A stretch of 64,000 nt of DNA from assembly GCA_951812545.1 (NCBI GenBank), contig OX638317.1, positions 2,297,848 through 2,361,847 on the forward strand, in the 5' to 3' direction. The position numbers were made by a program, and so were the translations under genes. How positions within the stretch are numbered: the stretch's first letter is position 1; each line of letters starts with the position of its first letter. Shown one piece after another: positions 1 to 64,000 of the stretch. Origin of the DNA: an uncultured Latescibacterota bacterium (GTDB lineage: Bacteria; Latescibacterota; UBA2968). The notes beneath the pieces are model-generated. The model saw only the letters and a program-made list of their open reading frames with translations, searched no databases and was not told where the DNA came from.

Positions 1-191
1 TCCGCTACCATAGTTGACCTCCTCAATGGCTGAAGACGGCTCATTGAAGATACGCTCGATGGCGTTGACTACCAACTGACTTTTAACGAGCCTGCTGCCA
101 TGTTTTTGATTCATCATGCAACCGACGTATTTTTTGAACAAAAGCTCGCATAATTAGGTATAATATCCCTGAAAACCGAAAGGATTGAGAC

Positions 192-476
192 ATGACGAGA
201 GAGCAGTCGCTGACAAAGCGGCGGGAGTTGGTCGAGTCGGGCTACACCATCGTACCTGGTGTCATGGATAAGGATCTGCTGGACAGGCTCAGGACATGGT
301 CCGACCACATCTTCGAACGCGTGACAGTTCCCCACAAGATCCGGTACCAGGGCAGCGATATCTTCGTCAGAACGGAACGCCGATGGCAAGAGGGAACGCC
401 GATAGCCGAGAATCGGTTTCCCGGCCTGGCACGACGTCTTTTCCTTTCCCGATCCGCCCAGTTGGTGGGAAGATGA
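192..476 (+). pseudogene. PhyH-family dioxygenase N-terminal fragment (truncated)
   Basis: This is a 94-aa ORF. Its first ~55 aa (ELVESGYTIVPGVMDKDLLDRL...) resemble the N-termini of the intact PhyH-like genes in this window. It stops far short of their ~240-290 aa. Protein-like reading continues in another frame to ~580, which suggests frameshift decay. Confidence 0.4.
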
Positions 477-623
477 CGTACCCAAGGCAATTCGGGATGC
501 GGAACCCTCGATCAAATACGAGAGATCCCACGAATTCAGAACACCCTCGCACTACCTCACCTGACGCCTCGCTATCCTGAGTTCAGAAATACCGCATTTT
601 GGGATACAATAGGGAGAGACCTC

Positions 624-816
624 ATGGCATACGTCATACTTATCGCAGAAGGGGATGCATCCGACGCGCTTTAATCGACCTGGATCAAGGTCGCGGGATG
701 TCTGGGGATCGAGACATGCGGCGAGCAACTACTGACGGTGTTTATCCATCCGAACATAAACCGATTCAGGTCGAATTTCAGATCCTTGACCATTAACTAC
801 CGATTAGCATTTGCTA
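624..816 (+). pseudogene. Internally deleted ghost copy of the 8033-11229 cassette
   Basis: Three collinear patches match the intact cassette downstream. Patch 624-684 matches 8033-8093 (start of the small ORF, 54/61 nt identical by eye, in-frame TAA at 672-674). Patch 677-729 matches 9993-10044 (inside the 701-aa gene). Patch 734-816 matches 11160-11229 (end of the EEP gene plus its 3' flank). ORF 599..796 ends DGVYPSEHKPIQVEFQILDH, against DGVYPSDHKPIQVEFQILVS in the intact gene. Confidence 0.75.
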
Positions 817-829
817 CAGGAGATTCCCC

Positions 830-1918
830 ATGCCCAGGCTCTTCGGCCGCAACTTCACTCGCCGCCAACTGCTCAACCGCGTCGGCGACATCAGCCAACT
901 CATGTACGCCCGCCGCGCCGAGCGCAGCGAAGGATTCGAGCGCGGCGCCGGCCTCATCGACGTATTCAACGCGTCGGGCCTGGGATTTTCCGTCTTGCCC
1001 GGCCGCGCCCTCGACATTGCCTCGGCCCACTACAAGGGCCAGTCACTGTGTTTTCGTTCCGGACCAGGAGACGTCGGGCCGGCCTTCTACGAGCCAGAGG
1101 GCTTCAAATGGGGGCGCGGCTGGTTCGGCGGGCTGGTAACCTCTTGCGGCCTTGACTTTGTCGGACACCCAGAAATTGATCCCGAAGAAGAAAACGCCGA
1201 GATGCCACTGCACGGTCGCCTCTCGTACATACCGGCGAAAAACGTCGGCATTGAGGCGGGCTGGGAGGGCGCGGATTACGTCGTGCGCATCCGCGGCCAA
1301 ATGCGCCAGGCCGAGGTCTTTGCCGAAAATTTAGAGCTGTCGCGCGAGATTTCGACCGTGCTCGGCGAGCGGAGCATCCACATCCGCGACCGTATAGAAA
1401 ACCTCGCCGTTGACCGTTCACCCCTCATGTTCGTGTATCACTGCAACCCCGGCTTCCCCCTCCTCGACGAAGGAACGCGCCTCATCCTCCACAGCCGCGA
1501 GAGCACCGAGTGGACCGAGGACCGCCCTGTCGGTTCCGAGGACTACACCGTGGCCAAAGGACCGCAACCACGCGCCCACGACGATGTGTACGTACATCGG
1601 CCCCACACCGACCGCCGGGGACACGTCCACATCGGCCTGCTCAACGAAAAGCTCGGCCTGGGATTGTATTGGCAGTTCAAACACAGCGAGATCCCCATCG
1701 TCAACCAATGGCAGCACTTCCACAAGGGCACCTACGTCACCGGCATTGAGCCGGGCAACTGCTCGGTGCTCGGTCGCGCCTGGAACCGCAAGCACGGGAC
1801 CTTGCAGTACATTGAACCGGGCGAAGTGCGCGAGTTCAACATGGAAATCGGCGTATTAGATGGGGCGGATCAGATGCGCGAGTTTGAGCATAAGGTCGAG
1901 CGGGGCTTGACCAGGTAA
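830..1918 (+). CDS. DUF4432 / aldose-1-epimerase-like family protein
   Basis: This is a 362-aa ORF with an AGGAG RBS at 819-823. It has the DUF4432-type N-terminal pattern (QLLNRVGDISQL ... GLGFSVLPGRALDI ... WFGGLVTSCGLDFVGHP ... PLHGRLSYIPA). Confidence 0.65.
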   Translation: MPRLFGRNFTRRQLLNRVGDISQLMYARRAERSEGFERGAGLIDVFNASGLGFSVLPGRALDIASAHYKGQSLCFRSGPGDVGPAFYEPEGFKWGRGWFGGLVTSCGLDFVGHPEIDPEEENAEMPLHGRLSYIPAKNVGIEAGWEGADYVVRIRGQMRQAEVFAENLELSREISTVLGERSIHIRDRIENLAVDRSPLMFVYHCNPGFPLLDEGTRLILHSRESTEWTEDRPVGSEDYTVAKGPQPRAHDDVYVHRPHTDRRGHVHIGLLNEKLGLGLYWQFKHSEIPIVNQWQHFHKGTYVTGIEPGNCSVLGRAWNRKHGTLQYIEPGEVREFNMEIGVLDGADQMREFEHKVERGLTR

Positions 1919-2100
1919 AACCGCTGCCGACGGCGAACTCGATAGAGCCACCCTGGACAAGATAGACGCGATCTGCCCGCCCGGAAAATAATTGGCAAAT
2001 AAGTAAGTGATTACTTGATCCTGTAATCCTATTTGGTTATTATATTGTGGCGGTTTACATTACTAACTTTTTTTGCTGTCATTTGGAAATTATCTCACAC

Positions 2101-3462
2101 ATGCTATATGTTCACTCATTTCTTTTGATCTGGCTCGCGTTTGTTCTTGGGTGTTCGCCCAGGTCTGCAAATCTCACCCTTCCTTTTGAACCTCCCAAAG
2201 CTTTTTCCAGTCATGCCTCACATGCGCTTTCTGAACGGTGGTGGACCGCTTTTGGAGATGCGAGTATGGACAGCCTGGTCGATCGCGCATTGCAGTCCAA
2301 TTTCAATTTGGAGACGGCGTGGCATCGGTTGCGAAGTGCACAGGCTGTTGTGGATCGCGAAGGGGCTGGCCAATTCCCAACGCTGGAAGTATCCGGGCGC
2401 AGTGAGGTTCAACGTCCAGATTCCGGAAATGATGCGCAGATCCGTTTGGGCATCGCGTCTGAATACGAAATAGATCTGTGGGGGCGGATTCGTTCGGGTG
2501 TGGATGCCGCGCGTTATCGAATGCGGGCGACCGAGGCGGATTATCAGACTGCGGCATTGTCGCTTTCTGCAGAGGTCGTGCGTACTTATCTTCAATTGAT
2601 GGAAGCACAAAATCAGCACGCACTTTTTGAGCATCAGGTTGAGACCAACCAGCAAGTGCTGAGTCTGATCCGAGCGCGTTTTGGCAGTGGGCAGATTCGC
2701 AGTGTGGATATTTTGCGACAAAGGCAATTGCTCGAATCCACACGCGAACAAAAAATCGCGACAGAATCCAGAATCGAGGTATTGGAACACCAGCTCGCTG
2801 TTTTGTTGGGTTATGCCCCTCAGGATGGAATTGCCTATACGCATCGCGCTTTGCCAGATCTGCCACCTCTGCCGGATACGGGTTTGCCTGTTGAGTTGAT
2901 TCAGCGACGTCCAGATGTCAAAAGGGCTTATAACCTGCTGTTGGCGGCGGATCGCGATGTGGCGGTTGCTATCAGCAATCGGTATCCGCGTTTGAGCCTG
3001 ACAGCATTGGCATCGGGGGATGACCGCGGTGGCCTGTTTAAAGATTGGGTGGGCAATCTGATAGGCAATCTTTTGCTGCCCGTTATCGATGGTGGTGAAC
3101 GGGGGGCAGAAATCAAGCGCAATAAAGCCAACAAAAGCGCGCAACTTTCGGCTTATGGACAGACGGTTTTGACGGCATTTGCCGAGGTGGAAAATGCATT
3201 GGTTCAAGAACAAAAACAGGTTGAACGCATCGCAAGTCTCGAAGTGCAGGTCGATCTGGTGAGGCAGACGTATGATCAGTTAAGGCTGGAGTATTTAAAT
3301 GGCATCAGCGATTATCTCGACGTGCTTACCGCGCTGACAAACGAACAGAGGCTCCGGCGAGCGTTGATCTCTGCGAAACTCGATTTGCTGGAGTTCCGCA
3401 TTGCGCTTTATCGGGCGCTCGCAGGTGGTTTTGAAATTGCTCGTAAGTCTAACGCGCCTTGA
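2101..3462 (+). CDS. RND efflux outer-membrane factor lipoprotein (TolC/NodT family)
   Basis: I chose the ATG at 2101 (MLYVHSFLLIWLAFVLGCS) because it gives a signal peptide plus a lipobox Cys. The rest shows typical OMF coiled-coil repeats. It is the first gene of an OMF-MFP-RND operon. Confidence 0.85.
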   Translation: MLYVHSFLLIWLAFVLGCSPRSANLTLPFEPPKAFSSHASHALSERWWTAFGDASMDSLVDRALQSNFNLETAWHRLRSAQAVVDREGAGQFPTLEVSGRSEVQRPDSGNDAQIRLGIASEYEIDLWGRIRSGVDAARYRMRATEADYQTAALSLSAEVVRTYLQLMEAQNQHALFEHQVETNQQVLSLIRARFGSGQIRSVDILRQRQLLESTREQKIATESRIEVLEHQLAVLLGYAPQDGIAYTHRALPDLPPLPDTGLPVELIQRRPDVKRAYNLLLAADRDVAVAISNRYPRLSLTALASGDDRGGLFKDWVGNLIGNLLLPVIDGGERGAEIKRNKANKSAQLSAYGQTVLTAFAEVENALVQEQKQVERIASLEVQVDLVRQTYDQLRLEYLNGISDYLDVLTALTNEQRLRRALISAKLDLLEFRIALYRALAGGFEIARKSNAP

Positions 3463-3506
3463 ATTGTAACTATTGTGATCAATCATTATAAACAGATAGG
3501 CATAAC

Positions 3507-4706
3507 GTGGATAGCAAAAAAGTACTGATTATTTGTCTTTGTATTTTGGTTGTGGGTGCAGGTATTACTGCGCTGATCTTTATGACTGAGCCTACGGCGA
3601 CTCGCGTTGCGGCGACTAAGAGAACCGCGATGCTCGTCGATGTGGTTGAGGTGGAACGCGGTACGTTTCGCCCTGTGATTGTGGCGACGGGGACGGTTGA
3701 AGCAGAACAGGATATCATCTTGAGTCCACAAGTCGGTGGACAGGTACTTTCGCTGTCATCGACTTTTACGCCGGGTGGGTTTGTCAAAAAGGGCCAGGTA
3801 CTGTTACAGATTGATCCGGCAGATTATCAGAATGCACTTTTGGGAAAAAAGAGCGATCTGCGTCGTGCCACTGCTGATTTGAATATTGAGATGGGACGGC
3901 AGAATGTGGCGCAGAAAGACTATCAGATTCTGAATGAGACGCTGTCGGGTGAGCTTGAGGCGCTTGTGCTGCGCCAACCTCAGCTCAATGCAGCTCGGGC
4001 ACGGGTAGAAGCGGCGCAGGCGGCAGTGAATCAAGCTGAACTGGCGTTACAAAGAACAACCATTAAAGCGCCTTTTGACGCGCACATTTTAAGTCGCAAT
4101 GCCAATGTGGGTTCTCTAATTTCTCCACGCGATAATCTCGGGCGCCTGGTTGGCCTGGATACATACTGGGTGGTGACGACCATTCCGCTTTCCAAAATTC
4201 CGTGGCTTTCTTTTCCCAACAGCGACGCAGAAAAGGGATCGTTGGTACAGATTCGCAATCGTGTGACCAAAAAGAAAGGTGCTTATCGCACAGGCTCTCT
4301 TCACAGACTCATTGGTGCTTTGGCAGAAAAGACGCGTATGGCGCGGGTACTGGTTTCCGTTTCTGATCCGCTTGCGCATCAGGATGGATCTGATCATCTG
4401 TCGCCGTTGATGATTGGCGCATTTGTCGAGACGCATATTGAGGCCAACGAAATTCCCAATGTGATGCGTCTGGCACGCGATTATATCCGGGCTGGCAATA
4501 CGGTCTGGGTGATGAAAGACGGCCTGTTGCAAATTCGGTCTGTTGAGATCGTTTTTCAAGATGCCGACTATGCTTATATATCAGAAGGGTTGCAGGATAA
4601 GGATCGGGTGGTTACGACCAATTTATCTCGAGTCGCTGATGGTGCAGAATTGCGCGTGAAAAGCGTTGGGGCTGAAGATCCTAAAACCCTGGGAGACACC
4701 CGGTGA
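3507..4706 (+). CDS. RND efflux periplasmic adaptor (MFP/HlyD family)
   Basis: This is a 399-aa ORF with an N-terminal TM anchor and the motif [13 protein letters not shown]. It also has a coiled-coil hairpin region ([31 protein letters not shown]). Its stop overlaps the start of the RND gene. Confidence 0.9.
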
Positions 4707-7700
4707 TGAATGAGACACAAGATACATTTGAAGAAGCACGAGGTCCGATTGCCTGGATGGCGCGCAATGCTATTGCAGCCAATCTGTTTATGGTCATCCT
4801 CGTTGGAGGCGGGATCTGGACGGCTTTTCATATCCAGAAGGAGGTCTATCCGCAGTATGAACTGGATATCGTCTCGGTCAGTGTGGGCTATCCGGGTGCG
4901 GCACCTGCGGAGGTGGAGCAAGGGATTTTACAGCCGATAGAAGAAGCTGTGCGCGGTGTGCAGGGGATCATGGAGATGACGTCGCAGGCTCGCGAAGGGC
5001 GTGGGAGTGTGACCATTGAACTGGTGGCAGGCACCGATCGCGGAAAAGCCTTTCAGGATATTGATCAGGCAGTCAATCGGATTCGGACATTTCCCGATGA
5101 TATAGAACAACCCGAAGTCAGCCTGAGGGCACAACAGCGCAATGTGATGGATATTGGGCTATATGGCGATGTGGATATCGGTACGCTGAGAAGTCTGGCC
5201 GAACAGCTAAGGGATCGATTGTTGAGCGATCCGACCATTACACAGGTTGAGCTTGGCAATGTACCAGAATACATGACACATATTGAAATTCCTCAGCACA
5301 GATTGCGCGAACACGGTCTTACACTACGCGATGTAGCACGCGTGATTGTTTCGTCGAGTGAAGACATTCCTGCGGGTTCTGTGGAGACGGGTACGGGTGA
5401 AATTTTGTTGCGCATGAAAGAGCGCAAGCAGTGGGCAGATGAATATGGTCGTATTGTGATTATCCCTTCAGAAGGAGGCGGTGGGGTTACACTGGCGGAT
5501 CTGGCAATGGTCACGGATGGCTTTGAAGAAGGCGGATTTCACGAACGGTTTAATCGGCGACTTACAGTTGGTGTGGATATCTACCGGATCGGGAATCAAT
5601 CGCCACTTGAGATTGCTGAGGCTGTTAAAAATATCATGGCAGATTTTGAGACCACCCTGCCGCCTGGTGTGAAGTATCGGATCGACAGCAACAGTGCAGA
5701 GGATTACAAAGATCGGTTGTTTTTGCTGATCGAAAACGGGGTGCTGGCTATTGTGATTGTTTTGCTTATTCTGGCGATGTTCCTCGAGTTTCGGCTTGCA
5801 TTTTGGGTGATGATGGGAATGGCCATTTCATTCATTGGCAGTCTGCTGTTTCTGCCTGCTATTGATGTGAGCATCAATATGGTTTCTATGTTTGCATTTT
5901 TGGTGGTGCTCGGCATTGTGGTGGATGATGCGATTGTCGTGGGTGAAAATGTCCATGAATATCGGGAACAAGGTATGAGCCCGATGCAGGCGGCCATTGC
6001 GGGTACACGTGATATTGCCAAGCCGGTTACGTTCAGCATTTTGACTACGATTGTGGCTTTTGTACCGCTTTTGTTTATGCCCGGCACCACGGGAAAATTC
6101 TGGTGGCCATTGCCTGCGGTTGTAATCACTGTGCTGGCCGTGTCTCTTTTGGAGGCGCTGTTTATTTTGCCCGCGCATCTCGGGCACCTATCAAAACGCG
6201 CTGTTTCGCCGGTAAATGGCCCTGCGCATCGCTGGCAACAATCTATTGCCAACCATTTCAATCGGTTTATCGACCAACACTATCGCAGGTTTCTGGATGT
6301 ATGCATTCGGCATCGGTACGTTACGATTGCATCTTCTGTTGCTTTGCTGGTGGTGGTGGGCGGTTATGGATACAGCGATCATATGGGTATGATTATGATG
6401 CCCGAAGTTTCTGCCGACGAGATTGAAGCAGGTATCCGATTGCCTGTGGGGACCACGCGGGATCAAGCAGCGCGGGTTGCGCATGAGGTGACCGAATCGA
6501 CCCATCGCATGTTTGAAGCGCACAACCTTTATCGCGTGGCCGAAGGGATTAAAACCAATGTACGCGGGGGGAGTTTTATCGATGTAGAAATTGTGATGAA
6601 ACCGCCCGATGAACACGATATGACGACAGGAGAGATCATCTCACTGTGGCGCGATAACATCGGGGATATTGATGGTGTCAGTCAGATTACGTTTGAGGCC
6701 GAGAGCGGGCCGGGCGGTTGGCAACAGGATATCAGCGTCGATTTGAGCCATTCGGATATCGACGTGTTGGCCAAAGCCAGTCGGGCATTTTTAGAGCGCG
6801 CCGAAGGGTTTGAAGAGACGCACGATGTGAGTGACAATTACAATAAAGGTAAAGCGCAGTTTGATTTTGTGTTGCGTCCGGAAGGCCGAAATTTAGGGCT
6901 GACGGCGGTTGAGGTAGGGCGTCAGTTGCGCGATGCGTTTTACGGCGCGCTGGCGATGCGTCAGTTGCGCGGTACAAATGAAATTGAAATGCGCGTGAAA
7001 TTGCCAATGGCAGAGCGAAAGGATATTCGCTATCTCGAAGAATTTGTTGTGCGTACACCCGATGGCACAGAAGTGCCTTTGATGGATGTGGTAGATATTG
7101 AGCGTGGCGAAGCGTTTACAAGTATTAATCGGCGAGATGGTCGGCGCGTGGTGACGGTGAGTATGGACGTGGAGCCCAAGCGAGCGATGACGCGCGTTAT
7201 GGAAGCGATTAATACCGATGTGTTGCCACAAATTCGCGCTGAGCATCCGGGATTAACCTGGACATTTCAGGGGACGCAGGCCGAGATGCGCGAGTCAACG
7301 CAGGCGCTATGGGGCGGGTTTGCCATGGCGATGGCCATTGTGTATATGTTACTCGCCATTGCATTTGGCAGCTATTTCCAGCCCTTGATTGTGATGGCGG
7401 CGATTCCGTTTGGGATTGTGGGCGCTGTGATCGGCCATATTTTGCTCGGTTATGATTTGTCGCTTATCAGTTTGATGGGGGTGATCGCCTTGTCGGGTGT
7501 TGTGGTAAATGACTCACTGATTATGATCGATTATGCAAATAAAAGGCGTGCCCAGTGTTCGGTTTTTGAGGCGATTCACACTGCTGGGCTTCGGCGTTTC
7601 AAGCCTATTATTTTGACGACGTTGACAACCTTTGGCGGTTTGACACCGATTATTTTGGAGACATCTCGCCAGGCTTATTATCTCATTCCTATGGCAATCT

Positions 7701-7837
7701 CTCTCGGATTTGGTATTGTTTTCGCGACGTCTATAATTCTTTTGTTAGTGCCCTGTCTGTATATGATTCTGGAGGATGTTGTCTCTCTGGTCACAAATGC
7801 CCGGTACAGTTTGAGCCGTTCGACGGACGGACTTTAA
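4703..7837 (+). CDS. RND efflux permease (AcrB/HAE-type)
   Basis: This is a 1044-aa ORF with the 12-TM RND architecture and two large periplasmic loops. The GTGATG at 4703-4708 overlaps the MFP stop (TGA 4704-4706). The last 8 codons run into a REP-like repeat (7810-7845). Confidence 0.92.
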
Positions 7838-7956
7838 AAACAGAAGATCTTTCCGGTCAGAAAATCCATTTGTCTGATTGCTAAACGGAGTTATCTTGTC
7901 AGGTGTAGCGGGACAACGCAATCGCATCGGTTGGTTGCGACTGATACCAAACACAG

Positions 7957-7987
7957 ATCCCCACTGGATAGGTTGTCCAGTGGGGAT
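7957..7987. terminator. Perfect 12-bp stem / 7-nt loop hairpin downstream of the efflux operon
   Basis: The hairpin is ATCCCCACTGGA-taggttg-TCCAGTGGGGAT. It has no clear U tract, so it may be a terminator or a REP-type hairpin. Confidence 0.3.
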
Positions 7988-8032
7988 TCTCTACAATAGC
8001 GATCTCATGTTGAAGAACAGAAAAGAGGCCAC

Positions 8033-8272
8033 GTGGCATATGTCATTCTTATCGCAGAAGGAGATGCATCCGACACGCTTCAATTGACCTGGAGCGAAAA
8101 ATCGGAACGCCTCCGAACCCACACACAGTCACCGGGCGCTCTGGTACTCTACGATACCAACCTCGCCCGCGAATTCGTGCGGGATGTGAAAAGCCGCATT
8201 GACGGCGGCAAACTCGTCGTTTTCCGGTGCGACGAACCACACGAAACCGTAGAGCCGGGAGCGTCCGCATGA
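8033..8272 (+). CDS. Small hypothetical protein (79 aa), translationally coupled to the next gene
   Basis: The start codon is GTG. Its stop (TGA 8270-8272) overlaps the ATG at 8269 of the next gene in an ATGA arrangement. Its 5' end is conserved in the ghost copy at 624. Confidence 0.5.
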   Translation: MAYVILIAEGDASDTLQLTWSEKSERLRTHTQSPGALVLYDTNLAREFVRDVKSRIDGGKLVVFRCDEPHETVEPGASA

Positions 8273-10374
8273 TCGACTACCCCCCACTCGACACGAACGC
8301 GCCGACTTTTCCGTCCGAGGCCGACCTCGTTCACCTGATGTGTCGGCACGTGCCATACATCGAGCAGTACTGGGTCGATGAGGACGCGGAACACGGCTAC
8401 TTCGGATCCCTCGATGTGAACGAGTTTCAACCCCCGGGCGGACCGATCAACGAAATGATCATCCGATCCCTGGGCGATGAACTCCGAGGCTATGCGGCCC
8501 TCCATCAGAGCGCGTTCTTCGATCCGGCACTTGCTGGAATCGAGAAACCCGTCCTGCTCGACCGATTAAACCGATGCCTCCGCTGGATCTGCGCGCACCA
8601 TCTGAGCGGGTCGCGAAGGACGGAGCCGCTCGAATGGAATGGTCAGTGGGGTGACGACTGGGAATCGTCCCTCTGGATCGCGGACATTGCAATGGCAGCC
8701 AACCACGTTGCGACCGAACTGGAACCGGACGTACTCGAAGCCGTCCATCGCGTGCTCGCCTTTGAAGCGGACCGATTTCTCGGAGTCGATCCCCCGGACG
8801 GCCGCTGGCACGACACGAAGGAGGAGGAAAATGCGTGGGACAGCTATCTTCTCGCCTGGGCGCATTGTCTCCTCCCCGACCATCCCCACGCGGACGAATG
8901 GCTCTACCGGGGTAAGCTATTTGCCATCAACACCTTCACTACCGACCTCGATCGGGTCGATACGCGACTCTTTGACGGTCGCCCGCTGAAAGACTGGATC
9001 TGCACACAAACGTCCCATCCCGACCTCACCGTGGAGAATCACGGCTCCTTCCATCCGGGGTACCTCGGCTGTGGTGTCCTCCTGATGACAGGACGCCTCG
9101 CCTTCACACTGACGGGCAAGACACCTCCCTCCCACTACCTGCACCACATCTACGATGCCTGGAAGGTGCTAAGGCGTTTCTTTCTCTACAACGGATTTAC
9201 AGCCTACCCATCAGGCCAGGACTGGACCTGCCACGAACCCGACATTAGCTACCAGCACGCCGTCATGTTCGAGGAATTCGGCGACCGATTTGCAGGTCAT
9301 ATGCTGTGGCAGAACCTCAAATATCTGGATGAGTCAATGCGGGATGCAGGAGACGGCAGATTCAACGCCCGAATGCCACACGCGGCAGGTGGTCGCTACT
9401 TCCAGTTCGAAACGGGCATCATGGGGCAGCTGGGCACCCTCGCGATTGCCGGCGTACCCGACATCTCGCCGATATCCGTCGAGGAATTCAGACGCGAGCA
9501 GATCGGAACCGATGCCTATCCCTATGTCTGGCTGCAAGTTCGCCGCAGCAAGCAGGGCCTGTTCTCGTTCGCCTGGCGATCCCTATCACACAGCGTGATG
9601 GGGATGGTCGTACCGGCTGGCGGAGAGGACACGCTGGGGTCGGAACAGGACGCCTTCATCGGACGTTTCGAAATCAACGGCGAGCGTCTGAAGCCCACGC
9701 CGCTCTTCCACACCGATCACACATCGGAGAAAGGCTTCACGACCACGGGTGTAATCGAGTACGCTGACGGGCGTATTCGACAATCAATCGCAGTCGTCGC
9801 GCTCGAAGACGGGGAAAATTCGCTCGTAATAGACTGGACCGTCGCGGATGTCGCGCTCTCGCTGAACGAGGGATTTGGCGTCTATATCATGAACGACTTC
9901 GTGAACGGCAACCGGGTCCCGATCTCCTTCGAAGGCGGTCGTCGCACCATACGAGGCGTCGGTGGACGTGCACGGGTGATCGAAACCGGTTCGACCTGGA
10001 TCAAAATCGCGGGCTGTTTGGGGGTCGAGACGAACGGCGAGCAGCTCTTCTATGAAGATGCCTCGGAAAGGAACTCGCCCGAGCGGTGGAAAAACTTGCT
10101 CCAGGACCGCGTATTCCTGCGCCCCGACGAGAGCGGTAGAAACGTCCGTGACTACGCGTGTGTCATACGCCAGGGTCGTGCCGGAACTCGCCGCATAGGC
10201 CATGGCGTGGAGAGACTGCAAATAGACCAGAATGGGATCAGAGCCTATCGCTTTCGGTCCCGCACGGGTGACGTGATCGCCGTTGCGAACTTCACAACAG
10301 TATCCGAGTCCGTAGAACTGGCGGGCAAATCGGTCCAGGTTCCGGCGATGGACACCGTTCTGATCGAAAATTGA
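8269..10374 (+). CDS. Large hypothetical protein (701 aa), possibly polysaccharide-lyase/heparinase II/III-like
   Basis: I chose the start at MIDYPPL because of the ATGA overlap. The reading frame is long and clean. The N-terminal half is helical and Trp/His-rich (NGQWGDDWESSLW, TVENHGSFHPGYLG) and is followed by beta-rich sequence. The functional call is weak. Confidence 0.55.
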   Translation: MIDYPPLDTNAPTFPSEADLVHLMCRHVPYIEQYWVDEDAEHGYFGSLDVNEFQPPGGPINEMIIRSLGDELRGYAALHQSAFFDPALAGIEKPVLLDRLNRCLRWICAHHLSGSRRTEPLEWNGQWGDDWESSLWIADIAMAANHVATELEPDVLEAVHRVLAFEADRFLGVDPPDGRWHDTKEEENAWDSYLLAWAHCLLPDHPHADEWLYRGKLFAINTFTTDLDRVDTRLFDGRPLKDWICTQTSHPDLTVENHGSFHPGYLGCGVLLMTGRLAFTLTGKTPPSHYLHHIYDAWKVLRRFFLYNGFTAYPSGQDWTCHEPDISYQHAVMFEEFGDRFAGHMLWQNLKYLDESMRDAGDGRFNARMPHAAGGRYFQFETGIMGQLGTLAIAGVPDISPISVEEFRREQIGTDAYPYVWLQVRRSKQGLFSFAWRSLSHSVMGMVVPAGGEDTLGSEQDAFIGRFEINGERLKPTPLFHTDHTSEKGFTTTGVIEYADGRIRQSIAVVALEDGENSLVIDWTVADVALSLNEGFGVYIMNDFVNGNRVPISFEGGRRTIRGVGGRARVIETGSTWIKIAGCLGVETNGEQLFYEDASERNSPERWKNLLQDRVFLRPDESGRNVRDYACVIRQGRAGTRRIGHGVERLQIDQNGIRAYRFRSRTGDVIAVANFTTVSESVELAGKSVQVPAMDTVLIEN

Positions 10375-10387
10375 ATGAGGAAATCTG

Positions 10388-11212
10388 ATGACGGACGAGA
10401 AGACGATCAAGTTAATGACTTATAACCTGAAGTATGCCAGCCCCAAGTTTGAGCCACCCTGGGAAGTACGACGCGATATGCAAGTGGCACTGATTCGCAA
10501 ATACAGTCCCGACATCATTGGTAGCCAGGAAGGCTTGAAGGAGCAGATCGACTATCTGATGGATCATTTGCCTGAATACGTGGTCATCGGAGAAGGCCGA
10601 AAGGGAGGGGATGATGACGAGCATATGGCCATCTTCTTCAAGCGCGATAGATTCCGACTCAGGGAAATGGGCAGTTTTCAGCTATCGGAAACGCCGGAAG
10701 TCATCGGTAGCGGTCCTGATAGCAATCCTCGTATGGTCACATGGGCCCGCCTCGCGATCATCAACAGACCGACAGATAGAGAAACGAGTCCCTACCCAAT
10801 GGACTACAGGGGGCACTGGGAGAATACTCAGGAACTGTATGCCTTCAACACGCATCTGGCCGTAGGCAAGGGAATGGCACTGGCAAGGCTGAATAGTGCA
10901 AGACTAATCGTCGAGCGGATCCGTGCGCTCGACCGGTTTGGTGAATGGACCAGGCCCCGCCCTGTATTTCTGTTGGGAGATTTCAACGCAAGACCGGGAA
11001 GCGATGTCTATAGAACATTTGTCGAGGATAAAGGCTCGAGAGAGCCTGGCGTACTGAAAGACAGTATAGAAGGCGGCAGCGGAATCGACTGGATTTTGTT
11101 CAGAGGGGACGTTGAGGTCCGCTCGTATGAGGTCGTGGACTACAATATCGACGGTGTTTATCCATCCGACCATAAACCGATTCAGGTCGAATTTCAGATC
11201 CTTGTCAGTTAA
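10388..11212 (+). CDS. Endonuclease/exonuclease/phosphatase (EEP) family protein
   Basis: It shows EEP hallmarks: LMTYNLKY near the N-terminus, GSQEG, FLLGDFNA, and a C-terminal IDWIL...YPSDHKPI. Confidence 0.8.
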   Translation: MTDEKTIKLMTYNLKYASPKFEPPWEVRRDMQVALIRKYSPDIIGSQEGLKEQIDYLMDHLPEYVVIGEGRKGGDDDEHMAIFFKRDRFRLREMGSFQLSETPEVIGSGPDSNPRMVTWARLAIINRPTDRETSPYPMDYRGHWENTQELYAFNTHLAVGKGMALARLNSARLIVERIRALDRFGEWTRPRPVFLLGDFNARPGSDVYRTFVEDKGSREPGVLKDSIEGGSGIDWILFRGDVEVRSYEVVDYNIDGVYPSDHKPIQVEFQILVS

Positions 11213-11268
11213 CTAATCAGCATTTGCTATCGGCTACCTGGAACCGCCCCAATCACACCCTACACCGC

Positions 11269-11297
11269 TTGACCTGCCCCCTAAAAGGCTATATATA
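11269..11297 (+). promoter_or_regulatory. Sigma70-like promoter for the 11328 gene
   Basis: TTGACC (11269-11274) and TATATA (11292-11297) are separated by a 17-nt spacer. GGAG at 11317-11320 precedes the ATG at 11328. Confidence 0.45.
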
Positions 11298-11327
11298 ATT
11301 CTTTTCTTTAGAGACCGGAGGCCGCTG

Positions 11328-12746
11328 ATGAACCCCGAAACCATGCTTGAGAAGGTGTGCCGTTCGCTGGATATTCTGGTCGCATTGGGAGCGACCTATG
11401 AGGGATTGTTCCCTTCGATTATTGATCGATCGACCCATCAGATGATGCCGGAAATGCCGCCGGGGATTGCGGGACAGCGAGACGGCGATCGGTCACACCT
11501 GGGCAGCAATCTCATCCACGATCAGACGGCGCTAAAGACAATGTACGCGCTTGCCGAGGCGTTGGACCGTCCGGATTACGCACAGGCGGCAGACCGATAT
11601 TTGCAGCGGTTTGCAACCCACTGCACGGATACAATAACGGGCATTTTCCCCTGGGGAGAACACGCGTACTGGCACCTATTGGAAGATCGGGTGGCAGACA
11701 GCTATCAGTTGCGGGAGGAAGCAAGGCCCAGTAAGACAACACACGATCACCTGCGGCAGGCACCGCTCTGGCTGTGGGAAAAACTGTATGCCTTCAATCC
11801 GCCATGCGTCGAGCGCTTTGCCGAGGGGATTGACGGACATTGGACCGAAGGCGAGCCGCTGGAATACATCCGGCATGCTTATATCGATGAGAAACGACCC
11901 TATGCCCGGGGAACGCGATCCTGCGATTTTCCGAGACATGGAGGATTTTACATTTTCGATTGGTCATTTGCCTACTTGAAGACGGATCGGACGGATTTTG
12001 TACAACAGATCGAAACTATGCTGGACTACTGGTGGGAGAAACGGGACGACCTGGGCCTGCTGCAGACGGAGAGCCGGTCACCCGAGGACGATGAGGATTT
12101 TTATCGAATCAATGCGCCCGGGCAGACGCTCTCCCTGGGGGTGAGCCTGCTTGAATCCGCTGAGTTGATTGCAGGTGCGTTACCAGAACTGGCCACTCGC
12201 ATGAGAGAACGGGCGGCCGTTTATATCGACGGATTTTTAAAAGCCCCCCACGATCTGGAACGGGGTATTTATGTAAATTCCTCTTACCAAAGTTCCAACG
12301 AGGCGAAAGGAACGATGCCGGTTTGGGGCAGCGTATATGGAAACTGGCCCGCCTGTTATGCCGCACTATTTGCCCTGTGTGGGCATCGCATTCGGCCCCA
12401 TCAAGGCCTTTTTGCGTGGGTCGTTGCAGTTGGAAAGAGCTATTTGGAAACCGATTTCCCGGATGACATTGCCGTGCCGGCAATGGATGCCGGATTGGGA
12501 TTGGAGTTATTGGCAGATTTATATGATCTGACGGGAGAGGCCAGGTGGTTGGACGGGGGCATGGCCCTTGCCGAGAAGCTTATGGGTATTTATATGGACG
12601 GCGATCTGCCGAGAGGAGCGTCGGGAATTGATTGGTACGAGTCGCAGATGGGACCGAGTTTTTTACAGCATGGATTGGCGCGAATTGCACTGATGGCCCG
12701 CGATGGTCTCCCCTGTATTTTGGAGGGGGATTATACCGCGAGGTAA
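11328..12746 (+). CDS. Hypothetical protein (472 aa), helical-barrel-like
   Basis: The ORF is long and clean and has its own promoter and RBS. I recognise no diagnostic motif. Its neighbours are glycan-active enzymes. Confidence 0.6.
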   Translation: MNPETMLEKVCRSLDILVALGATYEGLFPSIIDRSTHQMMPEMPPGIAGQRDGDRSHLGSNLIHDQTALKTMYALAEALDRPDYAQAADRYLQRFATHCTDTITGIFPWGEHAYWHLLEDRVADSYQLREEARPSKTTHDHLRQAPLWLWEKLYAFNPPCVERFAEGIDGHWTEGEPLEYIRHAYIDEKRPYARGTRSCDFPRHGGFYIFDWSFAYLKTDRTDFVQQIETMLDYWWEKRDDLGLLQTESRSPEDDEDFYRINAPGQTLSLGVSLLESAELIAGALPELATRMRERAAVYIDGFLKAPHDLERGIYVNSSYQSSNEAKGTMPVWGSVYGNWPACYAALFALCGHRIRPHQGLFAWVVAVGKSYLETDFPDDIAVPAMDAGLGLELLADLYDLTGEARWLDGGMALAEKLMGIYMDGDLPRGASGIDWYESQMGPSFLQHGLARIALMARDGLPCILEGDYTAR

Positions 12747-12763
12747 AATGAGGAAAATAGATC

Positions 12764-13699
12764 ATGGACAAAAACCAATGGCTGGATCCACAACTCTGGG
12801 AGCGAGACGTTGATGCACCCTGTCTGTCCCTGGGCGCAGCCGGTCAATTTGACGATACCCACCTTTTTGCTCCCTGTGTCGCTTTGGAAAACGGGTGCTA
12901 TTACATGTGGTACAGCGGCTCGCGCGGCGAAGTGGATCTGCGGGTTTTTGCTCTGGGGCTGGCCACCAGCGACGACGGCCTGCATTTTACACGACACCCC
13001 GCCTCTCCGGTTTGCACCCTGGAGGCCGACCACTCCATCCTTACCCCTACCCTGGTACGCGACCCAGACGGCTCCCTGCGGCGCGAGGCGGGCAAGCTGC
13101 GTATGTTTTTTTCTTCGACCGATTTTCCCTCTGGCGACACACGCCACACCCTGCACGCCATGACCAGCGACGACGGACTTCGCTGGGAGACGCCCTCCCA
13201 GCCCCTATTGGAAAACGCCTACGCCCCCACCCTGTTTTGGGAAGACGACCACTACCGCCTGTGGTACACCGATGTGACCGCCGATCCCTGGACCATACGC
13301 GCCGCCCACAGCGAAGACGGCTTTGAGTGGCAAGTCCATCCCCACCCGGTGTTGGAATTGGATCAGGAATGGGAATTCCAGCGCCTGATCTATCCAGCCG
13401 TCCTCAAAGAGGACGGTTATTATCTGATGTGGTACGGCAGCTATAGCAGCTATCCGCCCGAGGTCATGAAAACCTCCATCGGATTTGCCATCAGCGAAGA
13501 CGGCCTCAACTGGACTAAAAATCCTCACAACCCGATCTTTGGCCCCGATCCTTCGCGGCCATGGGAATCGCACTTTACCACCAGCCATTCGCTCTTGCGC
13601 CTGACCGATGGCTCCCTGCGCCTGTGGTACGCTTCGCGCACCAAACCACCTTTCGTACACAAGTATTACGCCATCGGCACCGCGCGATGGTCCGCTTAA
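12764..13699 (+). CDS. Five-bladed beta-propeller glycoside-hydrolase-like protein (GH43/GH32/GH130 superfamily fold)
   Basis: It has a repeated blade pattern: YYMWYSG, LGLATSDDGLHF, MTSDDGLRWE, AHSEDGFEW, AISEDGLNW, LRLWYAS. Confidence 0.65.
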   Translation: MDKNQWLDPQLWERDVDAPCLSLGAAGQFDDTHLFAPCVALENGCYYMWYSGSRGEVDLRVFALGLATSDDGLHFTRHPASPVCTLEADHSILTPTLVRDPDGSLRREAGKLRMFFSSTDFPSGDTRHTLHAMTSDDGLRWETPSQPLLENAYAPTLFWEDDHYRLWYTDVTADPWTIRAAHSEDGFEWQVHPHPVLELDQEWEFQRLIYPAVLKEDGYYLMWYGSYSSYPPEVMKTSIGFAISEDGLNWTKNPHNPIFGPDPSRPWESHFTTSHSLLRLTDGSLRLWYASRTKPPFVHKYYAIGTARWSA

Positions 13700-13816
13700 T
13701 GGACGCCGACAATATGAAACAGTGGCTGCGCTTTGAACCGCCAGGGCAGGGTCAGCCATGGATTCTGATTTTAGAAAAGTAACTTCGAGCATTGTGATAG
13801 AAAAGGAGAGAGCACC

Positions 13817-14977
13817 ATGGCGAGAGATATTGAGATCACCCGCATTACCTCGACGAGTTTCGCCTATGAGATAGCCGATATGGAGTTGGAGGAGCAATTG
13901 GGCTTCGACACGGTCTTCCGCAAGGGCGGCCGCCTGACTCTGGGCGGCGGCTTGCTGACCATCGAGACCAGCGTCGGCATCAGCGGCATTGCCTCCGGTG
14001 GCATCGATTCCCGCCCGGCGCAGTACTTACTCGGCCGCAATCCGCTGGACCGCGAGATCATCTGGCACGACCTCAAGCGCTCGCGCCGCGGGCAGGACGG
14101 CACGCCGCCGGGCGCGGTAGATATCGCGCTGTGGGATTTCGCTGGCAAACTCTACGACGCGCCGATCTACGAGCTTTTGGGCGGGGGTTGGCGCAAGAAG
14201 TTGCCGGCTTACGCTTCGACCTACCACGGCGACGAAAACGGCGGTTTGACGACGCCGGACGACTTTGCGCAATTCGCCCTGCGCTGCAAGGAGCAATACG
14301 GCTATCCGGCCTTTAAGATCCACGGTTGGATCAACGGGCCGATCGACCGCGAGGTAGCGGCGGTATTAGCCATCCGCGAAGCGGTGGGCGACGATATGGA
14401 TCTGTTGCTCGATCCGGCCGGGTGTTTTCCCACATTCGAAGATGTACTCAAGGTGGGTCGCGCCTGTGACGAGGCGCGCTATATGTGGTATGAAGATCCG
14501 TTCAGGGGCGGCGGGTTTTCGCGCTTTGCCCACGCCAAGTTGCGCGAGTTGATCAATACGCCGATGCTGATGGGCGAACACGTGCGCGGGCTTGAAGCCA
14601 AGGCCGATACGATTACCGCCGGTGCCACCGACTTCGTGCGCGCCAACGCCCAGACCGACGGCGGCATCACCGGGGTAATGAAGATCGCTGCTATGGCCGA
14701 GGCACACGGGCTGGACGTGGAGTTGCACGGCGGCAATCTGGCGCACCGGCATATCATGGCGACCCTGCGCAACGCCAATTACTACGAATTGGGCCTGGTG
14801 CATCCCCTGGTGCCCGATACCAAGCCAGCGATCTACGCAGAAAGACGCTGGCTCGACGAGTTGGATTCGGTTGACGAGAACGGCTGCGTCGAAGTGCCGG
14901 AGGGGCCAGGGCTGGGGGTGGCGTTTGACCGGGACTGGATCGAGGGCCACAAGACCGGGGAGATGGTCTATGAATAG
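13817..14977 (+). CDS. Enolase-superfamily enzyme (mandelate racemase/muconate lactonizing family)
   Basis: The metal-ligand context fits this family: DLLLDPAG, WYEDP, MGEHV. It has the typical MR/MLE N-terminal capping domain. Confidence 0.8.
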   Translation: MARDIEITRITSTSFAYEIADMELEEQLGFDTVFRKGGRLTLGGGLLTIETSVGISGIASGGIDSRPAQYLLGRNPLDREIIWHDLKRSRRGQDGTPPGAVDIALWDFAGKLYDAPIYELLGGGWRKKLPAYASTYHGDENGGLTTPDDFAQFALRCKEQYGYPAFKIHGWINGPIDREVAAVLAIREAVGDDMDLLLDPAGCFPTFEDVLKVGRACDEARYMWYEDPFRGGGFSRFAHAKLRELINTPMLMGEHVRGLEAKADTITAGATDFVRANAQTDGGITGVMKIAAMAEAHGLDVELHGGNLAHRHIMATLRNANYYELGLVHPLVPDTKPAIYAERRWLDELDSVDENGCVEVPEGPGLGVAFDRDWIEGHKTGEMVYE

Positions 14978-15069
14978 GGCTTTAGTTATGCGGTTCCCGT
15001 TCCGGCCTCAGAGCACCAGGCAATGAAGGGGGCAGAAAATTGGTTGGTCTTAATTTATGGGAGTGATCT

Positions 15070-15789
15070 ATGGGCTTAATTACAGATGAGCAGAAGAAGC
15101 AGTTTCGCGAAGCAGGGTATTTGCTGGCGTCGGGTTTGATTCCTGAGGATGTAGCTCGCAAGGGTGAAAACGCGATGTGGGCGGCTCTAAAAATGGACCG
15201 TGACGATCCCGAAACCTGGAACCGTGTGTCAGCGCATGCGATTAATCAACGGCATCGCGCATTGCCAGAAAATCGAAGATTGGGCGCGCCGGATATCTTA
15301 GCGTGTTATACGGATGATATTTTGGCCGCACTTTCTGAATTGACGGGTGTGGGTTGCGAGGAGATCTACGCGCCGAAGGATATCCTGACGCAGAACACGT
15401 TCCCGACGGAAGGTGAATGGAGCCACCAGAAACCTCACTTTGATGGCGGAACCAACCGGGAGAAATTTAATGTGACGTTTCCGGTTCCAATCAGTGTGCA
15501 TTCAATTTTGTATTTGAGTGATACAGACCCGCATGGGGGTTGCACGTTTGGATGGCCGGGTTCACATAACAAGATGCGGGGTCTTGCAGAGAGCAATCCA
15601 GAGAAGTACCCCTATCTGTGGGACGTGAATTCGGATATGCATAAGGTGGATATTGGCGAAGGCGTGGAATTGGTGGCAAAGCGTGGAGACATTCTATTTT
15701 ACCAGAACTTTTTTGTACACGCGGGAAGCAAGAATGTGAATGATTATCCACGGCTTGCCTGTCGCAATACGTGGCGGTGGGATGTGTAA
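15070..15789 (+). CDS. Phytanoyl-CoA dioxygenase (PhyH) family protein
   Basis: The N-terminus (FREAGYLLASGLIP) is characteristic. The HFDG and FVHAGSKN segments match the PhyH His-x-Asp...His layout. Confidence 0.7.
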   Translation: MGLITDEQKKQFREAGYLLASGLIPEDVARKGENAMWAALKMDRDDPETWNRVSAHAINQRHRALPENRRLGAPDILACYTDDILAALSELTGVGCEEIYAPKDILTQNTFPTEGEWSHQKPHFDGGTNREKFNVTFPVPISVHSILYLSDTDPHGGCTFGWPGSHNKMRGLAESNPEKYPYLWDVNSDMHKVDIGEGVELVAKRGDILFYQNFFVHAGSKNVNDYPRLACRNTWRWDV

Positions 15790-15825
15790 TCAGGATCCAT
15801 AACAACAGAAAAGGAGCGTAACAAT

Positions 15826-17172
15826 ATGGATCGACGCGCAGCCTTAAAAACGTTGGGAATAGGAGTATCTGGAATGATAGCAAACCCATTTGTATGGGCC
15901 GAAGATGCCAAACGACCAAACATTGTGGTGATTTTGTCAGATGACCAGGGCTTTGGAGATGTGAGTTACCAGAAACATCCCGCAGAAGTCTATACACCAC
16001 ATACCGACGCACTGGCCAACGCGGGCATTCGAATGACAAATGGATATGCCAGTGCCTTTGTATGTGCGCCCACCAGGGCGGGTTTGATGACCGGTCGATA
16101 CCAACAGCGCTTTGGTTTTTATACAGCCAGTGACTCACGCGCCGGTATGCCGGTTGACGAAATTACACTTGCAGATCTACTCAAAAAAGCGGGGTACAGG
16201 ACGGGGGTATTTGGAAAATGGCATTTGGGTTTGACGCCTGAATATCATCCGAACAACCGTGGATTTGATGAATTTTACGGATTTTTAGGGCATGGGGCGC
16301 ACGACTATTTTGATTTGAATTACAAAGAGGACAAAGCCCATAATGCGATATATCGAAATAAAGAGATTATCAATGATACCGGTTACTTGACCGATAATCT
16401 GGCTCGAGAGGCTGTTGGCTTCATTGAACGAAACAAAAACGATCCATTCTTTCTCTATCTTCCTTTTAATGCTGTGCATGCGCCGCTGCAAGCGCCCGAA
16501 GAGGATATCAAACAATTTAATACAGGAGATTCCAAACGCGATATTTTGATGGGCATGCTCAAAAGAATGGATATCGCTGTTGGCGATGTGGTGGCAGCAC
16601 TCAAGGCCAATGGCGTGTGGGAAAACACACTCATCTTTTATTTTTCAGATAATGGTGGTGCAAGGGCCACAAATGCAAACAATATGCCCCTGCGCGATTA
16701 CAAGCAGAGTGTCTATGAGGGTGGGCTGCGCGTGCCGTTTCTCGTGTCCTGGCCAGGGCATTTGGAAGCAGGTGGTGTGTGTGATGAACCGGTTATTTGT
16801 ATGGATGTTTTGCCGACTGTCTGTGCAGCTGTTGGCATCCCATTGCCCGAAGACCGTATCTACGATGGCAAAAATATGTTGCCAGTCTTGCAAGGTAAAA
16901 CAGAAGGGGCATTGCACGATGCGTTGTATTGGGATGGCGATTCGGGAACCTGGGCGATTCGAGAAGGGAAATGGAAGCTGACATTTAGCAGGTCTAAGAA
17001 GCTGGAATTGTACGATCTGGATGCAGATATAGGTGAGAAAAATGATCTGGCAAACCAGCAACCGGCAATTGTTCAGCGACTACAAAAAAAATTCAAGGCC
17101 TGGAGAAGCCAGATGGCGCCAAGGATTAGAAGACCTCGGAGAAATAGAAACAGACCTGTGCAACAGAATTGA
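15826..17172 (+). CDS. Secreted arylsulfatase-type sulfatase (formylglycine-dependent)
   Basis: It has a twin-arginine-like leader (MDRRAALKTLGI...VWA). It also has ILSDDQG and the sulfatase signature CAPTRAGLMTGR (C-x-P-x-R). Confidence 0.9.
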   Translation: MDRRAALKTLGIGVSGMIANPFVWAEDAKRPNIVVILSDDQGFGDVSYQKHPAEVYTPHTDALANAGIRMTNGYASAFVCAPTRAGLMTGRYQQRFGFYTASDSRAGMPVDEITLADLLKKAGYRTGVFGKWHLGLTPEYHPNNRGFDEFYGFLGHGAHDYFDLNYKEDKAHNAIYRNKEIINDTGYLTDNLAREAVGFIERNKNDPFFLYLPFNAVHAPLQAPEEDIKQFNTGDSKRDILMGMLKRMDIAVGDVVAALKANGVWENTLIFYFSDNGGARATNANNMPLRDYKQSVYEGGLRVPFLVSWPGHLEAGGVCDEPVICMDVLPTVCAAVGIPLPEDRIYDGKNMLPVLQGKTEGALHDALYWDGDSGTWAIREGKWKLTFSRSKKLELYDLDADIGEKNDLANQQPAIVQRLQKKFKAWRSQMAPRIRRPRRNRNRPVQQN

Positions 17173-18407
17173 TGAAGGCAGAACCATCGTCGTTCAAAAA
17201 CAGCAAAGAGACAATGCACAAACACATCGAAAAGACAAAGCTAGATAAGAAATTACAGGCGGTATTTGGGCCTCATGCTTACAGCGAAGGACCGTTGGCC
17301 ACAAGCGGAACAGGTCGGCGGTATGTGGGTGTAAAACTCTCTACTCCTCTCAATTCAGATCAAGTTGAATTCCTGGTGGATTCGCTCAGTCATTTCCAGA
17401 TTCTCTGCATTTCGGGTCAGAATTTCGAGTCGTTTTCGCTTGCTCATTTTGAACGCTTTGCGAATCATTGGGGAGCACCTATTCCACATCCCAGCAATGT
17501 CAGACGACGTGGAGAGAACGTCGAGTGGAAACCCTTTAAAGACCGGAATGTGTCTGCCGTAAACGCGACTTTCCCTGACCAACTGCAATGCCTGCCACAC
17601 ACGTCACCAACGGTATTTGTAGCATCCAATATGAGCGGTCCGAGAAAGGAAGGTGAGCCGGTGAGCGTGAGTCCTGGCGGTGACTGGCATGTAGATATCG
17701 AGTGTGAACGACTCCCCATCTACGTGTCTATGTTTCTCGTCCATAAGGTTCCTGAGTCACGCGACGCACCGGGTGGAACGTGGATCGAAGCGCCGAACGA
17801 CATTGAGAAATTTGGATCTCTACAGGAAAATCCAGATGAGGAACTCAGGCGCTTGCGCAGTCAGCTTCCACTGGATGGCGGAACGGCTTATGCCGATACG
17901 GAAGCCGCGTTTGCTGCACTTCCGGAGTCAGAACAGGAAGTGCTTGAGCGCACCCGAGTGCATAGGCGGCTCAACTGGAAGGACGAAGGATGGCTTGCGC
18001 CTCTCGTTCGCACAAATCCGCGATCAGGTCTGAAGTCTCTGCACAGTCCCATTTGGAATTCCAGACCTGCCATAAAACCGCCTGTCCTGGTAGAAGGAAT
18101 GAACGCTGGTGAGTCCAGAGCTTTTTTGGATCGGCTTGAAAAGCATGTACTCCAACCCCGATTTCGGTATGACCACACACATACGCCGGGTGACGTAACC
18201 ATCTGGGATAATTACATGATCCTGCACAATTCACCGCCGATCAAGACGAACATCCATTCCATCGACGATGCGCGACTCCTTTACCGAATAAGCTGTAAAG
18301 GAGAACCCGCATTGACTCTTCCCAGAAATGACGTACAGGAATGGCTTGACCAGCATATCAATGGGGGGTATGTCACCCCGAAGGAAATCATCCGCGTGGA
18401 TAAATAG
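17172..18407 (+). CDS. TauD/TfdA-family Fe(II)/2-oxoglutarate dioxygenase
   Basis: The ATG at 17172 overlaps the sulfatase stop in a TGATG arrangement. It has a WHVD (His-x-Asp) motif and a TauD-like C-terminal segment (GDVTIWDNYMILH). Confidence 0.7.
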   Translation: MKAEPSSFKNSKETMHKHIEKTKLDKKLQAVFGPHAYSEGPLATSGTGRRYVGVKLSTPLNSDQVEFLVDSLSHFQILCISGQNFESFSLAHFERFANHWGAPIPHPSNVRRRGENVEWKPFKDRNVSAVNATFPDQLQCLPHTSPTVFVASNMSGPRKEGEPVSVSPGGDWHVDIECERLPIYVSMFLVHKVPESRDAPGGTWIEAPNDIEKFGSLQENPDEELRRLRSQLPLDGGTAYADTEAAFAALPESEQEVLERTRVHRRLNWKDEGWLAPLVRTNPRSGLKSLHSPIWNSRPAIKPPVLVEGMNAGESRAFLDRLEKHVLQPRFRYDHTHTPGDVTIWDNYMILHNSPPIKTNIHSIDDARLLYRISCKGEPALTLPRNDVQEWLDQHINGGYVTPKEIIRVDK

Positions 18408-19003
18408 AGCGAAGAACATCATTGATCTGTGGTGGGCAACATGGGCAGAAGAACAAATCAATGGTGAACGGGGTGGAGGGAAAGTGCGGCAAAGAAGCCT
18501 GAAGGGATTAATGCCCAATGAGCAAATCGGGCATCTGGCTCATATGTATCTGGGCATGGGGTCATCAGAATTCAAAAATTGTCCCACAATGTTGATTTTT
18601 CCATTGTATTGTAGCTATACCATTCCGGATTTGATTGCAAATATTGCAACGTAGTCAAGAGGCGGTGCCAATAATCAATGGGGCGTCGGTCAATTACCAT
18701 CCGGAAAAATTGTTTGACAGTCCGTTTGTACAATCTGTGTGGGATAGCGGGATGGTTCATATCCGGGATGGAGATGAGGGTTTGAATCTGGTGTTTGATG
18801 TAGAACAGAATCGGTTAAGGCCTAAGTTATTATAAGTTCTGCGGAGGCCCGCTCTATACCGTCCAGATCGCCGACTTCACGGAGTTTCTCGCGAAGTCGG
18901 CGGTGAAGCCACAGACTCGCGGGGTGCAACTCAGACCGTTCCAACAGATTGTCCGTCATCCAGGGCGATCAAGAATTTTGGAGAACAGGAGAAATGCAAT
19001 ACA

Positions 19004-20242
19004 ATGAGAATAATTACATTGCCGATTATTTTTACAGTAATGCTGAGGACTTTGAGCGTGCAAGCTGATTACCACACTGAGGAATCAAAAATACTCGCAC
19101 TGGCTGAGCTGACAAATGCGCCGGTTGTCCGCAATGAAAAGGAGCAAATCGTCAGTATTGGTGCTGGTGAATTGAAGGCGATCTACTTTGATGCGCTTAT
19201 GTACGAGGGAAAACCAACCCGCGCCTATGCCTGGATCGGTATCCCTGAGGATGCATCGTCGAGCCACAAGGTCCCGGGAATCGTGTTAGTCCATGGCGGT
19301 GGCGGAACCGCCTTTAAGGAGTGGGTTGAAAAGTGGAATGCCCACGGATACGCGGCAATCAGTATCGCAGTGGAAGGGCAGATAGATGAACGGGAGCCGC
19401 GGAAACCCGGCGACAATAGGCGCAACAGATGGAAAAAACATCCCTGGCCGGGACCCTCTCGCACAGGTATTTACGGCGACTCCGACAAACCGATTGAAGA
19501 ACAGTGGATGTATCACGCCGTTGCCGATGCAATCCTGGCGAACTCGCTCCTTCGTTCCCTGTCGCAGGTAGATAGTACGAAAGTCGGCCTGATGGGTATC
19601 TCCTGGGGGGGCATCATTGCAAGCACGGTTATCGGTATCGACAGCCGCTTTGCTTTTGCCATTCCTACGTACGGATGCGGGAACCTATCCCGGGCGGGCA
19701 ACCAATACGGCAGGGCGCTTGGAAATAATAACCTTTACAAGGAGGTCTGGGATCCTATTCTACGCTTAAAGAATGTGGAAATTCCGACCCTGTGGCTCTC
19801 CTGGCCGGGAGACCAGCACTTTCCATTGGACAAGCAGGCCTCCTGCTATCGCACTGTATCTGGGCCCTACATGATATGTCTGATTCCCGGCATGAGACAC
19901 GGACACCAGGCCGGCATGAAACCTCCGGATAGCTATGCCTTCGCAGACAGCGTTGTCAAAGAGGGCAAACCCTGGGCCAGGCAAATTTCCTCCAGGACTG
20001 AGAGCGGACAGTTCACCGTGATTTTTGAATCATCAAGGCCCTTGGATGAAGCCTTTCTGATATCAACTGCTGATACCGGGATAACCGGCAAAAGGAAGTG
20101 GATCGAATCACCTGCAAAGCTGGAGAAAAGGTCCGATCAGTGGGTGGTAACCGCCACACAGCCCGAGGGCACAACCGCCTGCTTTATTAATGTGAAGTCG
20201 GGTGGTTTAACGCTCTCCTCAGACTATACAGAAATAGAATAG
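19004..20242 (+). CDS. Secreted alpha/beta hydrolase (acetyl-xylan-esterase / dienelactone-hydrolase-like)
   Basis: It has a signal peptide, an oxyanion-region segment (VLVHGGGG) and a nucleophile elbow (GISWGG). Confidence 0.7.
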   Translation: MRIITLPIIFTVMLRTLSVQADYHTEESKILALAELTNAPVVRNEKEQIVSIGAGELKAIYFDALMYEGKPTRAYAWIGIPEDASSSHKVPGIVLVHGGGGTAFKEWVEKWNAHGYAAISIAVEGQIDEREPRKPGDNRRNRWKKHPWPGPSRTGIYGDSDKPIEEQWMYHAVADAILANSLLRSLSQVDSTKVGLMGISWGGIIASTVIGIDSRFAFAIPTYGCGNLSRAGNQYGRALGNNNLYKEVWDPILRLKNVEIPTLWLSWPGDQHFPLDKQASCYRTVSGPYMICLIPGMRHGHQAGMKPPDSYAFADSVVKEGKPWARQISSRTESGQFTVIFESSRPLDEAFLISTADTGITGKRKWIESPAKLEKRSDQWVVTATQPEGTTACFINVKSGGLTLSSDYTEIE

Positions 20243-20289
20243 ACGACATTTACAAGAAGACAGATTGCCCAACTCACGGAGAATCGAAA

Positions 20290-21117
20290 ATGAGAGATCT
20301 ATTTTCACTGGAGGGAAAAACCGCACTGGTGACTGGTGGTTCGACTGGTATCGGAGCGATGATCGCCGAAGGCTTTGTCAATTTTGGGGCGAAGGTTTAC
20401 ATTGTCGCACGCAGAGAAGATGTTCTAAAAAAGAAACAGGAGGAACTTGCACAAATCGGCTCCTGCGAGTATATCGCAGCCGATGTAAGTTCAGTCTCCG
20501 GAATCGAGGAACTGGCAAAGGCCTACAGTGAACGAGAACAGTCGCTCGATATTTTGGTCAACAATGCTGGAATCAGTGATGGTCGCAAGGAGATTGAGGA
20601 TGTGACGGAGGAAACATGGGACGCGGTGATGGATCTCAATCTCAAAAGCATCTTTTTTATGACCCAGGCGTTTCTGCCATTCCTGCGCGTGGGGGCTTCG
20701 CCAGAAACACCAGGCAATGTGATCAATATCGCGTCTATCGACGGCTGTGGTAAACTCAACACAGCTTACAATTATGCCTACGGAGCCAGCAAAGCAGGTG
20801 TGATCCATTTAGGCCGACACCTGGGTGATAGTTTGGCCTGGGAAGGGATCCAAGTCAATACCATCTCCCCTGGTGATTTTCCCAGCGATTTGAATAAGGT
20901 GGCTCGGGATCACACAGACGAGATGAAGAAGAACATTCCGGGCAAGCGGGTTGGAGAGAAGGAAAATATCGCAGGCATGGCCATCTTTCTCGCTTCGCAA
21001 GCGGGTAACTTCAATATAGGCTCCAATCTCGTTCTTGACGGCGGAGAGAGCGTACGAGGCATCCAGCGGGCATTTTTTGCCAGCGTTTGGCCCGATTGGG
21101 TTAAACTGGACAGGTAG
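20290..21117 (+). CDS. SDR-family oxidoreductase
   Basis: It has the cofactor motif TGGSTGIG, NNAG, and the catalytic YGASKAG (Y-x-x-x-K). Confidence 0.88.
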   Translation: MRDLFSLEGKTALVTGGSTGIGAMIAEGFVNFGAKVYIVARREDVLKKKQEELAQIGSCEYIAADVSSVSGIEELAKAYSEREQSLDILVNNAGISDGRKEIEDVTEETWDAVMDLNLKSIFFMTQAFLPFLRVGASPETPGNVINIASIDGCGKLNTAYNYAYGASKAGVIHLGRHLGDSLAWEGIQVNTISPGDFPSDLNKVARDHTDEMKKNIPGKRVGEKENIAGMAIFLASQAGNFNIGSNLVLDGGESVRGIQRAFFASVWPDWVKLDR

Positions 21118-21143
21118 TCGGGCATATCTGAAAGGAGTACACG

Positions 21144-21989
21144 ATGGCAACTTATCAATACCGCGTTGTTGAAGGGTGGGGGCGAGGTCCTGAAGGGAAA
21201 GAGATGGGTGGGGTCGTGCCCGATGTGGCAGTTGACTCGCAGGATCGCGTTTATGTCACCCTGCGAGAGCCTGCGGGTATTCTGGTCTATGATTCGGAAG
21301 GTCGCTTTCTCGGTGCATGGGGTGATGATGTGCTCTTAAATCCGCATAATATCTGGATCGACCCGGCGGATCGGATTTATTGTGCGGATGTTGACGATCA
21401 TACTGTGCGTATCTTCAGCACGGATGGAGAAGTGCTTCAGACTCTGGGTATGCCAGGCCAGACAGGTTCACCGGGCGAGCCGTTCAACATGCCTACCAAG
21501 GCAATGGCCGCGCCCTCAGGTGAGATTTTTGTCTCGGACGGATACGGCCAGCACCGGGTGCATCGTTTTTCAGCGAAAGGCGAACGGATTCTTTCCTGGG
21601 GCGAGGAAGGCACAGGACCCGGCCAGTTTGCCCTGCCACACGATTTATGCATTGACCCACGCGACCGTGTGCTTGTAAGCGACCGGACAAACCACCGCAT
21701 TCAGATTTTCGATTTTGATGGGAACTTTCTGGAGGAGTGGACAGATATCCAATCTCCGAATAACATTCACATCGATGCAGATCATATTGTCTATATTGCC
21801 GAAGCGCCCCATCGCGTCAGCATTTTTGACCTGGAAGGTGCTCTGCTGGCACGATGGGGTGAGGAAGGCTCAGATCCCGGGCAGTTTATCGATCCTGCAC
21901 ACGGCATCTGTGTTGATAGTCGCGGTGATATTTACGTCACCGAAGTGCCCTACCAACCCAACCGACTGCAAAAATTCACACGATTTTGA
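21144..21989 (+). CDS. NHL-repeat six-bladed beta-propeller protein
   Basis: It shows a repeated NHL pattern: VYVTLR, IYCADVDDHTVRIF, IFVSDGYGQHRVHRF, VLVSDRTNHRIQIFD, IYVTE. Confidence 0.75.
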   Translation: MATYQYRVVEGWGRGPEGKEMGGVVPDVAVDSQDRVYVTLREPAGILVYDSEGRFLGAWGDDVLLNPHNIWIDPADRIYCADVDDHTVRIFSTDGEVLQTLGMPGQTGSPGEPFNMPTKAMAAPSGEIFVSDGYGQHRVHRFSAKGERILSWGEEGTGPGQFALPHDLCIDPRDRVLVSDRTNHRIQIFDFDGNFLEEWTDIQSPNNIHIDADHIVYIAEAPHRVSIFDLEGALLARWGEEGSDPGQFIDPAHGICVDSRGDIYVTEVPYQPNRLQKFTRF

Positions 21990-22105
21990 GAAAGAGTTCA
22001 GCATTTCTCAAATCTTCGGAGTAGATATACTGGATGTGAAGCCGACGGTGAAGACAGCAATAAATGTGAGGGAGACATTAGCTTTCACTTTATAAGGGAA
22101 TACAT

Positions 22106-23140
22106 GTGTCCGATATAAAAAATCGTCAAATCTTGCTGGTAGCTCGTCCCGAGGGAGAACCGAAACCGAGTGATTTCCAGTTGGTGGAATCCGACGTGCC
22201 TACCCCTGGTGAGGGTGAAGTTTTGTGCCAGACAATTTATCTTTCGCTGGATCCCTACATGCGCGGAAGGATGAATGAGTCGAAAAACTATGCCAAACCG
22301 GTCGAACTTGGCATGGTGATGGAGGGCGGCTGCGTAGGAAAGGTGATCGCCTCAAACGATGCGGAATTTGCTGAGGGCGACATTGTGGAGGGCAAGGGCG
22401 GGTGGCAATCCCTTTTCGCTCTCCCTGGAAAGGCGCTGCGCAAGATCGATCCGGCCTGGGGGCCGATCTCTACCTCAGTGGGCGTGCTGGGCATGCCGGG
22501 CATGACCGCATACACGGGGCTGCTCAATATCGGCAAACCGCAACCCGATGAGACAGTCGTCGTGGCGGCTGCCTCGGGAGCGGTGGGTTCGGTGGTTGGG
22601 CAAATCGCCAGGATCAAAGGCGCGCGGGCCGTAGGCATCGCGGGATCTAAAGAAAAATGCCAGTATGTTACCGATGCGTTTGGATTCGATGCGTGTGTGA
22701 ACCACAGAGCCGACGATTTTGAAGAACAAATCACTGGTGCTTGTCCGGACGGGATTGATGTTTATTTTGAGAATGTAGCTGGCAAGGTGTTTGAGACGGT
22801 GTTGCCGCTGTTCAACCCCTTTGCCCGGATACCCGTATGTGGCACCATCGCCATTGCCAATGATACGGGATTGCCACCCGGTCCCAACCAGATGCACTAT
22901 ATGCTGCGCCAGATTCTCACCAAACGACTCACCTTTCGGGGTTTCATTGTCTCGGACTTTGCGGACCAAAAGGAAGAAGCTTTTAGCACTTTAGGCGGAT
23001 GGATTCGTGAAGACAAATTGCGCTACAAGGAAGATATTGTCGATGGTTTGGAAAACGCGCCCGAAGCTTTGATTGGTCTGCTCAAGGGGGAAAATTTCGG
23101 TAAGCTTGTTATTCGGGTGTCGGACGATCCGACAAAATAG
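22106..23140 (+). CDS. NADP-dependent MDR-family oxidoreductase (alkenal/prostaglandin-reductase-like)
   Basis: The start codon is GTG. The nucleotide-binding segment is AAASGAVGSVVGQIAR. The length and layout match the YncB / leukotriene-B4 dehydrogenase-like group. Confidence 0.8.
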   Translation: MSDIKNRQILLVARPEGEPKPSDFQLVESDVPTPGEGEVLCQTIYLSLDPYMRGRMNESKNYAKPVELGMVMEGGCVGKVIASNDAEFAEGDIVEGKGGWQSLFALPGKALRKIDPAWGPISTSVGVLGMPGMTAYTGLLNIGKPQPDETVVVAAASGAVGSVVGQIARIKGARAVGIAGSKEKCQYVTDAFGFDACVNHRADDFEEQITGACPDGIDVYFENVAGKVFETVLPLFNPFARIPVCGTIAIANDTGLPPGPNQMHYMLRQILTKRLTFRGFIVSDFADQKEEAFSTLGGWIREDKLRYKEDIVDGLENAPEALIGLLKGENFGKLVIRVSDDPTK

Positions 23141-23225
23141 CTCTCATCTTTTTTATTTGAGCCGTTCGATGGACGGATTTAAAAAAACAGAATAGCAGGC
23201 AAAATCAGACCTTTAATTGATCTGG

Positions 23226-24404
23226 ATGAATGGAATGAAGACCAGCGATCCGACCCCTTTGTTATGGCTGTGCGGTCCGTGTGGTGTCGGTAAATCCACA
23301 GTAGGGTGGCAATTCTTTTCTCAACTGGCACAGGATGGAATCAGAATTGGCTATCTCGACATCGATCAACTTGGCATGTGTTATCCCGCACCAGTTTCGG
23401 ACCCAGAGCGTCACCACATAAAATCGCAAAATCTCGGCGCAATGGTAGCGACCTTCAAAGCAGCGGGCGCCTATTGCGTCCTTGTGTCCGGCGTTGTCGA
23501 TGAGATCCACGGAGTGCGCGACTATGTTGGTCAGATATCGCATAGTGATCTCACCTTGTGCCGACTCCGAGCGGATCGCGACATACTGGCAGAGCGGCTG
23601 ACCAATCGCAGTCTGGAATCTTGCCAGATGGATGCAATGCTGCGCGAATCAGATATTCTGGATCGCAGCGACTTCGCTGACGTATGCATCGACACCAGCG
23701 GATTGACTGTCTCTGAGGTCATTCAGCTCCTGGATAGGAAGACCGGCGGATGGCCCGCTCTCCCCAGGAGAACCTGCTTGTCCAACAGCCACGCCTCGGC
23801 GCGCTTCCCCAGGTTGCCCACCACTCCCGGATCGATCCTATGGCTTTGCGGTACGACTGGTGTTGGAAAGTCAACTGTCGGATGGCGAATCTTTGAGGAA
23901 GTCAGGCGGGCTGGTATCACAGCCGCTTTTATCGACCTTGAACAGATCAGTTTCTACCGGCCTGTCCCGGACAACGATCCCGACAACCACCAGATCAAGG
24001 CGCACAACCTCGCTGCTATGTGGCAGACCTTTCACGAGAGCGGCGCGCGATGTCTCATTGTCGTCGGTCCAATCAACGACCTCGACGCTATCCAGACCTA
24101 TACCAAAGTGCTACCAGAAACAAATCTGAGGTTATGTCGGCTTCATGCTGGATCAGAGCAGTTGAGGCATAGAATCAGACTGCGAGGTCAAGGCTTTGGC
24201 CCAGGGATACCTGGTGACGAGTTAAGAGGAAAGCCTGATACAGCCCTCCAGCAGATCGCTGAAAAGGCGATTGATACCGCAGAATCTCTACAACGCAACG
24301 CGATCGGCGACCTGTGCATTGATACTGATAACCGAACCATAGAAGAAATCGCTCAGATGATTCTTTTAGAGGTTGGTCTTGATCGTTTAATGAGATGGAG
24401 ATGA
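23226..24404 (+). CDS. Tandem-duplicated P-loop NTPase/kinase-like protein
   Basis: There are two Walker A motifs: LCGPCGVGKSTVGW and LCGTTGVGKSTVGW. The two halves are clearly homologous to each other. The start is uncertain (TTG 23217, ATG 23226 or ATG 23235). Confidence 0.65.
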   Translation: MNGMKTSDPTPLLWLCGPCGVGKSTVGWQFFSQLAQDGIRIGYLDIDQLGMCYPAPVSDPERHHIKSQNLGAMVATFKAAGAYCVLVSGVVDEIHGVRDYVGQISHSDLTLCRLRADRDILAERLTNRSLESCQMDAMLRESDILDRSDFADVCIDTSGLTVSEVIQLLDRKTGGWPALPRRTCLSNSHASARFPRLPTTPGSILWLCGTTGVGKSTVGWRIFEEVRRAGITAAFIDLEQISFYRPVPDNDPDNHQIKAHNLAAMWQTFHESGARCLIVVGPINDLDAIQTYTKVLPETNLRLCRLHAGSEQLRHRIRLRGQGFGPGIPGDELRGKPDTALQQIAEKAIDTAESLQRNAIGDLCIDTDNRTIEEIAQMILLEVGLDRLMRWR

Positions 24405-24410
24405 GTAGCC

Positions 24411-25271
24411 GTGGAAATTACCGTCACACCGGAAGAGCACGCAGCCGAATCTCTCACCGACGCGCACTTGAAACAGGCCCTCGATGCCATTCGAACGGAG
24501 GGCTACATCATCCTCAATGCAGTGGTCGCGCACGAACACCTCGACCTTCTCTGTGAGCGGATGACCGAAGACATAGAGAAGATCATGAATGCCCCTGCGC
24601 CACCCCATAACTTCGTTTGGGGAAACGTCCAACAGGATCCGCCCCCCTTCCCCCCATACGTCTTTCGCGACGTTATAGCGAACCCCTATGTGGTCCAGGT
24701 CTCGAAAGCCCTGCTCGGCGAGGGGATCTTCAACAATCGCTACACCGGCAATACCAACTTGCCGGGTAGCAAGCTCCAACCGGTACATGTCGATTCGGGA
24801 CAACTCTGGCCGAACCTGGATGTTGCGCACCCGCCGTCCAAAGTCATTGTCAATATAGCCCTGGACGAGGTGACAGAAACCAACGGAAGTATCGAACTCT
24901 GGCCCGGATCCCATCTGGAAACGCAAAAGGTAGTTGGAGATGATATCAAGGTCGAAGAACACCTGCAGGAAGCACGCCGGAAAGTGGCACCGCCAGTCCG
25001 GGGGAATACAAAAAAGGGAAGCATCCTGATCCGCGACCCCCGGCTCTGGCACCGGGGAATGCCAAATTTTTCCGACCAAACGCGGTTCATGATCGCAGCG
25101 ATCTACTCATGCCACTGGATGCGTCGCCTTCCCCCTCTCAGGTTCAATACCGGTTGTGAAACCGCCTTTGCAGAAAGCGACCTGGACCCGAACACAATTT
25201 TTGTAGATGAACCGATAAACTACCTCTTCCGAAATCGGCCCTACGATTACAATACAGAACCCCCATGTTGA
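24411..25271 (+). CDS. PhyH-family dioxygenase
   Basis: The start codon is GTG. It has a typical N-terminus (EGYIILNAVV), an HVDS motif and LWHRG near the C-terminus. Confidence 0.75.
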   Translation: MEITVTPEEHAAESLTDAHLKQALDAIRTEGYIILNAVVAHEHLDLLCERMTEDIEKIMNAPAPPHNFVWGNVQQDPPPFPPYVFRDVIANPYVVQVSKALLGEGIFNNRYTGNTNLPGSKLQPVHVDSGQLWPNLDVAHPPSKVIVNIALDEVTETNGSIELWPGSHLETQKVVGDDIKVEEHLQEARRKVAPPVRGNTKKGSILIRDPRLWHRGMPNFSDQTRFMIAAIYSCHWMRRLPPLRFNTGCETAFAESDLDPNTIFVDEPINYLFRNRPYDYNTEPPC

Positions 25272-25316
25272 GAAAGGAACACATTTCAGGAATCGCTATA
25301 AAATGGAGGAATACGT

Positions 25317-26216
25317 ATGAGTAAGTTTGCTCATTTCGATGGATTTACATACTCAACTGCGGTGGCTTTCGAGGAGGGTGTTACGCGGAGAGATCCAAGC
25401 CCGGTGATTCAGGTGGATGGCACGTACTATGTTTGGTATTCTCGAACCGAAGAATCGTCTGGTGGCTACTCCGCTTCAATCTGGTATTCTACAAGCCCCG
25501 ACGGTGTGACCTGGTCTGAAGAAGGGGAAGCACTTCCCAAAGGAGCAAAAGGTGCATTCGATGAGCACGCTGTATTCACACCCACGATTCTTGTCTCAGG
25601 TGGTCAATACTATTTGTTTTACACAGCGGTACCCGAGCCGTTCAGCAATGATAATGGCGGTCCGAATGGAACAAAGACCGCCATTGGTATTGCAGTAGCA
25701 GATTCACCTCGGGGACCGTGGGTTCGGTTTGAAGGCAATCCGGTGTTGCGGCCCAGCGACAATCCGGAGATTTTTGACAGCATGCGGGTTGACGACACGT
25801 GTCTGATCGTTCGAGACGGAAAATACTGGATGTATTACAAGGGCCGACAGATGAACCGCAAGCCAAATCAAACCAGGATGGGGTTGGCGATTGCCAGTGA
25901 GCCGACAGGTCCCTATATCAAACATTCTGAGAACCCGGTGTTGGACAGTGGTCACGAGGTCTGCGTCTGGCCCCATGGCAATGGCGTCGGATGTCTGGTC
26001 TCCAAGGTGGGACCCCAGGGCAACACCTTACAGTATAGCGATGGCGGTGTCCATTTTCAAAAAATAGCGGATACCTCTCCCCCCAGTGCCCCTGGCCCCT
26101 TTCGGGCTGATAACTTTGTCGATGGCGCAGGACCCGGTGTGACCTGGGGCATATCCATGGCGCATCATCACTCGTGGCCGTATCTCGTTCGGTTTGATTG
26201 TGATCTGAGATCTTGA
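25317..26216 (+). CDS. Five-bladed beta-propeller glycoside-hydrolase-like protein (GH43/GH117-like)
   Basis: It has blade motifs YYVWYSR, STSPDGVTW, YYLFYTA, AVADSPRGPW and YWMYYKG. Confidence 0.65.
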   Translation: MSKFAHFDGFTYSTAVAFEEGVTRRDPSPVIQVDGTYYVWYSRTEESSGGYSASIWYSTSPDGVTWSEEGEALPKGAKGAFDEHAVFTPTILVSGGQYYLFYTAVPEPFSNDNGGPNGTKTAIGIAVADSPRGPWVRFEGNPVLRPSDNPEIFDSMRVDDTCLIVRDGKYWMYYKGRQMNRKPNQTRMGLAIASEPTGPYIKHSENPVLDSGHEVCVWPHGNGVGCLVSKVGPQGNTLQYSDGGVHFQKIADTSPPSAPGPFRADNFVDGAGPGVTWGISMAHHHSWPYLVRFDCDLRS

Positions 26217-26262
26217 ACATTCGACAACGAGTTCTTCCCACGATTTTCCCCGGAGCTTTTCT

Positions 26263-27315
26263 ATGCAAGTTTATAACGTTGGTGTTATCGGCTGTGGCAG
26301 GATTGCGAGTTTACTGGAGCAGGAAACACATCGCGGAACGCCGAATACTCATGCGGGTTGTTACGATCACTGTGATCGAACCCGTATTGTCGCAACAGCA
26401 GATCGGGACGATGAACGCCGACAGAGTTTTGGAGGCAAATGGGATGTTCCAGGTCTGTACACAGATTGGGAGGAAATGCTAAATACTGAAAAGCTGGATA
26501 TCGTGAGTGTTTGCACCTATCCCATTCCGCATCGAGATATCGTTGTTGCCGCGGCTCAGTCAGGGGTAAAAGCCATATTCTGTGAAAAGGCGATGGCGAC
26601 TACCTTGCGAGAGGCAGACGAAATGATTGATGCTTGCCGGAGAAACAATGTAAAGCTGAGCATTAACCACACGCGCCGATGGGATTGGCAATTTCGCCAA
26701 ATTAAGGAGTTAATCGATCAGGAGGTAATCGGCTCCCTGCAGGCGATGACGCTCCAGTACAGCGCGGGGCTTGCCAACAACGGAACCCACTTTTTTGACA
26801 TGCTGCGCTTCTTCGCAGGCGATGTCGCGTGGGCAACCGGTCACCTATTGGATCCGGATGCCCTGGATCCCCGTGGCGCCGGGTACTTTCAGTTTCAGAA
26901 TGGCGTACAATGCATCGTAAATGGATCTACCGGAGGGAGGGCTCAGCACCTATTTGAATTGTTGGGCTCCAGGGGACGGATAACGGTGGACAATACACGG
27001 CCACGTCATTTCAAGCTCTTCGTTGGCAATAAAGAGGAAAAATTTCCCGAAATACCAGAGGAACACAAGCTGAATACAACGAACGAGGGCCGATGTGTGA
27101 TCCCGTTGTCAGTAGAGGAGATTGCAGAAAGCCTCGACCGCGATCAAGATACAATATCCACTGGAGAAGACGGACGGGCTGCGCTGGAAATGGTGCTTTC
27201 TCTTCACGAATCGGAACGGTTGGGCAACGCGCGGGTAGATTTCCCTATGACAAACCTGGATCTCCAGGTTCTGGTGAGAGACGAAGGGTTCATGAGCAGT
27301 GCTGTACCGCAATAA
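26263..27315 (+). CDS. Gfo/Idh/MocA-family oxidoreductase
   Basis: It has an N-terminal Rossmann segment (VGVIGCGRIA), CEKAMA and a typical C-terminal dimerisation domain. Confidence 0.85.
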   Translation: MQVYNVGVIGCGRIASLLEQETHRGTPNTHAGCYDHCDRTRIVATADRDDERRQSFGGKWDVPGLYTDWEEMLNTEKLDIVSVCTYPIPHRDIVVAAAQSGVKAIFCEKAMATTLREADEMIDACRRNNVKLSINHTRRWDWQFRQIKELIDQEVIGSLQAMTLQYSAGLANNGTHFFDMLRFFAGDVAWATGHLLDPDALDPRGAGYFQFQNGVQCIVNGSTGGRAQHLFELLGSRGRITVDNTRPRHFKLFVGNKEEKFPEIPEEHKLNTTNEGRCVIPLSVEEIAESLDRDQDTISTGEDGRAALEMVLSLHESERLGNARVDFPMTNLDLQVLVRDEGFMSSAVPQ

Positions 27316-27322
27316 TCCAGGA

Positions 27323-28255
27323 TCAGTCCCCTACCCCATCGATCAACGCTTTCATATTCGCAAAGTTGATACGCATCGCTTCTTCCGCCGATCCGCTTTC
27401 CGGTTTGAAGTGGGTGGCGATAGATATCACTGCGTCGATCTGATGATCGCGCAGGTTCCGCAGTACCGTCGGAAAATCCACGTCTCCTTCGCCGATGGGA
27501 CAGTATTCAAACTCACATTTCAGACCGTCTATAACTTGCAGATCTTTTATGTGGAGCGTATGAAGATATGGACGGACATTCTGAAATCCGCGGGTAGCAG
27601 TGTCCGATTCGCCACAGTTCATAGTATCCGCCGGTCCCCAGACCGTTTTCAGGCGAGGTGAACCAACCGCCTCGATCACCTGCCGCATGTGTTCCGTGGT
27701 ATTCGTGTAGTTCCACGGCATCATGCACAACGGCAGATCCACATCGTAGCGGTCCGCGTCTTCGGCCAGCAGCGTAAACGCCCGGACCAATTTGTCCATA
27801 TCCAGATCGGAAATAACGCCACCGCGGGTCATCCATCGCATGGGCCAGGTCGGCTTACCGGCGGTATATTCACCCGGCCAGGCGAATGTAAATGTGGCCA
27901 CGGCCGGAATTTTGAGCCGGGCGGCCATCTTCATGGCGGCGTTCAATTCCTCTCGAGCTTCCTGGAATTCGGGGTGTTCGGCCATATAGTCCAGATCCAG
28001 ATCGCAGAGATGCACTTTTTTGAACTTACGCCCTCCGCAGAGCAGGAAGATATCCGTTTGATGCTGCTCGGCGCACTCGCCGATGCGGTCCATATCCGCG
28101 TCGGTCATGGCTTCGAACGGAAGGTCGCCCGCCGAAGGCGCGTACCAGAGGCGATCCGCGCCGATCTCTTTCGCCTTGGGAAATGCCCGATCATAGGGCA
28201 GTCTCAGTTCGGTCGTAAACATGGCAAGTTTAAACGTGTAATCGGACATGAGCAT
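27323..28255 (-). CDS. Sugar phosphate isomerase/epimerase (xylose-isomerase-like TIM barrel)
   Basis: This is a 310-aa ORF. The C-terminal segment (LHIKD...GEGDVDF) is typical of the AP_endonuc_2 TIM-barrel family. Confidence 0.75.
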   Translation of the reverse strand: MLMSDYTFKLAMFTTELRLPYDRAFPKAKEIGADRLWYAPSAGDLPFEAMTDADMDRIGECAEQHQTDIFLLCGGRKFKKVHLCDLDLDYMAEHPEFQEAREELNAAMKMAARLKIPAVATFTFAWPGEYTAGKPTWPMRWMTRGGVISDLDMDKLVRAFTLLAEDADRYDVDLPLCMMPWNYTNTTEHMRQVIEAVGSPRLKTVWGPADTMNCGESDTATRGFQNVRPYLHTLHIKDLQVIDGLKCEFEYCPIGEGDVDFPTVLRNLRDHQIDAVISIATHFKPESGSAEEAMRINFANMKALIDGVGD

Positions 28256-28297
28256 AATCCTGTAGTCAGAATGAAGGGTGACATCGAATATTATCTT

Positions 28298-29851
28298 TTA
28301 ATCCCTGATCAATTCCACCTTATCCAGATAGAGCGTCTGTTGTTTTGAACCGACGTCGAGTTCGAATCTGACGTTCATGACATTCGGTGATTCATGGGTG
28401 TAATGGCGAGTGTAGGTCTTGGGTGTGGTCGATATTTTTATCCAGTCACCATCTTTCTCATAGCTGTCGTAAAGGACGCTGTTGTCTGCGACATCTCTCA
28501 TCGCAATTTTTATTTGACCTTCACCATTATCAGTCCTGGCCAAAAAACTCATTTTATACCTTTGCCCTTGAATGAGATGGATCAATGTTCTGCCGGGTGC
28601 CTGTGGTCTTTTAATATTGCCGGAAGATGTGAGAGTTTGTTGATATAATTGACCGCCAACTGCCGATGGAACGGTCAATTTCAAGGAACTGATGCCATTG
28701 AGGGCTTCATCTCCATATACATAATCTTTTGTGATGGCCACAGAAGACAAATGCCAGCAATGATCAGGTCTGAAAAACTCGCCATTTAATAGTTGAGGTG
28801 TATTGGGAATCGATGCAGGGACAACGCCGGTAAGCTTATCAAGGACAGGTTGATTCCATCCCAGTTCGGAATTAAAGATGGCGAATTGTCTCTGGTTGTT
28901 TTGTATGCCAGTGTACCACATGGAGCCGATGTTATACATTCTGAATTGATCCATATGATAGTCCAGCCACACAGCAAGATCAGACTTTGAACGGCTATCA
29001 AAAAGCCAGCATCCCCATTCGGTGACAATGATGGGCATTGATGGCTTATACTTTCTTCTCCACTCTACAGCCAGCATGATCTCCCTATATATGGAAGATT
29101 TCCAATCCCCCTTTAGCGGGGCTGTCCACATGGCAAAGTTGACGCCTTCAGCACTGCCTGGCTTGTAAAAATGGATGGACACGCCAATGTTTTTGTCATC
29201 AAAAAATCCGGTGCCATCCTTTAGCCTGTAAGTAAGATGTTCCTCTGTAACCCATGGATCCAATTCGTCGGCGTCATTATAGCCTGGCGGACTGACGAGG
29301 ATGGGGCGGTCGGGATCAACTTCCCTTATAGCCGCAATAGCAGCATTGTACAGTTTCATAACCTGTGCATGCTGGTTGTCTTTAAAGCCTATCCCCTCTG
29401 GTTCATTGAGTATTTCAAAGACGACATCATTTGGCAAATTTTCCCATGCTTGAGCCCTTTGCTTCCATTTTTTTGATATTTGTGATATTCCTTTGCCGAT
29501 ATCGCCTTTGGACCAGGATTTGAGACCCCACATGCATACAACTACAGCCAATCCGTTGTCGAGAGCGTCCCTTATACGCCTTTCTGTATCCGCAATGCCT
29601 GCGCCATAGGGCATGAAGATGCGTACAGATTCAAAACCAGCCTCCTTGATGGCCTGCATGTGTCCTGGATGGTGTTGGACTTTGTTCCAGACTCCAGAGG
29701 TGGGTAAAGCGACATCCTGATTTATCCCATTATACAATTTCTTGAAAACAGGCGCATAAGAATGGCGTGGAGCACCCCATGATGTCCCTATGAGTGTCAA
29801 ACAGGTTATCAAAATGAATTGACAATAAGTAATGAAAATATTGGTTTCCAT
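28298..29851 (-). CDS. Secreted GH5-like glycoside hydrolase with a C-terminal beta-sandwich (CBM-like) domain
   Basis: It has a signal peptide, an acid/base motif (FEILNEPEG) and a nucleophile motif (IIVTEWG). About 170 aa of beta-rich sequence follow the catalytic domain. Confidence 0.75.
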   Translation of the reverse strand: METNIFITYCQFILITCLTLIGTSWGAPRHSYAPVFKKLYNGINQDVALPTSGVWNKVQHHPGHMQAIKEAGFESVRIFMPYGAGIADTERRIRDALDNGLAVVVCMWGLKSWSKGDIGKGISQISKKWKQRAQAWENLPNDVVFEILNEPEGIGFKDNQHAQVMKLYNAAIAAIREVDPDRPILVSPPGYNDADELDPWVTEEHLTYRLKDGTGFFDDKNIGVSIHFYKPGSAEGVNFAMWTAPLKGDWKSSIYREIMLAVEWRRKYKPSMPIIVTEWGCWLFDSRSKSDLAVWLDYHMDQFRMYNIGSMWYTGIQNNQRQFAIFNSELGWNQPVLDKLTGVVPASIPNTPQLLNGEFFRPDHCWHLSSVAITKDYVYGDEALNGISSLKLTVPSAVGGQLYQQTLTSSGNIKRPQAPGRTLIHLIQGQRYKMSFLARTDNGEGQIKIAMRDVADNSVLYDSYEKDGDWIKISTTPKTYTRHYTHESPNVMNVRFELDVGSKQQTLYLDKVELIRD

Positions 29852-29869
29852 TTTCTATTCAGGCAATTT

Positions 29870-31117
29870 TTAGAGAGATGGGCAGTAATCCAGGGTGTTT
29901 GACACAGGTAGGCCGAGGTGATCGGGAACCGGGAGATCTGCTGGCTCCTGGTCGGGAGGATCCAGTGGGCAATCGGGGTAGGCAATGCGCTGGGTTCTGT
30001 AGAATCCGCCCCTCGGGTTGATGTATTCCCACACGATTTCACCTTCCCAGGTCACTTCGAAGATCCGTCCCTTGTCCGTGTCCAGACTTAGCGTGTTCCC
30101 ATTGGGGAGGCGCTGCATGCCGCCGGTAACAATGCTCAGGAATTTGCTGGCCTGAGGTCCCGCAGCATATTCCCATACGACTTCTCCACTCACGGGATTG
30201 ATTTCTACAAGCCGGGTGTAGAATCGATTAAGCGGAGGATAGCCCGTACCGCCTCCATTGTCATAGATCAGGATATTTCCGTTGTGCAGCATTTTGGGAT
30301 CGTGCGGACCTACCAGGTATTGATTCTGCCTTTCGGTCCCGTTTAACCACATGGTTTCCATCTGGTCCAAATAGCCCCAATTCCATACGATGTCTCCAGT
30401 CGATTTCTCGATGATAAATATCTGATTTCCATTTCTGGAACAGCTAAGAATATTTCCCGGCTTGAATCTCGTGTCGCCCTGATCGTATAGGGGATTGTCG
30501 GGAAGTGTGTGAAGCGTATTCAGATGGAGCCAGTCTCCTTCCTGTCCCGGCTGTTGCCCCCCGCCCGTTTCAAATATGATCTGCTTCGCACGATCGCTAA
30601 AACCGAATTCTTCCAGGTGGTGATGCCCCCACCATTCCCAGACGATCTCGCCCTCCGAAGTTATTTCCATGATGTGATCGTCTTTGAGTGTGACGCGCGA
30701 TACCTGGGGGGCATCCACGCGATCTGCGACCATAGCGAGATAGGTGTGTTCAGAAGTCTTCTGGATGTCGTGATGGAAACCCGTTGGTCGCGCATCCACG
30801 CGGAAGTCTGAGGACAGAGACCAGACAATATTTCCATCCCAGTCCTGCTCTGTGATGGAGGCCCCATTGCTGATATAGTAGCCGTTTGCGACGCGTTCAA
30901 ATAACTGAGAGCCGCGCTGCGTCGCCGGGTTTCCGTAGAACTCGTGAACCACCTCCCCCTTCATGTCTATCAAGTGCCATCGATCGACCTGTTCGGCCGA
31001 GATACCACGCACGGGATCCCAGGGTCCTCGCCCGTGAACGAGCGTGTACCCATTGTAACATCGGTCAGGGTGATAGACGGTAACGCCAGTTGGCCAGTCC
31101 AGAACAGAACGATTCAT
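29870..31117 (-). CDS. Arylsulfotransferase (ASST)-like beta-propeller protein
   Basis: I chose the start at MNRSVLDW (ATG 31117, AAGGAA-type RBS) because a longer start would overlap the upstream gene. His-rich propeller motifs are present: FHHDIQ, WLHLNTLH, GPHDPKMLHNGNILIYDNGG, LPNGNTL. Confidence 0.5.
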   Translation of the reverse strand: MNRSVLDWPTGVTVYHPDRCYNGYTLVHGRGPWDPVRGISAEQVDRWHLIDMKGEVVHEFYGNPATQRGSQLFERVANGYYISNGASITEQDWDGNIVWSLSSDFRVDARPTGFHHDIQKTSEHTYLAMVADRVDAPQVSRVTLKDDHIMEITSEGEIVWEWWGHHHLEEFGFSDRAKQIIFETGGGQQPGQEGDWLHLNTLHTLPDNPLYDQGDTRFKPGNILSCSRNGNQIFIIEKSTGDIVWNWGYLDQMETMWLNGTERQNQYLVGPHDPKMLHNGNILIYDNGGGTGYPPLNRFYTRLVEINPVSGEVVWEYAAGPQASKFLSIVTGGMQRLPNGNTLSLDTDKGRIFEVTWEGEIVWEYINPRGGFYRTQRIAYPDCPLDPPDQEPADLPVPDHLGLPVSNTLDYCPSL

Positions 31118-31133
31118 TTCAATTCCTTTTATG

Positions 31134-32288
31134 TTAGACCCACTTTGTATCTTGCAATGATGCGACCGTGCCAGGACGGGGCCGCCAAATATTTGCGTCG
31201 TCACGCCAGGGGTTTGCCTCCAGCCACTCTTCGTTCATGGCCACGCCCAGCCCGGGGCCGGGCGGTATCGGCAGAAAGCCATCCTTCTGAACCGGAAAGT
31301 CGCCTGTGCAAGCGTCCTGAAACCACGGACTGATTCCGCCTTCCTGTATCATAAAGTTCGGAGTGCAGGCGTCGAGATGCAAAGACGCGATTGTGCATAG
31401 CGGGCCGTAGGGATTGTGTGGTTGAAAACCGACATAATGGGCTTCTGCCATCGCCGCAATTTTCTTTAACTCCAATATGCCGCCCCCCTGAACAATGTCG
31501 GGTTGAATCATCTTCACGATTTGCCGACTCAGCAAGTCGGTAAATTCCCACTTGGTATAAAGCCGCTCGCCAGTCGCCAGTGGAATGCTTACGGCCTCGG
31601 CAACTCTTTGCATTGCGTCGAGGTTTGTTGGTGGCACGGGTTCTTCGTACACAAAGGGACGATACTCGGCCATCGCATTGCCGATGCGGATGGCGTCTGC
31701 CGGGGCAAGCCGTCCATGTACCTCAACGAGCAACTCAACATCGTCGCCCACTGCTTTGCGAACGGCTTCCAGTTTTTTTATGGCTACACGTTCGGCTTCT
31801 GCCGGTATAAACAGTCCACAATGGTCAAACGGGTCCCCCTTGAGCGCCGTCAATCCATTCGCCGTGTTATTTAGCGCGGTTTCGGCGGCGGCTTCGGGTG
31901 TAGGCCCATCCCACCTGCCATAGCACCAGATCCGATCTCTCATCTTTCCACCCAGCATTTCGTATATGGGCAGTCCCACGGCCTGGCCTTTGATGTCCCA
32001 CAGGGCGATTTCTATGCCGCTTATGGCCGACATCTGCACGACACCACCCCGCACAAAAAAGTGATGGTAGAGTGTCTGCCAGTGTTTCTCGATCTGCCAG
32101 GGATCTTCGCCCACCAGCACCTGACCGACCTCGTCGATCTGGGTTGCAACGCTAAGCGGACCAGCGGTCGCCTCACCCCAACCCGTGATGCCTTCATCGG
32201 TTTCAATCTTCACAAACATGTAGTTGCGTGGCGGGCGGCCTTGCGGCGAAGATGATGCGGGGACGGCTTTTATCGATTTAATCTTCAA
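31134..32288 (-). CDS. Enolase-superfamily dehydratase (D-galactonate dehydratase-like)
   Basis: The TTG start overlaps the upstream stop in a TTGA arrangement. The N-terminus is MKIKSIK...VKIETDEGITGWGEA. It has the motif YEEP. Confidence 0.8.
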   Translation of the reverse strand: MKIKSIKAVPASSSPQGRPPRNYMFVKIETDEGITGWGEATAGPLSVATQIDEVGQVLVGEDPWQIEKHWQTLYHHFFVRGGVVQMSAISGIEIALWDIKGQAVGLPIYEMLGGKMRDRIWCYGRWDGPTPEAAAETALNNTANGLTALKGDPFDHCGLFIPAEAERVAIKKLEAVRKAVGDDVELLVEVHGRLAPADAIRIGNAMAEYRPFVYEEPVPPTNLDAMQRVAEAVSIPLATGERLYTKWEFTDLLSRQIVKMIQPDIVQGGGILELKKIAAMAEAHYVGFQPHNPYGPLCTIASLHLDACTPNFMIQEGGISPWFQDACTGDFPVQKDGFLPIPPGPGLGVAMNEEWLEANPWRDDANIWRPRPGTVASLQDTKWV

Positions 32289-33481
32289 GGTATTCCTCCC
32301 TTGGAAAGTTCCTCATCCACGGTGATCGCAATACGCCCTTGAGGCCCATCGATTCGGCTTATCAGGAGACTTTCCAGATCAATATGCTCCCGCTCCGTCA
32401 GTTGAATCGCCAGAGGACTCGCAAGGAACTCCTTGTAGGGACGAGCGGTCTCCATAAAAGGCATGATGTACATGGGAACGACGGACTGAAGCATCGCCGC
32501 CCGTTTTTTGTTCGTGCGGTTCACACCAGCCCGATGCCAGGTTCGGGCATCATAGATAACGTAGCTACCCGCCGGCGCCTCAACGACGTCTGCTTCGGAT
32601 CCCGTATAGGGGAGGCCCTTTGCCTGGCGAGATCCCTCCTCCCTGTACGCATTCCCACTCCCCCATTCTGGAGGAGGTCCTACTCCAAGCGTATGCGATC
32701 CGAGTTTGAAACAGGTCGCGCCGTTTTCACTCTTAAATTCGGTCACACATAAATTTCGCTGAACGCCAAGCACGAGATTCAGCGCATTGTGCGGTACGAT
32801 CCGATTGCCATCGGAGGAATTCCTGGCGATCCCCCAGAGGTATGGATAATCCGAATGCCACCCCCCCACCTGGCGTTCACCGTCATCCGGAGCCACGACG
32901 GCGAAACCGGGCCTGTGCGCCAGCCGAATTTCCCGACACTGCATATACTCCCGCATCACCCAGAGGGATACAGGCTCGGTAGCGGCTCTCGACACTTCTA
33001 CAGACTGCGTGAGAGTCGGCAGGCTTTTGTCTAATTCTTCATTGTCCCACTTGCCGGTGCAACTCACCCTTTGCAGTTCTTCAATCGCGCGAGGAGACAA
33101 GATGCTCGGAAGGCAGACCCATCCGTTCTCGCGGATTTGCTGAAGGTATTCAGACGGGAGATGGGCAGGGCCGTGACCCGGCTGAAAACGCCCCGGCACG
33201 GACGATTGGCAGCCATCTTCGCCCAGTGATTTCCCATTCAGGGCGAGATGCACGCCTTCGTCATTCGCGGCAGACACATCGAGTGTCTGGCCTGACACCA
33301 CATGGCGATAGGTGTCGCCTTCTTCTCTCCAGATCACTTTGTCGTCGGCGTGGTCGAAGACAGCTGTTTCGCCTTCCGATACGCCCAGAAAATCACCCTT
33401 TTCGTTCCTTAACAGCGTGAAGTGAGCAGAGGGTTTCTCCACGCGAACGACGCGTTCTTCGAATTTCTGAGTCGGGGGCAT
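32285..33481 (-). CDS. PhyH-like Fe(II)/2OG dioxygenase with an N-terminal extension
   Basis: This is a 398-aa ORF. It has WHSDYPY (His-x-Asp) and a distal His in ARTWHRAGVN. Confidence 0.6.
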   Translation of the reverse strand: MPPTQKFEERVVRVEKPSAHFTLLRNEKGDFLGVSEGETAVFDHADDKVIWREEGDTYRHVVSGQTLDVSAANDEGVHLALNGKSLGEDGCQSSVPGRFQPGHGPAHLPSEYLQQIRENGWVCLPSILSPRAIEELQRVSCTGKWDNEELDKSLPTLTQSVEVSRAATEPVSLWVMREYMQCREIRLAHRPGFAVVAPDDGERQVGGWHSDYPYLWGIARNSSDGNRIVPHNALNLVLGVQRNLCVTEFKSENGATCFKLGSHTLGVGPPPEWGSGNAYREEGSRQAKGLPYTGSEADVVEAPAGSYVIYDARTWHRAGVNRTNKKRAAMLQSVVPMYIMPFMETARPYKEFLASPLAIQLTEREHIDLESLLISRIDGPQGRIAITVDEELSKGGIP

Positions 33482-33607
33482 GTGTCACACCTTAGTTAAA
33501 AGAAAATGTCGTGGACTGATTGAAACGGGCGACCTTCTGATCGACGGCAGCTGGATTTGGATTTTGTGGATAATAATCAGGAATTTCTGTGCCCTTCCTC
33601 ATTGAGG

Positions 33608-34414
33608 TCATCCCTCTTCGAAATCTGGAAAATAGACCGCTGGATTGTTCGCGTCACTCAGATGCTTTCGCTCGTTGCCCCAGTTGTCTGCTGTGCCGTT
33701 CCAATATCGGGTGTCGGATGGGGAATATGAGAAAAGGTATGACCAGCGCGACTTGTCGGTGCTGTTGACTGGAGCGCCATGGATTGTGTACCCGTGATGC
33801 ACTGTGCAATCACCTGGCTGGTAATGGAAGGGTGGAGAAAGCTCCAGCACAGACGTCAGATTTGGAAATTGCTCGAGCAGGTCGCCCTGGCCATCGCCGC
33901 CTACCGAGCCAAGCGGTCCTTCGCGATGCGAGCGACTGACGAATCGCATCGCACTCATCTCTGGTGTCACTTCCGCCAGCGCAAGCCAGAATTGGAGCTC
34001 GCCCACGCGATCAGAGCCGTGCTGTGACGAGTCCTGATGATAATGGGTTCTGGCTGCCCCTGGGGGCTTTTCTCTTATGACGTCAGCGCGATAACGAAGT
34101 GGGATATCTACGCCCTTGAGCCGCTTCCTATTCACGAGTCGCATCGCGTTTTTTGACATGCGTTCGCTGAACATGAACGAGCGAAACGGCTCAGCCTCTT
34201 CCTGCAGTACCAGACCAACGGCCCGTCTGCCGCCCTTGTCTTCGCCGTAGCGTTCCAGCCACTCCTGGCCGACAGTCAGGAGCTCCGCCACGAACTCCGG
34301 ATCTACGAGCTCCTTCATCATGACCCACCCGTATTCCTGGTAGAAAGCCACTTCTTCGTCTGTGACCTCTCGAACGACGGCTTCGATCTCGCGCTCTGTC
34401 AATGCTTGTCCCAT
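33608..34414 (-). CDS. PhyH-like dioxygenase, paralogue A1
   Basis: I chose the start at MGQALTEREIE (ATG 34414, preceded by GGAGGAG). It has YHQDS and a distal TVHHGYTIHG. It is about 85% identical by eye to 35207..36001. Confidence 0.7.
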   Translation of the reverse strand: MGQALTEREIEAVVREVTDEEVAFYQEYGWVMMKELVDPEFVAELLTVGQEWLERYGEDKGGRRAVGLVLQEEAEPFRSFMFSERMSKNAMRLVNRKRLKGVDIPLRYRADVIREKPPGAARTHYHQDSSQHGSDRVGELQFWLALAEVTPEMSAMRFVSRSHREGPLGSVGGDGQGDLLEQFPNLTSVLELSPPFHYQPGDCTVHHGYTIHGAPVNSTDKSRWSYLFSYSPSDTRYWNGTADNWGNERKHLSDANNPAVYFPDFEEG

Positions 34415-34463
34415 AACCTGTGCTCCTCCAGTGTCGTGTTCCATCAAAATCCCCTTGAATCTC

Positions 34464-35189
34464 CTAACCAAATGACGCCAGAGGATCTGGAATGAGCGCA
34501 CAATGCTCGCCCAACCGCTCGCGAATATCCTGCGTCAAAGAGCCTGCAATTTCATATTGAGGCGCAGTTTTTGGACAACTGTAGCCCATATGGATCACGC
34601 GCCTGGGCGATTTTGAAAGGTTTGCTCGTGCGCCATGCCAGACGTCACCGTGGCAAAAAATGCCAGTTCCAGCCATACAGGTCGCGTAGATTTCTCCAGC
34701 AACTGCCTCTTTGAGATCGTCCAGAATATCTCGGGGCCAGGGTTTTTTATGCGATCCCGGCACAATACGAGTCGCACCGTTTTCTTCTGTCATATCATCA
34801 AGTGCCCACACCACATTGAGGTATGCAGTACAATTCTTAAAGAACGATCGATCGGCATGGATTGCCTGAAGAGGACGCGGGTCACCGGGCATGGGATCGT
34901 GAAAATTCATAGCCTGCCAGCGCATATCCTCTCCAATCACCAGCCTGGCCATTTCCAATGTAATCGGCTCGATTGCCAGCTCTTCGAAGACGCGGCCTTT
35001 GCCAATGAGATTACACAACCTGCGAACGCCCGGAGGGGTCGATCCTTCTGTCCCTGCCTTTTCGCCTTCCAGATCATATCTCTTTTCCAGAGCCTCTCGC
35101 AACGCTGCCAATCGTTGCAGAGAGAGCACATTTTCAACGACCAAATAACCGTGTTCTTGAAAAAAATCCCATTGTTGCACAGAAATCAT
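34464..35189 (-). CDS. PhyH-family dioxygenase
   Basis: This is a 241-aa ORF. It has the N-terminus FQEHGYLVVENVL, the motif IHADR and DVWHGARAN. Confidence 0.75.
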   Translation of the reverse strand: MISVQQWDFFQEHGYLVVENVLSLQRLAALREALEKRYDLEGEKAGTEGSTPPGVRRLCNLIGKGRVFEELAIEPITLEMARLVIGEDMRWQAMNFHDPMPGDPRPLQAIHADRSFFKNCTAYLNVVWALDDMTEENGATRIVPGSHKKPWPRDILDDLKEAVAGEIYATCMAGTGIFCHGDVWHGARANLSKSPRRVIHMGYSCPKTAPQYEIAGSLTQDIRERLGEHCALIPDPLASFG

Positions 35190-35206
35190 TTCAATTCCCT
35201 GAAACC

Positions 35207-36001
35207 TTATTCGGAAAAATGGACCGTTGGATTGTTCGGGTCACTCAAACGCTTCCGCTCGCTGCCCCAGTTGGCTGCGGTGCCGTTCCAGTATCGCGTG
35301 TCAGAAGGGGAGTATGAGAAGAGGTATGACCAGCGCGGCTTGTCGGTGCTGTTGGGGGGACCGCCATGGACTGTGTATCCGTGATGCACAGTACAGTCGC
35401 CCGGCTGATAATGGAACGGCGGAGAGAGCTCCAGCACAGACGTCAGATTTGGGTACTGTTCGAGCAGGTTGCCCTGGTCATCTTTGAATACCGAGCCAAG
35501 CGGTCCTTCGCGATGTGAGCGGCTGACGAATCGCATGGCACTCATCTCTGGTGGCACTTCCACCAGTGCAAGCCAGAACTGGAGCTCGCCCACGCGATCA
35601 GAGCCGTGCTCTGATGAGTCCTGATGATAAGTGGCTCCGGCTGCCCCCGGGGGCTTGTGTTGGAGGATGTCGATGCGATAGCGAAGTGGGATATCTACGC
35701 CCTTGAGCCGCTTCCTGTTCACGAGTCGCATCGCGTTCTTTGACATGCGCTCGCTGAACATGAACGAGCGGAACGGCTCGGTCTCTTCCCGCCGCGCCAG
35801 GCCGACGGCCCGTCTGCCGCCCTTCTCTTCGACATTGCGTTTCAACCACTCTTGACCAACGCGCAGGAGCTCCGTTGCGAACTCCGAGTCCACGAGTTGC
35901 TTCATCATGACCCACCCGTATTCGTGGTAAAAAGCCACTTCTTCGTCTGTGACCTCCCGGACGATCGATTCGATTTCACGCTCCGTCAATGCTTGTCCCA
36001 T
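35207..36001 (-). CDS. PhyH-like dioxygenase, paralogue A2
   Basis: I chose the start at MGQALTEREIE (ATG 36001, preceded by GAAGGAG), which avoids overlap with 36060..37253. It is a near-duplicate of 33608..34414. Confidence 0.7.
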   Translation of the reverse strand: MGQALTEREIESIVREVTDEEVAFYHEYGWVMMKQLVDSEFATELLRVGQEWLKRNVEEKGGRRAVGLARREETEPFRSFMFSERMSKNAMRLVNRKRLKGVDIPLRYRIDILQHKPPGAAGATYHQDSSEHGSDRVGELQFWLALVEVPPEMSAMRFVSRSHREGPLGSVFKDDQGNLLEQYPNLTSVLELSPPFHYQPGDCTVHHGYTVHGGPPNSTDKPRWSYLFSYSPSDTRYWNGTAANWGSERKRLSDPNNPTVHFSE

Positions 36002-36059
36002 AACCTGTACTCCTTCAATAGAGTGTCCCTGAACAGGATGACATACTGATCTCTCGTAT

Positions 36060-37253
36060 CTAACGAATATGTTTGTGTACCTTATCTCTGACGCGGCACA
36101 GATTTTCATCCAATTCGGCGATTTCAGAAGAACCATAGGGATCTGTTGCGCGTTCATAGATTTCCTTGTTGGCCTCCCTCACGGCATCCACGAGCCCGGG
36201 CTTTGGGTTGCCGTCCCAGTCGTACAGGCCTTCCATCATGCCGGACATTTTCATCAACGGACCGTCATCAAGATCGTACAGAGTCGCGCAAAAATTGACG
36301 CCGCACACGTTCGAGTCTCGCAAGTGGCGGTCGAGCAGCAAGCCGTAGATGCGGCCTTTGTGTTCGGACGTCACACTGCGCGGATTCTGGCGTGACGCTT
36401 CAAAAATATGGCCTGACTCCTCGTCAGATACCAGCACAGACCTGCCCGTTGCTGCACTCTGTTCGGCAAAACTGATGTCGCGGTTAAAGTGCTGGGGCGA
36501 AAGCATATCGACATAAGGCGTCAAAGCCTCCCACGTTTTCAGGTCAAAGGACTGCTCCTTGACATAAGGTCCGAGGATCAGGTGGTTGGGATCATGCCGG
36601 CGTATCGCATCGTAGATCATGCGGTACATGTGAACCGCCATTTTGCGGATATTCTCCTGCTCTGGTGCTTTGCTGTCGAGCGACGGTATTGAATTGATCC
36701 AGTTCTCCGGTCTGATGAAGGTGCCGAAACCATAGTAGTATCCCATCATCAACGGATCATCGGCGTACCGCGAGCAAACATCGGCTACCAACTCTTCTAC
36801 CCACTCCTGGTAAGCAGGGGCGAAGATATCTGGTCGTTCCTGACCTTCCGGCAACTCGTTGGGATGAGGGATCAGGAAGAGTCCGGCAGCGTAGGGGAAA
36901 GATTCGCGGCGAAACAGCGCCACCACCTTCTCGACATCGACATAGCCCTTGGGGTCCCGACACTGGCTCGTCGCGCCTGCGAGTGCGCAGTTAAACCCGA
37001 GCGCGCGTATCTGGCCGAACCACTTTTCAATCCACGCATCCTTGTCGCCGTCGTAAAGCTTTTGCACGGTCGGCTGACTGTTCCCGGTGTAGATATGGGA
37101 CAGCGACACGGGGAAAAAGGCGTTGCCCTCGGGTGTGATGAACCATCTGCGCCCGTCCAGTTCCTCGAGATGGAACCAGCCGGTGCTTTTTCCCTTCAGT
37201 TCGGTTGTGCCGCCGTACGAATCAAGTGTATGTGTCATGGGTTTTGCCTCCAT
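36060..37253 (-). CDS. Putative TIM-barrel glycoside hydrolase-like protein
   Basis: This is a clean 397-aa ORF. The N-terminal segment (GWFHLEELDGRRWFITPEGNAFF) is typical of clan GH-A-like enzymes. It is the first gene of the long minus-strand catabolic cluster. The family assignment is uncertain. Confidence 0.5.
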   Translation of the reverse strand: MEAKPMTHTLDSYGGTTELKGKSTGWFHLEELDGRRWFITPEGNAFFPVSLSHIYTGNSQPTVQKLYDGDKDAWIEKWFGQIRALGFNCALAGATSQCRDPKGYVDVEKVVALFRRESFPYAAGLFLIPHPNELPEGQERPDIFAPAYQEWVEELVADVCSRYADDPLMMGYYYGFGTFIRPENWINSIPSLDSKAPEQENIRKMAVHMYRMIYDAIRRHDPNHLILGPYVKEQSFDLKTWEALTPYVDMLSPQHFNRDISFAEQSAATGRSVLVSDEESGHIFEASRQNPRSVTSEHKGRIYGLLLDRHLRDSNVCGVNFCATLYDLDDGPLMKMSGMMEGLYDWDGNPKPGLVDAVREANKEIYERATDPYGSSEIAELDENLCRVRDKVHKHIR

Positions 37254-37269
37254 ATTTTATTCATCACCC

Positions 37270-37305
37270 CCAGTGGACAGCGGCCAGTCGGTCGTAATAA
37301 TCGTC
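37270..37305. repeat. Left copy of the 36-bp direct repeat bracketing the island
   Basis: CCAGTGGACAGCGGCCAGTCGGTCGTAATAATCGTC matches 50584-50619 at 35/36 positions in the same orientation. Confidence 0.9.
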
Positions 37306-37385
37306 CCACATTTCTCACGCAGATACGACCTCAAAGGCCGTGATGCAGTCTGTGTCTGGTCATATTATGCACCTTTTTCTTTTGA

Positions 37386-37447
37386 TATTTGCAATTTACT
37401 CGAAAAAACAGGGGCTTGCAATGGCAATTTGGAGTATAAAGATTATT
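37386..37447. repeat. 62-bp direct repeat, copy 1 (toxin-stub-like)
   Basis: TATTTGCAATTTACTCGAAAAAAC... matches 38005-38066 at 56/62 positions with no indels. One frame reads ...FAIYSKK..., which resembles the C-terminus of Gp49/HigB-type toxins. Confidence 0.85.
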
Positions 37448-37613
37448 GCAAAAATCAGTGGACAAAAGATCTATACGAATTGCCCAACTGATGGGTGTAT
37501 CTGTTCGAACATTGCAAGACTGGGAGCAGGACCGCCGTCGTCCGTCGGGTGCAGCCCGGACACTACTGATGATCGCAGACAAAAATCCTCAAGCGATATT
37601 GGATGTAATGTGA
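37446..37613 (+). CDS. Small HTH antitoxin-like protein (XRE/COG2944-type), possibly a remnant
   Basis: The frame reads ...IAQLMGVSVRTLQDWEQDRRRPSGAARTLLMIADKNPQAILDVM*. This is the classic xxLGVSxxTLQxWEQGRRxPSGxAxxLL pattern. Only a TTG start (37446) is available and there is no clear RBS. Confidence 0.45.
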   Translation: MQKSVDKRSIRIAQLMGVSVRTLQDWEQDRRRPSGAARTLLMIADKNPQAILDVM

Positions 37614-37656
37614 GAACCTGATTGAGTTGATCCCCAATTGACGTGAGGGCATCGGT

Positions 37657-37893
37657 TTAAGAAAAAAGAACGAGTAGAGAATTATAATATTCTTTACCCG
37701 TTTTCTTTTTGCCAGACAGCGTTTGGCAAATCGGTTGTTGAGGGAATTGATCAAATTCTCCAGACAATGTCTGGAGAATTTCGCTGAGTTCTGATTTTTC
37801 AGACAGTGTCTGAAGAATTTGTACAGGTGGATACGATTGGTAGAACAGATGCGCTCGCAATGCAGTATTCAACAATTTTGTTTGCGATCTCAT
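37657..37893 (-). pseudogene. DUF1016/YhcG-type PD-(D/E)xK nuclease N-terminal fragment
   Basis: This is a 78-aa ORF reading ...LRAHLFYQSYPPVQILQTLSEKSELSEILQTLSGEF.... It matches my recollection of the FYxxYP...QTxSxKSE...xQTxSGxF repeat in DUF1016 N-termini. The nuclease domain is absent. Confidence 0.4.
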
Positions 37894-38004
37894 CCAAAAG
37901 CGATTCTGTTATTTTTTGTTCTTTCGCATTCATACCCTGAGTATTTCCGCGCAGTCGAACCGAGCGAATCGCCCATCCGTTTTTTGCATATAATGATAAA
38001 TGCC

Positions 38005-38066
38005 TATTTGCAATTTACTCGAAAAAACCGGGGCTTTCAAGGTCATTTTTGAGTATAAAGATTATT
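38005..38066. repeat. 62-bp direct repeat, copy 2
   Basis: See 37386-37447. Here the toxin-like frame (...RIAHPFFAYNDKCLFAIYSKKPG...) ends at the TAA at 38074-38076. Confidence 0.85.
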
Positions 38067-38080
38067 ATACTCAAAATTTA

Positions 38081-38114
38081 AGACCAATCAGATAGCGATA
38101 CTGATTGGTCTTTT
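38081..38114. terminator. Bidirectional rho-independent terminator-like hairpin
   Basis: The hairpin is AGACCAATCAG-atagcgata-CTGATTGGTCT, an 11-bp perfect stem. It is flanked by AAAATTTA on one side and TTTT on the other. It lies about 65 nt downstream of the 1262-aa gene stop. Confidence 0.55.
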
Positions 38115-38178
38115 CAGGCTGATATATTAGGTCTGGTGTCACACTGAAGAAGCGTTCGCGTGATACCAGCACCAACTC

Positions 38179-41100
38179 TCAATAGAGAAGTCTCTTCCTG
38201 ACCTCTGCTTCGGAATCCCACCTCTCGGCATCGCGCTCGTAAGATGCGGCGACGGCCTCGAGGACCCTTCCAACAAAGGGATAGTCGAAGAGCAAGTGCT
38301 CGGCCCAAGCTCGGTATTTCGCAACGAGTTCGTGTTCTTGTTTGCCCCCTTCCTCCCGCTTATGAACGCCGCGAGAGTTGCGAATGCCGCTATAAAATCC
38401 CTCGCCGATTATCGTCGATGCTATCCCTTCTATCGCCTCGCAGACCTCTTCACAGGGCCAGATGCCATTCTTGCCAGCGGGTGCCTTGGCAAGCAGTTCA
38501 CCGATGCAATGATCCCCAATATCGGCGCGGGCGTAATTGCGGCACAGTTGCCGAACCTCAGAGATCCACGCGGCGAGTACGTGTCCATCGATCCTTCCGT
38601 CATCATTTGTACCAGGAATCTTCGTTATTTCGTTGAGAAGGAGATACGCTCCCGATCCGGCTGCCTCCCGTTGCTTGGGATCCTCGATTCTCCATTCCGG
38701 CGGGTCCTCTCCTTCGTCACTCCTTTTGTACATAAGTGCCATCACACGGGCAAAAAACGCTGGTGATTCCGTGATCTGGTTTTCGAGATTCGGGATTCCA
38801 TGCTGGCTGTACTCAAGGGGGTTGATGAACATAAATTCGAGTTCAGCCATTTCATCACGGGTGACGCCCGGGCGGCTATCAAGCGAATCCAGTGCTTCGG
38901 AAATGGAGTAACCTTCGGGCGGGTAATGGCCTTCCGGTTCAGCATTAACTGTGACAACTTCGCGCAAAAGTTTCTTGAGACGGGCCGTCTCGATATCCTT
39001 GAAACTCATTTGGACAGCGTGGAAAGCCGCACGCGGTCGCCGGACCTCCCGAAGACAATCAATCAGTTCGGTAAGTTCGGCAGGCGTGTACCGGATCACT
39101 GATGGGGAGACATTCCTCCAGTACTCGGATCGGGTATCCTCGCCATAGTCGTCCAGAAAACGCCAGGTGGATGCCTGGAACGGCGCACATACAAATAGCC
39201 GCACGCGGGCAGCGGACAACTCCTTCGCCGTAGCTTGCAACACCCCAGCGCGCGAGTCCTCCTCGATCGAGACAAGAAAACCCTGCAAGCACTGCTCAGC
39301 CTTACTCTGGAAGTCCCCGTCAAGTGAAAGGCAACACTTGATGAAATCGATCTGAGACTTCACATCGGTAACGCACGACGACATGTAATGGCCGACGATT
39401 TCGGCGGCACCACTGTCTGCAAGCAATTTCTTAACACCCTGAAAACCGCACTCTGTCCATATCTCGGTCATCGCATCGCGGCGCAGTCTGTCGATCCGCT
39501 CTACGTGCTTCTGATGGTCGAAATCTTCTTCTTCGATTTCGTCAGCCAATTCCCGCACCCACGGATTGGCGAACAGCCATCCATGCTTTATGACTGGATC
39601 GTGGGGACGGAGGCTCTCATAAACTTCACGGGTACGGGCGCGGGTCGCTTCTCCAAGTTTCTGGCGGCCCAGCCGAGAAAAGGCGGAGCATCGGATGCGC
39701 TCGCGCAGCACGGCCTTAGCGGATTCAGTGGCGTTCTGGGACCATTCCTGAATCAGGTCCCAAACCTTGGTCTGGTCTTTTTCCACCATACGAGAGAGAG
39801 ACTCTATGAGATCGCCAAGGGTTTTTTCGTCGTGAGACGGCCAAGCAATCAGCAAGTCCAGAGCCTTTCGTTCGAAGTCGTATATCTCCTTGCGTGTGAC
39901 AACCTGTCCGGCACCTGAGGCGTCACTACGCCAGCGGGGTCTGTAGCTAGGGAAGCCTGTTCGGGAACCCGGCTGGATCTGCGCGATGCAGATCGCCCAG
40001 CCAATATCCGGGAAACGTTTGATCAGAATTTCGAGCACCTTAACTCTCTCCCTCACCGAAGCTGCCGTCTGCGGCATCCATGATCTGAAGATGTCCTGAA
40101 GACTATCGCCCGGTTTATTCATCCAGTTGTCGTTTATTTTTTGCTGAGAGAGTTGGGCGAGGATTAACGATACGCGCGAGAGGTTTTGCGGTTTCCAAGC
40201 AAGATACTCCAACGCCCGGAGAAGGCCCGTTCTCGACAGTGCCAATAACGAACCACTGTCAACCGGCTTGAGAAGGATAAAAACAATAGGATCTTTGCTC
40301 TGTAAATCTTCTTCAATGAGGTTCAAAAATACACTGGGCGCGGCTTCTGCGAAGCGCGGCAGGTCGTAGTCGTGGGAGAGTAATTTTTCAAGCGTCAGCG
40401 GCGTTAGGAGTCTTCTGATCAGACCTTCGACTCGGCCTTCGACATTGATACCGAGGCGACTCTGGAATAGGTCGTTGCCGTGGACCGAGAGGATGACGAG
40501 GGTATCACAGATACTCTCGCGCAACGCGTTGGAGTAGTTGCGTTTCTTGCCGCGCAGGGCCGCGGCCCACCGTTCTTCTTCTGCGAGTTCAAGTGTCGGA
40601 TCGGACTCGGAAAGGACGTATTTGGCGGCGGTGAAGAACCGGTCGAGGTCCGCTGATATGACCCTCCTCGCTATTGCAAACAAGGCGTCAATCTTGGAGG
40701 TAACACCGTGGAACCGTCCGGAAGACCACACCGGGCTGTCATCGAACTCAAGTAGGCGCGCGACGTCGTCTTCGATCTCCTCGTAATTTCGATTCGCCAC
40801 GCAGGAGACAATCTCGCGATCCGCCTCCGATTCTGCGTGCCAAGTACCAACCATGGCCACCGGCACGAGGTCTTTTGCCGTTTTATCATCGCGTGCCCAT
40901 TCCGGCATTTTGATTGCGGCATTCTCCGAGAGGCGACGGCGCAAGATCGTTGGTGATCGGCCCGATTCCCTTGCAAGACGCTCAATTTTATCTCTCTCGA
41001 GTCCCATCGCGGTGAGTGCCTTATTGAAGGCGTCGTAGCCAAGTAAGTCGAGCGTAATATCGGCTTTTGTATCGACCGCGTTGCGTGTACGGAACACGAT

Positions 41101-41967
41101 GCAATGAAGTCGCCGATGGGCGTCACCGAGCTCGCGCTCGGTATCATGGGAATGGACTATCGGGATAAAATTCTCGGAGGACGCAACGAGCGTCTTGAGC
41201 GGCTCTGGAGAAGTGAAGACCGCGGCTCGGTCCTTGTATTGGCGGAGATCTTTGTTATCGAACAGACAGGCAAGAAAGGCGAGCGCCTCGTCCCGCGAGT
41301 CAGCCGCGACGTAAAAAGGCTTCTCACTCGGCTTGTCAAGCCACTCTTTGAACTTGTCCCGGTACACAGCGATCGAGGATGCGAAGATTTCAGGCGTTAG
41401 ATGAGGCTCGCTGGCGTTCGCCCAGCGGTGCCATACCCGTTCCAGCGTTTCATAGCCGCTGGTTGGGTGATTGAGTTGTTCGGCAAGCCAGATCTGCGCC
41501 GGCACCACCTGTTCCAGCCACTGCTCGAGATCGCTTGCGTCGAAAGCTCTGACTCCCTTCCAGTCGCCAGTCTCTTTCTTTTCGTTCTCCCAAGCGGTCT
41601 TACCAGGCCAGTTGCGAGGTGTCACAAAGACAAAGGTGCTATTTGCTCGTTCAGCGGAATCAACCGACTTTAGCCGATTGGAATAATCCGTCTCCGCTTT
41701 GTCACGTGGGTTCTGGTTGGTACCGAACTCCCAATAGGAGACCCCCTCAGGAATCCAAGGGTTGGAAGTGCCAGATGTGACGATACCATCGGGACCCTGG
41801 CGCTGCGCGTTGTCGTAGCCGGGAAAGTCAACTTGATGGAGGTCACGGCCTGTTGAATGAACGAGCTTTCGTAGTAAGACAGGAAGGAGGGTGCGAGCAT
41901 CGATCTGGTCTGCCCAGTTCTTGATCTGGCTTGCCTTGATGGTTAAAAAACTCGGGAGGTTGGTCAT
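38179..41967 (-). CDS. 1262-aa orphan protein: N-terminal nuclease-like module plus a long helical body
   Basis: The frame is clean, with an ATG preceded by GAAGAAGG. There is no Walker A/B motif. Residues 1-170 carry a D60...E80-F-G...K90 pattern that loosely fits an Mrr/PD-(D/E)xK layout. The remainder is helical-repeat-like. An R-N-x4-H motif (IRNSRGVH) lies about 65 aa from the C-terminus. Confidence 0.7.
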   Translation of the reverse strand: MTNLPSFLTIKASQIKNWADQIDARTLLPVLLRKLVHSTGRDLHQVDFPGYDNAQRQGPDGIVTSGTSNPWIPEGVSYWEFGTNQNPRDKAETDYSNRLKSVDSAERANSTFVFVTPRNWPGKTAWENEKKETGDWKGVRAFDASDLEQWLEQVVPAQIWLAEQLNHPTSGYETLERVWHRWANASEPHLTPEIFASSIAVYRDKFKEWLDKPSEKPFYVAADSRDEALAFLACLFDNKDLRQYKDRAAVFTSPEPLKTLVASSENFIPIVHSHDTERELGDAHRRLHCIVFRTRNAVDTKADITLDLLGYDAFNKALTAMGLERDKIERLARESGRSPTILRRRLSENAAIKMPEWARDDKTAKDLVPVAMVGTWHAESEADREIVSCVANRNYEEIEDDVARLLEFDDSPVWSSGRFHGVTSKIDALFAIARRVISADLDRFFTAAKYVLSESDPTLELAEEERWAAALRGKKRNYSNALRESICDTLVILSVHGNDLFQSRLGINVEGRVEGLIRRLLTPLTLEKLLSHDYDLPRFAEAAPSVFLNLIEEDLQSKDPIVFILLKPVDSGSLLALSRTGLLRALEYLAWKPQNLSRVSLILAQLSQQKINDNWMNKPGDSLQDIFRSWMPQTAASVRERVKVLEILIKRFPDIGWAICIAQIQPGSRTGFPSYRPRWRSDASGAGQVVTRKEIYDFERKALDLLIAWPSHDEKTLGDLIESLSRMVEKDQTKVWDLIQEWSQNATESAKAVLRERIRCSAFSRLGRQKLGEATRARTREVYESLRPHDPVIKHGWLFANPWVRELADEIEEEDFDHQKHVERIDRLRRDAMTEIWTECGFQGVKKLLADSGAAEIVGHYMSSCVTDVKSQIDFIKCCLSLDGDFQSKAEQCLQGFLVSIEEDSRAGVLQATAKELSAARVRLFVCAPFQASTWRFLDDYGEDTRSEYWRNVSPSVIRYTPAELTELIDCLREVRRPRAAFHAVQMSFKDIETARLKKLLREVVTVNAEPEGHYPPEGYSISEALDSLDSRPGVTRDEMAELEFMFINPLEYSQHGIPNLENQITESPAFFARVMALMYKRSDEGEDPPEWRIEDPKQREAAGSGAYLLLNEITKIPGTNDDGRIDGHVLAAWISEVRQLCRNYARADIGDHCIGELLAKAPAGKNGIWPCEEVCEAIEGIASTIIGEGFYSGIRNSRGVHKREEGGKQEHELVAKYRAWAEHLLFDYPFVGRVLEAVAASYERDAERWDSEAEVRKRLLY

Positions 41968-42109
41968 GGTTCATGCCTTCTTCAGGATGTGATCTCGATG
42001 GGATGCTGCTCGCCCTGCAATTTCGTCAACTCAATTACGATCAACAGATACAGCAATGCCATGTAGAAACTCCTTTTCTGCTGAGATATTGTCAAATAAT
42101 CTACGGTGT

Positions 42110-43945
42110 TTATCCATTGGCAATGAGCTTCAAGTTATCGGGATTCCAGATTTTTTGCGCTAACAACTGATATAGAGCTTGGCGTTGGTCTAAATCATCT
42201 TTTTTAAAATCGTCATGTGGCTTGAACGCAAGATTAAGCTCGTGTTGCTCCCTGAATTTTTGGAACCCGGGGTTGCGATCATAGGCATTTTTATGCAGAC
42301 TTTGGGCGAGTAGGTTTTGTCCAAAATAGTGTTCGAGCTTTTCGGAATATGGTTTATCACTAAAGCTAGCGTTGAAATCCTTGGGCAGTAGGAGAAGACC
42401 GCCGATTCTGTCACGATATTGCTCAAAATCAACTGGGTGGCTAAATTCATCATCGTGCCGCTCATACTTGTTTGCCCAGATGTGCTCTATTTCGTACCCT
42501 TTGTTATCTCTTTGGTTGTACTCCGCATAGCGGGAGGGTTTGCCTGATCCAGTTTCTACAAAGTCGGTCAGGCGTGCCAATATACGATGAATCTTTGGAC
42601 CATTCTGCTGATTTAATGAGAATGAGTTGTTGTGCATAAATGTTTCTGTATCTTCTGCGAGATGCTTAGTGAGTATCTTGGTTAGATCATCTACAGACTT
42701 TCTTCTTATGCTCCTTATTATCGGAAAAATTTTACCGCGCATGAAACTCTCGGCGGTCGACCTTCCGTTCCAAATGTGGCGCGTGATCAAGATATCAATA
42801 AATGAAGCGACTATACGAAGCTTGAGTTTAATCTCATCTTCGATATCAGTATGTCTAAGTGGTGCCAGCAACAATGGATATTGAAGCGTGAAATTATTAT
42901 TTGCATTGTAATAAATCGGTTCATATCCACCTTTTAGCCTTTCAGCCGCAAGACGAATGAAATTATACCACTTAGCATAAAAATTAAAGTCCTTAAAGAT
43001 GAAACTGAAAAAATCTGTTGGTTGGCGAAGATTTAAATCATTCTCCTGAGATCGGACCCATCGGTGGAACTCTGATCCAATATCTTCGAAGTGACTTATC
43101 TGATCAGCATACTGACTGCGTAGCCAACTCTTGATTGCATCGGCTTCTTCCTCCTTGCCAAGTTCTTGCAACTCAGAAATACGAGACCGCCAAGCATCAT
43201 TGGCATCATTACGCTTGGTAGTATCACTGATATTGGTCAAGAGATATCCTTTAAGCATATCTGTGGGTGTCAGTGAGAGACCACGGTCATTCATAGTCTC
43301 AAAAATGGTGTACGCGTCCTCATCAGAATAAGCAGTGATTTCAACGAGATGGACATTTTCTGTGAGCCAGTCAGCGAAATACGGTAGGGCATCGTTATAT
43401 TCTGATTCGCCATTTTTTACATCATTAGCGAGTGTATCTGGCAGATGAGCCTCAATGTCTTGGTAGCGGTTCAGAATATTGACAACTGACTCAGGTTTAC
43501 CTGCCTCATCAAAAGTATCATCTTGCATAAGTGCGTTCATACATGCAAGGCGTTCTGGAACATTAAGATTGAATGAATGTTCACCATACTGCACTGAAGA
43601 GATCATACTGGTAATTGACTGTCTTGCATCGGCGGGGAGTTGGTGATACAGGCTGATGAGCAGCAGCGTTATAGTTGTAATACGTTGCTGTCCATCGATG
43701 ATGAACTTTTGATTGTCCTTTTCACTGATAATGACAGACCCGAGGAAATAATGCCCGTACTTTTTGACTTCTTTGCGAGCATGGTTAGGATTATAACTGT
43801 CCAAGAATTTTTCGCACAGATCATTAATAAGCTCGATAACCTGTTTTTTTTCCCAGCGATACTCTCGTTGATAATAATCAATGGAAAACTTTTCCTCACT
43901 GAGCATGGATCGGATGTTTTTAGCATCACCGTGTATTTTTTTCAC
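42110..43945 (-). CDS. DUF262-DUF1524 (GmrSD/SspE/BrxU-like) type IV modification-dependent nuclease
   Basis: The GTG start is preceded by GAGAGGTGA. The N-terminal ParB-like DUF262 shows YYQREYRW and IIDGQQRITT. The C-terminal His-Me finger DUF1524 shows YEIEHIWA...IGGLLLLPKDFNASFSDKPYSEK. Confidence 0.85.
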   Translation of the reverse strand: MKKIHGDAKNIRSMLSEEKFSIDYYQREYRWEKKQVIELINDLCEKFLDSYNPNHARKEVKKYGHYFLGSVIISEKDNQKFIIDGQQRITTITLLLISLYHQLPADARQSITSMISSVQYGEHSFNLNVPERLACMNALMQDDTFDEAGKPESVVNILNRYQDIEAHLPDTLANDVKNGESEYNDALPYFADWLTENVHLVEITAYSDEDAYTIFETMNDRGLSLTPTDMLKGYLLTNISDTTKRNDANDAWRSRISELQELGKEEEADAIKSWLRSQYADQISHFEDIGSEFHRWVRSQENDLNLRQPTDFFSFIFKDFNFYAKWYNFIRLAAERLKGGYEPIYYNANNNFTLQYPLLLAPLRHTDIEDEIKLKLRIVASFIDILITRHIWNGRSTAESFMRGKIFPIIRSIRRKSVDDLTKILTKHLAEDTETFMHNNSFSLNQQNGPKIHRILARLTDFVETGSGKPSRYAEYNQRDNKGYEIEHIWANKYERHDDEFSHPVDFEQYRDRIGGLLLLPKDFNASFSDKPYSEKLEHYFGQNLLAQSLHKNAYDRNPGFQKFREQHELNLAFKPHDDFKKDDLDQRQALYQLLAQKIWNPDNLKLIANG

Positions 43946-43988
43946 AGATTCACCTCTCTAAGAATTCTGTTGAAAGCGATATCCTTTT

Positions 43989-44447
43989 TTAAATTTCGTC
44001 TTCGGGTTCAATACCCATCCAACAGAGCAACTCTATTTCGTCCTGATTGATCGGAGGGAGAAGCGGAGGGGGTTCAGTCGGCTCGAGGCCAGTCTCGAGG
44101 ATTTGCTCAATCAGGTAACTTGCGAGTGATGCGCCCTGGTGCTCATCCGATTCGAACCAACCGCGCAGCATGATCTCTTCGCGCCGCGGCCAGGGCGATT
44201 CCAAGATGTCGAGTGCTCGATGCACCCGTTCGTCGGACATATCTAATGGCGGATTGTCGCGGATAAACTCAGCCACGCGGTGGTTCAGTGGACACACCTG
44301 TGACTGTAAGTTCGCGGGAGACGCTTTCTCACAGACTTTCTGGATACTATCTGGACGTGTGTTCTTCACTCTCAATGAGGCGCACGTGACAGGACTTGAG
44401 TTGCCTATTATCAACGGCTGGCACAAAGCGCAGGTACGTGCATGCAA
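43989..44447 (-). CDS. Small hypothetical ORF (up to 152 aa, or 83 aa from ATG 44240)
   Basis: It is open only from a TTG. The first in-frame ATG at 44240 has no RBS. It is noticeably more GC-rich than its AT-rich neighbours. It may be a remnant or a small accessory protein. Confidence 0.3.
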   Translation of the reverse strand: MHARTCALCQPLIIGNSSPVTCASLRVKNTRPDSIQKVCEKASPANLQSQVCPLNHRVAEFIRDNPPLDMSDERVHRALDILESPWPRREEIMLRGWFESDEHQGASLASYLIEQILETGLEPTEPPPLLPPINQDEIELLCWMGIEPEDEI

Positions 44448-44494
44448 AATCGATGCCCGAACCCATCACCGCACAGAAGAACATACCGCAGTAT

Positions 44495-45607
44495 TCAATC
44501 TACAGGCGCTTCCTCATATTCTGGTGAAATTAGTCCTTCCAAGGCTTCACCAACTGTCTTGAAAAGCGGTAAATCAAGCAGATTCTCTTGTTCACTATGA
44601 GTTGGTGAAGGCAATTGGGCCATTGGCAACTCTTTTTTAGAACCTACAAATATGAACCTCTTTCTCTTTTGGGCACTACCATAATTTGCAGCATTTAAGA
44701 TGCGACTTTCAATATTGTAGCCCAGACTATTCATCTGTTCAGTTATTTCCTTGAGCAAAGAGCCTTTTTCTATTCCCCTTAGATTTGATACATTCTCCAT
44801 TACAAAATAAGGTGGAACTATCTCTTTCAGGAAACGGATAAATTCAAAAATCAACGCTCCCCGAGAATCACTGGTTCCCTTTTGTTTACCTGCTTGACTG
44901 AAAGCCTGGCAAGGGGGACCGCCATAAACTACCCGAATATCTTCGCGGGAGGTTTTGCACTTTTTAAGTAACTGCTCAGGAACAATTTCTGAAATATCCG
45001 CATTAAACACTGCCACTTTATCTTTGAAATACCCCTTTAGCGTATCGCAACGGTCTTTTTCAATTTCAACACAGGCTGTCGGCTCAAAATGACTCCCATC
45101 ATCCCCAAATTCTACACTCTCAGCAGCTATATCTAATCCTCCAGCTCCACTAAATAAACTAAGTGTCTTGAAAGTTTTCTCTTGCGGCCAGTGTTTCTTC
45201 AGAGAGATCATTAATGATTTAAATATGGCCTTGCCGAGTTCGATTGGCACGGCATCTCCAACCTGACTCTGAACACTGGTCAGAGACCCCTTAAATTCAA
45301 TATCATCTGGAAATCCCTGTAATCGTGCAGCTTCCCTCGGCGTGATAAATCGATTCTCATGAGGGTGAACAAATTTATTAAAAATATAACCCGTTACTGT
45401 TAAAGAAGGTTGGCTCGGATCAAGTCTTATGATGCGCAGATTAGGGCCTCCCTTGCGAGTAGGATCTTCTTTAACATAGTAACGAAAACTTTTATGCCAT
45501 AGTTCCTCTGGCAGATCCTGCATTTTCTGACCGATACCCAGCGCATTGATCCGTCGTTGGACCTCTATTCCAACTCTGCGAGGTTGATGATTAAAGACTT
45601 CCAGCAC
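44495..45607 (-). CDS. DNA (cytosine-5)-methyltransferase, circularly permuted motif order
   Basis: The GTG start is preceded by GAGGAG. Motifs IX/X (REAARLQGFPDD at residues 91-102, GDAVP at 117-121) come before motif I (FSGAGG, 152-157). Motif IV (PPCQ, 231-234), motif VI (ENV, 271-273) and motif VIII (QKRKR, 313-317) follow. Confidence 0.88.
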   Translation of the reverse strand: MLEVFNHQPRRVGIEVQRRINALGIGQKMQDLPEELWHKSFRYYVKEDPTRKGGPNLRIIRLDPSQPSLTVTGYIFNKFVHPHENRFITPREAARLQGFPDDIEFKGSLTSVQSQVGDAVPIELGKAIFKSLMISLKKHWPQEKTFKTLSLFSGAGGLDIAAESVEFGDDGSHFEPTACVEIEKDRCDTLKGYFKDKVAVFNADISEIVPEQLLKKCKTSREDIRVVYGGPPCQAFSQAGKQKGTSDSRGALIFEFIRFLKEIVPPYFVMENVSNLRGIEKGSLLKEITEQMNSLGYNIESRILNAANYGSAQKRKRFIFVGSKKELPMAQLPSPTHSEQENLLDLPLFKTVGEALEGLISPEYEEAPVD

Positions 45608-45622
45608 GGTCTTCTCCTCATA

Positions 45623-46897
45623 TTAAAAAGTAAATGTCGATCTGATCCATTCATCACGGGCCGAAACCTCAATTAAAGAAACAATACCATCAACGAGATT
45701 AAACAGCCTTGTATCCGGAGGCAAATCCTTAGCACGTCTCACAGTCCCCGATTCATCCCTTGTCCAAATTATATCTTTTAGTGCACTCATATACGCCTCA
45801 AAATGTCTAACCGCCGGAATATTTGTTACAATACCCACTTTGTAGTCAAATTTATATGCAGGCTTTCCTTCTGCGCCGATTTTCAGTACTTGATATGTCG
45901 CTTTTTTAAGATCATCCGTTCTATCCATACCCACACTCGTTTTACCATCAGAAATTGTCTCATAACCTATCCTCGGCCTCTTTGGCCAATCATCTGGTCT
46001 TGGATCAGGAGATCCACAGGCATTGGTAAACCAATATGGGAAATTTTTCTTACGCGTACCATAGCATTCAAAAGCGTCCTTCCAGAATCGAAAATAACTT
46101 TCAAGAAACGTGGAATCTAAGTTTAAGAGGTTGAGAAGTCCATCATATGCCCACGCTGTATCATTCTTTTCTTTTTTTATTCCCAACGGAAAAATGTGAC
46201 CATCCCAAATATTTTCATCTTGTTTGTAAATTGGCAAATATATTCCAATTTCAGAACCATAAAGTCCTGTGTGATCAGTCTCTCTATGGGATACGGTCTC
46301 TGTTAAATAATCTATCTCTTCGGTTAATTCTTGTGTCTGAACGACCAACGGCAATGTACAAAGCGGAGCAGCTTTAACCTCAGCGAAAAAGACCACTTCA
46401 GAGTCTAATGAATGATCTTGAAAAATCAAATCTACCGGCTCCGTTCCCCGTTTTATCTCAATGGATAAGCCTTTCCGATGAAACATTTCAGCCCAAAAAA
46501 GAGCTAAAAGTCTTGAAGTTGTCGCACCAATGGATCCAGACTGAGGTTTATTGGCTTTATGAAACACAAACTGATCTTTGAGTAAACATCTTGAGCAGGC
46601 ATTAATATATGGATAGAGTAAAAGCGGAGATTCTCCTTCTGGGCAATAAACCCATCCCACGTGAGCAACAGAGCCATAATATTCTGCTGCAACGAGAAGA
46701 TCAAAAGCCGCTGCCAAATGAAGGGGTTTTTCTCTTATATCAGACCTCAGACTAATTTCGTCTAATAGCTTAATTATCAAAGATTTTTCTACTTTCTCCG
46801 AATGAAATGGCTTTGTCCGGCTGAGAATTTCTTTAATCCAAGTATCGCCATCAGGATGTGGGGCAGTAGAAGAAAATAGACCGATTTGTTTAGACAT
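45623..46897 (-). CDS. Putative type II restriction endonuclease (PD-(D/E)xK)
   Basis: This is a 424-aa ORF that ends 15 nt upstream of the MTase start. A candidate catalytic motif is P154-V-D156 ... E173-V-K175 (EPVDLIFQD...FFAEVKAAP). Confidence 0.55.
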   Translation of the reverse strand: MSKQIGLFSSTAPHPDGDTWIKEILSRTKPFHSEKVEKSLIIKLLDEISLRSDIREKPLHLAAAFDLLVAAEYYGSVAHVGWVYCPEGESPLLLYPYINACSRCLLKDQFVFHKANKPQSGSIGATTSRLLALFWAEMFHRKGLSIEIKRGTEPVDLIFQDHSLDSEVVFFAEVKAAPLCTLPLVVQTQELTEEIDYLTETVSHRETDHTGLYGSEIGIYLPIYKQDENIWDGHIFPLGIKKEKNDTAWAYDGLLNLLNLDSTFLESYFRFWKDAFECYGTRKKNFPYWFTNACGSPDPRPDDWPKRPRIGYETISDGKTSVGMDRTDDLKKATYQVLKIGAEGKPAYKFDYKVGIVTNIPAVRHFEAYMSALKDIIWTRDESGTVRRAKDLPPDTRLFNLVDGIVSLIEVSARDEWIRSTFTF

Positions 46898-47096
46898 AAA
46901 TCACCCATCAAAAGGTTAAAGATTACGACAATTTACGAATATATTATACTACACGTTAGTTCACGTATCAAGACCAAAAACTTACTGATTCAAAACCCGT
47001 AACGATGGAAAAGGCCCGAAACTGGCTTAGAGAGCACGGCCAAATCCTCGAGCAGGATATCTGACGAGGATATTCAACCCCATCGACTATAGAACA

Positions 47097-48431
47097 TCAC
47101 AAGCGATTGCTCCGCATTTGATGGAGTTCTTGCGCAACTACGTCAAACGGTAATTTAAAAAAGTTGAACTGCCCATAGAGCCTTTGTAGAAGGGGATGAA
47201 GAACCTCAGCAAGATTGTCTTGTATCTGTTGCTGAGTGATCTGCCCCGTTAATATGACTTCATCTGTACTAATGGGATAGGCCCCAGAGAGTAATCGTTC
47301 TGAGTGCTGATGCCCCGTTTCAAGAAATCGCCCCTTCAGCCCCGTAAAACGGCAGTGAAGAGCAATTTGATCAACCTCTTCGAATGTTTCCGCAAAGCGG
47401 CTTGCAAATAACAATCCCTCGCCAATACGCCAAATCGGTAAAGGGATATAAAACGCACGACCAGGAGTAATGTCCCGTCTATCTTCAAGGTATCCGCGGA
47501 TGGTGTAGAGTTTTCCATCGAGAGAAGCCCGCCAGAAATCGCAAATGTGCGGATTTCCAGATGTCTGTCTATAGTATGGTCGCCCAAGCCATGATTCTAC
47601 AAAAACATCCAAAGGATATGGCCTCAATTCTGAGTTTTGTATCTCCAAGAATGGTGTCCATCCCGACAATTTGACCTGTCTCGCGATACTAAGCCGATTT
47701 CGAAGTTCGTCAAAGCCACTCATCGGTGTCGCTTCGACTAAAGAAAAAGCCATCTCGTAGTAGCCGTGCGGAAATCTCGCTGGAGAGTCATCAGGCGCAT
47801 CTAACACCAATTCCTCCCAACGATCATGGGCTGCGGTGGAGTAATCTCGGAGATCTTCAAGTACACTTGGCCTTGAGTCTTGCAGTTCTACGCGCCCCGT
47901 CATAATTGAGCGAATCGCTTCCAGCATATCGTCTCGGTTAGCCCTCAAGCAGCGATTAAACAAATTACGCCATTCTTCTGATGTCCGAGGTTCCTCGCTT
48001 TCTGGACCTGGCTTTCGAATATAGCAACGGTTTAGGGCAATGACTCCTGGACACTGGTTCTTGCTCATCACAGGTACAGTAACCGTGCCGGGGACAATGA
48101 CTACTGGATGCGACACACTCGTATCTGGGTGCAATACATTGTACATCTCACAGTGAAACCTTGGCTCGGCATATCGGCGTATTGCCGCGTTTACAGAGTC
48201 TTGTGTGATCTCGGGTATTTCCTTCGGACATGGCCCTGACACAAGGGTTTGGCCCTGATCTGCAAAGCCAATGACGATGCGCCCACCACCATGGTTGGCC
48301 AATGCGATCGCGGCCTTCGCGAGTGTTGCCCTATGCTTGTTATTCGTCAGATCTAACCAATCCTTGTACTCAGCATCAAGGTCTTCTCTCGGTTCAGTAA
48401 TAAACGGCTGTAGTTCTTCGATTGAAGCCAT
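47097..48431 (-). CDS. Schlafen/AlbA_2-domain protein with an uncharacterised C-terminal domain
   Basis: I chose the start at MASIEELQ (ATG 48431). The N-terminus (REDLDAEYKDWLDL...AAIALANHGGGRIVIGFADQG) fits the AlbA_2 consensus (E-x-L-E-F-K ... NT-GG-x-IxxG). There is no HATPase or wHTH tail. Confidence 0.7.
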   Translation of the reverse strand: MASIEELQPFITEPREDLDAEYKDWLDLTNNKHRATLAKAAIALANHGGGRIVIGFADQGQTLVSGPCPKEIPEITQDSVNAAIRRYAEPRFHCEMYNVLHPDTSVSHPVVIVPGTVTVPVMSKNQCPGVIALNRCYIRKPGPESEEPRTSEEWRNLFNRCLRANRDDMLEAIRSIMTGRVELQDSRPSVLEDLRDYSTAAHDRWEELVLDAPDDSPARFPHGYYEMAFSLVEATPMSGFDELRNRLSIARQVKLSGWTPFLEIQNSELRPYPLDVFVESWLGRPYYRQTSGNPHICDFWRASLDGKLYTIRGYLEDRRDITPGRAFYIPLPIWRIGEGLLFASRFAETFEEVDQIALHCRFTGLKGRFLETGHQHSERLLSGAYPISTDEVILTGQITQQQIQDNLAEVLHPLLQRLYGQFNFFKLPFDVVAQELHQMRSNRL

Positions 48432-48637
48432 ATTTACCCTTCTTTGGATTCTGTACAACCTGGTAATCAATCATCTGTAATAGGTTCTGCGACCACTGTG
48501 GATACATGCATACGGCTTGTCTGGACCACGCGCGATGGAAGCCGCGCGAAGCAAAGCACAAGGGCACCGTACGCACTCCGGTGGCGCGAGATAACGGAGA
48601 TTTCGTTAGAGGGCGGGGCAGGTGGTGGTCGTGGGAC

Positions 48638-49738
48638 CTACGAGGGATCAGACCCACACTCTCGGCAGGGTTGCTCTTCCTGCTCCAAGAGCTTAACCAC
48701 TGATGACGCGACCCAACGATCTGAAACTTGTAGCTGCCGCCAATCTGTAGACGACTGTGGTTGGACCTTTATTTGACTACAATCGTTCTCGTGGATCACC
48801 GCCAACGCTTCATCAAAAACGATAATCGCGGGCGATGGGGCCATTGCTGCCTCGGCGGGGACAATGACCCCCGCTCCCGGCTCTAGTGTCCTCGCGACAT
48901 CGGCGATCATCTCCGGACTGACGGACGCGACAGCGAGCCCCATCTCCAATGAATGCGGGTTTATCTCGATCTGCATATTATTCAGGTGCTGCACTAAGTG
49001 GATTACATTATTGGCCGTGAGGCTCAAGTTACCCCGTTGGAGACCTAAGACATTGACCAAAGTCTTACCGTTTTGGAAGAAGTCATCTTCGGCTTTCTTA
49101 CTACGATGAATGATCCAATTCCTGAGTAATCGCCACTCCCCCATCAGGTCAGCTTTTACATGGTGGGGGTCCACTTTCATGGCAGATGCGATCTTCGGTC
49201 GAATGGTCTCTTCCCACAGGTGATACGTAGAGACGACAAATGAGTTGGCATAGAGACGCTCGAAGTCGCCAGCATCGGCGATCGACTCGATAACTTCCTC
49301 CGCAGGCATCTCAGCGAGCACAGCGGCCTCTCTGCCGTCCGGGCGCAATGTAGTGACTCTAAGAGGCTCGCCTCGGCTGGCTAGGCGCTCTAGGTGTTCC
49401 CGCATAGCCGTTCGACTAGCCATGATGCCCACAAACCAGGTCGTCATCATCTGGCACTCTCGCGAGAACATCCGCATTGCGCTGTCGATTTCATCCTTAG
49501 ATTCGTTGCTGACCGGCGGTATACCCGTGTACATGAGAGTCAACATACCACTAGGCAAACCTATTTGGCGCATCACCGTAGCAGGTGATATGTCTCCTCC
49601 AATCCAGGTCCATTTTGTGCTCTTGCCGTCGCCACAATCAGGACATGCAATGGCGGGGCTTCCCTTTTCGAAGTCGTGTGTATGCCCACAGTCGGCACGA
49701 TAGGTACCTGGGAAAGAAAATTTTTTGCTGTCTGACAC
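48638..49738 (-). CDS. Zn-ribbon protein with a HEPN-like R-N-x3-H motif
   Basis: The GTG start is preceded by a strong AAAGGAGGGGG RBS. The N-terminal segment CGHTH...CPDCG (C17/H19, C32/C35) is ribbon-like. The central motif is EWRLLRNWIIHRSK (R206-N-W-I-I-H211). There is a C-terminal CRECG. Confidence 0.55.
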   Translation of the reverse strand: MSDSKKFSFPGTYRADCGHTHDFEKGSPAIACPDCGDGKSTKWTWIGGDISPATVMRQIGLPSGMLTLMYTGIPPVSNESKDEIDSAMRMFSRECQMMTTWFVGIMASRTAMREHLERLASRGEPLRVTTLRPDGREAAVLAEMPAEEVIESIADAGDFERLYANSFVVSTYHLWEETIRPKIASAMKVDPHHVKADLMGEWRLLRNWIIHRSKKAEDDFFQNGKTLVNVLGLQRGNLSLTANNVIHLVQHLNNMQIEINPHSLEMGLAVASVSPEMIADVARTLEPGAGVIVPAEAAMAPSPAIIVFDEALAVIHENDCSQIKVQPQSSTDWRQLQVSDRWVASSVVKLLEQEEQPCRECGSDPS

Positions 49739-50316
49739 TTATTACCCCCTCCTTTAGTCTGTACGGATGACTAGTTGCTTTGATTATAGCCATTTACTCA
49801 GGCCTAAAATTACATTAAGAGTCTATTTATTAAGATATTAAGTGTTTTGAGTTCAATGGCGATTTCCATGCCAAATGACCCACTAGTAATGCTAGTATGT
49901 TCACATTGGTTTCTTCTAAATCATAGTCATAAATGCGATAATTGCAACTTTTATTATTCGCATTTGTCGCCTCAGGGATGTGGCATATTACGATGATTGT
50001 GCATGCGGTTCGATAGCGATTGATCGATCAAATATACCAACGGTTTTGAGTGCTGATGTCAATAGTCCAATGTAGTTTTCTTAGACCCAGTCGGCAACCA
50101 TCTGATCCGGGGCGTCAAAGACAACCGATGTATCTCTGATCCCGGCGATGAAAAGCGGCTTAAACTAACTCTCATAAGACTGAAGGAGAATCTTCTCCCC
50201 TATATTTTTTAACACCTTTTCCCATACGTCTCTGTGTGGGGGACGCCGCATGGTAAACCTGTTTTCTACCTCGATAAAGTCAGACCATGTTCTTCAACCC
50301 TGTCGGGATTGACACA

Positions 50317-51189
50317 CTAAAAGCGGGAAACTTTCAAAGTTTCCATCAGATATCTACAGTTGATCCCCATTTTGTCGTCAACTGAACCTTCGCCTTCGTT
50401 TGGACGCGGGGGATCGAGATCGAGCGTGATCCATCCGTCGTAGCCTCGCGCATTCAGCATGGCCCAAATCGCAGGGTGATCGACGCCGCCGGACCCCAAA
50501 TTTTTGTACAAAATTTCCTCCGCGTGCATCTCCTTCGTCGGTGTCGGGCCAGTATAACCGCGATACGACGCCTTCGAATCCTTCCAGTGGACGGCGGCCA
50601 GTCGGTCGTAATAATCGTCGATGAGCTGAACGGGATCGCCTCCTCCGAGGTTGAGCTGTGCGGTGTCGGGAATCCAGGACACGACATCTGGGTCGGTCTG
50701 ATCAAGAAGGGCGCGAACTTCCTCAGGCCGCTCAATCGGCCCCCAGATATGCGGGTGTGGCGCGATCGTCACACCCATCTCAAGCGTTCGCTTGCCGAGT
50801 TCTGACACAGTTTCTGAGATCGCTTTGATGTCATCCGCGGTTGTTCCGTTTTGCGGGCGGCTCCCCATGTTGATCTTGAAGTGCGTGCAGCCAAAGATCT
50901 TCAGGAAATCGCGGCAAAAGGCGACGTGGTCGGCGATTGTTTCCTGACGTTTTGACCGATCGATGAATTCCATCGACTGACCGGGCCCGCCGTTCGAAGC
51001 GGTAATGAGCCGAATACCGCGCTCGTCGAGGAGAGCCTTCAGAGCTTGCGGGTCGTCGAGCCAGGCGATCAGGCCACTGCGGTAAGGTTCGACGCCCGGC
51101 AGACCGTGCTTAGCGATCAGTGCCGCAGATTCAGCGGTGAAGGCTCCAAAAATGGCGCCGCCCATAGCAAAGTGGATGTTTGATGACAC
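50317..51189 (-). CDS. Sugar phosphate isomerase/epimerase (xylose-isomerase-like TIM barrel)
   Basis: This is a 290-aa ORF with family-typical segments HFKINMG, IAPHPH, VHWKD and GYDGWITLDLD. It contains the right copy of the 36-bp repeat. Confidence 0.78.
   Translation of the reverse strand: MSSNIHFAMGGAIFGAFTAESAALIAKHGLPGVEPYRSGLIAWLDDPQALKALLDERGIRLITASNGGPGQSMEFIDRSKRQETIADHVAFCRDFLKIFGCTHFKINMGSRPQNGTTADDIKAISETVSELGKRTLEMGVTIAPHPHIWGPIERPEEVRALLDQTDPDVVSWIPDTAQLNLGGGDPVQLIDDYYDRLAAVHWKDSKASYRGYTGPTPTKEMHAEEILYKNLGSGGVDHPAIWAMLNARGYDGWITLDLDPPRPNEGEGSVDDKMGINCRYLMETLKVSRF
50584..50619. repeat. Right copy of the 36-bp direct repeat (inside the TIM-barrel gene)
   Basis: CCAGTGGACGGCGGCCAGTCGGTCGTAATAATCGTC encodes DDYYDRLAAVHW on the minus strand. 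Confidence 0.9.
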
Positions 51190-51244
51190 GATGATCTCCT
51201 GTTTGGTGATGTTGTGTATCTGGGGTGCTTTCCCTGTATCGGAT

Positions 51245-52471
51245 TCACCCCCAAACCCCCGTCGCCGTCCCCTGCACCGGAAACGCTGCCCTCAGCATAG
51301 CCACATTCTCCCTCTCTCCTACCACGACCTGCTCCACCGGCACCAACCCCAGCACCATCTTCATCACCCCATCCTGCCCGAGCTCCACCCAATCCCCTTT
51401 TCCTTCTCCCACCGTCAACCGCTCCCCATCCCACGCCAATCCAACCGTCTCTCCCCGCACGCGAAGACCGACCTCGCCCGTCGCCTGTTCCGCCATCCGC
51501 AGCCGCTCTGTCAGTTCCCCCACAATCGCCTCAAGCAACCCCCTCAGACTCAGCACCTGCAGCATGTTCCCGCCTTCCGACGACTGCCAGAGCGACGGCA
51601 CGAACCCGCAGCTCGAATCCCGATACAGATCGTATAGCGACGGGTCCAGCGGCAGCCGCGCCCTGACCGATTCCGCCCCCGCGATCGCCGCCTGACGCAG
51701 AACGTATCGCAGCGTTGCTCCAAGCGGTCGCGTATCACCCGGATCGCACGCCCCGTCGGAGATCGACACCGACGACGAAAACCGCGTATGAGGCGGCGCG
51801 TTCTGTGACGCGAAAACGTAGGCCCGGACTGCTCCGCCCACCTCATATACCACCCGCCACGGGTTCCCGGCACCCGCCCCAAACAACCGCGCTGGCTCAG
51901 CCCCCGTCCGCCCCGCATTAAACGCCGCGTAAAGCGCCTCGCACGCCGCCGCATCCCGACGTCCGTCGTACGCCCGAATCCGCGCATCCTCCTCTGGCCG
52001 ATCCAGATAGCTCACCGGATCGGTGAACCCGCCCCGCGACGTCAATCCCCGCAGCGGGAAGTCGATGTAGCCCCTCGGAAACGGCACCCATCCGAACCGC
52101 TCGTAGAACCGCCGATACCCGCCCAACCGCGACAGGGGATACCCGTCCGCCTTCAACTGCCCCACCACCATCTTCATCAACGCCGTCCCAAGCCCCTCCC
52201 CCTGACAACTCGGCGCGATACACACCTCCCCCACATCCGCCTTGGCCACGACCGCCTGCCCCACCTGAATCTCCTCCCGCCGAACATGCGCCGCCCCGAC
52301 GATCTCCCCCTCTCGCACAAGCACCCAATGCGCGTCAGTCTCCCTCGTAATTCTCTCCTTGTCGCGCTCATACTTCTCCGATCCCGGCGCCCTCCCAAAT
52401 GCCTGCGCCATTACGCGAAGGACCTCCTCCACATCCCCCACCATCGCTCGTCTGAACTCAATCTCACTCAT
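51245..52471 (-). CDS. Eis-like GNAT N-acetyltransferase with a C-terminal SCP2-like domain
   Basis: This is a 408-aa ORF. It has a GNAT core (CIAPSCQGEGLGTALM), a second GNAT-like domain and a C-terminal tail, which is the Eis architecture. Confidence 0.7.
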   Translation of the reverse strand: MSEIEFRRAMVGDVEEVLRVMAQAFGRAPGSEKYERDKERITRETDAHWVLVREGEIVGAAHVRREEIQVGQAVVAKADVGEVCIAPSCQGEGLGTALMKMVVGQLKADGYPLSRLGGYRRFYERFGWVPFPRGYIDFPLRGLTSRGGFTDPVSYLDRPEEDARIRAYDGRRDAAACEALYAAFNAGRTGAEPARLFGAGAGNPWRVVYEVGGAVRAYVFASQNAPPHTRFSSSVSISDGACDPGDTRPLGATLRYVLRQAAIAGAESVRARLPLDPSLYDLYRDSSCGFVPSLWQSSEGGNMLQVLSLRGLLEAIVGELTERLRMAEQATGEVGLRVRGETVGLAWDGERLTVGEGKGDWVELGQDGVMKMVLGLVPVEQVVVGERENVAMLRAAFPVQGTATGVWG

Positions 52472-52602
52472 TTCTCACAGGTATCCTGATTATTGAGCTC
52501 TATTTTGTTTATTTGCGAGGGGATTATCAATTGCTTTACCAGACAAGGTTTCACCTTTTGTCGTGTCGTGCTCAGGCCATTGTATGATATTGGGTTTGGC
52601 GT

Positions 52603-54060
52603 TCACGCTTCCCTTCTCTTGACTTTAACAGCCCCTGCAAAAGGTTCTTTTCCATCTTCCCATTTTCTACCCACAGGCCGCAACTGGCCATAACCCTTCA
52701 CATTGTATATGCGGCCATCGATATCTGGAATCACGTATTCCTCAAACCATGTTTCCATCTCTCCTTTGAGATCTTTCACGCGATCAGTCTGTGCCGGGTC
52801 ATCAATTAAATTGTTGCGATCATCGGGATCATTCACAACATCATAAAGCTCATTTGGTCCATCTGGATAACGATGGATATATTTCCACTCGGCGGTCCGA
52901 ATCATCCTGCAATAACCATACTCATCGTAAATGACAACACTGTCACGACCTTTTGCACACTCATTTTTCAACACGGGAAGAAACGATTGTCCTGGCAAAT
53001 TCGTATCGGGTATCGGAAGATCAACATAGTCCAAAAACGTGGGCAAAACATCATAAGCCGAAGCCATCGCCGATTGCACCGTGCCTTCTGGAATCACACC
53101 CGGGTGCGTAGCCAGGAAAGGCACCTTAATCGAATTCTCATACATATTCACCGGATCGGTTCCATTGCCTTTACCCCAAAACCCATGTTGCCCGCACGAA
53201 TACCCATTGTCAGAGGTAAACACCACAAGCGTATTTTCGCGCAACCCCTTTTCTTCAAGCTTGTCCAAAATCCGCCCCACATCCAGATCCATCGCTGTCA
53301 CCGCCGCAAAATATCCCTTCAAACTTTCGCGCTGTCCCAGATTATTGCTCAGCCCTCTCATTGACCGGGCTGGCAGATCTGCATCATCCTTAGGCACCTT
53401 TGCCCATGGATGGCGTGGTTCCTGTGGACACGTATCAAACGCACAGTCATCATAAGAATCCACAATATCCTGAGGATGACCGATCCACGGCGCGTGTGGC
53501 GCAGTATAATGAACACTCAGATAAAATGGATTTTCATCTTCTGCGTGAGCATCGATATATTCAAGCGCATCATCCGTAATCACATTCGTCACATAACCGG
53601 GCACAACCTCTGTCACACCATCGCGTATCATACTCTGATCATTATAAACTCCCGCCCCACCAGGATGCGCAAACCAGTGAGAAAATCCACATTGCGGAAG
53701 AGATGAATTGCCCAAATGCCACTTGCCCGACAGACCACATGCCCACCCATTGTCAGCCAAAACATTTGTATAACAAACTTCACCATCGAGAAAACTCTGT
53801 CCTGTAGTCCCAAAATTGGCCTGCCCCCCAATAAAATCGTGAACGCCGTGCTGAGACGGAATCCGCCCGGTCAAAAAAGAAGCCCGGCTGGCCGAACACA
53901 CCGGAATCGTCACAAAGAAATTCTCAAACCGCACGCCTGTTGCCGCCATGCGGTCGAGATTTGGCGTTCGAATTTCTGCATTGCCATAACAACCCGCCGC
54001 CCAAACAGCCATGTCATCGGCGAGAATAAAAACGATATTGGTTTTTTCTAAAGCCGACAT
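52603..54060 (-). CDS. Sulfatase (arylsulfatase A family), no signal peptide, C-x-A-x-R variant
   Basis: It has ILADDMA and the active-site segment CSASRASFLTGR, with Ala in place of the canonical Pro. No leader peptide is present. Confidence 0.85.
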   Translation of the reverse strand: MSALEKTNIVFILADDMAVWAAGCYGNAEIRTPNLDRMAATGVRFENFFVTIPVCSASRASFLTGRIPSQHGVHDFIGGQANFGTTGQSFLDGEVCYTNVLADNGWACGLSGKWHLGNSSLPQCGFSHWFAHPGGAGVYNDQSMIRDGVTEVVPGYVTNVITDDALEYIDAHAEDENPFYLSVHYTAPHAPWIGHPQDIVDSYDDCAFDTCPQEPRHPWAKVPKDDADLPARSMRGLSNNLGQRESLKGYFAAVTAMDLDVGRILDKLEEKGLRENTLVVFTSDNGYSCGQHGFWGKGNGTDPVNMYENSIKVPFLATHPGVIPEGTVQSAMASAYDVLPTFLDYVDLPIPDTNLPGQSFLPVLKNECAKGRDSVVIYDEYGYCRMIRTAEWKYIHRYPDGPNELYDVVNDPDDRNNLIDDPAQTDRVKDLKGEMETWFEEYVIPDIDGRIYNVKGYGQLRPVGRKWEDGKEPFAGAVKVKRREA

Positions 54061-54078
54061 AAAGACCGCCTCCTCTGC

Positions 54079-55542
54079 TTATTCAGATCTTCGTCCGCGC
54101 AGTTCAATCTGGTCGAGAATGATCTCTGAATGACGATCGATGAAGATAAAAGAGAAGCGGACATTGCTGACCGATTCGGCAGCATGTTCGTACTCGAGTT
54201 CGTATTTTTTCAGTTTGCTATCCACAGTTATTTCTTCAGAAGTCCAGATGACGGGGTCATTTTCGGGGGCGTGACCAAGCTGAATCTGCAACCGCGCAGT
54301 ACCGACTTCGCATCTCGCGTAAAACGAGATCCGATATATGCTGCTTTCCCGGAGTTGGATAGTGTACTTATTTGCCTGCACCTTTCCCCTTACGCGAAAC
54401 TTCCAGTCCGGCTCATATTGCTGATAGAGCGACGGTATCACCCCGCGCCCCACATCGGGGTCAAAGGTAAAAGGCACATGCACTCTGATGGCCCGTGTTC
54501 CATCTACACCTTGTCCGTCAGCAGTCCCCTTGATGGCATATTCGGATGAATTCCAGTCTGCCAAATCGAGCTGAAAGTCCGGATTGACAATCTGGTTGGT
54601 AGGCGGGACTTTGGCCAGCGGTTCTTTTCCGGTCAGGTTTTTTACCACACCTTCAACACCTGCAAATCCCCATTCTGAATTATACAGTCCGTAGGGCCAG
54701 GCATTATTGAATACACCACAGTAATACGACCATTCAATATTTCTTTTGGCAAGCTCAGGTACCATAAAGCCCGTGTATTCTTCAACATGCTTTATTTGAT
54801 GATTAAGACGTGCGCCCCATTCACTGAGATAGACCTTTTTGTTATGTTTTTTTGACCACGCATCGGCTTCTTCTAAATCTGCAAGGATGGTTTCTCTCCA
54901 GCCTGGATGATCTTTGTTGATATCCTGGTCTATTGCACCGTGGGTAAAAGGTTTGGGGTAATAGCAATGAAAGACGCCCCAAATATTGGGGTCATCGGCA
55001 AAACCGGTTCCACCCCGGAGCGTATATGAAAGATACTCTGGTGTTACATATTTCGTGAGCAGCTGCACGCCATTAAAATGCGGCCCACCAACGGCTATCA
55101 ATCTCGTTGGATTTGACCGGCGAATTTCCTGGATACACGCTGAATACCATTCCATGGTTTCAGCTTCTTCTCCGTCGGGATGTCCTGCCATTTTGGGTTC
55201 GTTAAATGCTTCAAAAATCACCTCAGCAGGATAGTCTCTATAATATTCCGCAACTTCACCCCACCACTGTACAAGGCTTTCTTTTCCCCAACAATACATT
55301 GAAAAAGGAACAACGACGATCTTTAAGCCGAGTTCCAACGCATCGTCAACTGCCGGTTTATAGAATTCCGGATTCCAGCCTTGTTTAATAAAGAAACGGA
55401 CGGAATCAAATCCGGCTTCTTTGAACGCAATATAAAAGCCTTTATCATAGGCTACTTTGTTTACTTCGGTAGCGGTAAAATCGGTATTGACACCTTTGCC
55501 GAGCGTTAAAGATCTGTTTTGTTCTGTGAAGTCCTGTGTCAT
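54079..55542 (-). CDS. GH5-like glycoside hydrolase with a C-terminal beta-sandwich domain
   Basis: It has FEAFNEPK (acid/base) and VYLSEWG (nucleophile). There is no obvious signal peptide. The architecture parallels 28298..29851. Confidence 0.7.
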   Translation of the reverse strand: MTQDFTEQNRSLTLGKGVNTDFTATEVNKVAYDKGFYIAFKEAGFDSVRFFIKQGWNPEFYKPAVDDALELGLKIVVVPFSMYCWGKESLVQWWGEVAEYYRDYPAEVIFEAFNEPKMAGHPDGEEAETMEWYSACIQEIRRSNPTRLIAVGGPHFNGVQLLTKYVTPEYLSYTLRGGTGFADDPNIWGVFHCYYPKPFTHGAIDQDINKDHPGWRETILADLEEADAWSKKHNKKVYLSEWGARLNHQIKHVEEYTGFMVPELAKRNIEWSYYCGVFNNAWPYGLYNSEWGFAGVEGVVKNLTGKEPLAKVPPTNQIVNPDFQLDLADWNSSEYAIKGTADGQGVDGTRAIRVHVPFTFDPDVGRGVIPSLYQQYEPDWKFRVRGKVQANKYTIQLRESSIYRISFYARCEVGTARLQIQLGHAPENDPVIWTSEEITVDSKLKKYELEYEHAAESVSNVRFSFIFIDRHSEIILDQIELRGRRSE

Positions 55543-55562
55543 CTGTATCTCCTGTAATGGAT

Positions 55563-57287
55563 TTAGAGAATATTGTGAACAGGAGTGAAGTGAATCGATT
55601 TTAGACTGGCTTTGCCCAAATCGCCTTCGAGACAGGAAACGTTGATTTTGTAAGTACCCGGCCCGGAAAAGTTAATCCAGCCGATGGGAAAACGCTGGTA
55701 GTTATGCGACGAATTTTGCTGATTTTGAATGTGTTCACCATTTTCAATAGTAATCCCCCAGACGAGACGCCCTTCACCTGAATAGGAGAGATCTACGATA
55801 TAGTCTCCAGGTGCAAAAACATTGACCGTCCAGGTCGCTTTGCCTTCAGGCGTCCATTTGTGAACACGGCTGACGTGTTTCCATTCTCCAAATTTTTCCA
55901 TCCAGCGTTGATTTTCCAATGTGGCATTTTCAACAACCGCAAATTCTGAAAAAATTTCGGTCTCTATTTCGGGATCAATTGCCCAGGTCGAATCGGCTTT
56001 TGGCGTGCCTTTGAGTTTGACTTCAAGAACTGAAACCAGATTATCGGGTGCCTGTGGCGATAGCTCGAAGCAGGTCCAACCGTGTTTTTTCTCAAAAGGT
56101 GTAGATTGATCGCCATTCAGGAGAGACGCAGATTCGATTTCTGTTTTGAGGCCTGGCAGATAAAGTGTGCCAGAGGCAGGCCAGTTGAAAATGCTGAGAA
56201 AGAGCGTGTTGTCTTTTACCGTCACATCTCCCCAGGGCAGGGCATGTTGCCAGGGCGATGCATCGGTACCATAGACGACCTGGGGATAGCGCCTGACCCA
56301 TTTGCCAGCAGCACGTAAAGTTCGGGCAGCTCTTTCGGGTATTGAACCGTCACCACAAGGACCTATGTTGAGCATGTAAGTGCCACCTCTGGCAACACAG
56401 GAGATCAGGCGGCGAAGAATTTCTCCGGGTGTTTTCCAGTATTCATCGTACCAGGCAAAAGCCCAGGAGTCGTTGGTGGTATCGACGCTTTCCCACATAC
56501 CTTCAACATTGGTGGATGGCACATCCATATCACCCAGCGTCTTGTAGTCGCCCAGCCCGTGCCCGGCGCGGCCTGAAACGAGGGCATTGGGTTGATTTTT
56601 CCGCACGACTTCGATGAGTTGCTCAATGTACTTTTTGGGCATTTGTCCGGGTGTGTCAAACCAGATGAGTTCGATGGGACCGTACTGGCTGGTGATTTCT
56701 TCGACCTGTGGCAGGCATTTTTTGACAAAATAATCGTCGAAGGTGGCCGGGTTGCCATCGGCATCTGTGCCTGGGCCGTTTGCCCCACCAGGAAAAGTCC
56801 AGTCCTGATTGTGAGAGTAGTAGAATCCAAATCCGAGACCGAGTTTTTTGCAGGCCCCGGCGAGTTCTTTCATGGGGTCGCGATTAAATTGGGTGACTGC
56901 ACCAATATTAAAGTCGTTGCAGGCTGAGCGATACATGGCAAAACCATCGTGGTGCTTGCTGGTGATAATGATGTATTTCATGCCCGCGTCTTTGGCCAGT
57001 TGTGCTATTTCTGTTGCATCAAAATTGACGGGGTTAAAGGTTTTCGCCATTTCCATATATTCCTCGACCGGAATATTGGCCATGCGCGGGTTCATGATCC
57101 ATTCGCCAATACCGTAGTACGTTTTGCCATCGACTTTGTTGGCAAGTTGAGCATATGGACCCCAGTGGATAAACATGGCGTAATTGCCATCATCAAAGAG
57201 TTGGCCCCGTTCTGCATTTTCAGCGCGCAGTGCAATGACATCATCGCCCCAAAGCGTGTCCATTTCTTGATTGTTGTCTTTCTGCAT
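55563..57287 (-). CDS. GH29 alpha-L-fucosidase
   Basis: I chose the start at MQKDNNQ (ATG 57287). It has YAMFIHWGPY, ITSKHHDGF and YYSHNQDW, followed by a C-terminal beta-sandwich. Confidence 0.85.
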   Translation of the reverse strand: MQKDNNQEMDTLWGDDVIALRAENAERGQLFDDGNYAMFIHWGPYAQLANKVDGKTYYGIGEWIMNPRMANIPVEEYMEMAKTFNPVNFDATEIAQLAKDAGMKYIIITSKHHDGFAMYRSACNDFNIGAVTQFNRDPMKELAGACKKLGLGFGFYYSHNQDWTFPGGANGPGTDADGNPATFDDYFVKKCLPQVEEITSQYGPIELIWFDTPGQMPKKYIEQLIEVVRKNQPNALVSGRAGHGLGDYKTLGDMDVPSTNVEGMWESVDTTNDSWAFAWYDEYWKTPGEILRRLISCVARGGTYMLNIGPCGDGSIPERAARTLRAAGKWVRRYPQVVYGTDASPWQHALPWGDVTVKDNTLFLSIFNWPASGTLYLPGLKTEIESASLLNGDQSTPFEKKHGWTCFELSPQAPDNLVSVLEVKLKGTPKADSTWAIDPEIETEIFSEFAVVENATLENQRWMEKFGEWKHVSRVHKWTPEGKATWTVNVFAPGDYIVDLSYSGEGRLVWGITIENGEHIQNQQNSSHNYQRFPIGWINFSGPGTYKINVSCLEGDLGKASLKSIHFTPVHNIL

Positions 57288-57511
57288 GTTTGTTTCCCTT
57301 TCCTGTTTTCTAAAGGTTGTCTCATAAAATGGGACGACCAAACTTTTCAAGGTAATCTTCGTGTACCATCTGCTCGTAATTCGTCATACCCTTAAGAGGC
57401 AACTTAACAGGAGCCATGTTTGGCGAGTTCGCGCATTGTCGGCAGGTGCCACTTTTGCGACGCCCTTCCGCATCCGAAAATGGCGACTTTAGCTTTCATA
57501 TCGCTAATCCC

Positions 57512-58345
57512 TTACTGGTATGCTGCAGCGTGACGCCGAAGCATCGCAACACTTTCATCCACCTGATCTTCGGAAAGGCCATGCAGAATGACCGGTACGT
57601 CGAAGGAGAGCTTACAGAGCAACGACACATAATGGGCATAGTCGAGCTTGCCGGTACCAGCAGCGAGATGGCCGGCATCGCCACCGCGATCCAGATCCTT
57701 GCCATGGGCAATGGCAATGTGGTCGCCCAAAAGCTCAAAAGCCTCGTCTAATACCTCTCTCATGCGAGACAGGTCATCTTCGCCAAAAATGTTGGCGGCA
57801 TCCATCACGACTTTCAGGTTTCGTGAACCCATTTCATCAATCAGTTGCCGACTCTTATGCACTGTGCTGGCAACGTTATTTATCTCTGGTTCAAACGCAA
57901 GGGTCACACCAGCCGCTTCGGCAACCGGCAGTACCTGCTCCAGGGTATTGTGTAGCACCTGCCAGGCTTCTTCTGTATCGTTATCCGGATGCCAGTGCCA
58001 CATGCTCTCCGAATCGCGCGATCCGGTACAGGTGGCAATCACCGAGGTACCCATTGGGGCACACGCCGGGATAAGCAATTTGAGATGCTCGATAGCTTCC
58101 TGGCGTTTTTCTTCATCGGGATGAACCATATTGACCGTGCCAGCCAGGGCAGCGATGACCATGCCGCGCTTTTCGATCTCTGCCCGAATCACAGGTGCCT
58201 TTGCGAGTTTATCAGATAGCGAACCCTCCATATTCAGGGATCCCAAATTGAATTGAAGATGCCTGATGTCGTGCCCGAGTATGGCGTCGAGCGATTCCTC
58301 CAGGGTCGGCCGAGCGATGTGACCTGACATAATTCCTACTTGCAT
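57512..58345 (-). CDS. Sugar phosphate isomerase/epimerase (xylose-isomerase-like TIM barrel)
   Basis: This is a 277-aa ORF. The segments LAFEPE, VVMDAANI and IAHGKD are typical of the family. Confidence 0.75.
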   Translation of the reverse strand: MQVGIMSGHIARPTLEESLDAILGHDIRHLQFNLGSLNMEGSLSDKLAKAPVIRAEIEKRGMVIAALAGTVNMVHPDEEKRQEAIEHLKLLIPACAPMGTSVIATCTGSRDSESMWHWHPDNDTEEAWQVLHNTLEQVLPVAEAAGVTLAFEPEINNVASTVHKSRQLIDEMGSRNLKVVMDAANIFGEDDLSRMREVLDEAFELLGDHIAIAHGKDLDRGGDAGHLAAGTGKLDYAHYVSLLCKLSFDVPVILHGLSEDQVDESVAMLRRHAAAYQ

Positions 58346-58480
58346 AATGTGTCCTCAGGTTATGAGCCAGCGGTTGCTGGCTGATTGGTCAAAAGATCCG
58401 TTATTTCCCGTTGTTCACTCATCGCGTCAATTCCTCATAAGGAGTCTCCGGTGAACATAGATGATATCCGCAAGACATAA

Positions 58481-58511
58481 GGGGAGGACACCTGCATTCA
58501 GTGTCCTCCCC
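58481..58511. terminator. Hairpin downstream of katG
   Basis: The hairpin is GGGGAGGACAC-ctgcattca-GTGTCCTCCCC, an 11-bp GC-rich stem. It lies about 30 nt after the katG stop and is followed on the minus strand by TTATGTCTT. Confidence 0.5.
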
Positions 58512-58541
58512 TGCACGAACTTGCGGTCCCAGCCTTTGAGA

Positions 58542-60848
<2,307 letters not shown>

Positions 60849-60889
60849 TCATTTTTTTATACATACTAAAGTTTGGAGATCAATCTCTG

Positions 60890-62860
60890 ATGTCTATAAT
60901 ACACCGCTTCCCCTCCCTGATGCGATTCATTGCGACAGCCGCTCTTCTCTTATCCACCACCCTCGCGGGTGCCCAGGAACCCGGCGTCATGACCGAATGG
61001 CCGTACGTCGGTGCCGAGCAGACACACACCAAGTACTCGGCAACTGGGGACATTACAGTCGCCAACGTGGGCGAATTGGAGATCGTCTGGCAATGGGAGC
61101 CGAACGAGATGCCCCTTGAGGAATACGGCACCCGGCCAGGCCCATTCCAGGCAACGCCCATCATGGTCGATAACGTCCTGTACCTCTCGACCATGTATAT
61201 GCGTGTGGCGGCTCTTGACGCGGAGACGGGCGCCGAGCTGTGGACCTTCGATCCCAGGGCTTATGAGGGTGGGCCCAGGGGAGTGGGGCCGAGGGGCTTC
61301 AAGCACCGGGGTATCGCCTACTGGCGCAACGGTGACGACAACCGCATTTTCCTCAACAGCCGCGACCGGCTGTACGCAATTGATGCCTCGACCGGTGCGC
61401 TGGACACCGGCTTCGGCGAAAGCGGAAGCGTTCTGCTGACCGAAGGACATGGCCGCCCGGTGACCCGCTATGAGTTCGACCAGACCTCGCCGCCAGTGGT
61501 GTTCGAGGACCTGGTGATCGTAGGGAGCCGCATACCCGACGCGGTGCAGCGGAAGTTCGACCCGCCCGGAACCGTGCAGGCGTTCGACGTACGCACGGGT
61601 GAGCGCCGCTGGGTGTTCTTCACCATCCCGCAATCGAGCGACGACTTTGGCGCGGACACCTGGGAGGACGAGTCGTGGCGCTACACTGGCCACGCCAACG
61701 TGTGGGGGCTGATGTCGCTCGACGCAGAGCGCGGACTGCTGTACGTGCCGACGAGCACACCGAGCAGCGACTACTGGGGTGGCCGTCGCGTGGGGGCGAA
61801 CCTCTTCGCCGAGTCGCTGGTGTGCCTCAACGCCCGCACAGGCGAGCGGCAGTGGCACTTCCAGACGGTGCACCACGGCGTGTGGGACTACGATCTGGCC
61901 GCAGCGCCGAACCTTGTGACAATAACGGTAGATGGACGCGAGATCGACGCGGTGGCGCAGGTTTCCAAAAACGGTTTCACGTACGTGTTCGACCGGGTGA
62001 CGGGCGAGCCGGTGTGGCCGATTGAGGAGCGTGCGGTAGATACGACGTCAGACGTGCCGGGCGAGGTACTGTATCCAACGCAGCCGTTCCCGACCAGGCC
62101 GCCACCTTTCAGCAGGCAGGGGGTGTCGCTGGAGGACGCGAACGACCTGACGCCCGAGATCCACGCGCTCGCAGTGGAAGAGATGCAGCAGTTCCGGCTG
62201 GGTCCGCTGTTCACGCCGCCAAGCCTTCAGGGAACGCTCCAGAGCCCGGGTGCCAGCGGCGGCGCAAGCTGGGGCGGGGCGGCATTCGACCCCGAGACCG
62301 GGCTGCTGTACGTTCGGACATCGGAAGACGCGGACACGAACCAGTTGTGCAAAAATAAAGGTGATGATCCGCAGGTCGATGTCGAGTACAGCAACAACTG
62401 TGCATATGGCGCAACGCTCATCATGTTTGAGGCAGATGCCGCGCAAACCCCGGAGAGCAAGCTCGGACCGATTCCGCTCATCAAGCCGCCGTACGCGCAC
62501 CTGGTGGCGATTGATCTCAATGCGGGCGAGATCGCGTGGAAGGTGCCGTTCGGCGAGGGTAGCCCCAGCCTGCGTGAGCATCCGCTGCTGCGCGGCGTCG
62601 AGTTGCCGGAGCGGCTGGGTACGCGCGGCAACTCCGGCCCGATGGTAACCAGTGGGGGCATCGTGTTCCTCGGCGGCGGCGCTCCGTACCTGTATGCGTT
62701 CGACAAGGCGACGGGCAACGAGGTCTGGCGTGGCGTGACGCCATTTCCAACGAACGCGAACCCGATGACCTACCGCGCGCGCTCAGGGCGCCAGTTCGTC
62801 GTCATCGCGACGGGCACCGGGCAGGACGCCGCGCTCGTCGCCTTCGCACAACCGAAGTAG
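60890..62860 (+). CDS. Secreted PQQ-dependent dehydrogenase (eight-bladed propeller, quinoprotein family)
   Basis: It has a signal peptide (MSIIH...LAGAQE). Repeated W-motif blades are present: TGAELWTFD, GERRWVF, TGERQWHFQTVHHGVWDYD, TGEPVWP, AGEIAWKVP, TGNEVWR. Confidence 0.8.
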   Translation: MSIIHRFPSLMRFIATAALLLSTTLAGAQEPGVMTEWPYVGAEQTHTKYSATGDITVANVGELEIVWQWEPNEMPLEEYGTRPGPFQATPIMVDNVLYLSTMYMRVAALDAETGAELWTFDPRAYEGGPRGVGPRGFKHRGIAYWRNGDDNRIFLNSRDRLYAIDASTGALDTGFGESGSVLLTEGHGRPVTRYEFDQTSPPVVFEDLVIVGSRIPDAVQRKFDPPGTVQAFDVRTGERRWVFFTIPQSSDDFGADTWEDESWRYTGHANVWGLMSLDAERGLLYVPTSTPSSDYWGGRRVGANLFAESLVCLNARTGERQWHFQTVHHGVWDYDLAAAPNLVTITVDGREIDAVAQVSKNGFTYVFDRVTGEPVWPIEERAVDTTSDVPGEVLYPTQPFPTRPPPFSRQGVSLEDANDLTPEIHALAVEEMQQFRLGPLFTPPSLQGTLQSPGASGGASWGGAAFDPETGLLYVRTSEDADTNQLCKNKGDDPQVDVEYSNNCAYGATLIMFEADAAQTPESKLGPIPLIKPPYAHLVAIDLNAGEIAWKVPFGEGSPSLREHPLLRGVELPERLGTRGNSGPMVTSGGIVFLGGGAPYLYAFDKATGNEVWRGVTPFPTNANPMTYRARSGRQFVVIATGTGQDAALVAFAQPK

Positions 62861-62918
62861 CCAATATGGCGTTCTGAGGGACATAAGCCATCCAGCCCCT
62901 AACACGGAGGAACAGCCG

Positions 62919-64000
62919 ATGAAAACAAAATTCATCTTTGTATTTTGCCTTTGCAGTTTTATAGGATTGGCTTTGGCGCAACAGAGAACATCAGAGACGG
63001 ATCCGCGTTTCAAAAGATTTCTGGAGCAGTATCCGAAGGCGGATAAGAATAAGGACGGAATCCTTACAGCAGCGGAATGGCGCGCATATCAGGCCGAAAC
63101 AATTGGGCCAAACAGCACGCAACCCAACCGGACTGGCGCGCGGATACAAAAGACCCTGATTCACAAACCGGACAAAGCCGAGTTCGCCAAATTTATAGAA
63201 ATGGGGAAGAACTCGGCGCAGCGAGGTCCCCTATCCTTTGAGAAAGGAAATGGACTCCGAATCGTAATGACAGGACATAGCTGGGTCGCACCGGGCCGAA
63301 ACAAGCTCCCTGAAATTGCCGGGGCGGCGGGATACACGGGCCATCGCCAGCGCATCCACGGAGGGGGCGGATCGACAGGAGCCGCCAATGCAATATGGCT
63401 CAAGGAATTCGGCAAATGGAACGAGGACACACCCCCTGCACCCATTTTGCTGCCCGCGATTGCAACTGGCGAATGGGACGTCATGACCTGGGGCTGCTAT
63501 TACGATGACCTGCCCGAGTATTACACACAGTGGATCGACTTCTGCCTTGAGAACAATCCCGAAATGAGATTCTATATCCAGGATGGATGGCCCCGACATC
63601 TTCCCTCTTACAAGGAAAAGCAACCCGATGAGGTGATGGCCAGCCTGGAGGCCGATCACAGAAACCTGCAAAAAACCATCGGCAAACTGCTATACACCAG
63701 TTTGGAAGAGAATTATCCTGGAAAAGTTCACATGATCCCAGCGGGAGAAGCCGTCATGAAAATGATCCGATTGTACCATGAAGGGAAGCTGCCAGAATTT
63801 GACTGCATTGATGAAGATCGAGGCCGAGCCGGCAAACGCGGGATCTATCGAGACGGCGGTCACCTATCCAGAACAAGTGGTATTGAACAACTGGCGGGAT
63901 ATATGTATTTTGGAATGCTTTACCGGAGAAGTCCGGAAACCATCGCCGATTACGTGCCGGAAGGGATCCCCGAACGAGTTGATAGGATTATGCGTCGGGT
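62919..64000 (+). CDS. Secreted hypothetical protein with an N-terminal EF-hand loop (partial, runs off the window)
   Basis: This ORF is not in the supplied track because it is open-ended. GGAGG at 62906-62910 precedes the ATG at 62919. It has a signal peptide (MKTKFIFVFCLCSFIGLALA) and a canonical EF-hand loop (DKNKDGILTAAE, 63042-63077). The frame stays open to 64000. Confidence 0.6.
   Translation, partial: MKTKFIFVFCLCSFIGLALAQQRTSETDPRFKRFLEQYPKADKNKDGILTAAEWRAYQAETIGPNSTQPNRTGARIQKTLIHKPDKAEFAKFIEMGKNSAQRGPLSFEKGNGLRIVMTGHSWVAPGRNKLPEIAGAAGYTGHRQRIHGGGGSTGAANAIWLKEFGKWNEDTPPAPILLPAIATGEWDVMTWGCYYDDLPEYYTQWIDFCLENNPEMRFYIQDGWPRHLPSYKEKQPDEVMASLEADHRNLQKTIGKLLYTSLEENYPGKVHMIPAGEAVMKMIRLYHEGKLPEFDCIDEDRGRAGKRGIYRDGGHLSRTSGIEQLAGYMYFGMLYRRSPETIADYVPEGIPERVDRIMRR

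Follow-up and report, generated by a model that had tools for sequence, protein, structure and literature searches.

A probable lineage-wide defence hotspot of Candidatus Latescibacterota, flanked by a TIM-barrel gene and a conserved 397-aa gene

The stretch of DNA analysed here (64 kb from a member of the uncultured phylum Candidatus Latescibacterota; hereafter the window) contains a segment of variable DNA whose boundaries were placed by synteny at about 37266–50302, in good agreement with the island of about 13 kb between 37254 and 50316 proposed in a preliminary description of the sequence. Features lie on the minus strand unless stated otherwise. On the right, outside the island, the variable DNA is anchored by a xylose-isomerase-like TIM-barrel gene (50317..51189; Pfam AP_endonuc_2, 2.9e-24), which retains 94–98% amino acid identity in 12 Candidatus Latescibacterota genomes (L001–L010, L036, L037). 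The left anchor, also external to the island and recognized by synteny, is a conserved 397-aa gene (36060..37253) with no Pfam family, 94–95% identical in L002 and L010, present in L089 and deletion-truncated in L037. The near flanks are largely glycan-related, as had been stated (GH5, GH43, sulfatase, fucosidase, arylsulfotransferase and sugar-isomerase-like TIM barrels), yet not exclusively so, as they also carry four PhyH dioxygenases, an enolase-superfamily gene and a GNAT gene. Once antisense artefacts are set aside, the ORFs that reach 150 aa number seven (38179–49738) and are all on the minus strand, as the preliminary description had noted; the two plus-strand ORFs of this size (38296–38766 and 39388–39918) are both located inside the gene for a 1262-aa protein. 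We found that the slot comprises at least five independent modules, namely a 366-aa protein, an AlbA_2 protein, a Type II restriction-modification (RM) cassette, a GmrSD enzyme and the 1262-aa protein, all co-directional with the flanking genes and interspersed with remnants of earlier occupants.

The 366-aa protein (48638..49738) possesses an N-terminal zinc ribbon and, judged by the contexts of its homologues, constitutes a single-gene mobile module. The family pools only 46 homologues, found as cargo beside a serine recombinase in an ICE-like locus (L090) and alone among housekeeping genes (L092). Its initial designation as HEPN-like received no HMM or fold support: no HEPN Pfam match was detected even at E ≤ 10, and Foldseek retrieved no PDB match at E ≤ 0.001 for the AF2 model (pLDDT 73.8), leaving the conserved Rx4H motif (WR..RNW..H, with W202, R203, R206 and H211 invariant in the family) as the sole basis for the label. 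The neighbouring Schlafen/AlbA_2-domain assignment (47097..48470) was in turn corroborated by a Pfam SLFN_AlbA_2 match of 3e-9 (37.9 bits against a gathering score of 25.3). The C-terminal 300 aa of this protein are without domain assignment, and no PADLOC, NCBIfam or PDB match was obtained. Its true start is likely the ATG at 48431; the annotated 5' end of the ORF overlaps a remnant of an earlier AlbA_2 gene (48408..48545), which shows 54% identity by tblastn to aa 124–162 of an AlbA_2/HATPase_c_4 protein of L036 and 82.5% identity by blastn to L036 15018–15080.

The central part of the island is occupied by two modules that could be assigned to known restriction families. The first is a mobile Type II RM cassette of about 2.5 kb (44492..46995), consisting of its own promoter region (best sigma-70-like site at 46971–46943), a REase gene (45623–46897; PADLOC REase_II PDLC03440, 2.6e-103) and a gene for a circularly permuted C5 methyltransferase (44495–45607; C5 DNA_methylase, 2e-66), which bears out the nuclease and C5-methyltransferase pair recognized earlier. 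The cassette is delimited by its recurrence elsewhere: it exhibits 88.7% nucleotide identity with L096 9903–12403, at another, unrelated locus, and its upstream end is the same in L009. The REase family includes 429 homologues, and all members with a source name are called "hypothetical". In the methyltransferase, aa 148–338 match positions 3–176 of M.HaeIII, while aa 58–133 match positions 243–321. Such a circularly permuted arrangement is known from M.BssHII, M.Alw26I, M2.Eco31I, M.Esp3I, M2.BsaI and 22 further REBASE entries (PMC5944983); like these enzymes of the M.BssHII type (topology 'H'), the window methyltransferase carries motifs IX–X before I–VIII in one polypeptide, a likeness in motif order.

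The second module (42110..43945) encodes a GmrSD-family Type IV, modification-dependent restriction enzyme, in accordance with the earlier reading of the gene as GmrSD-like (GmrSD_N 4e-34, GmrSD_C 2.5e-9, PADLOC HEC-06 5.7e-45). It resembles the DUF262-DUF1524 enzymes of the GmrSD/BrxU/SspE type (PADLOC HEC-06) in possessing both domains, a DGQQR motif (aa 84) and a full-length HEC-06 match; histidines are present in its C-terminal domain, and the closest solved chain is 9jfl_B, a DUF262 protein (7.7e-10). In contrast to this type, the window gene is separated by about 550 nt (43946–44494) from a C5 methyltransferase gene and therefore presumably tolerates the 5mC pattern of that enzyme. The two modules would provide layered immunity: the predicted endonuclease of the RM cassette would cut unmethylated foreign DNA while the methyltransferase protects the host, and the GmrSD enzyme would cut DNA with modified cytosines, so catching phages that evade classical restriction through hypermodification. 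Between them lies a 152-aa ORF (44001..44487) for which Pfam, PADLOC and further family searches gave no matches. According to tblastn, it is debris: a remnant, broken by a frameshift, of the C-terminal portion of a helicase-type gene, matching L007_10952 (a Helicase_C fragment) in two frames, joined to a 111-nt piece which recurs in other hotspots (window 44001–44111 corresponds to L005 19117–19227 and L089 7976–8086).

The largest gene of the island (38179..41967), which the window and L007 have in common as a module spanning 38190–42036, had been described as a giant orphan. A homologue search contradicted this: the 1262-aa product falls within a very large family of uncharacterised proteins, with at least 2986 homologues (up to 73% identity) across phyla and at least 6780 clusters at 50% identity. 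Family members are typically 1356 aa long with an N-terminal HTH_3 domain, the usual fusion to a HigA-type HTH being absent in this lineage. The PADLOC PD-Lambda-4_A model was matched by 24 of 36 diverse family members, and no other non-HTH model recurs; in the window protein, aa 540–649 are collinear with model positions 562–663. PD-lambda-4A/Avs8A is a STAND NTPase with an Mrr nuclease that senses the phage major capsid protein; Avs8A has been described as combining the Mrr nuclease with a P-loop NTPase, and the Walker motifs are degenerate in some Avs8 proteins (bioRxiv 10.1101/2025.07.02.662641; bioRxiv 10.64898/2026.01.04.697583). The window protein is similar to it in size (1262 aa against 1283 model positions), in this collinear match and in its predicted domain order, as the AF2 model comprises two alpha/beta domains, the N-terminal one with conserved D60/E80/K90, followed by a long alpha-solenoid, and Foldseek matches are to HEAT-like solenoids and Avs4. 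It differs in that the similarity is limited to about 110 residues, a Walker A motif is absent, the family normally starts with the HTH, and no conserved neighbours, including an Avs8B-like partner, were found beside the gene. We read it as an Avs8A-type nuclease-plus-sensor in which NTPase motifs would no longer be recognisable and which, in this lineage, would also have lost the HTH.

Both edges of the island are non-coding and contain gene debris, as previously suspected. At the right edge, a DnaA-domain-I-like pseudogene (50009..50251), identified by homology to a copy in L004, reads ...SYES*FKP...DWV*ENY, with two in-frame stops; the stretch shared with L004 is 94.8% identical and extends down to 50009, and the uninterrupted L004 copy matches DnaA domain I (4tps_B, E 8.7e-6). 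It is followed by what is left of the 3' end of an IS91-type transposase gene (49776..49892), of which 49776–49886 is 98% identical to L007 13750–13859 and matches by tblastn the tail of ORF L007_13378, assigned to IS91 by eye from its sequence. At the left end, a 5' remnant of a CoiA-like gene (38175..38276) shows 71% identity by tblastn to aa 1–34 of L007_17805, which carries Pfam CoiA_N and comes after the large gene in L007. The adjoining left-edge debris (37386..38113, unstranded) consists of a 62-nt direct repeat (37386–37447 and 38005–38066, 90% identical), an ORF whose translation corresponds to a truncated HTH antitoxin (37446–37613, plus strand) and short pieces common to other hotspots, with matches in L001, L002, L003, L007, L008 and L010; the sequence matched in L002 forms the 5' region of a YhcG/DUF1016 gene. 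Finally, junction alignments with L010 and L089 revealed the last codons (...ITAFEVVSA*; 37306..37345) of an AAA-ATPase_like/PDDEXK_9 gene, which in relatives usually sits beside the 397-aa gene and is intact in L008, L007 and L089.

The composition of the island is mosaic, in line with the preliminary description, and its profile is not flat. The GC contents of the GmrSD (0.414), methyltransferase (0.420) and REase (0.396) genes, with GC3 of 0.31–0.42, fall below those of each of the 37 non-island genes (mean 0.539, sd 0.047, minimum 0.448), and tetranucleotide distances across 42–48 kb amount to z = 2.7–5.6. Host-like GC was measured in the 1262-aa gene (0.549) and the 366-aa gene (0.534), and also in the 152-aa ORF (0.538) in spite of its position between two AT-rich modules; the AlbA_2 gene is intermediate (0.482). 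In L007, the 366-aa gene (96% nucleotide identity) and the 1262-aa gene (89.5%) lie 0.5 kb apart, compared to 6.5 kb in the window, the 6.5-kb AlbA_2, RM and GmrSD block being missing there. This spacing, the recurrence of the RM cassette with identical ends in L009 and at an unrelated locus in L096, the outlying composition of 42–47 kb and the debris at the junctions are evidence that the middle block is nested, and the first two also directly support the stepwise accretion proposed earlier; the AT-rich RM and GmrSD genes are probably the most recent imports. That the region is ordinary core genome, with low GC reflecting local gene-specific composition instead of horizontal acquisition, could be argued from the range of GC in 1-kb windows across the whole 64 kb (0.44 to 0.65) and from four of the seven ORFs being host-like in GC. 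We consider this reading refuted: besides the outlying composition of the three AT-rich genes, synteny reveals presence/absence polymorphism for every module of the window, and the RM cassette occupies a different locus in another genome.

The slot itself is fixed, while its size among the 12 related genomes ranges from 0 to more than 33 kb and its cargo differs. Measured from the TIM-barrel gene, the 397-aa gene or its neighbours lie at a distance of about 0 kb in L037 (where the 397-aa gene is truncated), 1.67 kb in L002, 5.1 kb in L010, about 19.8 kb in L006/L089 and over 33 kb in L001/L088. These hotspot statistics are small, since sampling was confined to GTDB species representatives and to flanks of no more than 10 kb at each locus. 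Slot contents are unrelated between genomes, some relatives having more than 10 kb of unrelated cargo, and across the 12 genomes they include Type I and Type III RM, CBASS, Hma, HEC-01, Bil-like genes, TIR, MNT/HEPN and IS elements. The matches comprise HEC-01A (4e-49), a Type III MTase (5e-206) and REase (4e-151), HmaA (6e-185) and HmaB (3e-110), a CBASS cyclase (5e-68) with a phospholipase effector (5e-99), a Type I MTase and a pVip-like gene; further genes are patatin, DncV-like, AbiJ_NTD4, YhcG, AlbA_2, ThiF/JAB/E2/Multi_ubiq and RmuC. The conflict-system flavour attributed to the island is supported, three of its ORFs staying in defence families after HMM searches. Taken together, the segment very probably represents what one genome carries at a lineage-wide defence hotspot, a fixed slot between the TIM-barrel and 397-aa genes in which anti-phage genes have been repeatedly gained, replaced and lost.

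Hotspots of this kind are known. cDHS1 and cDHS2 of Pseudomonas aeruginosa and those of the E. coli pan-genome are fixed slots between conserved genes, highly variable in size, with varied combinations of defence systems, many unknown genes, fragments of mobile elements, GC below that of the host and no single mobile-element family (PMC10250203; PMC10121019). The Latescibacterota slot shares the fixed position, variable size, mixed defence cargo with mobile-element fragments and lower GC, and it is likewise not tied to one mobile-element family. In contrast to them, it belongs to an uncultured phylum, is co-directional within an array of glycan-utilisation genes and, in the window, lacks a flanking tRNA or tmRNA; the comparison covers 12 genomes. 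One of its genes, moreover, comes from the very large uncharacterised family of the 1262-aa protein.

It is unlikely, in our opinion, that the slot is a general dump of accessory genes, with the RM pair as a selfish addiction module, the large "HigA-family" and AlbA_2 proteins as regulators and the 366-aa protein unrelated to phage defence. Database names do lean this way ("HigA family addiction module antitoxin" or "helix-turn-helix transcriptional regulator" for the large family, and regulator as a common annotation of AlbA_2/HATPase_c_4 proteins), as do the toxin-antitoxin debris and IS elements in the slot and the lack of an assignable fold in the 366-aa protein. Yet, the window protein is devoid of the HTH that names its family, 1,260 family residues lie outside any regulator domain, PD-lambda-4A is the recurrent non-HTH match, and the slot in relatives holds many kinds of known defence systems. 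Three of the five modules (366-aa, AlbA_2 and 1262-aa) have no full-length match to a validated defence system; their putative role in defence is suggested by location and, for the 1262-aa protein, also by local similarity.

The island is bracketed by a 36-nt direct repeat with sharp ends, the copies being 13,314 nt apart and identical at 35 of 36 positions. The right copy (50584..50619) is positioned inside the TIM-barrel gene (codons DDYYDRLAAVHW), and the left one (37270..37305) is a copy of this internal piece. It could be imagined that a single mobile element (a genomic island or a degraded ICE/prophage) entered here site-specifically at a 36-nt att core and has since lost its integrase, an idea which the repeat supports, along with a C-terminal remnant of a tyrosine recombinase (..HQLRHTAATELV..LLGHRNLQTTQRY..) at the left-repeat position in L007 and L008, and the IS and integrase fragments in relatives. 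We regard such an origin as improbable, more so than the accessory dump. The gene around the right repeat is intact, with 88 codons still to follow the repeat, and its 5' and 3' portions have diverged to the same degree in relatives, so that it gives no hint of a replacement end brought in by an element; in each of the 12 relatives the variable DNA starts 14–72 nt past the TIM-barrel stop codon, not at the repeat; genomes differ module by module; and the composition is mosaic. The window contains no tRNA, no conjugation genes and no intact integrase or transposase, and no Rfam match was found in 36000–51500. The earlier statement that integrase, transposase and tRNA are lacking consequently holds for intact genes, but not for the IS91-type remnant. 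Similarly, the acquisition route, previously left open, has no recombinase in the window to account for it, but is not wholly blank given this remnant and the presence of IS66, IS3, IS630, TnpB and a tyrosine-integrase remnant in the same slot in relatives. Within the hotspot, the 36-nt repeat has the look of a decaying relic and not of a functional att site, its left copy being at the same place with indels in L010 and L089, and gone from L002.

We found that the segment of about 13 kb between 37254 and 50316, put forward as a defence island in a preliminary description made from the sequence alone, lies in a slot between two anchor genes. The right anchor is a TIM-barrel gene (50317-51189, minus strand); in a synteny scan limited to one genome per species, it was recovered from 12 Candidatus Latescibacterota MAGs, many being closed chromosomes, with 94–98% identity of the protein. 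The far side of the slot is formed by the 397-aa gene that is the left anchor in the window (36060-37253, minus strand), or by its PhyH neighbours, at five homologous loci in other genomes (L002, L003, L010, L037, and L089). On the upstream side of the TIM-barrel gene (GNAT, sulfatase, GH5), relatives are collinear with the window, whereas on its downstream side they are not, and their breakpoints place the variable stretch at approximately 37266-50302. In L037, the TIM-barrel gene runs directly into the last third of the 397-aa gene, representing a deletion. The slot of L002 measures 1.67 kb, with a YhcG/DUF1016 gene as its sole content, that of L010 5.1 kb, that of the genome represented by L006 and L089 about 19.8 kb and that of the genome represented by L001 and L088 more than 33 kb, while L004, L005, L008, and L036 have slots of over 10 kb with other cargo. 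Slot sizes thus extend from 0 to >33 kb, with cargo that for the most part bears no relation from one genome to the next. Since the flanks are fixed and both size and cargo vary between relatives, the pattern is that of a core defence hotspot, the same as the one known in Pseudomonas aeruginosa (PMC10250203). No record was found in exact-sequence look-ups of either anchor protein, probably because the called start codons differ from those of the recorded genes.

By a listing of contents, the known defence systems in the window slot are Type II restriction-modification (RM) and GmrSD. The defence cargo listed in the same way for relatives includes Type III RM (a gene pair), Type I RM (a methyltransferase), Hma (HmaA, HmaB, DUF499), CBASS (a cyclase and a patatin effector), HEC-01 (HEC-01A with an AAA_21 domain, adjacent to a gene with a weak, sub-threshold DUF4276 match), a pVip-like radical-SAM gene, Bil-like genes, a TIR protein, and MNT/HEPN pairs. 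The slots of relatives also contain AbiJ_NTD4, ThiF/JAB, E2 and Multi_ubiq genes, RmuC, AAA-ATPase_like/PDDEXK_9 genes, as well as IS66-, IS3-, and IS630-type transposase-like ORFs and a TnpB-like ORF, which were assigned by eye from the sequence. With conserved anchors, a variable slot, and defence cargo in the window and in relatives alike, the segment is a core defence hotspot, or defence island, and the original observation is confirmed; its interpretation is supported as well, with the corrections given below. Genes have repeatedly been gained, replaced, and lost in this slot, whose present content includes a complete Type II RM cassette and a Type IV enzyme. A defence island is in itself ordinary and will not surprise a specialist; nonetheless, the core-defence-hotspot concept from Pseudomonas and E. 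coli is hereby extended to an uncultured phylum known only from metagenomes. Worth following are the very large family, fused to an HTH, that an antitoxin annotation conceals, the family of the 366-aa protein, and the mining of the clade, as the two anchor genes allow the slot to be retrieved from all its genomes and searched for new systems.

Within 37254-50316, all seven sizeable ORFs are encoded on the minus strand, as was described initially, and plus-strand ORFs of at least 150 aa occur solely as antisense frames within the 1262-aa gene. From right to left, these are: a 366-aa ORF (48638-49738) with no match in profile searches; a 457-aa ORF (47097-48470) with an SLFN_AlbA_2 domain above the gathering score; the 424-aa endonuclease (45623-46897) and the 370-aa C5 DNA methyltransferase (44495-45607) of the RM pair; a 152-aa ORF (43989-44447), again with no match in profile searches; the 611-aa GmrSD gene (42110-43945); and the 1262-aa ORF (38179-41967), with a weak PD-Lambda-4_A match only. 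Most of the flanking genes concern glycans (GH5, GH43, sulfatase, alpha-L-fucosidase, arylsulfotransferase, and three sugar-isomerase-like TIM barrels); the others include an enolase-superfamily gene, a GNAT gene, and four genes for PhyH dioxygenases. The 397-aa ORF and the PhyH ORF at 35207-36157 overlap as listed by 98 nt (36060-36157), and the true start of the latter probably lies further downstream. The flanks (52479-55556 and 51245-52471) vary as well: the GH5 and sulfatase pair is absent in L002, L007, L036, and L037 and the GNAT gene in L001.

The paired nuclease and C5 methyltransferase genes noticed at the outset match the PADLOC models REase_II (2.6e-103) and MTase_II (3e-82) and are separated by 15 nt. 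Alignment to M.HaeIII revealed a complete set of methyltransferase motifs, I (FSGAGG), IV (PPCQ), VI (ENV), VIII (QKRKR), IX, and X, in a circularly permuted order: residues 148-338 correspond to M.HaeIII 3-176 (motifs I-VIII) and residues 58-133 to M.HaeIII 243-321 (motifs IX-X). This topology is rare among natural enzymes, being represented by M.BssHII and about two dozen REBASE entries (PMC5944983), and the window enzyme is of the same type, with motifs IX-X located N-terminally to I-VIII in a single chain. Its length of 370 aa is native, as the copy in L096 has the same length at 90% identity. Judged by the gene pair and the complete methyltransferase motifs, the two genes are predicted to constitute a Type II RM system. 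The endonuclease family pools 429 homologues, none of which bears a functional name (those named by their source are "hypothetical protein"), and a PDB sequence search returned no solved relative. The island thus contributes a C5 methyltransferase that is circularly permuted by nature, and with it an endonuclease of an uncharacterised family; both lend themselves to in vitro tests.

We determined that the RM pair forms a discrete 2.5-kb cassette (46995-44492), 88.7% identical to a copy at an unrelated locus of another genome (L096), where it is close to an IS and toxin-antitoxin (TA) genes and the endonuclease and methyltransferase are likewise kept as a unit; its upstream end is also the same in L009. 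The cassette starts approximately 100 nt upstream of the endonuclease ATG, a stretch that includes the best sigma-70-like site of the region, and ends 3 nt past the methyltransferase stop codon. Its ends are identical and sharp in all three contexts (46995/44492 in the window, 9903/12403 in L096, 12625 in L009), and we saw neither a target-site duplication nor an inverted repeat nor a recombinase next to it.

The GmrSD-like gene reported initially proved to match GmrSD_N, GmrSD_C and, over its full length, PADLOC HEC-06; its product, assigned to the Type IV restriction enzymes, has an N-terminal DUF262 domain with DGQQR and a His-rich C-terminal DUF1524 domain of the His-Me finger type. The Schlafen/AlbA_2 assignment was likewise borne out (SLFN_AlbA_2 at 37.9 bits against a cutoff of 25.3, residues 29-153), and for the remaining 300 aa of this protein Pfam and PDB sequence searches gave no family match. 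Going by what is established for these families, the pair of RM enzymes would cut unmethylated incoming DNA, and GmrSD would cut DNA with modified cytosines and so cover phages that evade RM by hypermodification; it would then have to tolerate the 5mC pattern of the neighbouring methyltransferase. The 1262-aa, AlbA_2, and 366-aa proteins may add further layers, e.g., the sensing of phage proteins coupled to a nuclease.

The composition of the island is mosaic, as had been suspected. In 1-kb windows, GC across the whole window is heterogeneous (0.44-0.65), and the endonuclease (0.396), methyltransferase (0.420), and GmrSD (0.414) genes, with GC3 of 0.31-0.42, are less GC-rich than any of the 37 non-island genes (mean 0.539, sd 0.047, minimum 0.448). 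By tetranucleotide distance, 42-48 kb stands apart from the remainder of the window at z = 2.7-5.6. In contrast to these AT-rich genes, the 1262-aa, 366-aa, and 152-aa ORFs have host-like GC (0.53-0.55), and the AlbA_2 gene is intermediate (0.48). In L007, the 366-aa gene (96% nucleotide identity) and the 1262-aa gene (89.5%) are about 0.5 kb apart, with an IS91-type remnant in the spacer; therefore, the 6.5 kb at 42037-48538 (AlbA_2, RM, debris, GmrSD) represent a nested difference. Together with the occurrence of the RM cassette at an unrelated locus, the absence of this block from L007 supports the stepwise accretion proposed earlier. The 152-aa ORF is debris: what is left, with a frameshift, of the C-terminal part of a helicase-type gene is joined here to a 111-nt piece that L005 and L089 share. 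That a stretch of host-like GC separates two AT-rich modules suggests independent arrivals of the RM cassette and GmrSD. The annotated start of the AlbA_2 gene is overlapped by 138 nt remaining from a different AlbA_2 gene; its true start is therefore probably the ATG at 48431.

Gene debris is present at both edges, in agreement with the preliminary description. At the right edge, a DnaA-domain-I-like gene carries two in-frame stops (its copy in L004 is stop-free over the shared stretch and matches 4tps_B with E 8.7e-6) and is followed by the tail of an IS91-type transposase. On the left, the 1262-aa gene is followed on its 3' side successively by the initial 34 codons of a CoiA-like gene, pieces common to other hotspots, a 62-nt direct repeat (37386-37447 and 38005-38066, 90% identical), a truncated HTH-antitoxin ORF, and the last codons of an AAA-ATPase_like/PDDEXK_9 gene, the usual neighbour of the 397-aa gene. 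L002, L003, L007, L008, and L010 also have the 62-nt repeat, towards the end of the slot where the 397-aa gene lies, and it looks like a shared 5' or promoter region of small TA-type and YhcG genes.

No tRNA and no recombinase gene were detected in the window and no Rfam match in 36000-51500; hence, the reported lack of integrases, transposases, and tRNAs was correct except for the IS91-type tail. A 36-nt direct repeat (37270-37305 and 50584-50619, 35/36 identical, with sharp ends) raised the question of an att site. The right copy is situated within the TIM-barrel gene, 88 codons short of its end, and codes for DDYYDRLAAVHW; 16 nt separate the left copy from the 397-aa gene, upstream of which it is found. 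A second copy was searched for in relatives: the left copy contains indels in L010 and L089 and is absent in L002, the halves of the TIM-barrel gene on either side of the core are equally diverged among relatives, and the variable DNA on this side begins past the stop codon, not at the repeat. As there is no divergence discontinuity across the core, the att reading was demoted. A leader peptide (MWDDYYDRLAAVHWG) encoded by the left copy was also considered, and rejected because its frame is not kept in L010 and L089. Neither does the region qualify as an integrative element (genomic island, ICE, or prophage), for the window has no recombinase and the repeat is off the TIM-side boundary and decaying in relatives. 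At the exact site held by the left copy in the window, L010, and L089, L007 and L008 possess a remnant of a tyrosine recombinase, a C-terminal fragment (HQLRHTAATELV...LLGHRNLQTTQRY; L007 20640-20870, L008 17790-18010) positioned 3' of the PDDEXK_9 gene. From the pattern of repeat decay, even TIM-barrel divergence, and the position of the variable DNA, we regard the 36-nt repeat as the decaying trace left by an old recombination event, which may have been integrase-mediated, and not as the present boundary of a mobile element. Candidate routes of entry would be homologous recombination via the conserved flanks after DNA uptake, or the activity of IS elements and recombinases, remnants of which litter the slot in relatives.

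The 1262-aa protein, initially regarded as a giant orphan, is far from being one. A word-indexed search retrieved at least 2,986 homologues, the top 120 of which are 67-88% identical over the full length and belong to Alphaproteobacteria, Syntrophobacteraceae, Paenibacillus, and others; an exhaustive search of 50% identity representatives gave 6,780 clusters at E ≤ 1e-3 and 2,876 at E ≤ 1e-30. Most homologues are about 1356 aa long and possess an N-terminal HTH_3/HTH_31 domain, the source of the name "HigA family addiction module antitoxin"; the Latescibacterota copies are uniformly devoid of it. Members were found on 25 plasmids, of which 12 are conjugative, but hardly at all in phages. For the part beyond the HTH, Pfam, NCBIfam, and PDB sequence searches gave no match: Pfam at E ≤ 1 on seven diverse members gave HTH domains only, the family profile retrieved solely HigA/XRE HTH chains from PDB sequences, and the window protein had no useful match there. 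As regards genomic context, a conserved partner gene was sought and dismissed, the upstream neighbours in L088 (an M78 peptidase) and L089 (an unrelated 266-aa protein) being unrelated to the 366-aa protein; homologues stand alone in other phyla and on a conjugative Shewanella plasmid. One HTH-bearing homologue is WP_012197948.1, encoded on pS19502 of Shewanella baltica. In Syntrophobacteraceae (L082-L087), the HTH-bearing homologue is followed by a DACNV-domain gene, with a PIN/PhdYeFM toxin-antitoxin pair about 1 kb upstream on the opposite strand, and these neighbours may be lineage-specific partners.

The PADLOC PD-Lambda-4_A match of this protein is local and collinear (residues 540-649 against 562-663 of the 1283 model positions), with an E of 4e-4 that reaches 3.8e-10 in the best relative, and it recurs in 24 of 36 diverse members, other models matching three members each at most. 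PD-lambda-4A, now called Avs8A, has been described as a STAND protein that combines an Mrr nuclease with a P-loop NTPase and detects the phage major capsid protein; some Avs8 proteins have degenerate Walker motifs (bioRxiv 10.1101/2025.07.02.662641; bioRxiv 10.64898/2026.01.04.697583). However, neither [AG]xxxxGK[ST] nor a looser variant of Walker A was found in the 1262-aa protein, which therefore is not of the STAND family by its defining motif. An AF2 model of residues 1-1200 (pLDDT 70.9, pTM 0.46) contains an alpha-beta-beta-beta-alpha-beta core (residues 24-143), in which D60 and K90 are invariant and E80 nearly so in members down to 33% identity, a second alpha/beta domain (218-294), with AADSRDEA in the position after its first strand, and an alpha-solenoid from about residue 300 to the end. 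Foldseek aligned this model with HEAT-type solenoids and, at rank 9, with Avs4 bound to a phage portal (8dgf_B, TM 0.19), TM-scores being low throughout. We tentatively consider, at less than an even chance, that the 1262-aa protein is a nuclease-plus-sensor related to Avs8A whose NTPase is degenerate or lost. A broader reading, which we regard as rather doubtful, is that the family as a whole comprises very numerous, cross-phylum, plasmid-borne single-gene immune sensors related to Avs8A, with a PD-(D/E)xK-like effector and a phage-protein-recognising alpha-solenoid, no functional STAND NTPase and, in most lineages, autoregulation by a fused HigA-type HTH. Should it be true, the abundant "antitoxin" annotation would conceal an undescribed class of pattern-recognition defence proteins. 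The names "HigA antitoxin" and "HTH regulator" should be revisited for a family of at least 6,780 clusters (50% identity) with an uncharacterised 1,260-residue body and a recurrent local link to Avs8A.

The 366-aa protein has 46 homologues and an N-terminal zinc ribbon that is absent from distant members. Its WR..RNW..H segment is invariant, and R206 and H211, kept in all 23 aligned homologues down to 46% identity, provide the Rx4-6H motif of HEPN ribonucleases. At the level of the motif, the original HEPN-like designation is thereby backed; at that of profile or fold, no support emerged: no Pfam HEPN family matched even at E ≤ 10, PADLOC, NCBIfam, and PDB sequence searches gave no useful match, and Foldseek of the AF2 model (pLDDT 73.8) against the PDB returned nothing at E ≤ 0.001, in a whole-model search that can miss a small domain. 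We therefore keep "HEPN-like" as a motif-level guess. Elsewhere, the 366-aa gene is part of the cargo of an ICE-like locus, next to a serine recombinase, or occurs alone among housekeeping genes. If the Avs8A-type sensor reading were true, the Latescibacterota hotspot would be a mine for further systems such as this Rx4H protein.

As for the TIM-barrel anchor, proteins 84-91% identical to it are encoded in MAGs labelled Poribacteria, Caldilineaceae/Anaerolineae, Spirochaetales, and Planctomycetota (loci L011-L034) and about 80% identical ones in Gemmatimonadota, which suggests either that bacteria sharing a habitat have exchanged the gene across phyla or that contigs were binned wrongly. The likeness to Poribacteria MAGs (88-91%), along with the description of sponge-associated Latescibacterota with similar gene content (PMC12993501), indicates that the habitat is probably a marine sponge. 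In several relatives, the variable region directly 3' of the TIM-barrel gene opens with a conserved element of about 110 nt (GTATTTRRCTTGTTTTGTTATCC...TTTAGATA...GCTGTTGCAA...), starting at ~10887 in L003, L036, and L010, ~10940 in L005 and L009, and ~11100 in L001, and followed by a different gene in each; it is not present in the window. Furthermore, a sequence of about 24 nt (GATGAATAAAATnTGGAGGCAAAACC; 37254-37279 on the minus strand of the window, 9970-9993 in L003, L006, L036, and L037) is located ahead of the start codon of the 397-aa gene and likewise of that of the TIM-barrel gene, and may be a shared intercistronic or ribosome-binding element.

Follow-up and report, generated by a model that had tools for sequence, protein, structure and literature searches.

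STAND/NLR receptors are thought to need an NTP-driven switch. The described systems that most resemble the protein analyzed here are the Avs receptors (Avs3/Avs4 and Avs8), single large polypeptides in which an N-terminal nuclease is followed by a central STAND fold with helical and winged-helix domains and by a long C-terminal helical-repeat sensor. PD-lambda-4 corresponds to Avs8, and KpAvs8 has degenerate Walker motifs. STAND folds with eroded NTP-binding motifs also occur in other conflict systems, as the inactive STAND modules iSTAND, iSTAND2 and BrxB, for which a role in sensing or assembly has been proposed (Kaur et al. 2020, 2021; PMC7159879, PMC8195603; BREX preprint 10.1101/2025.10.09.681413). 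These modules belong to multi-gene systems (the MoxR-vWA ternary systems and BREX). A third point of reference is Upx, a single-gene defence that lacks a working NTPase and combines a large unannotated sensor with a divergent PD-(D/E)xK nuclease.

The protein, of 1262 residues, is encoded in a window (the whole stretch of DNA that was analyzed) of 64,000 nucleotides from an uncultured Latescibacterota bacterium. Since it is predicted to be built like the Avs receptors but lacks their nucleotide-binding loop, it may well represent a new family of phage-defence proteins encoded by one gene, for which it is a good candidate. The ORF list and the translation confirm the gene at 38179..41967 on the minus strand, as are all features given below, with its stop codon at 38179–38181. 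It is preceded by a leader of ∼70 bp (41968..42036) with a GAAGAAGG ribosome-binding-site-like motif. DNA homology with two related Latescibacterota loci, L010 and L012, begins at window position 42036/42011 despite different upstream genes, and comparison of these loci indicates that the leader moves together with the gene. The strong terminator that had been placed after the gene is also found, as a terminator-like hairpin at 38080..38112 (12-bp stem, dG −17.6 kcal/mol, z −4.3) followed by the U-run UUAAAUUUU. The dN/dS ratio of the gene against its closest relatives is 0.30–0.40 (0.15–0.40 overall, highest in the C-terminal third), indicative of purifying selection. Intact ORFs and a dN/dS of 0.3–0.4 rule out a pseudogene.

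AlphaFold modeling and Foldseek searches, the route suggested in the preliminary description, divide the protein into a nuclease head (residues 1–170), a STAND-like module (residues 215–420) and an α-solenoid (residues 421–1262), equivalent to the N-terminal effector, central NOD and C-terminal repeat sensor of a tripartite receptor. The complete domain order of the family is a HigA-type HTH (lost here), a PD-(D/E)xK domain, a STAND/AAA+-fold module without a P-loop, a helical/winged-helix region and a HEAT-like solenoid of ∼840 residues.

The head (41458..41967; pLDDT about 90–97) folds in the AF2 model into a restriction-endonuclease core with the element order α-β-β-β-α-β (helix 24–39, strands 43–47, 61–65 and 75–81, helix 87–101 and strand 110–115). 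Its Foldseek matches include FokI, EcoT38I and phage or viral restriction endonucleases, with probabilities of about 0.80–0.99. Asp47 is kept in 66 of 67 homologues, and Asp60, Glu80, Lys90, Asp94 and Arg98 in all 67. Together with the fold, the invariance of the acidic and lysine residues supports the PD-(D/E)xK-type nuclease head proposed for the N-terminus. The candidate catalytic residues are Asp47, Asp60, Glu80 and Lys90. Lys90 lies outside the canonical (D/E)xK spacing: the position expected for the lysine is occupied by Gly82, and Lys90 is found 10 residues after Glu80 on the next helix. Because of this displacement, nuclease activity of the predicted head is no more than plausible. Upx differs in carrying its nuclease at the C-terminus, after a β-rich sensor, and in having no STAND fold. 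A helical linker (residues 171–214; 41326..41457), assigned from the secondary structure of the model, connects the head to the central module.

The first part of this module (residues 215–300; 41068..41325) is a STAND/AAA+-like α/β core, assigned by Foldseek and by column counts in the alignment, in which strand β1 (FYVAA) leads through Asp-Ser into helix α1. Ser224 and Glu277 are invariant (67/67) and Arg293 is present in all sequences but one (66/67). The second part (residues 301–420; 40708..41067) is helical and winged-helix-like in the AF2 model and contains a conserved RESGRSPTILRRRL motif, with Leu342, Arg343, Arg344 and Leu346 invariant in homologues; it is included where Foldseek aligns the model collinearly with Avs4 and Avs3. 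With the model of residues 1–420 (pLDDT 90.8) as query against the PDB, ranks 1–4 are Avs4 and Avs3 structures, and AVAST5 is also among the best six. The match to Avs4 (8dgf) has an E-value of 5e-5 and a probability of 1.00, and Avs3 (8dgc) and AVAST5 (9nc9) match as well. Further STAND/AAA+ matches are to ATAD2, CED-4, Apaf-1, NRC1 (NB-ARC) and RFC, and a search of BFVD returned the same two fold classes as the PDB (STAND/AAA+ and restriction nucleases). The TM-scores of the STAND alignments are low (0.2–0.3) because the alignments span several domains. The model and the structural matches both predict a STAND/AAA+ fold with helical and winged-helix domains after it, although the low TM-scores and the lack of a significant sequence or profile match (below) weigh against this assignment.

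In the members examined, Walker A and Walker B are both missing. The β1-α1 junction reads xADS, with no glycine or lysine, in all 67 aligned sequences, and the position after β3 is H/A-S instead of an Asp or Glu. Among 389 members, none has a Walker A at the equivalent position; the pattern G....GK[ST] occurs anywhere in only 10 of these, at scattered, non-homologous sites. The absence of a working NTPase motif reported in the preliminary description is therefore confirmed and extends to every family member examined. The Walker A loop is missing throughout, a step beyond being degenerate in a few, and this sets the family apart from Avs. The family also differs from Avs in that profile searches with the whole protein and with residues 4–420 of 17 diverse members gave no significant match to Avs, AVAST, NACHT or NB-ARC in Pfam, NCBIfam and PADLOC, where weak PD-Lambda-4_A was the only annotation, and a profile search of PDB sequences gave no match. 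P-loop-bearing relatives were sought with a profile of residues 4–420 in a library of 1.84 billion proteins; the best 150 matches all belonged to the same family, so that the search did not lead to any active STAND. The 2026 STAND census preprint has, in the accessible part of its supplementary tables, none of the signature peptides of the family.

The solenoid (residues 421–1262; 38182..40707), which we presume to be the sensor, is HEAT/ARM-like (AF2, pLDDT 85.7) and nearly all helix, with only two short strands at its low-confidence N-terminal end. CAND1, importin-β, SF3B1 and karyopherins are its Foldseek matches (E about 1e-5 to 1e-4). A weak collinear match to the PADLOC model PD-Lambda-4_A, at residues 540–649 of this sensor region, recurs in 12 of 27 diverse members (E 3e-4 to 0.1). 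Helical repeats had been thought to run for more than 1000 residues after residue 170, but they are confined to the ∼840-residue solenoid, residues 215–420 being α/β STAND-like and then helical/winged-helix. The earlier picture of a giant non-NTPase scaffold is accordingly better replaced by that of a predicted STAND-derived module without a P-loop, followed by a HEAT-like sensor.

Near the C-terminus, the window sequence contains IRNSRGVH, an R-N-x4-H motif that had been compared to a HEPN active site and could belong to a HEPN RNase effector working together with the N-terminal nuclease. We regard such a second effector as scarcely credible. Arg1196 is present in 28 of 67 homologues and His1202 in 25, so the Rx4-6H pattern of HEPN is not kept; the conserved residues of the motif are only Asn1197, Arg1199 and Gly1200, part of a C-terminal patch that reads N1197-S-R1199-G1200 ... 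E-G-G-x-Q. With so little conservation of the motif, a HEPN active site is not supported. The region also sits inside the solenoid model, and Pfam gives no match to a HEPN family.

A gene for a GmrSD type IV restriction enzyme lies upstream at 42110..43945 (Pfam GmrSD_N and GmrSD_C, the DUF262-DUF1524 pair; PADLOC HEC-06/Orf5/SspE-like). As described previously, it is on the same strand at a distance of 142 bp, and a terminator scan of the spacer found no terminator-like site, an arrangement that had led to the proposal of a two-gene defence module. However, when the ORFs called in the flanking sequences retrieved for 80 homologous loci (up to 10 kb on each side) were searched by BLASTP, no GmrSD was found; a weak match (28% identity) to a DUF262-N-like ORF of 267 residues in locus L063 was the sole hit. 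No neighbor cluster recurs at all. L010, whose flanks are 95–96% identical to the window, and L012 both contain a homologue of the 1262-residue protein without GmrSD at this position, and window positions 42037–44074 are an insertion relative to L010. The GC content of the two genes differs (0.414 for GmrSD and 0.549 for the large gene), and GmrSD type IV enzymes are known to function singly. These genome comparisons mark the low-GC GmrSD gene as an insertion specific to the window and as an independent neighbor, and the 1262-residue protein is not its partner; the two-gene module is very improbable.

Contrary to what had been supposed, the protein is not an orphan. Its homologues form ∼3000 clusters at 90% identity, and the profile of residues 4–420 finds members of more than 12 phyla, grouped into 4053 clusters at 50% identity; phage genomes gave a single partial match. 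The statement that it belongs to no known family holds in that Pfam and NCBIfam have no match, but not in that a large unannotated family of homologues exists. Similarly, no named system is matched in Pfam, NCBIfam and PADLOC v2 beyond the weak similarity to PD-Lambda-4_A, but the layout is Avs-like and the protein therefore maps onto a known kind of system. Identity among homologues is 47–88% across phyla. An immune sensor would not normally be so conserved, which counts against the explanation that we favor below; the HEAT-like nature and the unusual conservation of the sensor both set the family apart from Avs.

Nearly all members are ∼1355 residues long and carry an additional N-terminal HTH of HigA type, in what is the ancestral form, the HTH having been lost in the Latescibacterota clade of the window. 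This is a further difference from Avs. It also explains why the label "HigA family addiction module antitoxin" is given to most homologues, which start with HTH_3 of this type. The name recalls HigBA type II systems and raises the alternative of a fused, toxin-antitoxin-like addiction element, in which a HigA-type antitoxin or repressor and a nuclease toxin would stabilize plasmids or islands, with no role in phage defence. A solitary gene that is found on conjugative plasmids and appears to move singly would be compatible with this. The HTH, however, comprises 90 residues, or about 7% of the protein, and is absent from the window protein, whose clade is nevertheless under purifying selection (dN/dS 0.3–0.4). 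No HigB-like partner and no small ORF recurs upstream of the HTH-bearing homologues, and the conserved body of 1260 residues, with a STAND-like module and a solenoid of 840 residues, far exceeds the needs of a toxin. We consider an addiction element unlikely.

Several homologues are named "helix-turn-helix transcriptional regulator" by NCBI, and an inverted repeat, TGTAT-N16-ATACA, is conserved upstream of some. Together with the HTH of most members, these observations could point to a signal-responsive transcription regulator of STAND type (with MalT/LAL-like logic), in which the nuclease-fold domain would be non-catalytic and serve DNA binding or dimerization; STAND regulators bearing repeat sensors are known. 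Invariant acidic and lysine residues would be unexpected in an inactive nuclease fold, though, clades without HTH persist, and no conserved regulated operon adjoins the gene. A regulator is, in our judgment, also improbable.

Across the 80 homologous loci no neighbor is conserved. DNA homology between loci ends at the ORF or ∼70–120 bp upstream, and between distant taxa it stops at the ORF ends, indicating that the gene is conserved and transferred by itself. The varying neighbors include type I, IIG and ISP restriction-modification genes, DUF499/DUF1156, Abi_C, AbiEii, McrBC, PIN, M78 peptidases, transposases and toxin-antitoxin genes, in line with the defence-island setting first described, the apparent richness in defence genes being judged from Pfam counts of the neighbors. 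Other members lie in ubiquitin-like, TIR and HEPN-MNT islands, or, on a Rhizobium plasmid, with RT-SLATT and Shedu; some contexts, however, resemble housekeeping regions (e.g. in Paenibacillus, L090), which speaks against a role in defence. Twenty-five plasmid records contain homologues, 12 of them typed as conjugative, 5 as mobilizable and 8 as non-mobilizable. Occurrence in defence islands and on plasmids is shared with Avs. Unlike iSTAND and BrxB, the protein is solitary with its own fused nuclease, and MoxR, vWA or BREX neighbors do not recur: 289 neighboring ORFs gave one AAA_3 match and no recurrent vWA.

The best reading of these data is a solitary, Avs-like, nucleotide-independent sensor-nuclease. 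We judge it somewhat better than an even chance that the protein is a stand-alone immune receptor of this kind, from a very large uncharacterized family. It resembles Avs in being a single large polypeptide with the same order of nuclease, STAND-fold module with helical/winged-helix region and helical-repeat sensor, in its best structural matches (Avs4 and Avs3) and in its weak, collinear similarity to the PD-lambda-4_A profile. If it works as Avs3 and Avs4 do, an invader molecule, either a protein of the phage or perhaps a nucleic acid, would be bound by the solenoid at the C-terminus, and binding would lift autoinhibition. The degenerate STAND module could then drive oligomerization without a nucleotide switch and bring the N-terminal nuclease domains together, and the resulting DNA cleavage would stop the phage or kill the cell. 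The HTH of most homologues probably autoregulates transcription, a function with which the clade of the window has dispensed.

More tentatively, the protein may be a founding example of abundant STAND-derived immune receptors (at least 4000 clusters at 50% identity) without a nucleotide switch, in which ligand capture by the solenoid would directly assemble the nuclease. The HigA-type HTH might then add a second layer of control, by autorepression or, beside M78 peptidases, by proteolytic release. This idea is directly testable since members occur in cultured strains, including Shewanella baltica OS195 (plasmid pS19502), Rhizobium tropici CIAT 899 and Cupriavidus metallidurans CH34; WP_012197948.1 is a homologue from S. 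baltica and WP_004118204.1 one from R. tropici. The 90-residue HTH is all that present annotation recognizes, and names such as "HigA antitoxin" or "transcriptional regulator" are misleading for proteins of 1350 residues. With this family the catalogue of defence systems would gain a widespread candidate that consists of one gene, and the persistence of the fold, effector head and sensor tail without a P-loop in so huge and uniform a family suggests that the receptor logic could run without the switch.

The 1262-aa open reading frame (38179..41967, minus strand; ORF list and translation) is a real gene. As the preliminary description had it, a same-strand gene for a GmrSD (DUF262-DUF1524) type IV restriction enzyme lies 142 bp upstream (42110..43945, minus strand; 611 aa), the spacer between the two holds no terminator-like site in a consensus scan, and a strong terminator hairpin (12-bp stem followed by a U-run, ΔG −17.6 kcal/mol, z −4.3) stands beyond the larger gene at about 38080–38112. 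The GmrSD gene matches Pfam GmrSD_N (E 4e-34) and GmrSD_C (E 2.5e-9), as well as the PADLOC type IV/HEC-06/Orf5 models; the 1262-aa protein has no Pfam or NCBIfam match. Its dN/dS is 0.30–0.40 in the window's clade and 0.07–0.31 elsewhere in the family, peaking in the C-terminal third, which is consistent with a functional gene whose constraint is somewhat relaxed.

The protein had been taken for an orphan, a status it loses with the recovery of thousands of homologous clusters: about 3000 at 90% identity in a word-indexed search, and 4053 at 50% identity when a profile of residues 4–420 was searched against 1.84 billion representatives, with 2287 of the 4053 reaching E ≤ 1e-30. When one genome from each GTDB species was scanned, 329 matches were obtained, including ones in Latescibacterota, Alpha-, Beta-, Gamma- and Deltaproteobacteria, Firmicutes, Cyanobacteria, Acidobacteriota, Nitrospirota, Chloroflexota, Planctomycetota, Gemmatimonadota and Binatia. 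The layout is highly uniform, with nearly all members about 1350–1370 residues long. In typical members the alignment to the window protein begins near residue 93, and the extra N-terminal 90 residues form a HigA-type HTH_3 domain, which accounts for the database names “HigA family addiction module antitoxin” and “HTH transcriptional regulator”. A fused addiction element is the alternative that arises here, and we consider it unlikely; in the window protein, as in its closest relatives from Latescibacterota MAGs (83–88% identity), an in-frame deletion has removed the HTH. The window protein is a further 11 N-terminal residues shorter than these nearest relatives (MTN-LPSF versus MTTLSDTHHHHDDFIPSF, window 41935–41967) and therefore begins directly at the nuclease domain.

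Two AlphaFold2 models were built on a 67-sequence alignment spanning 37–88% identity. In the model of residues 1–420 (pLDDT 90.8), residues 1–170 adopt a restriction-endonuclease-type core with the order α-β-β-β-α-β, matched by Foldseek to FokI, EcoT38I and phage restriction endonucleases. Asp60, Glu80, Lys90, Asp94 and Arg98 are kept in all 67 homologues and Asp47 in 66, so that the nuclease originally proposed from D60/E80/K90 gains support from both fold and conservation. The canonical ExK lysine position is occupied by Gly82, and Lys90 is supplied by the following helix; because the lysine lies outside its canonical position, D60/E80/K90 is regarded only as a plausible catalytic motif of a putative nuclease. 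Another reading, that the protein is a transcription regulator of the STAND type whose nuclease fold is inactive, we judge improbable.

Residues 215–300 are modeled as a parallel-sheet α/β core, from which helical and winged-helix-like elements extend to about residue 420. The whole N-terminal model finds its best PDB match in the antiviral STAND receptor Avs4 (8dgf, Foldseek E 5e-5); Avs3 (8dgc), AVAST5 (9nc9), CED-4, Apaf-1, Dark, the NRC1 NB-ARC and AAA+ clamp loaders are also among the best matches. The modeled fold is thus that of a STAND/AAA+ domain without its nucleotide-binding loop. Strand β1 leads directly to “xADS” and then to helix α1, with no Gly or Lys at the β1-α1 loop in any of the 67 aligned sequences, in which the Walker B position past β3 reads H/A-S. 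Among the 389 collected members, none has a Walker A motif at the homologous place, and the ten with any G....GK[ST] carry it at scattered, non-homologous positions.

The remainder of the protein, residues 421–1262, is an α-solenoid in the second model (residues 401–1262, pLDDT 85.7), with HEAT/ARM proteins (CAND1, importin-β, SF3B1 and karyopherins) as best Foldseek matches at E of about 1e-5 to 1e-4. The C-terminal IRNSRGVH had been likened in shape to a HEPN active site and was rejected as such: Arg1196 is kept in 28 and His1202 in 25 of the 67 sequences, conservation within the motif being limited to Asn1197, Arg1199 and Gly1200. A HEPN effector, for which the shape of this motif spoke, therefore has a negligible probability.

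The proposed two-gene module with GmrSD, suggested by adjacency, is wrong. BLASTP of the ORFs called in the flanks of 80 homologous loci found no GmrSD, the only hit being one weak DUF262-N-like ORF (L063), and window 42037–44074, containing GmrSD alone, is an insertion relative to L010, a Latescibacterota MAG locus whose flanks are 95–96% identical to those of the window, which hence belongs to the same group. A second insertion relative to L010 (44495–48470) carries a type II restriction-modification pair (44495–46897; GC 0.40–0.42), comprising a C5 cytosine methyltransferase (Pfam DNA_methylase, E 2e-66) and a 424-aa REase_II nuclease (PADLOC E 2.6e-103), and a 457-aa Schlafen AlbA_2 protein (47097–48470; E 3e-9). 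Bacterial Schlafen proteins have lately been reported as phage-defence effectors (PMC13056530). Both insertions lie within a locus where the 1262-aa gene otherwise occurs with the same leader of roughly 70 bp. Since GmrSD is inserted relative to L010 and its GC content is 0.41 versus 0.55 for the larger gene, the adjacency is a strain-specific accident in a defence-island hotspot, and a functional module of the two is very improbable.

Other features also mark the island. A 152-aa ORF (43989–44447) and a 366-aa ORF (48638–49738), without a match in the family search, are 90–96% identical to L010 DNA in a changed gene order, indicating rearrangement within the island. An AT-rich repeated element just downstream of the 1262-aa gene (37345–38112) has several 82–96% identical copies in related Latescibacterota genomes (L009 17228–18194, 18888–19014 and 23121–23834; L010 14680–14930). 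In L009 small NTP_transf_2 (MNT-like) genes are flanked by these copies, and the element could be a cassette or a MITE-like repeat. Four consecutive PhyH-family (phytanoyl-CoA dioxygenase) paralogues (32285–36157, minus strand) are syntenic with L012, another Latescibacterota locus.

The gene is inherited alone. Across the 80 loci (flanks up to 10 kb) no neighbour family recurs, and adjoining genes differ in size, strand and spacing; the largest neighbour cluster, 8 ORFs at 7 loci, seems to consist of type I restriction-modification subunits, as Methylase_S is the commonest neighbour Pfam family. The surroundings are defence-rich and mobile: Pfam and PADLOC assigned among 289 flanking ORFs type I S and M subunits, MmeI/Eco57I and type ISP enzymes, DUF499/DUF1156, Abi_C, AbiEii-like AAA_21, McrBC, Uma2, PIN, AbiEi and M78 peptidases, together with resolvases, transposases and ordinary metabolic genes. 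One annotated island contains a ubiquitin-like system, TIR, RmuC and HEPN-MNT genes, and a Rhizobium plasmid region RT-SLATT and Shedu. Twenty-five plasmid records carry homologues (12 typed conjugative, 5 mobilizable, 8 non-mobilizable), whereas a single phage record does, and its homologue is partial. Between distant taxa, DNA homology starts and stops at the ORF; two copies in a single Rhodospirillales MAG (L083 and L087) are 94.7% identical at the nucleotide level between −115 and the stop codon. Both also have a conserved TGTAT-N16-ATACA inverted repeat about 100 bp before the gene, a candidate HTH operator. M78 peptidase genes adjoin homologues at 5 of the first 40 loci scanned, a hint that some loci may control XRE-type HTH domains by proteolysis. 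At L009, a Peptidase_M78 (ImmA/IrrE, CapP-like) gene (9084–9920) lies immediately upstream of an HTH-less member. In a deltaproteobacterial lineage (L001–L008), the homologue is followed after about 158 bp by the gene for a 445-aa DACNV-domain (PF21751) protein, which shows no conservation outside that lineage.

Only one link to known systems was seen at the sequence level: PADLOC gave a weak match to PD-Lambda-4_A (residues 540–649 against model positions 562–663 of 1283, and so collinear). The match recurs in 12 of 27 diverse members, its best E being 2.9e-4. PD-lambda-4 is now named Avs8, and KpAvs8 has degenerate Walker motifs (PMC13581612). Inactive STAND modules (iSTAND, iSTAND2 and BrxB) are known as components of multi-gene systems (PMC7159879, PMC8195603, 10.1101/2025.10.09.681413). 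Upx, a solitary sensor-nuclease without an NTPase, is a precedent, although its fold and domain order are different. Signature peptides of the family were not found in a part of the STAND census preprint's supplementary tables, weak evidence that the census may have missed it.

The preliminary view of the gene as an undescribed defence component is reasonable; its layout, which that view could not assign to a named system, does fit the Avs/STAND type. Avs3 and Avs4 suggest, by analogy, a mechanism in which capture of an invader molecule by the solenoid would be coupled to nucleotide-independent assembly through the degenerate STAND module. Assembly would then switch on the N-terminal nuclease, with restriction or abortive infection as the outcome. 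The HTH, an ancestral feature, would probably autoregulate, given the conserved TGTAT-N16-ATACA repeat upstream of some homologues. We lean, with some reserve, towards this Avs-like sensor-nuclease mechanism as a whole. The protein belongs to a very large, unannotated family and is best described as a variant Avs/STAND-type receptor without a P-loop, with a putative HEAT sensor and an HTH ancestrally fused.

Follow-up and report, generated by a model that had tools for sequence, protein, structure and literature searches.

The closest described counterparts of the two genes reported here are the prokaryotic Schlafen proteins and the HEPN families. Members of the prokaryotic Schlafen (pSlfn) class, such as RorSlfn5 and EcoSlfn7 (Perez Taboada et al., Nat Microbiol 2026; PMC13056530), are anti-phage tRNases encoded by one gene each; the sensors fused to them are diverse, with 17% unannotated (PMC13056530; PMC13552941). 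The pSlfn proteins share the catalytic motif Ex4(E/D)xK with SLFN11, their classes include one termed TBP-like and one termed unannotated (PMC13056530), and the C-terminus of the Schlafen protein of E. lactis is also unannotated (PMC13552941). In Cash (CbCash, 9ylu), the Schlafen domain is joined to a Csx15 cA4 sensor and the protein works together with type III CRISPR (PMC13462974). HEPN domains, which act as metal-independent enzymes, occur in stand-alone proteins (Swt1-like, RiboL-PSP, Apea, and pEK499_p136), in Csm6/Csx1 and Cas13, and in the HEPN-MNT type II/VII toxin-antitoxin systems.

The window that we analyzed, a 64,000-nucleotide stretch of an uncultured Latescibacterota genome, contains two adjacent genes on its minus strand, here called A (positions 48638-49738) and B (47097-48431), with a 206-bp spacer between them (48432-48637, minus strand). 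This arrangement agrees with the coordinates of a preliminary description, which had proposed that the two genes form a single RNA-targeting module. Gene A, recognized as an open reading frame with a ribosome-binding site, starts at a GTG codon with AAGGAGGGGG 5' of it and encodes a solitary protein of 366 aa. Gene B, which encodes a pSlfn-type protein, runs from an ATG at 48431 to a stop at 47097, with the frame remaining open further upstream to a TTG at 48470, and its product begins ...EPREDLDAEYKDW...ANHGGGRIVIGF; the gene itself is real, but translation from the ATG yields 444 aa and not the 445 aa given earlier. Because all large open reading frames of 38179-57350 (∼19 kb) are on the minus strand, the shared orientation of A and B is uninformative. 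The spacer contained no promoter or terminator match, the frequency of such matches over 46800-50400 did not exceed that in shuffled sequences, and the RNA fold of the spacer had a z-score of -2.1. Since no terminator was found between them, the two genes may be co-transcribed in this genome. Neither the 65-aa upstream gene nor the HigA-like HTH known from other B loci had left a remnant in the spacer, Rfam gave no match over 36000-52000, and the window has no tRNA genes.

The surrounding region is ordinary defense-island content. Within 5 kb in the window there are a type II restriction-modification (R-M) pair and GmrSD; the pair comprises a restriction endonuclease (45623-46897, minus strand; PADLOC REase_II, 2.6e-103) and a C5 cytosine methyltransferase (44495-45607, minus strand; PADLOC MTase_II, 3e-82). 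On the other side of gene A, tblastn revealed a pseudogene remnant (49991-50239, minus strand) from the C-terminal end of a replication-initiator-like gene of the DnaA_N type, with 84% identity over 83 aa and two in-frame stops.

The Schlafen/AlbA_2 nuclease domain of B, which the preliminary description had proposed, was confirmed by several approaches. The protein matched Pfam SLFN_AlbA_2 (PF04326) with an E value of 2.8e-9 and a score of 38 bits, where the cut-off is 25.3, and the domain extends over approximately residues 13-141 (48009-48395, minus strand). Foldseek retrieved 2kyy, SLFN13 (5yd0), and SLFN11 (7zel) at probabilities of 0.92-1.0, and the best match of a B profile among Protein Data Bank (PDB) sequences was CbCash 9ylu (E 4.8e-5, residues 9-140). 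In the E16-x4-E21-x-K23 sequence (48363-48386, minus strand), which corresponds to the Ex4(E/D)xK motif, the residues E16, E21, and K23 were invariant in 39 homologs. B lacks the HATPase/wHTH tail, as had been stated, and its C-terminal alpha/beta region of ∼250 aa (approximately residues 190-444; 47100-47864, minus strand) is unassigned. This region had no Pfam match, and Foldseek returned TBP and AdoMetDC at low probability (≤0.28). The AlphaFold2 (AF2) model of B had a pLDDT of 77, with values mostly of 85-93 in the C-terminal region. We presume that this region is a sensor or regulatory domain and it could represent a new phage sensor, a label that is purely one of analogy because the domain has no assignment.

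With its N-terminal PF04326 domain, Ex4(E/D)xK motif, fused further domain, stand-alone gene, and location in a defense island, B resembles the pSlfn proteins, whereas its C-terminal domain of ∼250 aa is not Ig-like, DUF262, or HisKinase and is without a Pfam match. Cash provided the best PDB sequence match to the Schlafen domain of B, but B has no domain resembling the Csx15 sensor and there is no CRISPR locus near it. On the basis of these sequence features, B fits the pSlfn class of single-gene anti-phage proteins. More than 1073 homologs of B were found; those among the 120 best listed were full length with 57-85% identity, and nearly all carried a PF04326 annotation. The family, with >1000 clusters in bacteria and on haloarchaeal plasmids, adds a large and widespread set of putative members to the newly defined pSlfn class.

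Homologs of B adjoin type ISP/MmeI R-M genes, OLD-like ATPases, toxin-antitoxin (TA) pairs, and an integrase. When neighbors at 83 B loci were clustered, no neighbor recurred beyond five closely related contigs, and no conserved upstream partner was found among the B loci. At two of them (L116 and L117), genes for proteins of 514 aa and 509 aa, respectively, occupy the same position upstream of B yet are unrelated to each other. The database names of the homologs ("putative DNA binding domain-containing protein" or "ATP-binding protein") and the N-terminal HigA-like HTH carried by some of them would suit a non-immune AlbA_2 protein, such as a regulator that binds DNA, in place of an anti-phage nuclease; in addition, 30% of pSlfn genes are located away from defense genes and only 2 of 7 pSlfn systems tested protected E. 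coli (PMC13056530). The invariant Ex4ExK motif in the 39 homologs argues against a non-immune role, as does the finding that B and several homologs directly adjoin R-M, OLD-like, TA, and GmrSD genes, and we regard such a role as rather unlikely.

The protein encoded by gene A displays three sequence features that had been reported, namely an N-terminal C-x-H...C-P-D-C ribbon, the RNxxxH signature at residues 206-211, and a terminal CRECG. The zinc-ribbon-like motif (C16-G-H18...C31-P-D-C34; residues 16-34; 49637-49693, minus strand) matched Zn_ribbon_8 with an E value of 0.01, which is under the gathering cut-off; apart from this weak match, searches of the A protein itself against Pfam, NCBIfam, and PADLOC yielded nothing. 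The ribbon is missing in the divergent 327-aa members of the family (P0042-P0046, alignment A1). At the C-terminus, H316-E-x-D-C320 and C358-x-x-C361 (48656-48841, minus strand) form a DUF6233-like module, the cysteine pair being that of C358-R-E-C361-G; residues H316, E317, D319, C320, and S321 were invariant in alignment A1, and four of seven A-family C-termini matched DUF6233 (PF19746) at E values of 5e-4 to 0.04, under the cut-off. Searches returned 46 close homologs of A, all without Pfam annotation; at E ≤1e-3 the family numbers 544 representative clusters. No match to A was obtained by tblastn against phage genomes.

The R206-N-W-I-I-H211 sequence, an Rx4H motif (49106-49123, minus strand), is the feature for which conservation is most marked. 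Its R206 and H211 were invariant in alignment A1 and at least 90% conserved across 63 homologs with 20-50% identity. Position 207, where HEPN motifs have a polar residue after the R, holds N or H in almost every one of the 63, and the family consensus at the motif, LMGDxRxxR[N/H]xIxH, is the best conserved stretch of these proteins. A protein of this composition is expected by chance to contain ∼1.9 generic Rx4-6H matches, and A has three, but family-wide conservation is confined to R206/H211; the chance expectation for the strict RNxxxH is ∼0.02. The motif lies in a helical core of approximately residues 146-253 (48980-49303, minus strand), which is probably a HEPN-superfamily domain and for which the AF2 model had pLDDT values of 74-87, compared with 67 for the whole protein.

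Over this core, members of the A family gave sub-threshold Pfam matches to HEPN_Swt1, RiboL-PSP, pEK499_p136, and Apea (best E values of 0.0027, 0.016, 0.026, and 0.17, respectively). In the search that yielded the 544 clusters, profile positions 130-252 were common to most hits. In a Pfam scan of 63 members, HEPN was alone in being matched by more than one member (Swt1 by six and RiboL-PSP by four), and one homolog (P0224) by itself matched four HEPN families at residues 113-194. With PADLOC, seven of the 13 families matched were HEPN-bearing; the models included CARF_HEPN (E 0.0014), Cas13a (0.00068), Cas13d, Csm6 (0.015), and RTasHEPN, with E values that did not satisfy the cut-offs. The A protein of the window itself had no HEPN profile match. 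No HEPN structure was retrieved when its model, of moderate confidence, was compared by Foldseek with PDB and BFVD (best E values of 0.5 and 0.25). An A3 profile of the family gave zero matches to PDB sequences at E ≤10, the majority consensus of A3 gave zero matches to Pfam, and a third homology search with this profile recovered only close relatives that were already known, none of which linked the family to annotated HEPN proteins. The HEPN assignment made earlier is thus backed by the conserved motif and by weak recurrent profile matches, whereas the HEPN fold, a four-helix up-down bundle, was not recovered by Foldseek. From the sub-threshold profiles and the conserved motif, we regard A as probably HEPN-like.

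A is similar to the stand-alone HEPN proteins and to the corresponding domains in Csm6/Csx1 and Cas13 in having R-[N/H]-x3-H within an all-helical core, in the weak profile matches over that same region, and in being encoded by a stand-alone gene, sometimes in defense islands. It differs from these families by its lack of a threshold-level or structural match, by its additional zinc-ribbon and DUF6233-like modules, and by the absence of MNT, CARF, or another known partner. HEPN-MNT toxin-antitoxin systems are comparable in that A possibly has a domain of the HEPN toxin type, but its homologs have no adjoining nucleotidyltransferase or any conserved neighbor, and no NTP_transf gene was present among the Pfam-annotated neighbors of the A loci. 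Clustering of the neighbors at 28 A loci revealed no recurrent neighbor family in unrelated genomes. Homologs of A adjoin Gabija-like genes and genes for type I R-M (L113), and one, on a conjugative plasmid of Pantoea, is flanked by SIR2, retron-type HNH/ATPase, and RES genes. Because several homologs are instead found amid housekeeping genes (L003 and L114), a defense role is not general for the family.

Comparison by blastn placed gene A in a single-gene segment of ∼1.2 kb (48539-49775, minus strand), delimited by junction sequences and alignment, that is 81-96% identical in nucleotide sequence to Dehalococcoidia and Latescibacterota metagenome-assembled genomes. Its 5' boundary is fixed at 37 nt ahead of the start codon and recurs unchanged in about nine contexts that are unrelated to one another, with junctions that read ...|ACTAGTCATCC; its 3' end is staggered from locus to locus. 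An integron gene cassette was considered for this segment and was rejected, as the junctions have no GTTRRRY and the ends no inverted repeats. These properties bear on whether A is an RNase at all. Its R..H helix might instead serve nucleic-acid binding, or homing or recombination that spreads the 1.2-kb segment, with the HEPN matches reflecting only a short motif. Consistent with this possibility are a 5' end that stays fixed from one unrelated context to another, the spread across phyla, the two zinc modules that flank the core, the IS elements around the gene at two loci (L001 and L002), the absence of a structural HEPN match, and the sub-threshold level of every profile match. Those matches, however, cover 50-80 residues, not the motif alone, and recur in two independent libraries, and family members of 200-250 aa have in common only the core, without the zinc modules. 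Furthermore, a repeat search around the segment detected neither terminal inverted repeats nor duplications of a target site, and A has no similarity to transposase or recombinase families in Pfam, NCBIfam, or PADLOC. We consider a non-RNase function rather unlikely and retain the probable HEPN-like assignment. A broader proposal is that the A family (∼540 representative clusters) is a previously unrecognized HEPN-type family whose 366-aa sub-family, with its zinc ribbon and DUF6233-like module, is carried on a single-gene segment of ∼1.2 kb that lacks a promoter and has a precise 5' end. In this proposal the segment has been inserted time and again at unrelated sites, defense hot spots among them, and has passed from phylum to phylum, with copies in Chloroflexota and Latescibacterota that are 81-96% identical in nucleotide sequence. 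We hold this proposal to be speculative and improbable as a whole; if true, it would suggest that single defense or toxin genes can be moved by a mechanism not yet described.

The comparative loci bear directly on whether A (HEPN) and B (Schlafen) could be one co-transcribed RNA-targeting defense module in which one protein is the sensor or regulator of the other. The genes are adjacent and co-oriented, the 206 bp that separate them contain no terminator-like site, both genes have nuclease-type signatures, and both are within a defense island. Against such a module, the shared orientation is common to all genes over ∼19 kb and the two families were never co-located: no B homolog was present at any of 32 A loci (30 of which had at least 2 kb on both sides), and no A homolog at any of 87 B loci (of which 47 had at least 1.5 kb upstream). 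The families also differ strongly in size and distribution (46 close homologs and 544 representative clusters for A versus >1073 homologs for B). At locus L007, the flanking genes are 90-96% identical to those of the window and the order is TIM, A, and a 1262-aa gene, with neither B nor R-M genes; the homology to the window breaks at 48539, inside the spacer. At locus L116, by contrast, A is absent and the sequence corresponding to 50249-49986 of the window is joined directly to B, the restriction endonuclease, and the methyltransferase. There the gene order is B, 424-aa, and 370-aa at 87-94% nucleotide identity to the window, an intact initiator gene (4445-5989; PF11638) is directly upstream of B, and the spacer portion 48435-48538 is absent. 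Because near-identical relatives resolve A from B, the pair represents separate insertions here. A conserved two-gene module is thus not supported by these sequence comparisons, and we consider it very improbable; the preliminary description, which had itself taken a failure of the genes to be neighbors elsewhere as decisive against its proposal, is superseded on this point. We are fairly confident that A and B are two independent single-gene units, B a pSlfn protein and A a solitary HEPN-like protein on a mobile segment, that became neighbors by insertion and rearrangement in a defense hot spot. Adjoining nuclease-like genes in a defense island are not, in themselves, evidence of a system.

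The probable history of the two independent units begins with the arrival of B together with the type II R-M pair on what is now a mobile-element remnant. A DnaA_N-type initiator gene would formerly have been present on this element, immediately upstream of B, and the A segment, a ∼1.2-kb unit that moves between phyla, would have been inserted between the initiator remnant and B. In B, the N-terminal Schlafen/AlbA_2 nuclease domain with its intact Ex4ExK motif is fused to a C-terminal alpha/beta domain that, by analogy to pSlfn and Cash, may sense a phage cue and thereby release tRNA cleavage, leading to translation shutdown. For A, the probable HEPN-type core and its R206-N-x3-H211 signature suggest a homodimeric metal-independent RNase, and the zinc ribbon and the DUF6233-like HxxDC...CxxC module may bind nucleic acid or a trigger. 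The A proteins would then define an unannotated HEPN-like family; neither this point nor that concerning the B family changes current understanding. An additional pairing, that of A with the 1262-aa protein encoded at L007, was considered and rejected, as this protein is encoded at no other A locus. A tractable homolog of A is WP_207806734.1 from pOC5aB, a plasmid of Pantoea ananatis.

A, encoding the 366-aa HEPN-like protein, lies at 48638-49738 on the minus strand (GTG start, with AAGGAGGGGG just before it), and B, encoding the Schlafen/AlbA_2 protein, runs on the same strand from an ATG at 48431 to a stop at 47097, in an ORF that reaches an upstream TTG at 48470. The gene pair and all of the motifs quoted in the preliminary description were found again, namely C16xH18...C31PDC34, R206-NWII-H211, and C358RECG in A and EDLDAEYKDW...ANHGGGRIVIGF in B; the 366-aa length of A and the 206-bp spacer (48432-48637) also held, but B comprises 444 rather than 445 aa. 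The shared orientation of the two genes is uninformative because all of the large ORFs between 38179 and 57350 are on the minus strand. The spacer contained no promoter or terminator matches, which across 46800-50400 were no more common than in shuffled sequences, and it had no Rfam match; its RNA folding was modestly better than that of shuffles (z = -2.1).

These genes had been proposed to form a two-gene RNA-targeting module. We surveyed the neighborhoods of A homologs in 32 loci (30 with at least 2 kb on each side) and of B homologs in 87 loci (47 with at least 1.5 kb upstream). Homologs of both genes were found together in 0 of the 32 and 0 of the 87, and when all neighboring ORFs were clustered, no family recurred beside A or B except among near-identical contigs. 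Two close relatives of the window region act as natural controls. A Latescibacterota chromosome (L007), which shares 96% identity with the window over the xylose-isomerase-like TIM-barrel (TIM) gene and 89% over the gene for a 1262-aa protein, contains the TIM gene, A, and the 1262-aa gene, without B, the restriction-modification (R-M) pair, or GmrSD. A second locus (L116) lacks A: there, the homolog of window 50249-49986 abuts B, and after B come the same endonuclease (424 aa) and methyltransferase (370 aa), with 87-94% identity at the nucleotide level. The proposed module is thus refuted, A and B never being neighbors elsewhere in the loci surveyed, and any read-through from A to B in this genome would be incidental.

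In L116, an intact 514-aa replication-initiator-like gene with a DnaA_N-type domain ends 11 bp before B, with ParA-like genes adjacent, and the window retains the C-terminus of this gene as a pseudogene remnant (49991-50239, minus strand; 84% identity over 83 aa, two in-frame stops). Together, the L116 arrangement and this remnant suggest that a plasmid-like or integrative element delivered B and the R-M pair: this mobile backbone would have carried them together, and A would have been inserted between its initiator gene and B.

A itself is carried by a ∼1.2-kb segment (window 48539-49775), which was compared with loci L004-L011, L113, and L114. DNA homology to A-bearing loci starts at window 49775/49774 (…|ACTAGTCATCCGTACAGACTAAAGGAGG), 37 nt upstream of the start codon; this 5' boundary (CTAGTCATCC) is identical in about nine otherwise unrelated contexts, and the end of the homology varies between 48644 and 48539. 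The segment shows 81-96% nucleotide identity between Dehalococcoidia and Latescibacterota assemblies, and five Dehalococcoidia loci have ∼50 nt more in common upstream of the boundary. A search of the segment for terminal repeats, target duplications, and integron-type core sites found none. The A homolog has IS elements on either side in L001/L002, stands amid housekeeping genes in L003 and L114, and adjoins Gabija-like and type I R-M genes in L113.

The surroundings of A and B are a defense island. Downstream of B lie a type II restriction endonuclease (45623-46897), a C5 cytosine methyltransferase (44495-45607, minus strand), a GmrSD type IV enzyme (42110-43945), and the 1262-aa protein (38179-41967, minus strand), which has a faint PD-Lambda-4_A match (E 4e-4) and no family in Pfam or NCBIfam; a 580-bp AT-rich stretch separates A from the upstream TIM gene. 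The 1262-aa protein is the direct downstream neighbor of A in L007, and a 29%-identical relative is encoded near a B homolog in L048; both proximities look coincidental. Judged by its sequence, the methyltransferase looks circularly permuted, with the usually C-terminal QGFPDDIEF motif near residue 95 and residues 146-342 matching Pfam profile positions 1-182; the 370-aa form is kept in L116. Between the methyltransferase and GmrSD, a 152-aa ORF (43989-44447, minus strand) matches the C-terminal portion of an L007 ORF (6656-7498; 280 aa) that opens with the tail of a Helicase_C domain; the two ORFs look like pieces of a helicase gene that has decayed. Window 41967-50317 and L007 5671-13595 hold the same sequence blocks in different order: with X, Y, and Z denoting window 44487-44075, 50095-49892, and 49886-49776, L007 reads TIM, X, Y, A, Z, 1262-aa gene, and the window reads TIM, Y, Z, A, B, endonuclease, methyltransferase, X, GmrSD, 1262-aa gene. 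This site is a hot spot of recombination and insertion, where independently acquired defense genes have been rearranged into a mosaic.

The domain-level reading of B proved largely right. Pfam SLFN_AlbA_2 matched residues 17-141 at 38 bits (cut-off 25.3), and the AF2 model (pLDDT 77) matched the AlbA_2 domain 2kyy, SLFN13, and SLFN11 with probabilities of 0.92-1.0. A profile from 39 B homologs matched the CRISPR-associated Schlafen CbCash (9ylu; E 4.8e-5). The invariant residues E16, E21, and K23 form the Ex4(E/D)xK motif that is reported to be catalytic in SLFN11 and prokaryotic Schlafens (PMC13056530). Prokaryotic Schlafen (pSlfn) proteins are single-gene anti-phage tRNases with diverse sensor fusions, comprising 55 architectures with 17% of fusions unannotated (PMC13056530, PMC13552941). 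On the basis of the Schlafen matches, the motif, and this literature, B was filed as a putative new member of the pSlfn class. Residues ∼190-444 were confidently modeled and had no Pfam match, with only low-probability structural matches to TBP and AdoMetDC; by analogy, this C-terminal domain may be a phage sensor and tRNA the substrate of B. More than 1073 clusters make up the family, among them plasmid-borne genes of Asticcacaulis, Sinorhizobium, and Haloarcula. In L029 and L031 (6798-6995 in each), a 65-aa gene (MIKNERQY...) ends 5 bp upstream of the B-family gene, one database protein has it fused in frame to B, and still others have a HigA-like HTH_3 domain at the N-terminus. These features (loci L029 and L031; proteins P0077, P0082, and P0114), all absent from the window, hint that some family members have a partner of antitoxin-like or regulatory type. 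In L030 (7001-9731), a distinct SLFN_AlbA_2 protein of 398 aa, the second at this locus, is encoded 200 bp downstream of the B homolog, with Eco57I-type R-M and AAA_21/DUF3226 genes close by.

The HEPN reading of A is plausible. A itself had no significant match in Pfam, NCBIfam, or PADLOC. An exhaustive profile search gave 544 representative clusters, mostly 200-250-aa proteins with profile positions ∼130-252 in common. Across 63 members sharing 20-50% identity with A, W175 never varies, conservation reaches at least 90% at G157, R180, R203, R206, and H211, and the consensus is LMGDxRxxR[N/H]xIxH. In A, generic Rx4-6H occurs three times, against ∼1.9 expected for a protein of its composition, and strict RNxxxH is expected ∼0.02 times. 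HEPN families were the only Pfam families matched by more than one of the 63 members (HEPN_Swt1 six times, best E 0.0027; RiboL-PSP four times; pEK499_p136 and Apea once each; all sub-threshold), and the matches span 50-80 residues around the motif. Seven of the 13 families matched in PADLOC, again sub-threshold, bear HEPN domains (CARF_HEPN, Cas13a twice, Csx20-type CARF_HEPN, Cas13d, Csm6, and RTasHEPN). The claimed signature is conserved at R206 and H211, but the profile matches are sub-threshold, and Foldseek with the moderate-confidence AF2 model (pLDDT 67) returned no HEPN structure from PDB or BFVD; the family profile found nothing among PDB sequences. We consider it fairly probable that the core of A is a HEPN-superfamily domain, and A may act as an RNase. 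The N-terminal Zn ribbon is limited to the 366-aa subfamily, and for the C-terminal H316ExDC...C358xxC361 module, four of the seven relatives scanned matched DUF6233 at sub-threshold level. A weak homolog with the same signature (MWDESFRHRIA...LMGDLRKIRHCIIH) is encoded on the Pantoea ananatis conjugative plasmid pOC5aB (WP_207806734.1, 203 aa; L119 4935-5546) and provides a culturable, testable relative; it sits in a plasmid defense island, flanked by SIR2, retron-type HNH/ATPase, and RES genes.
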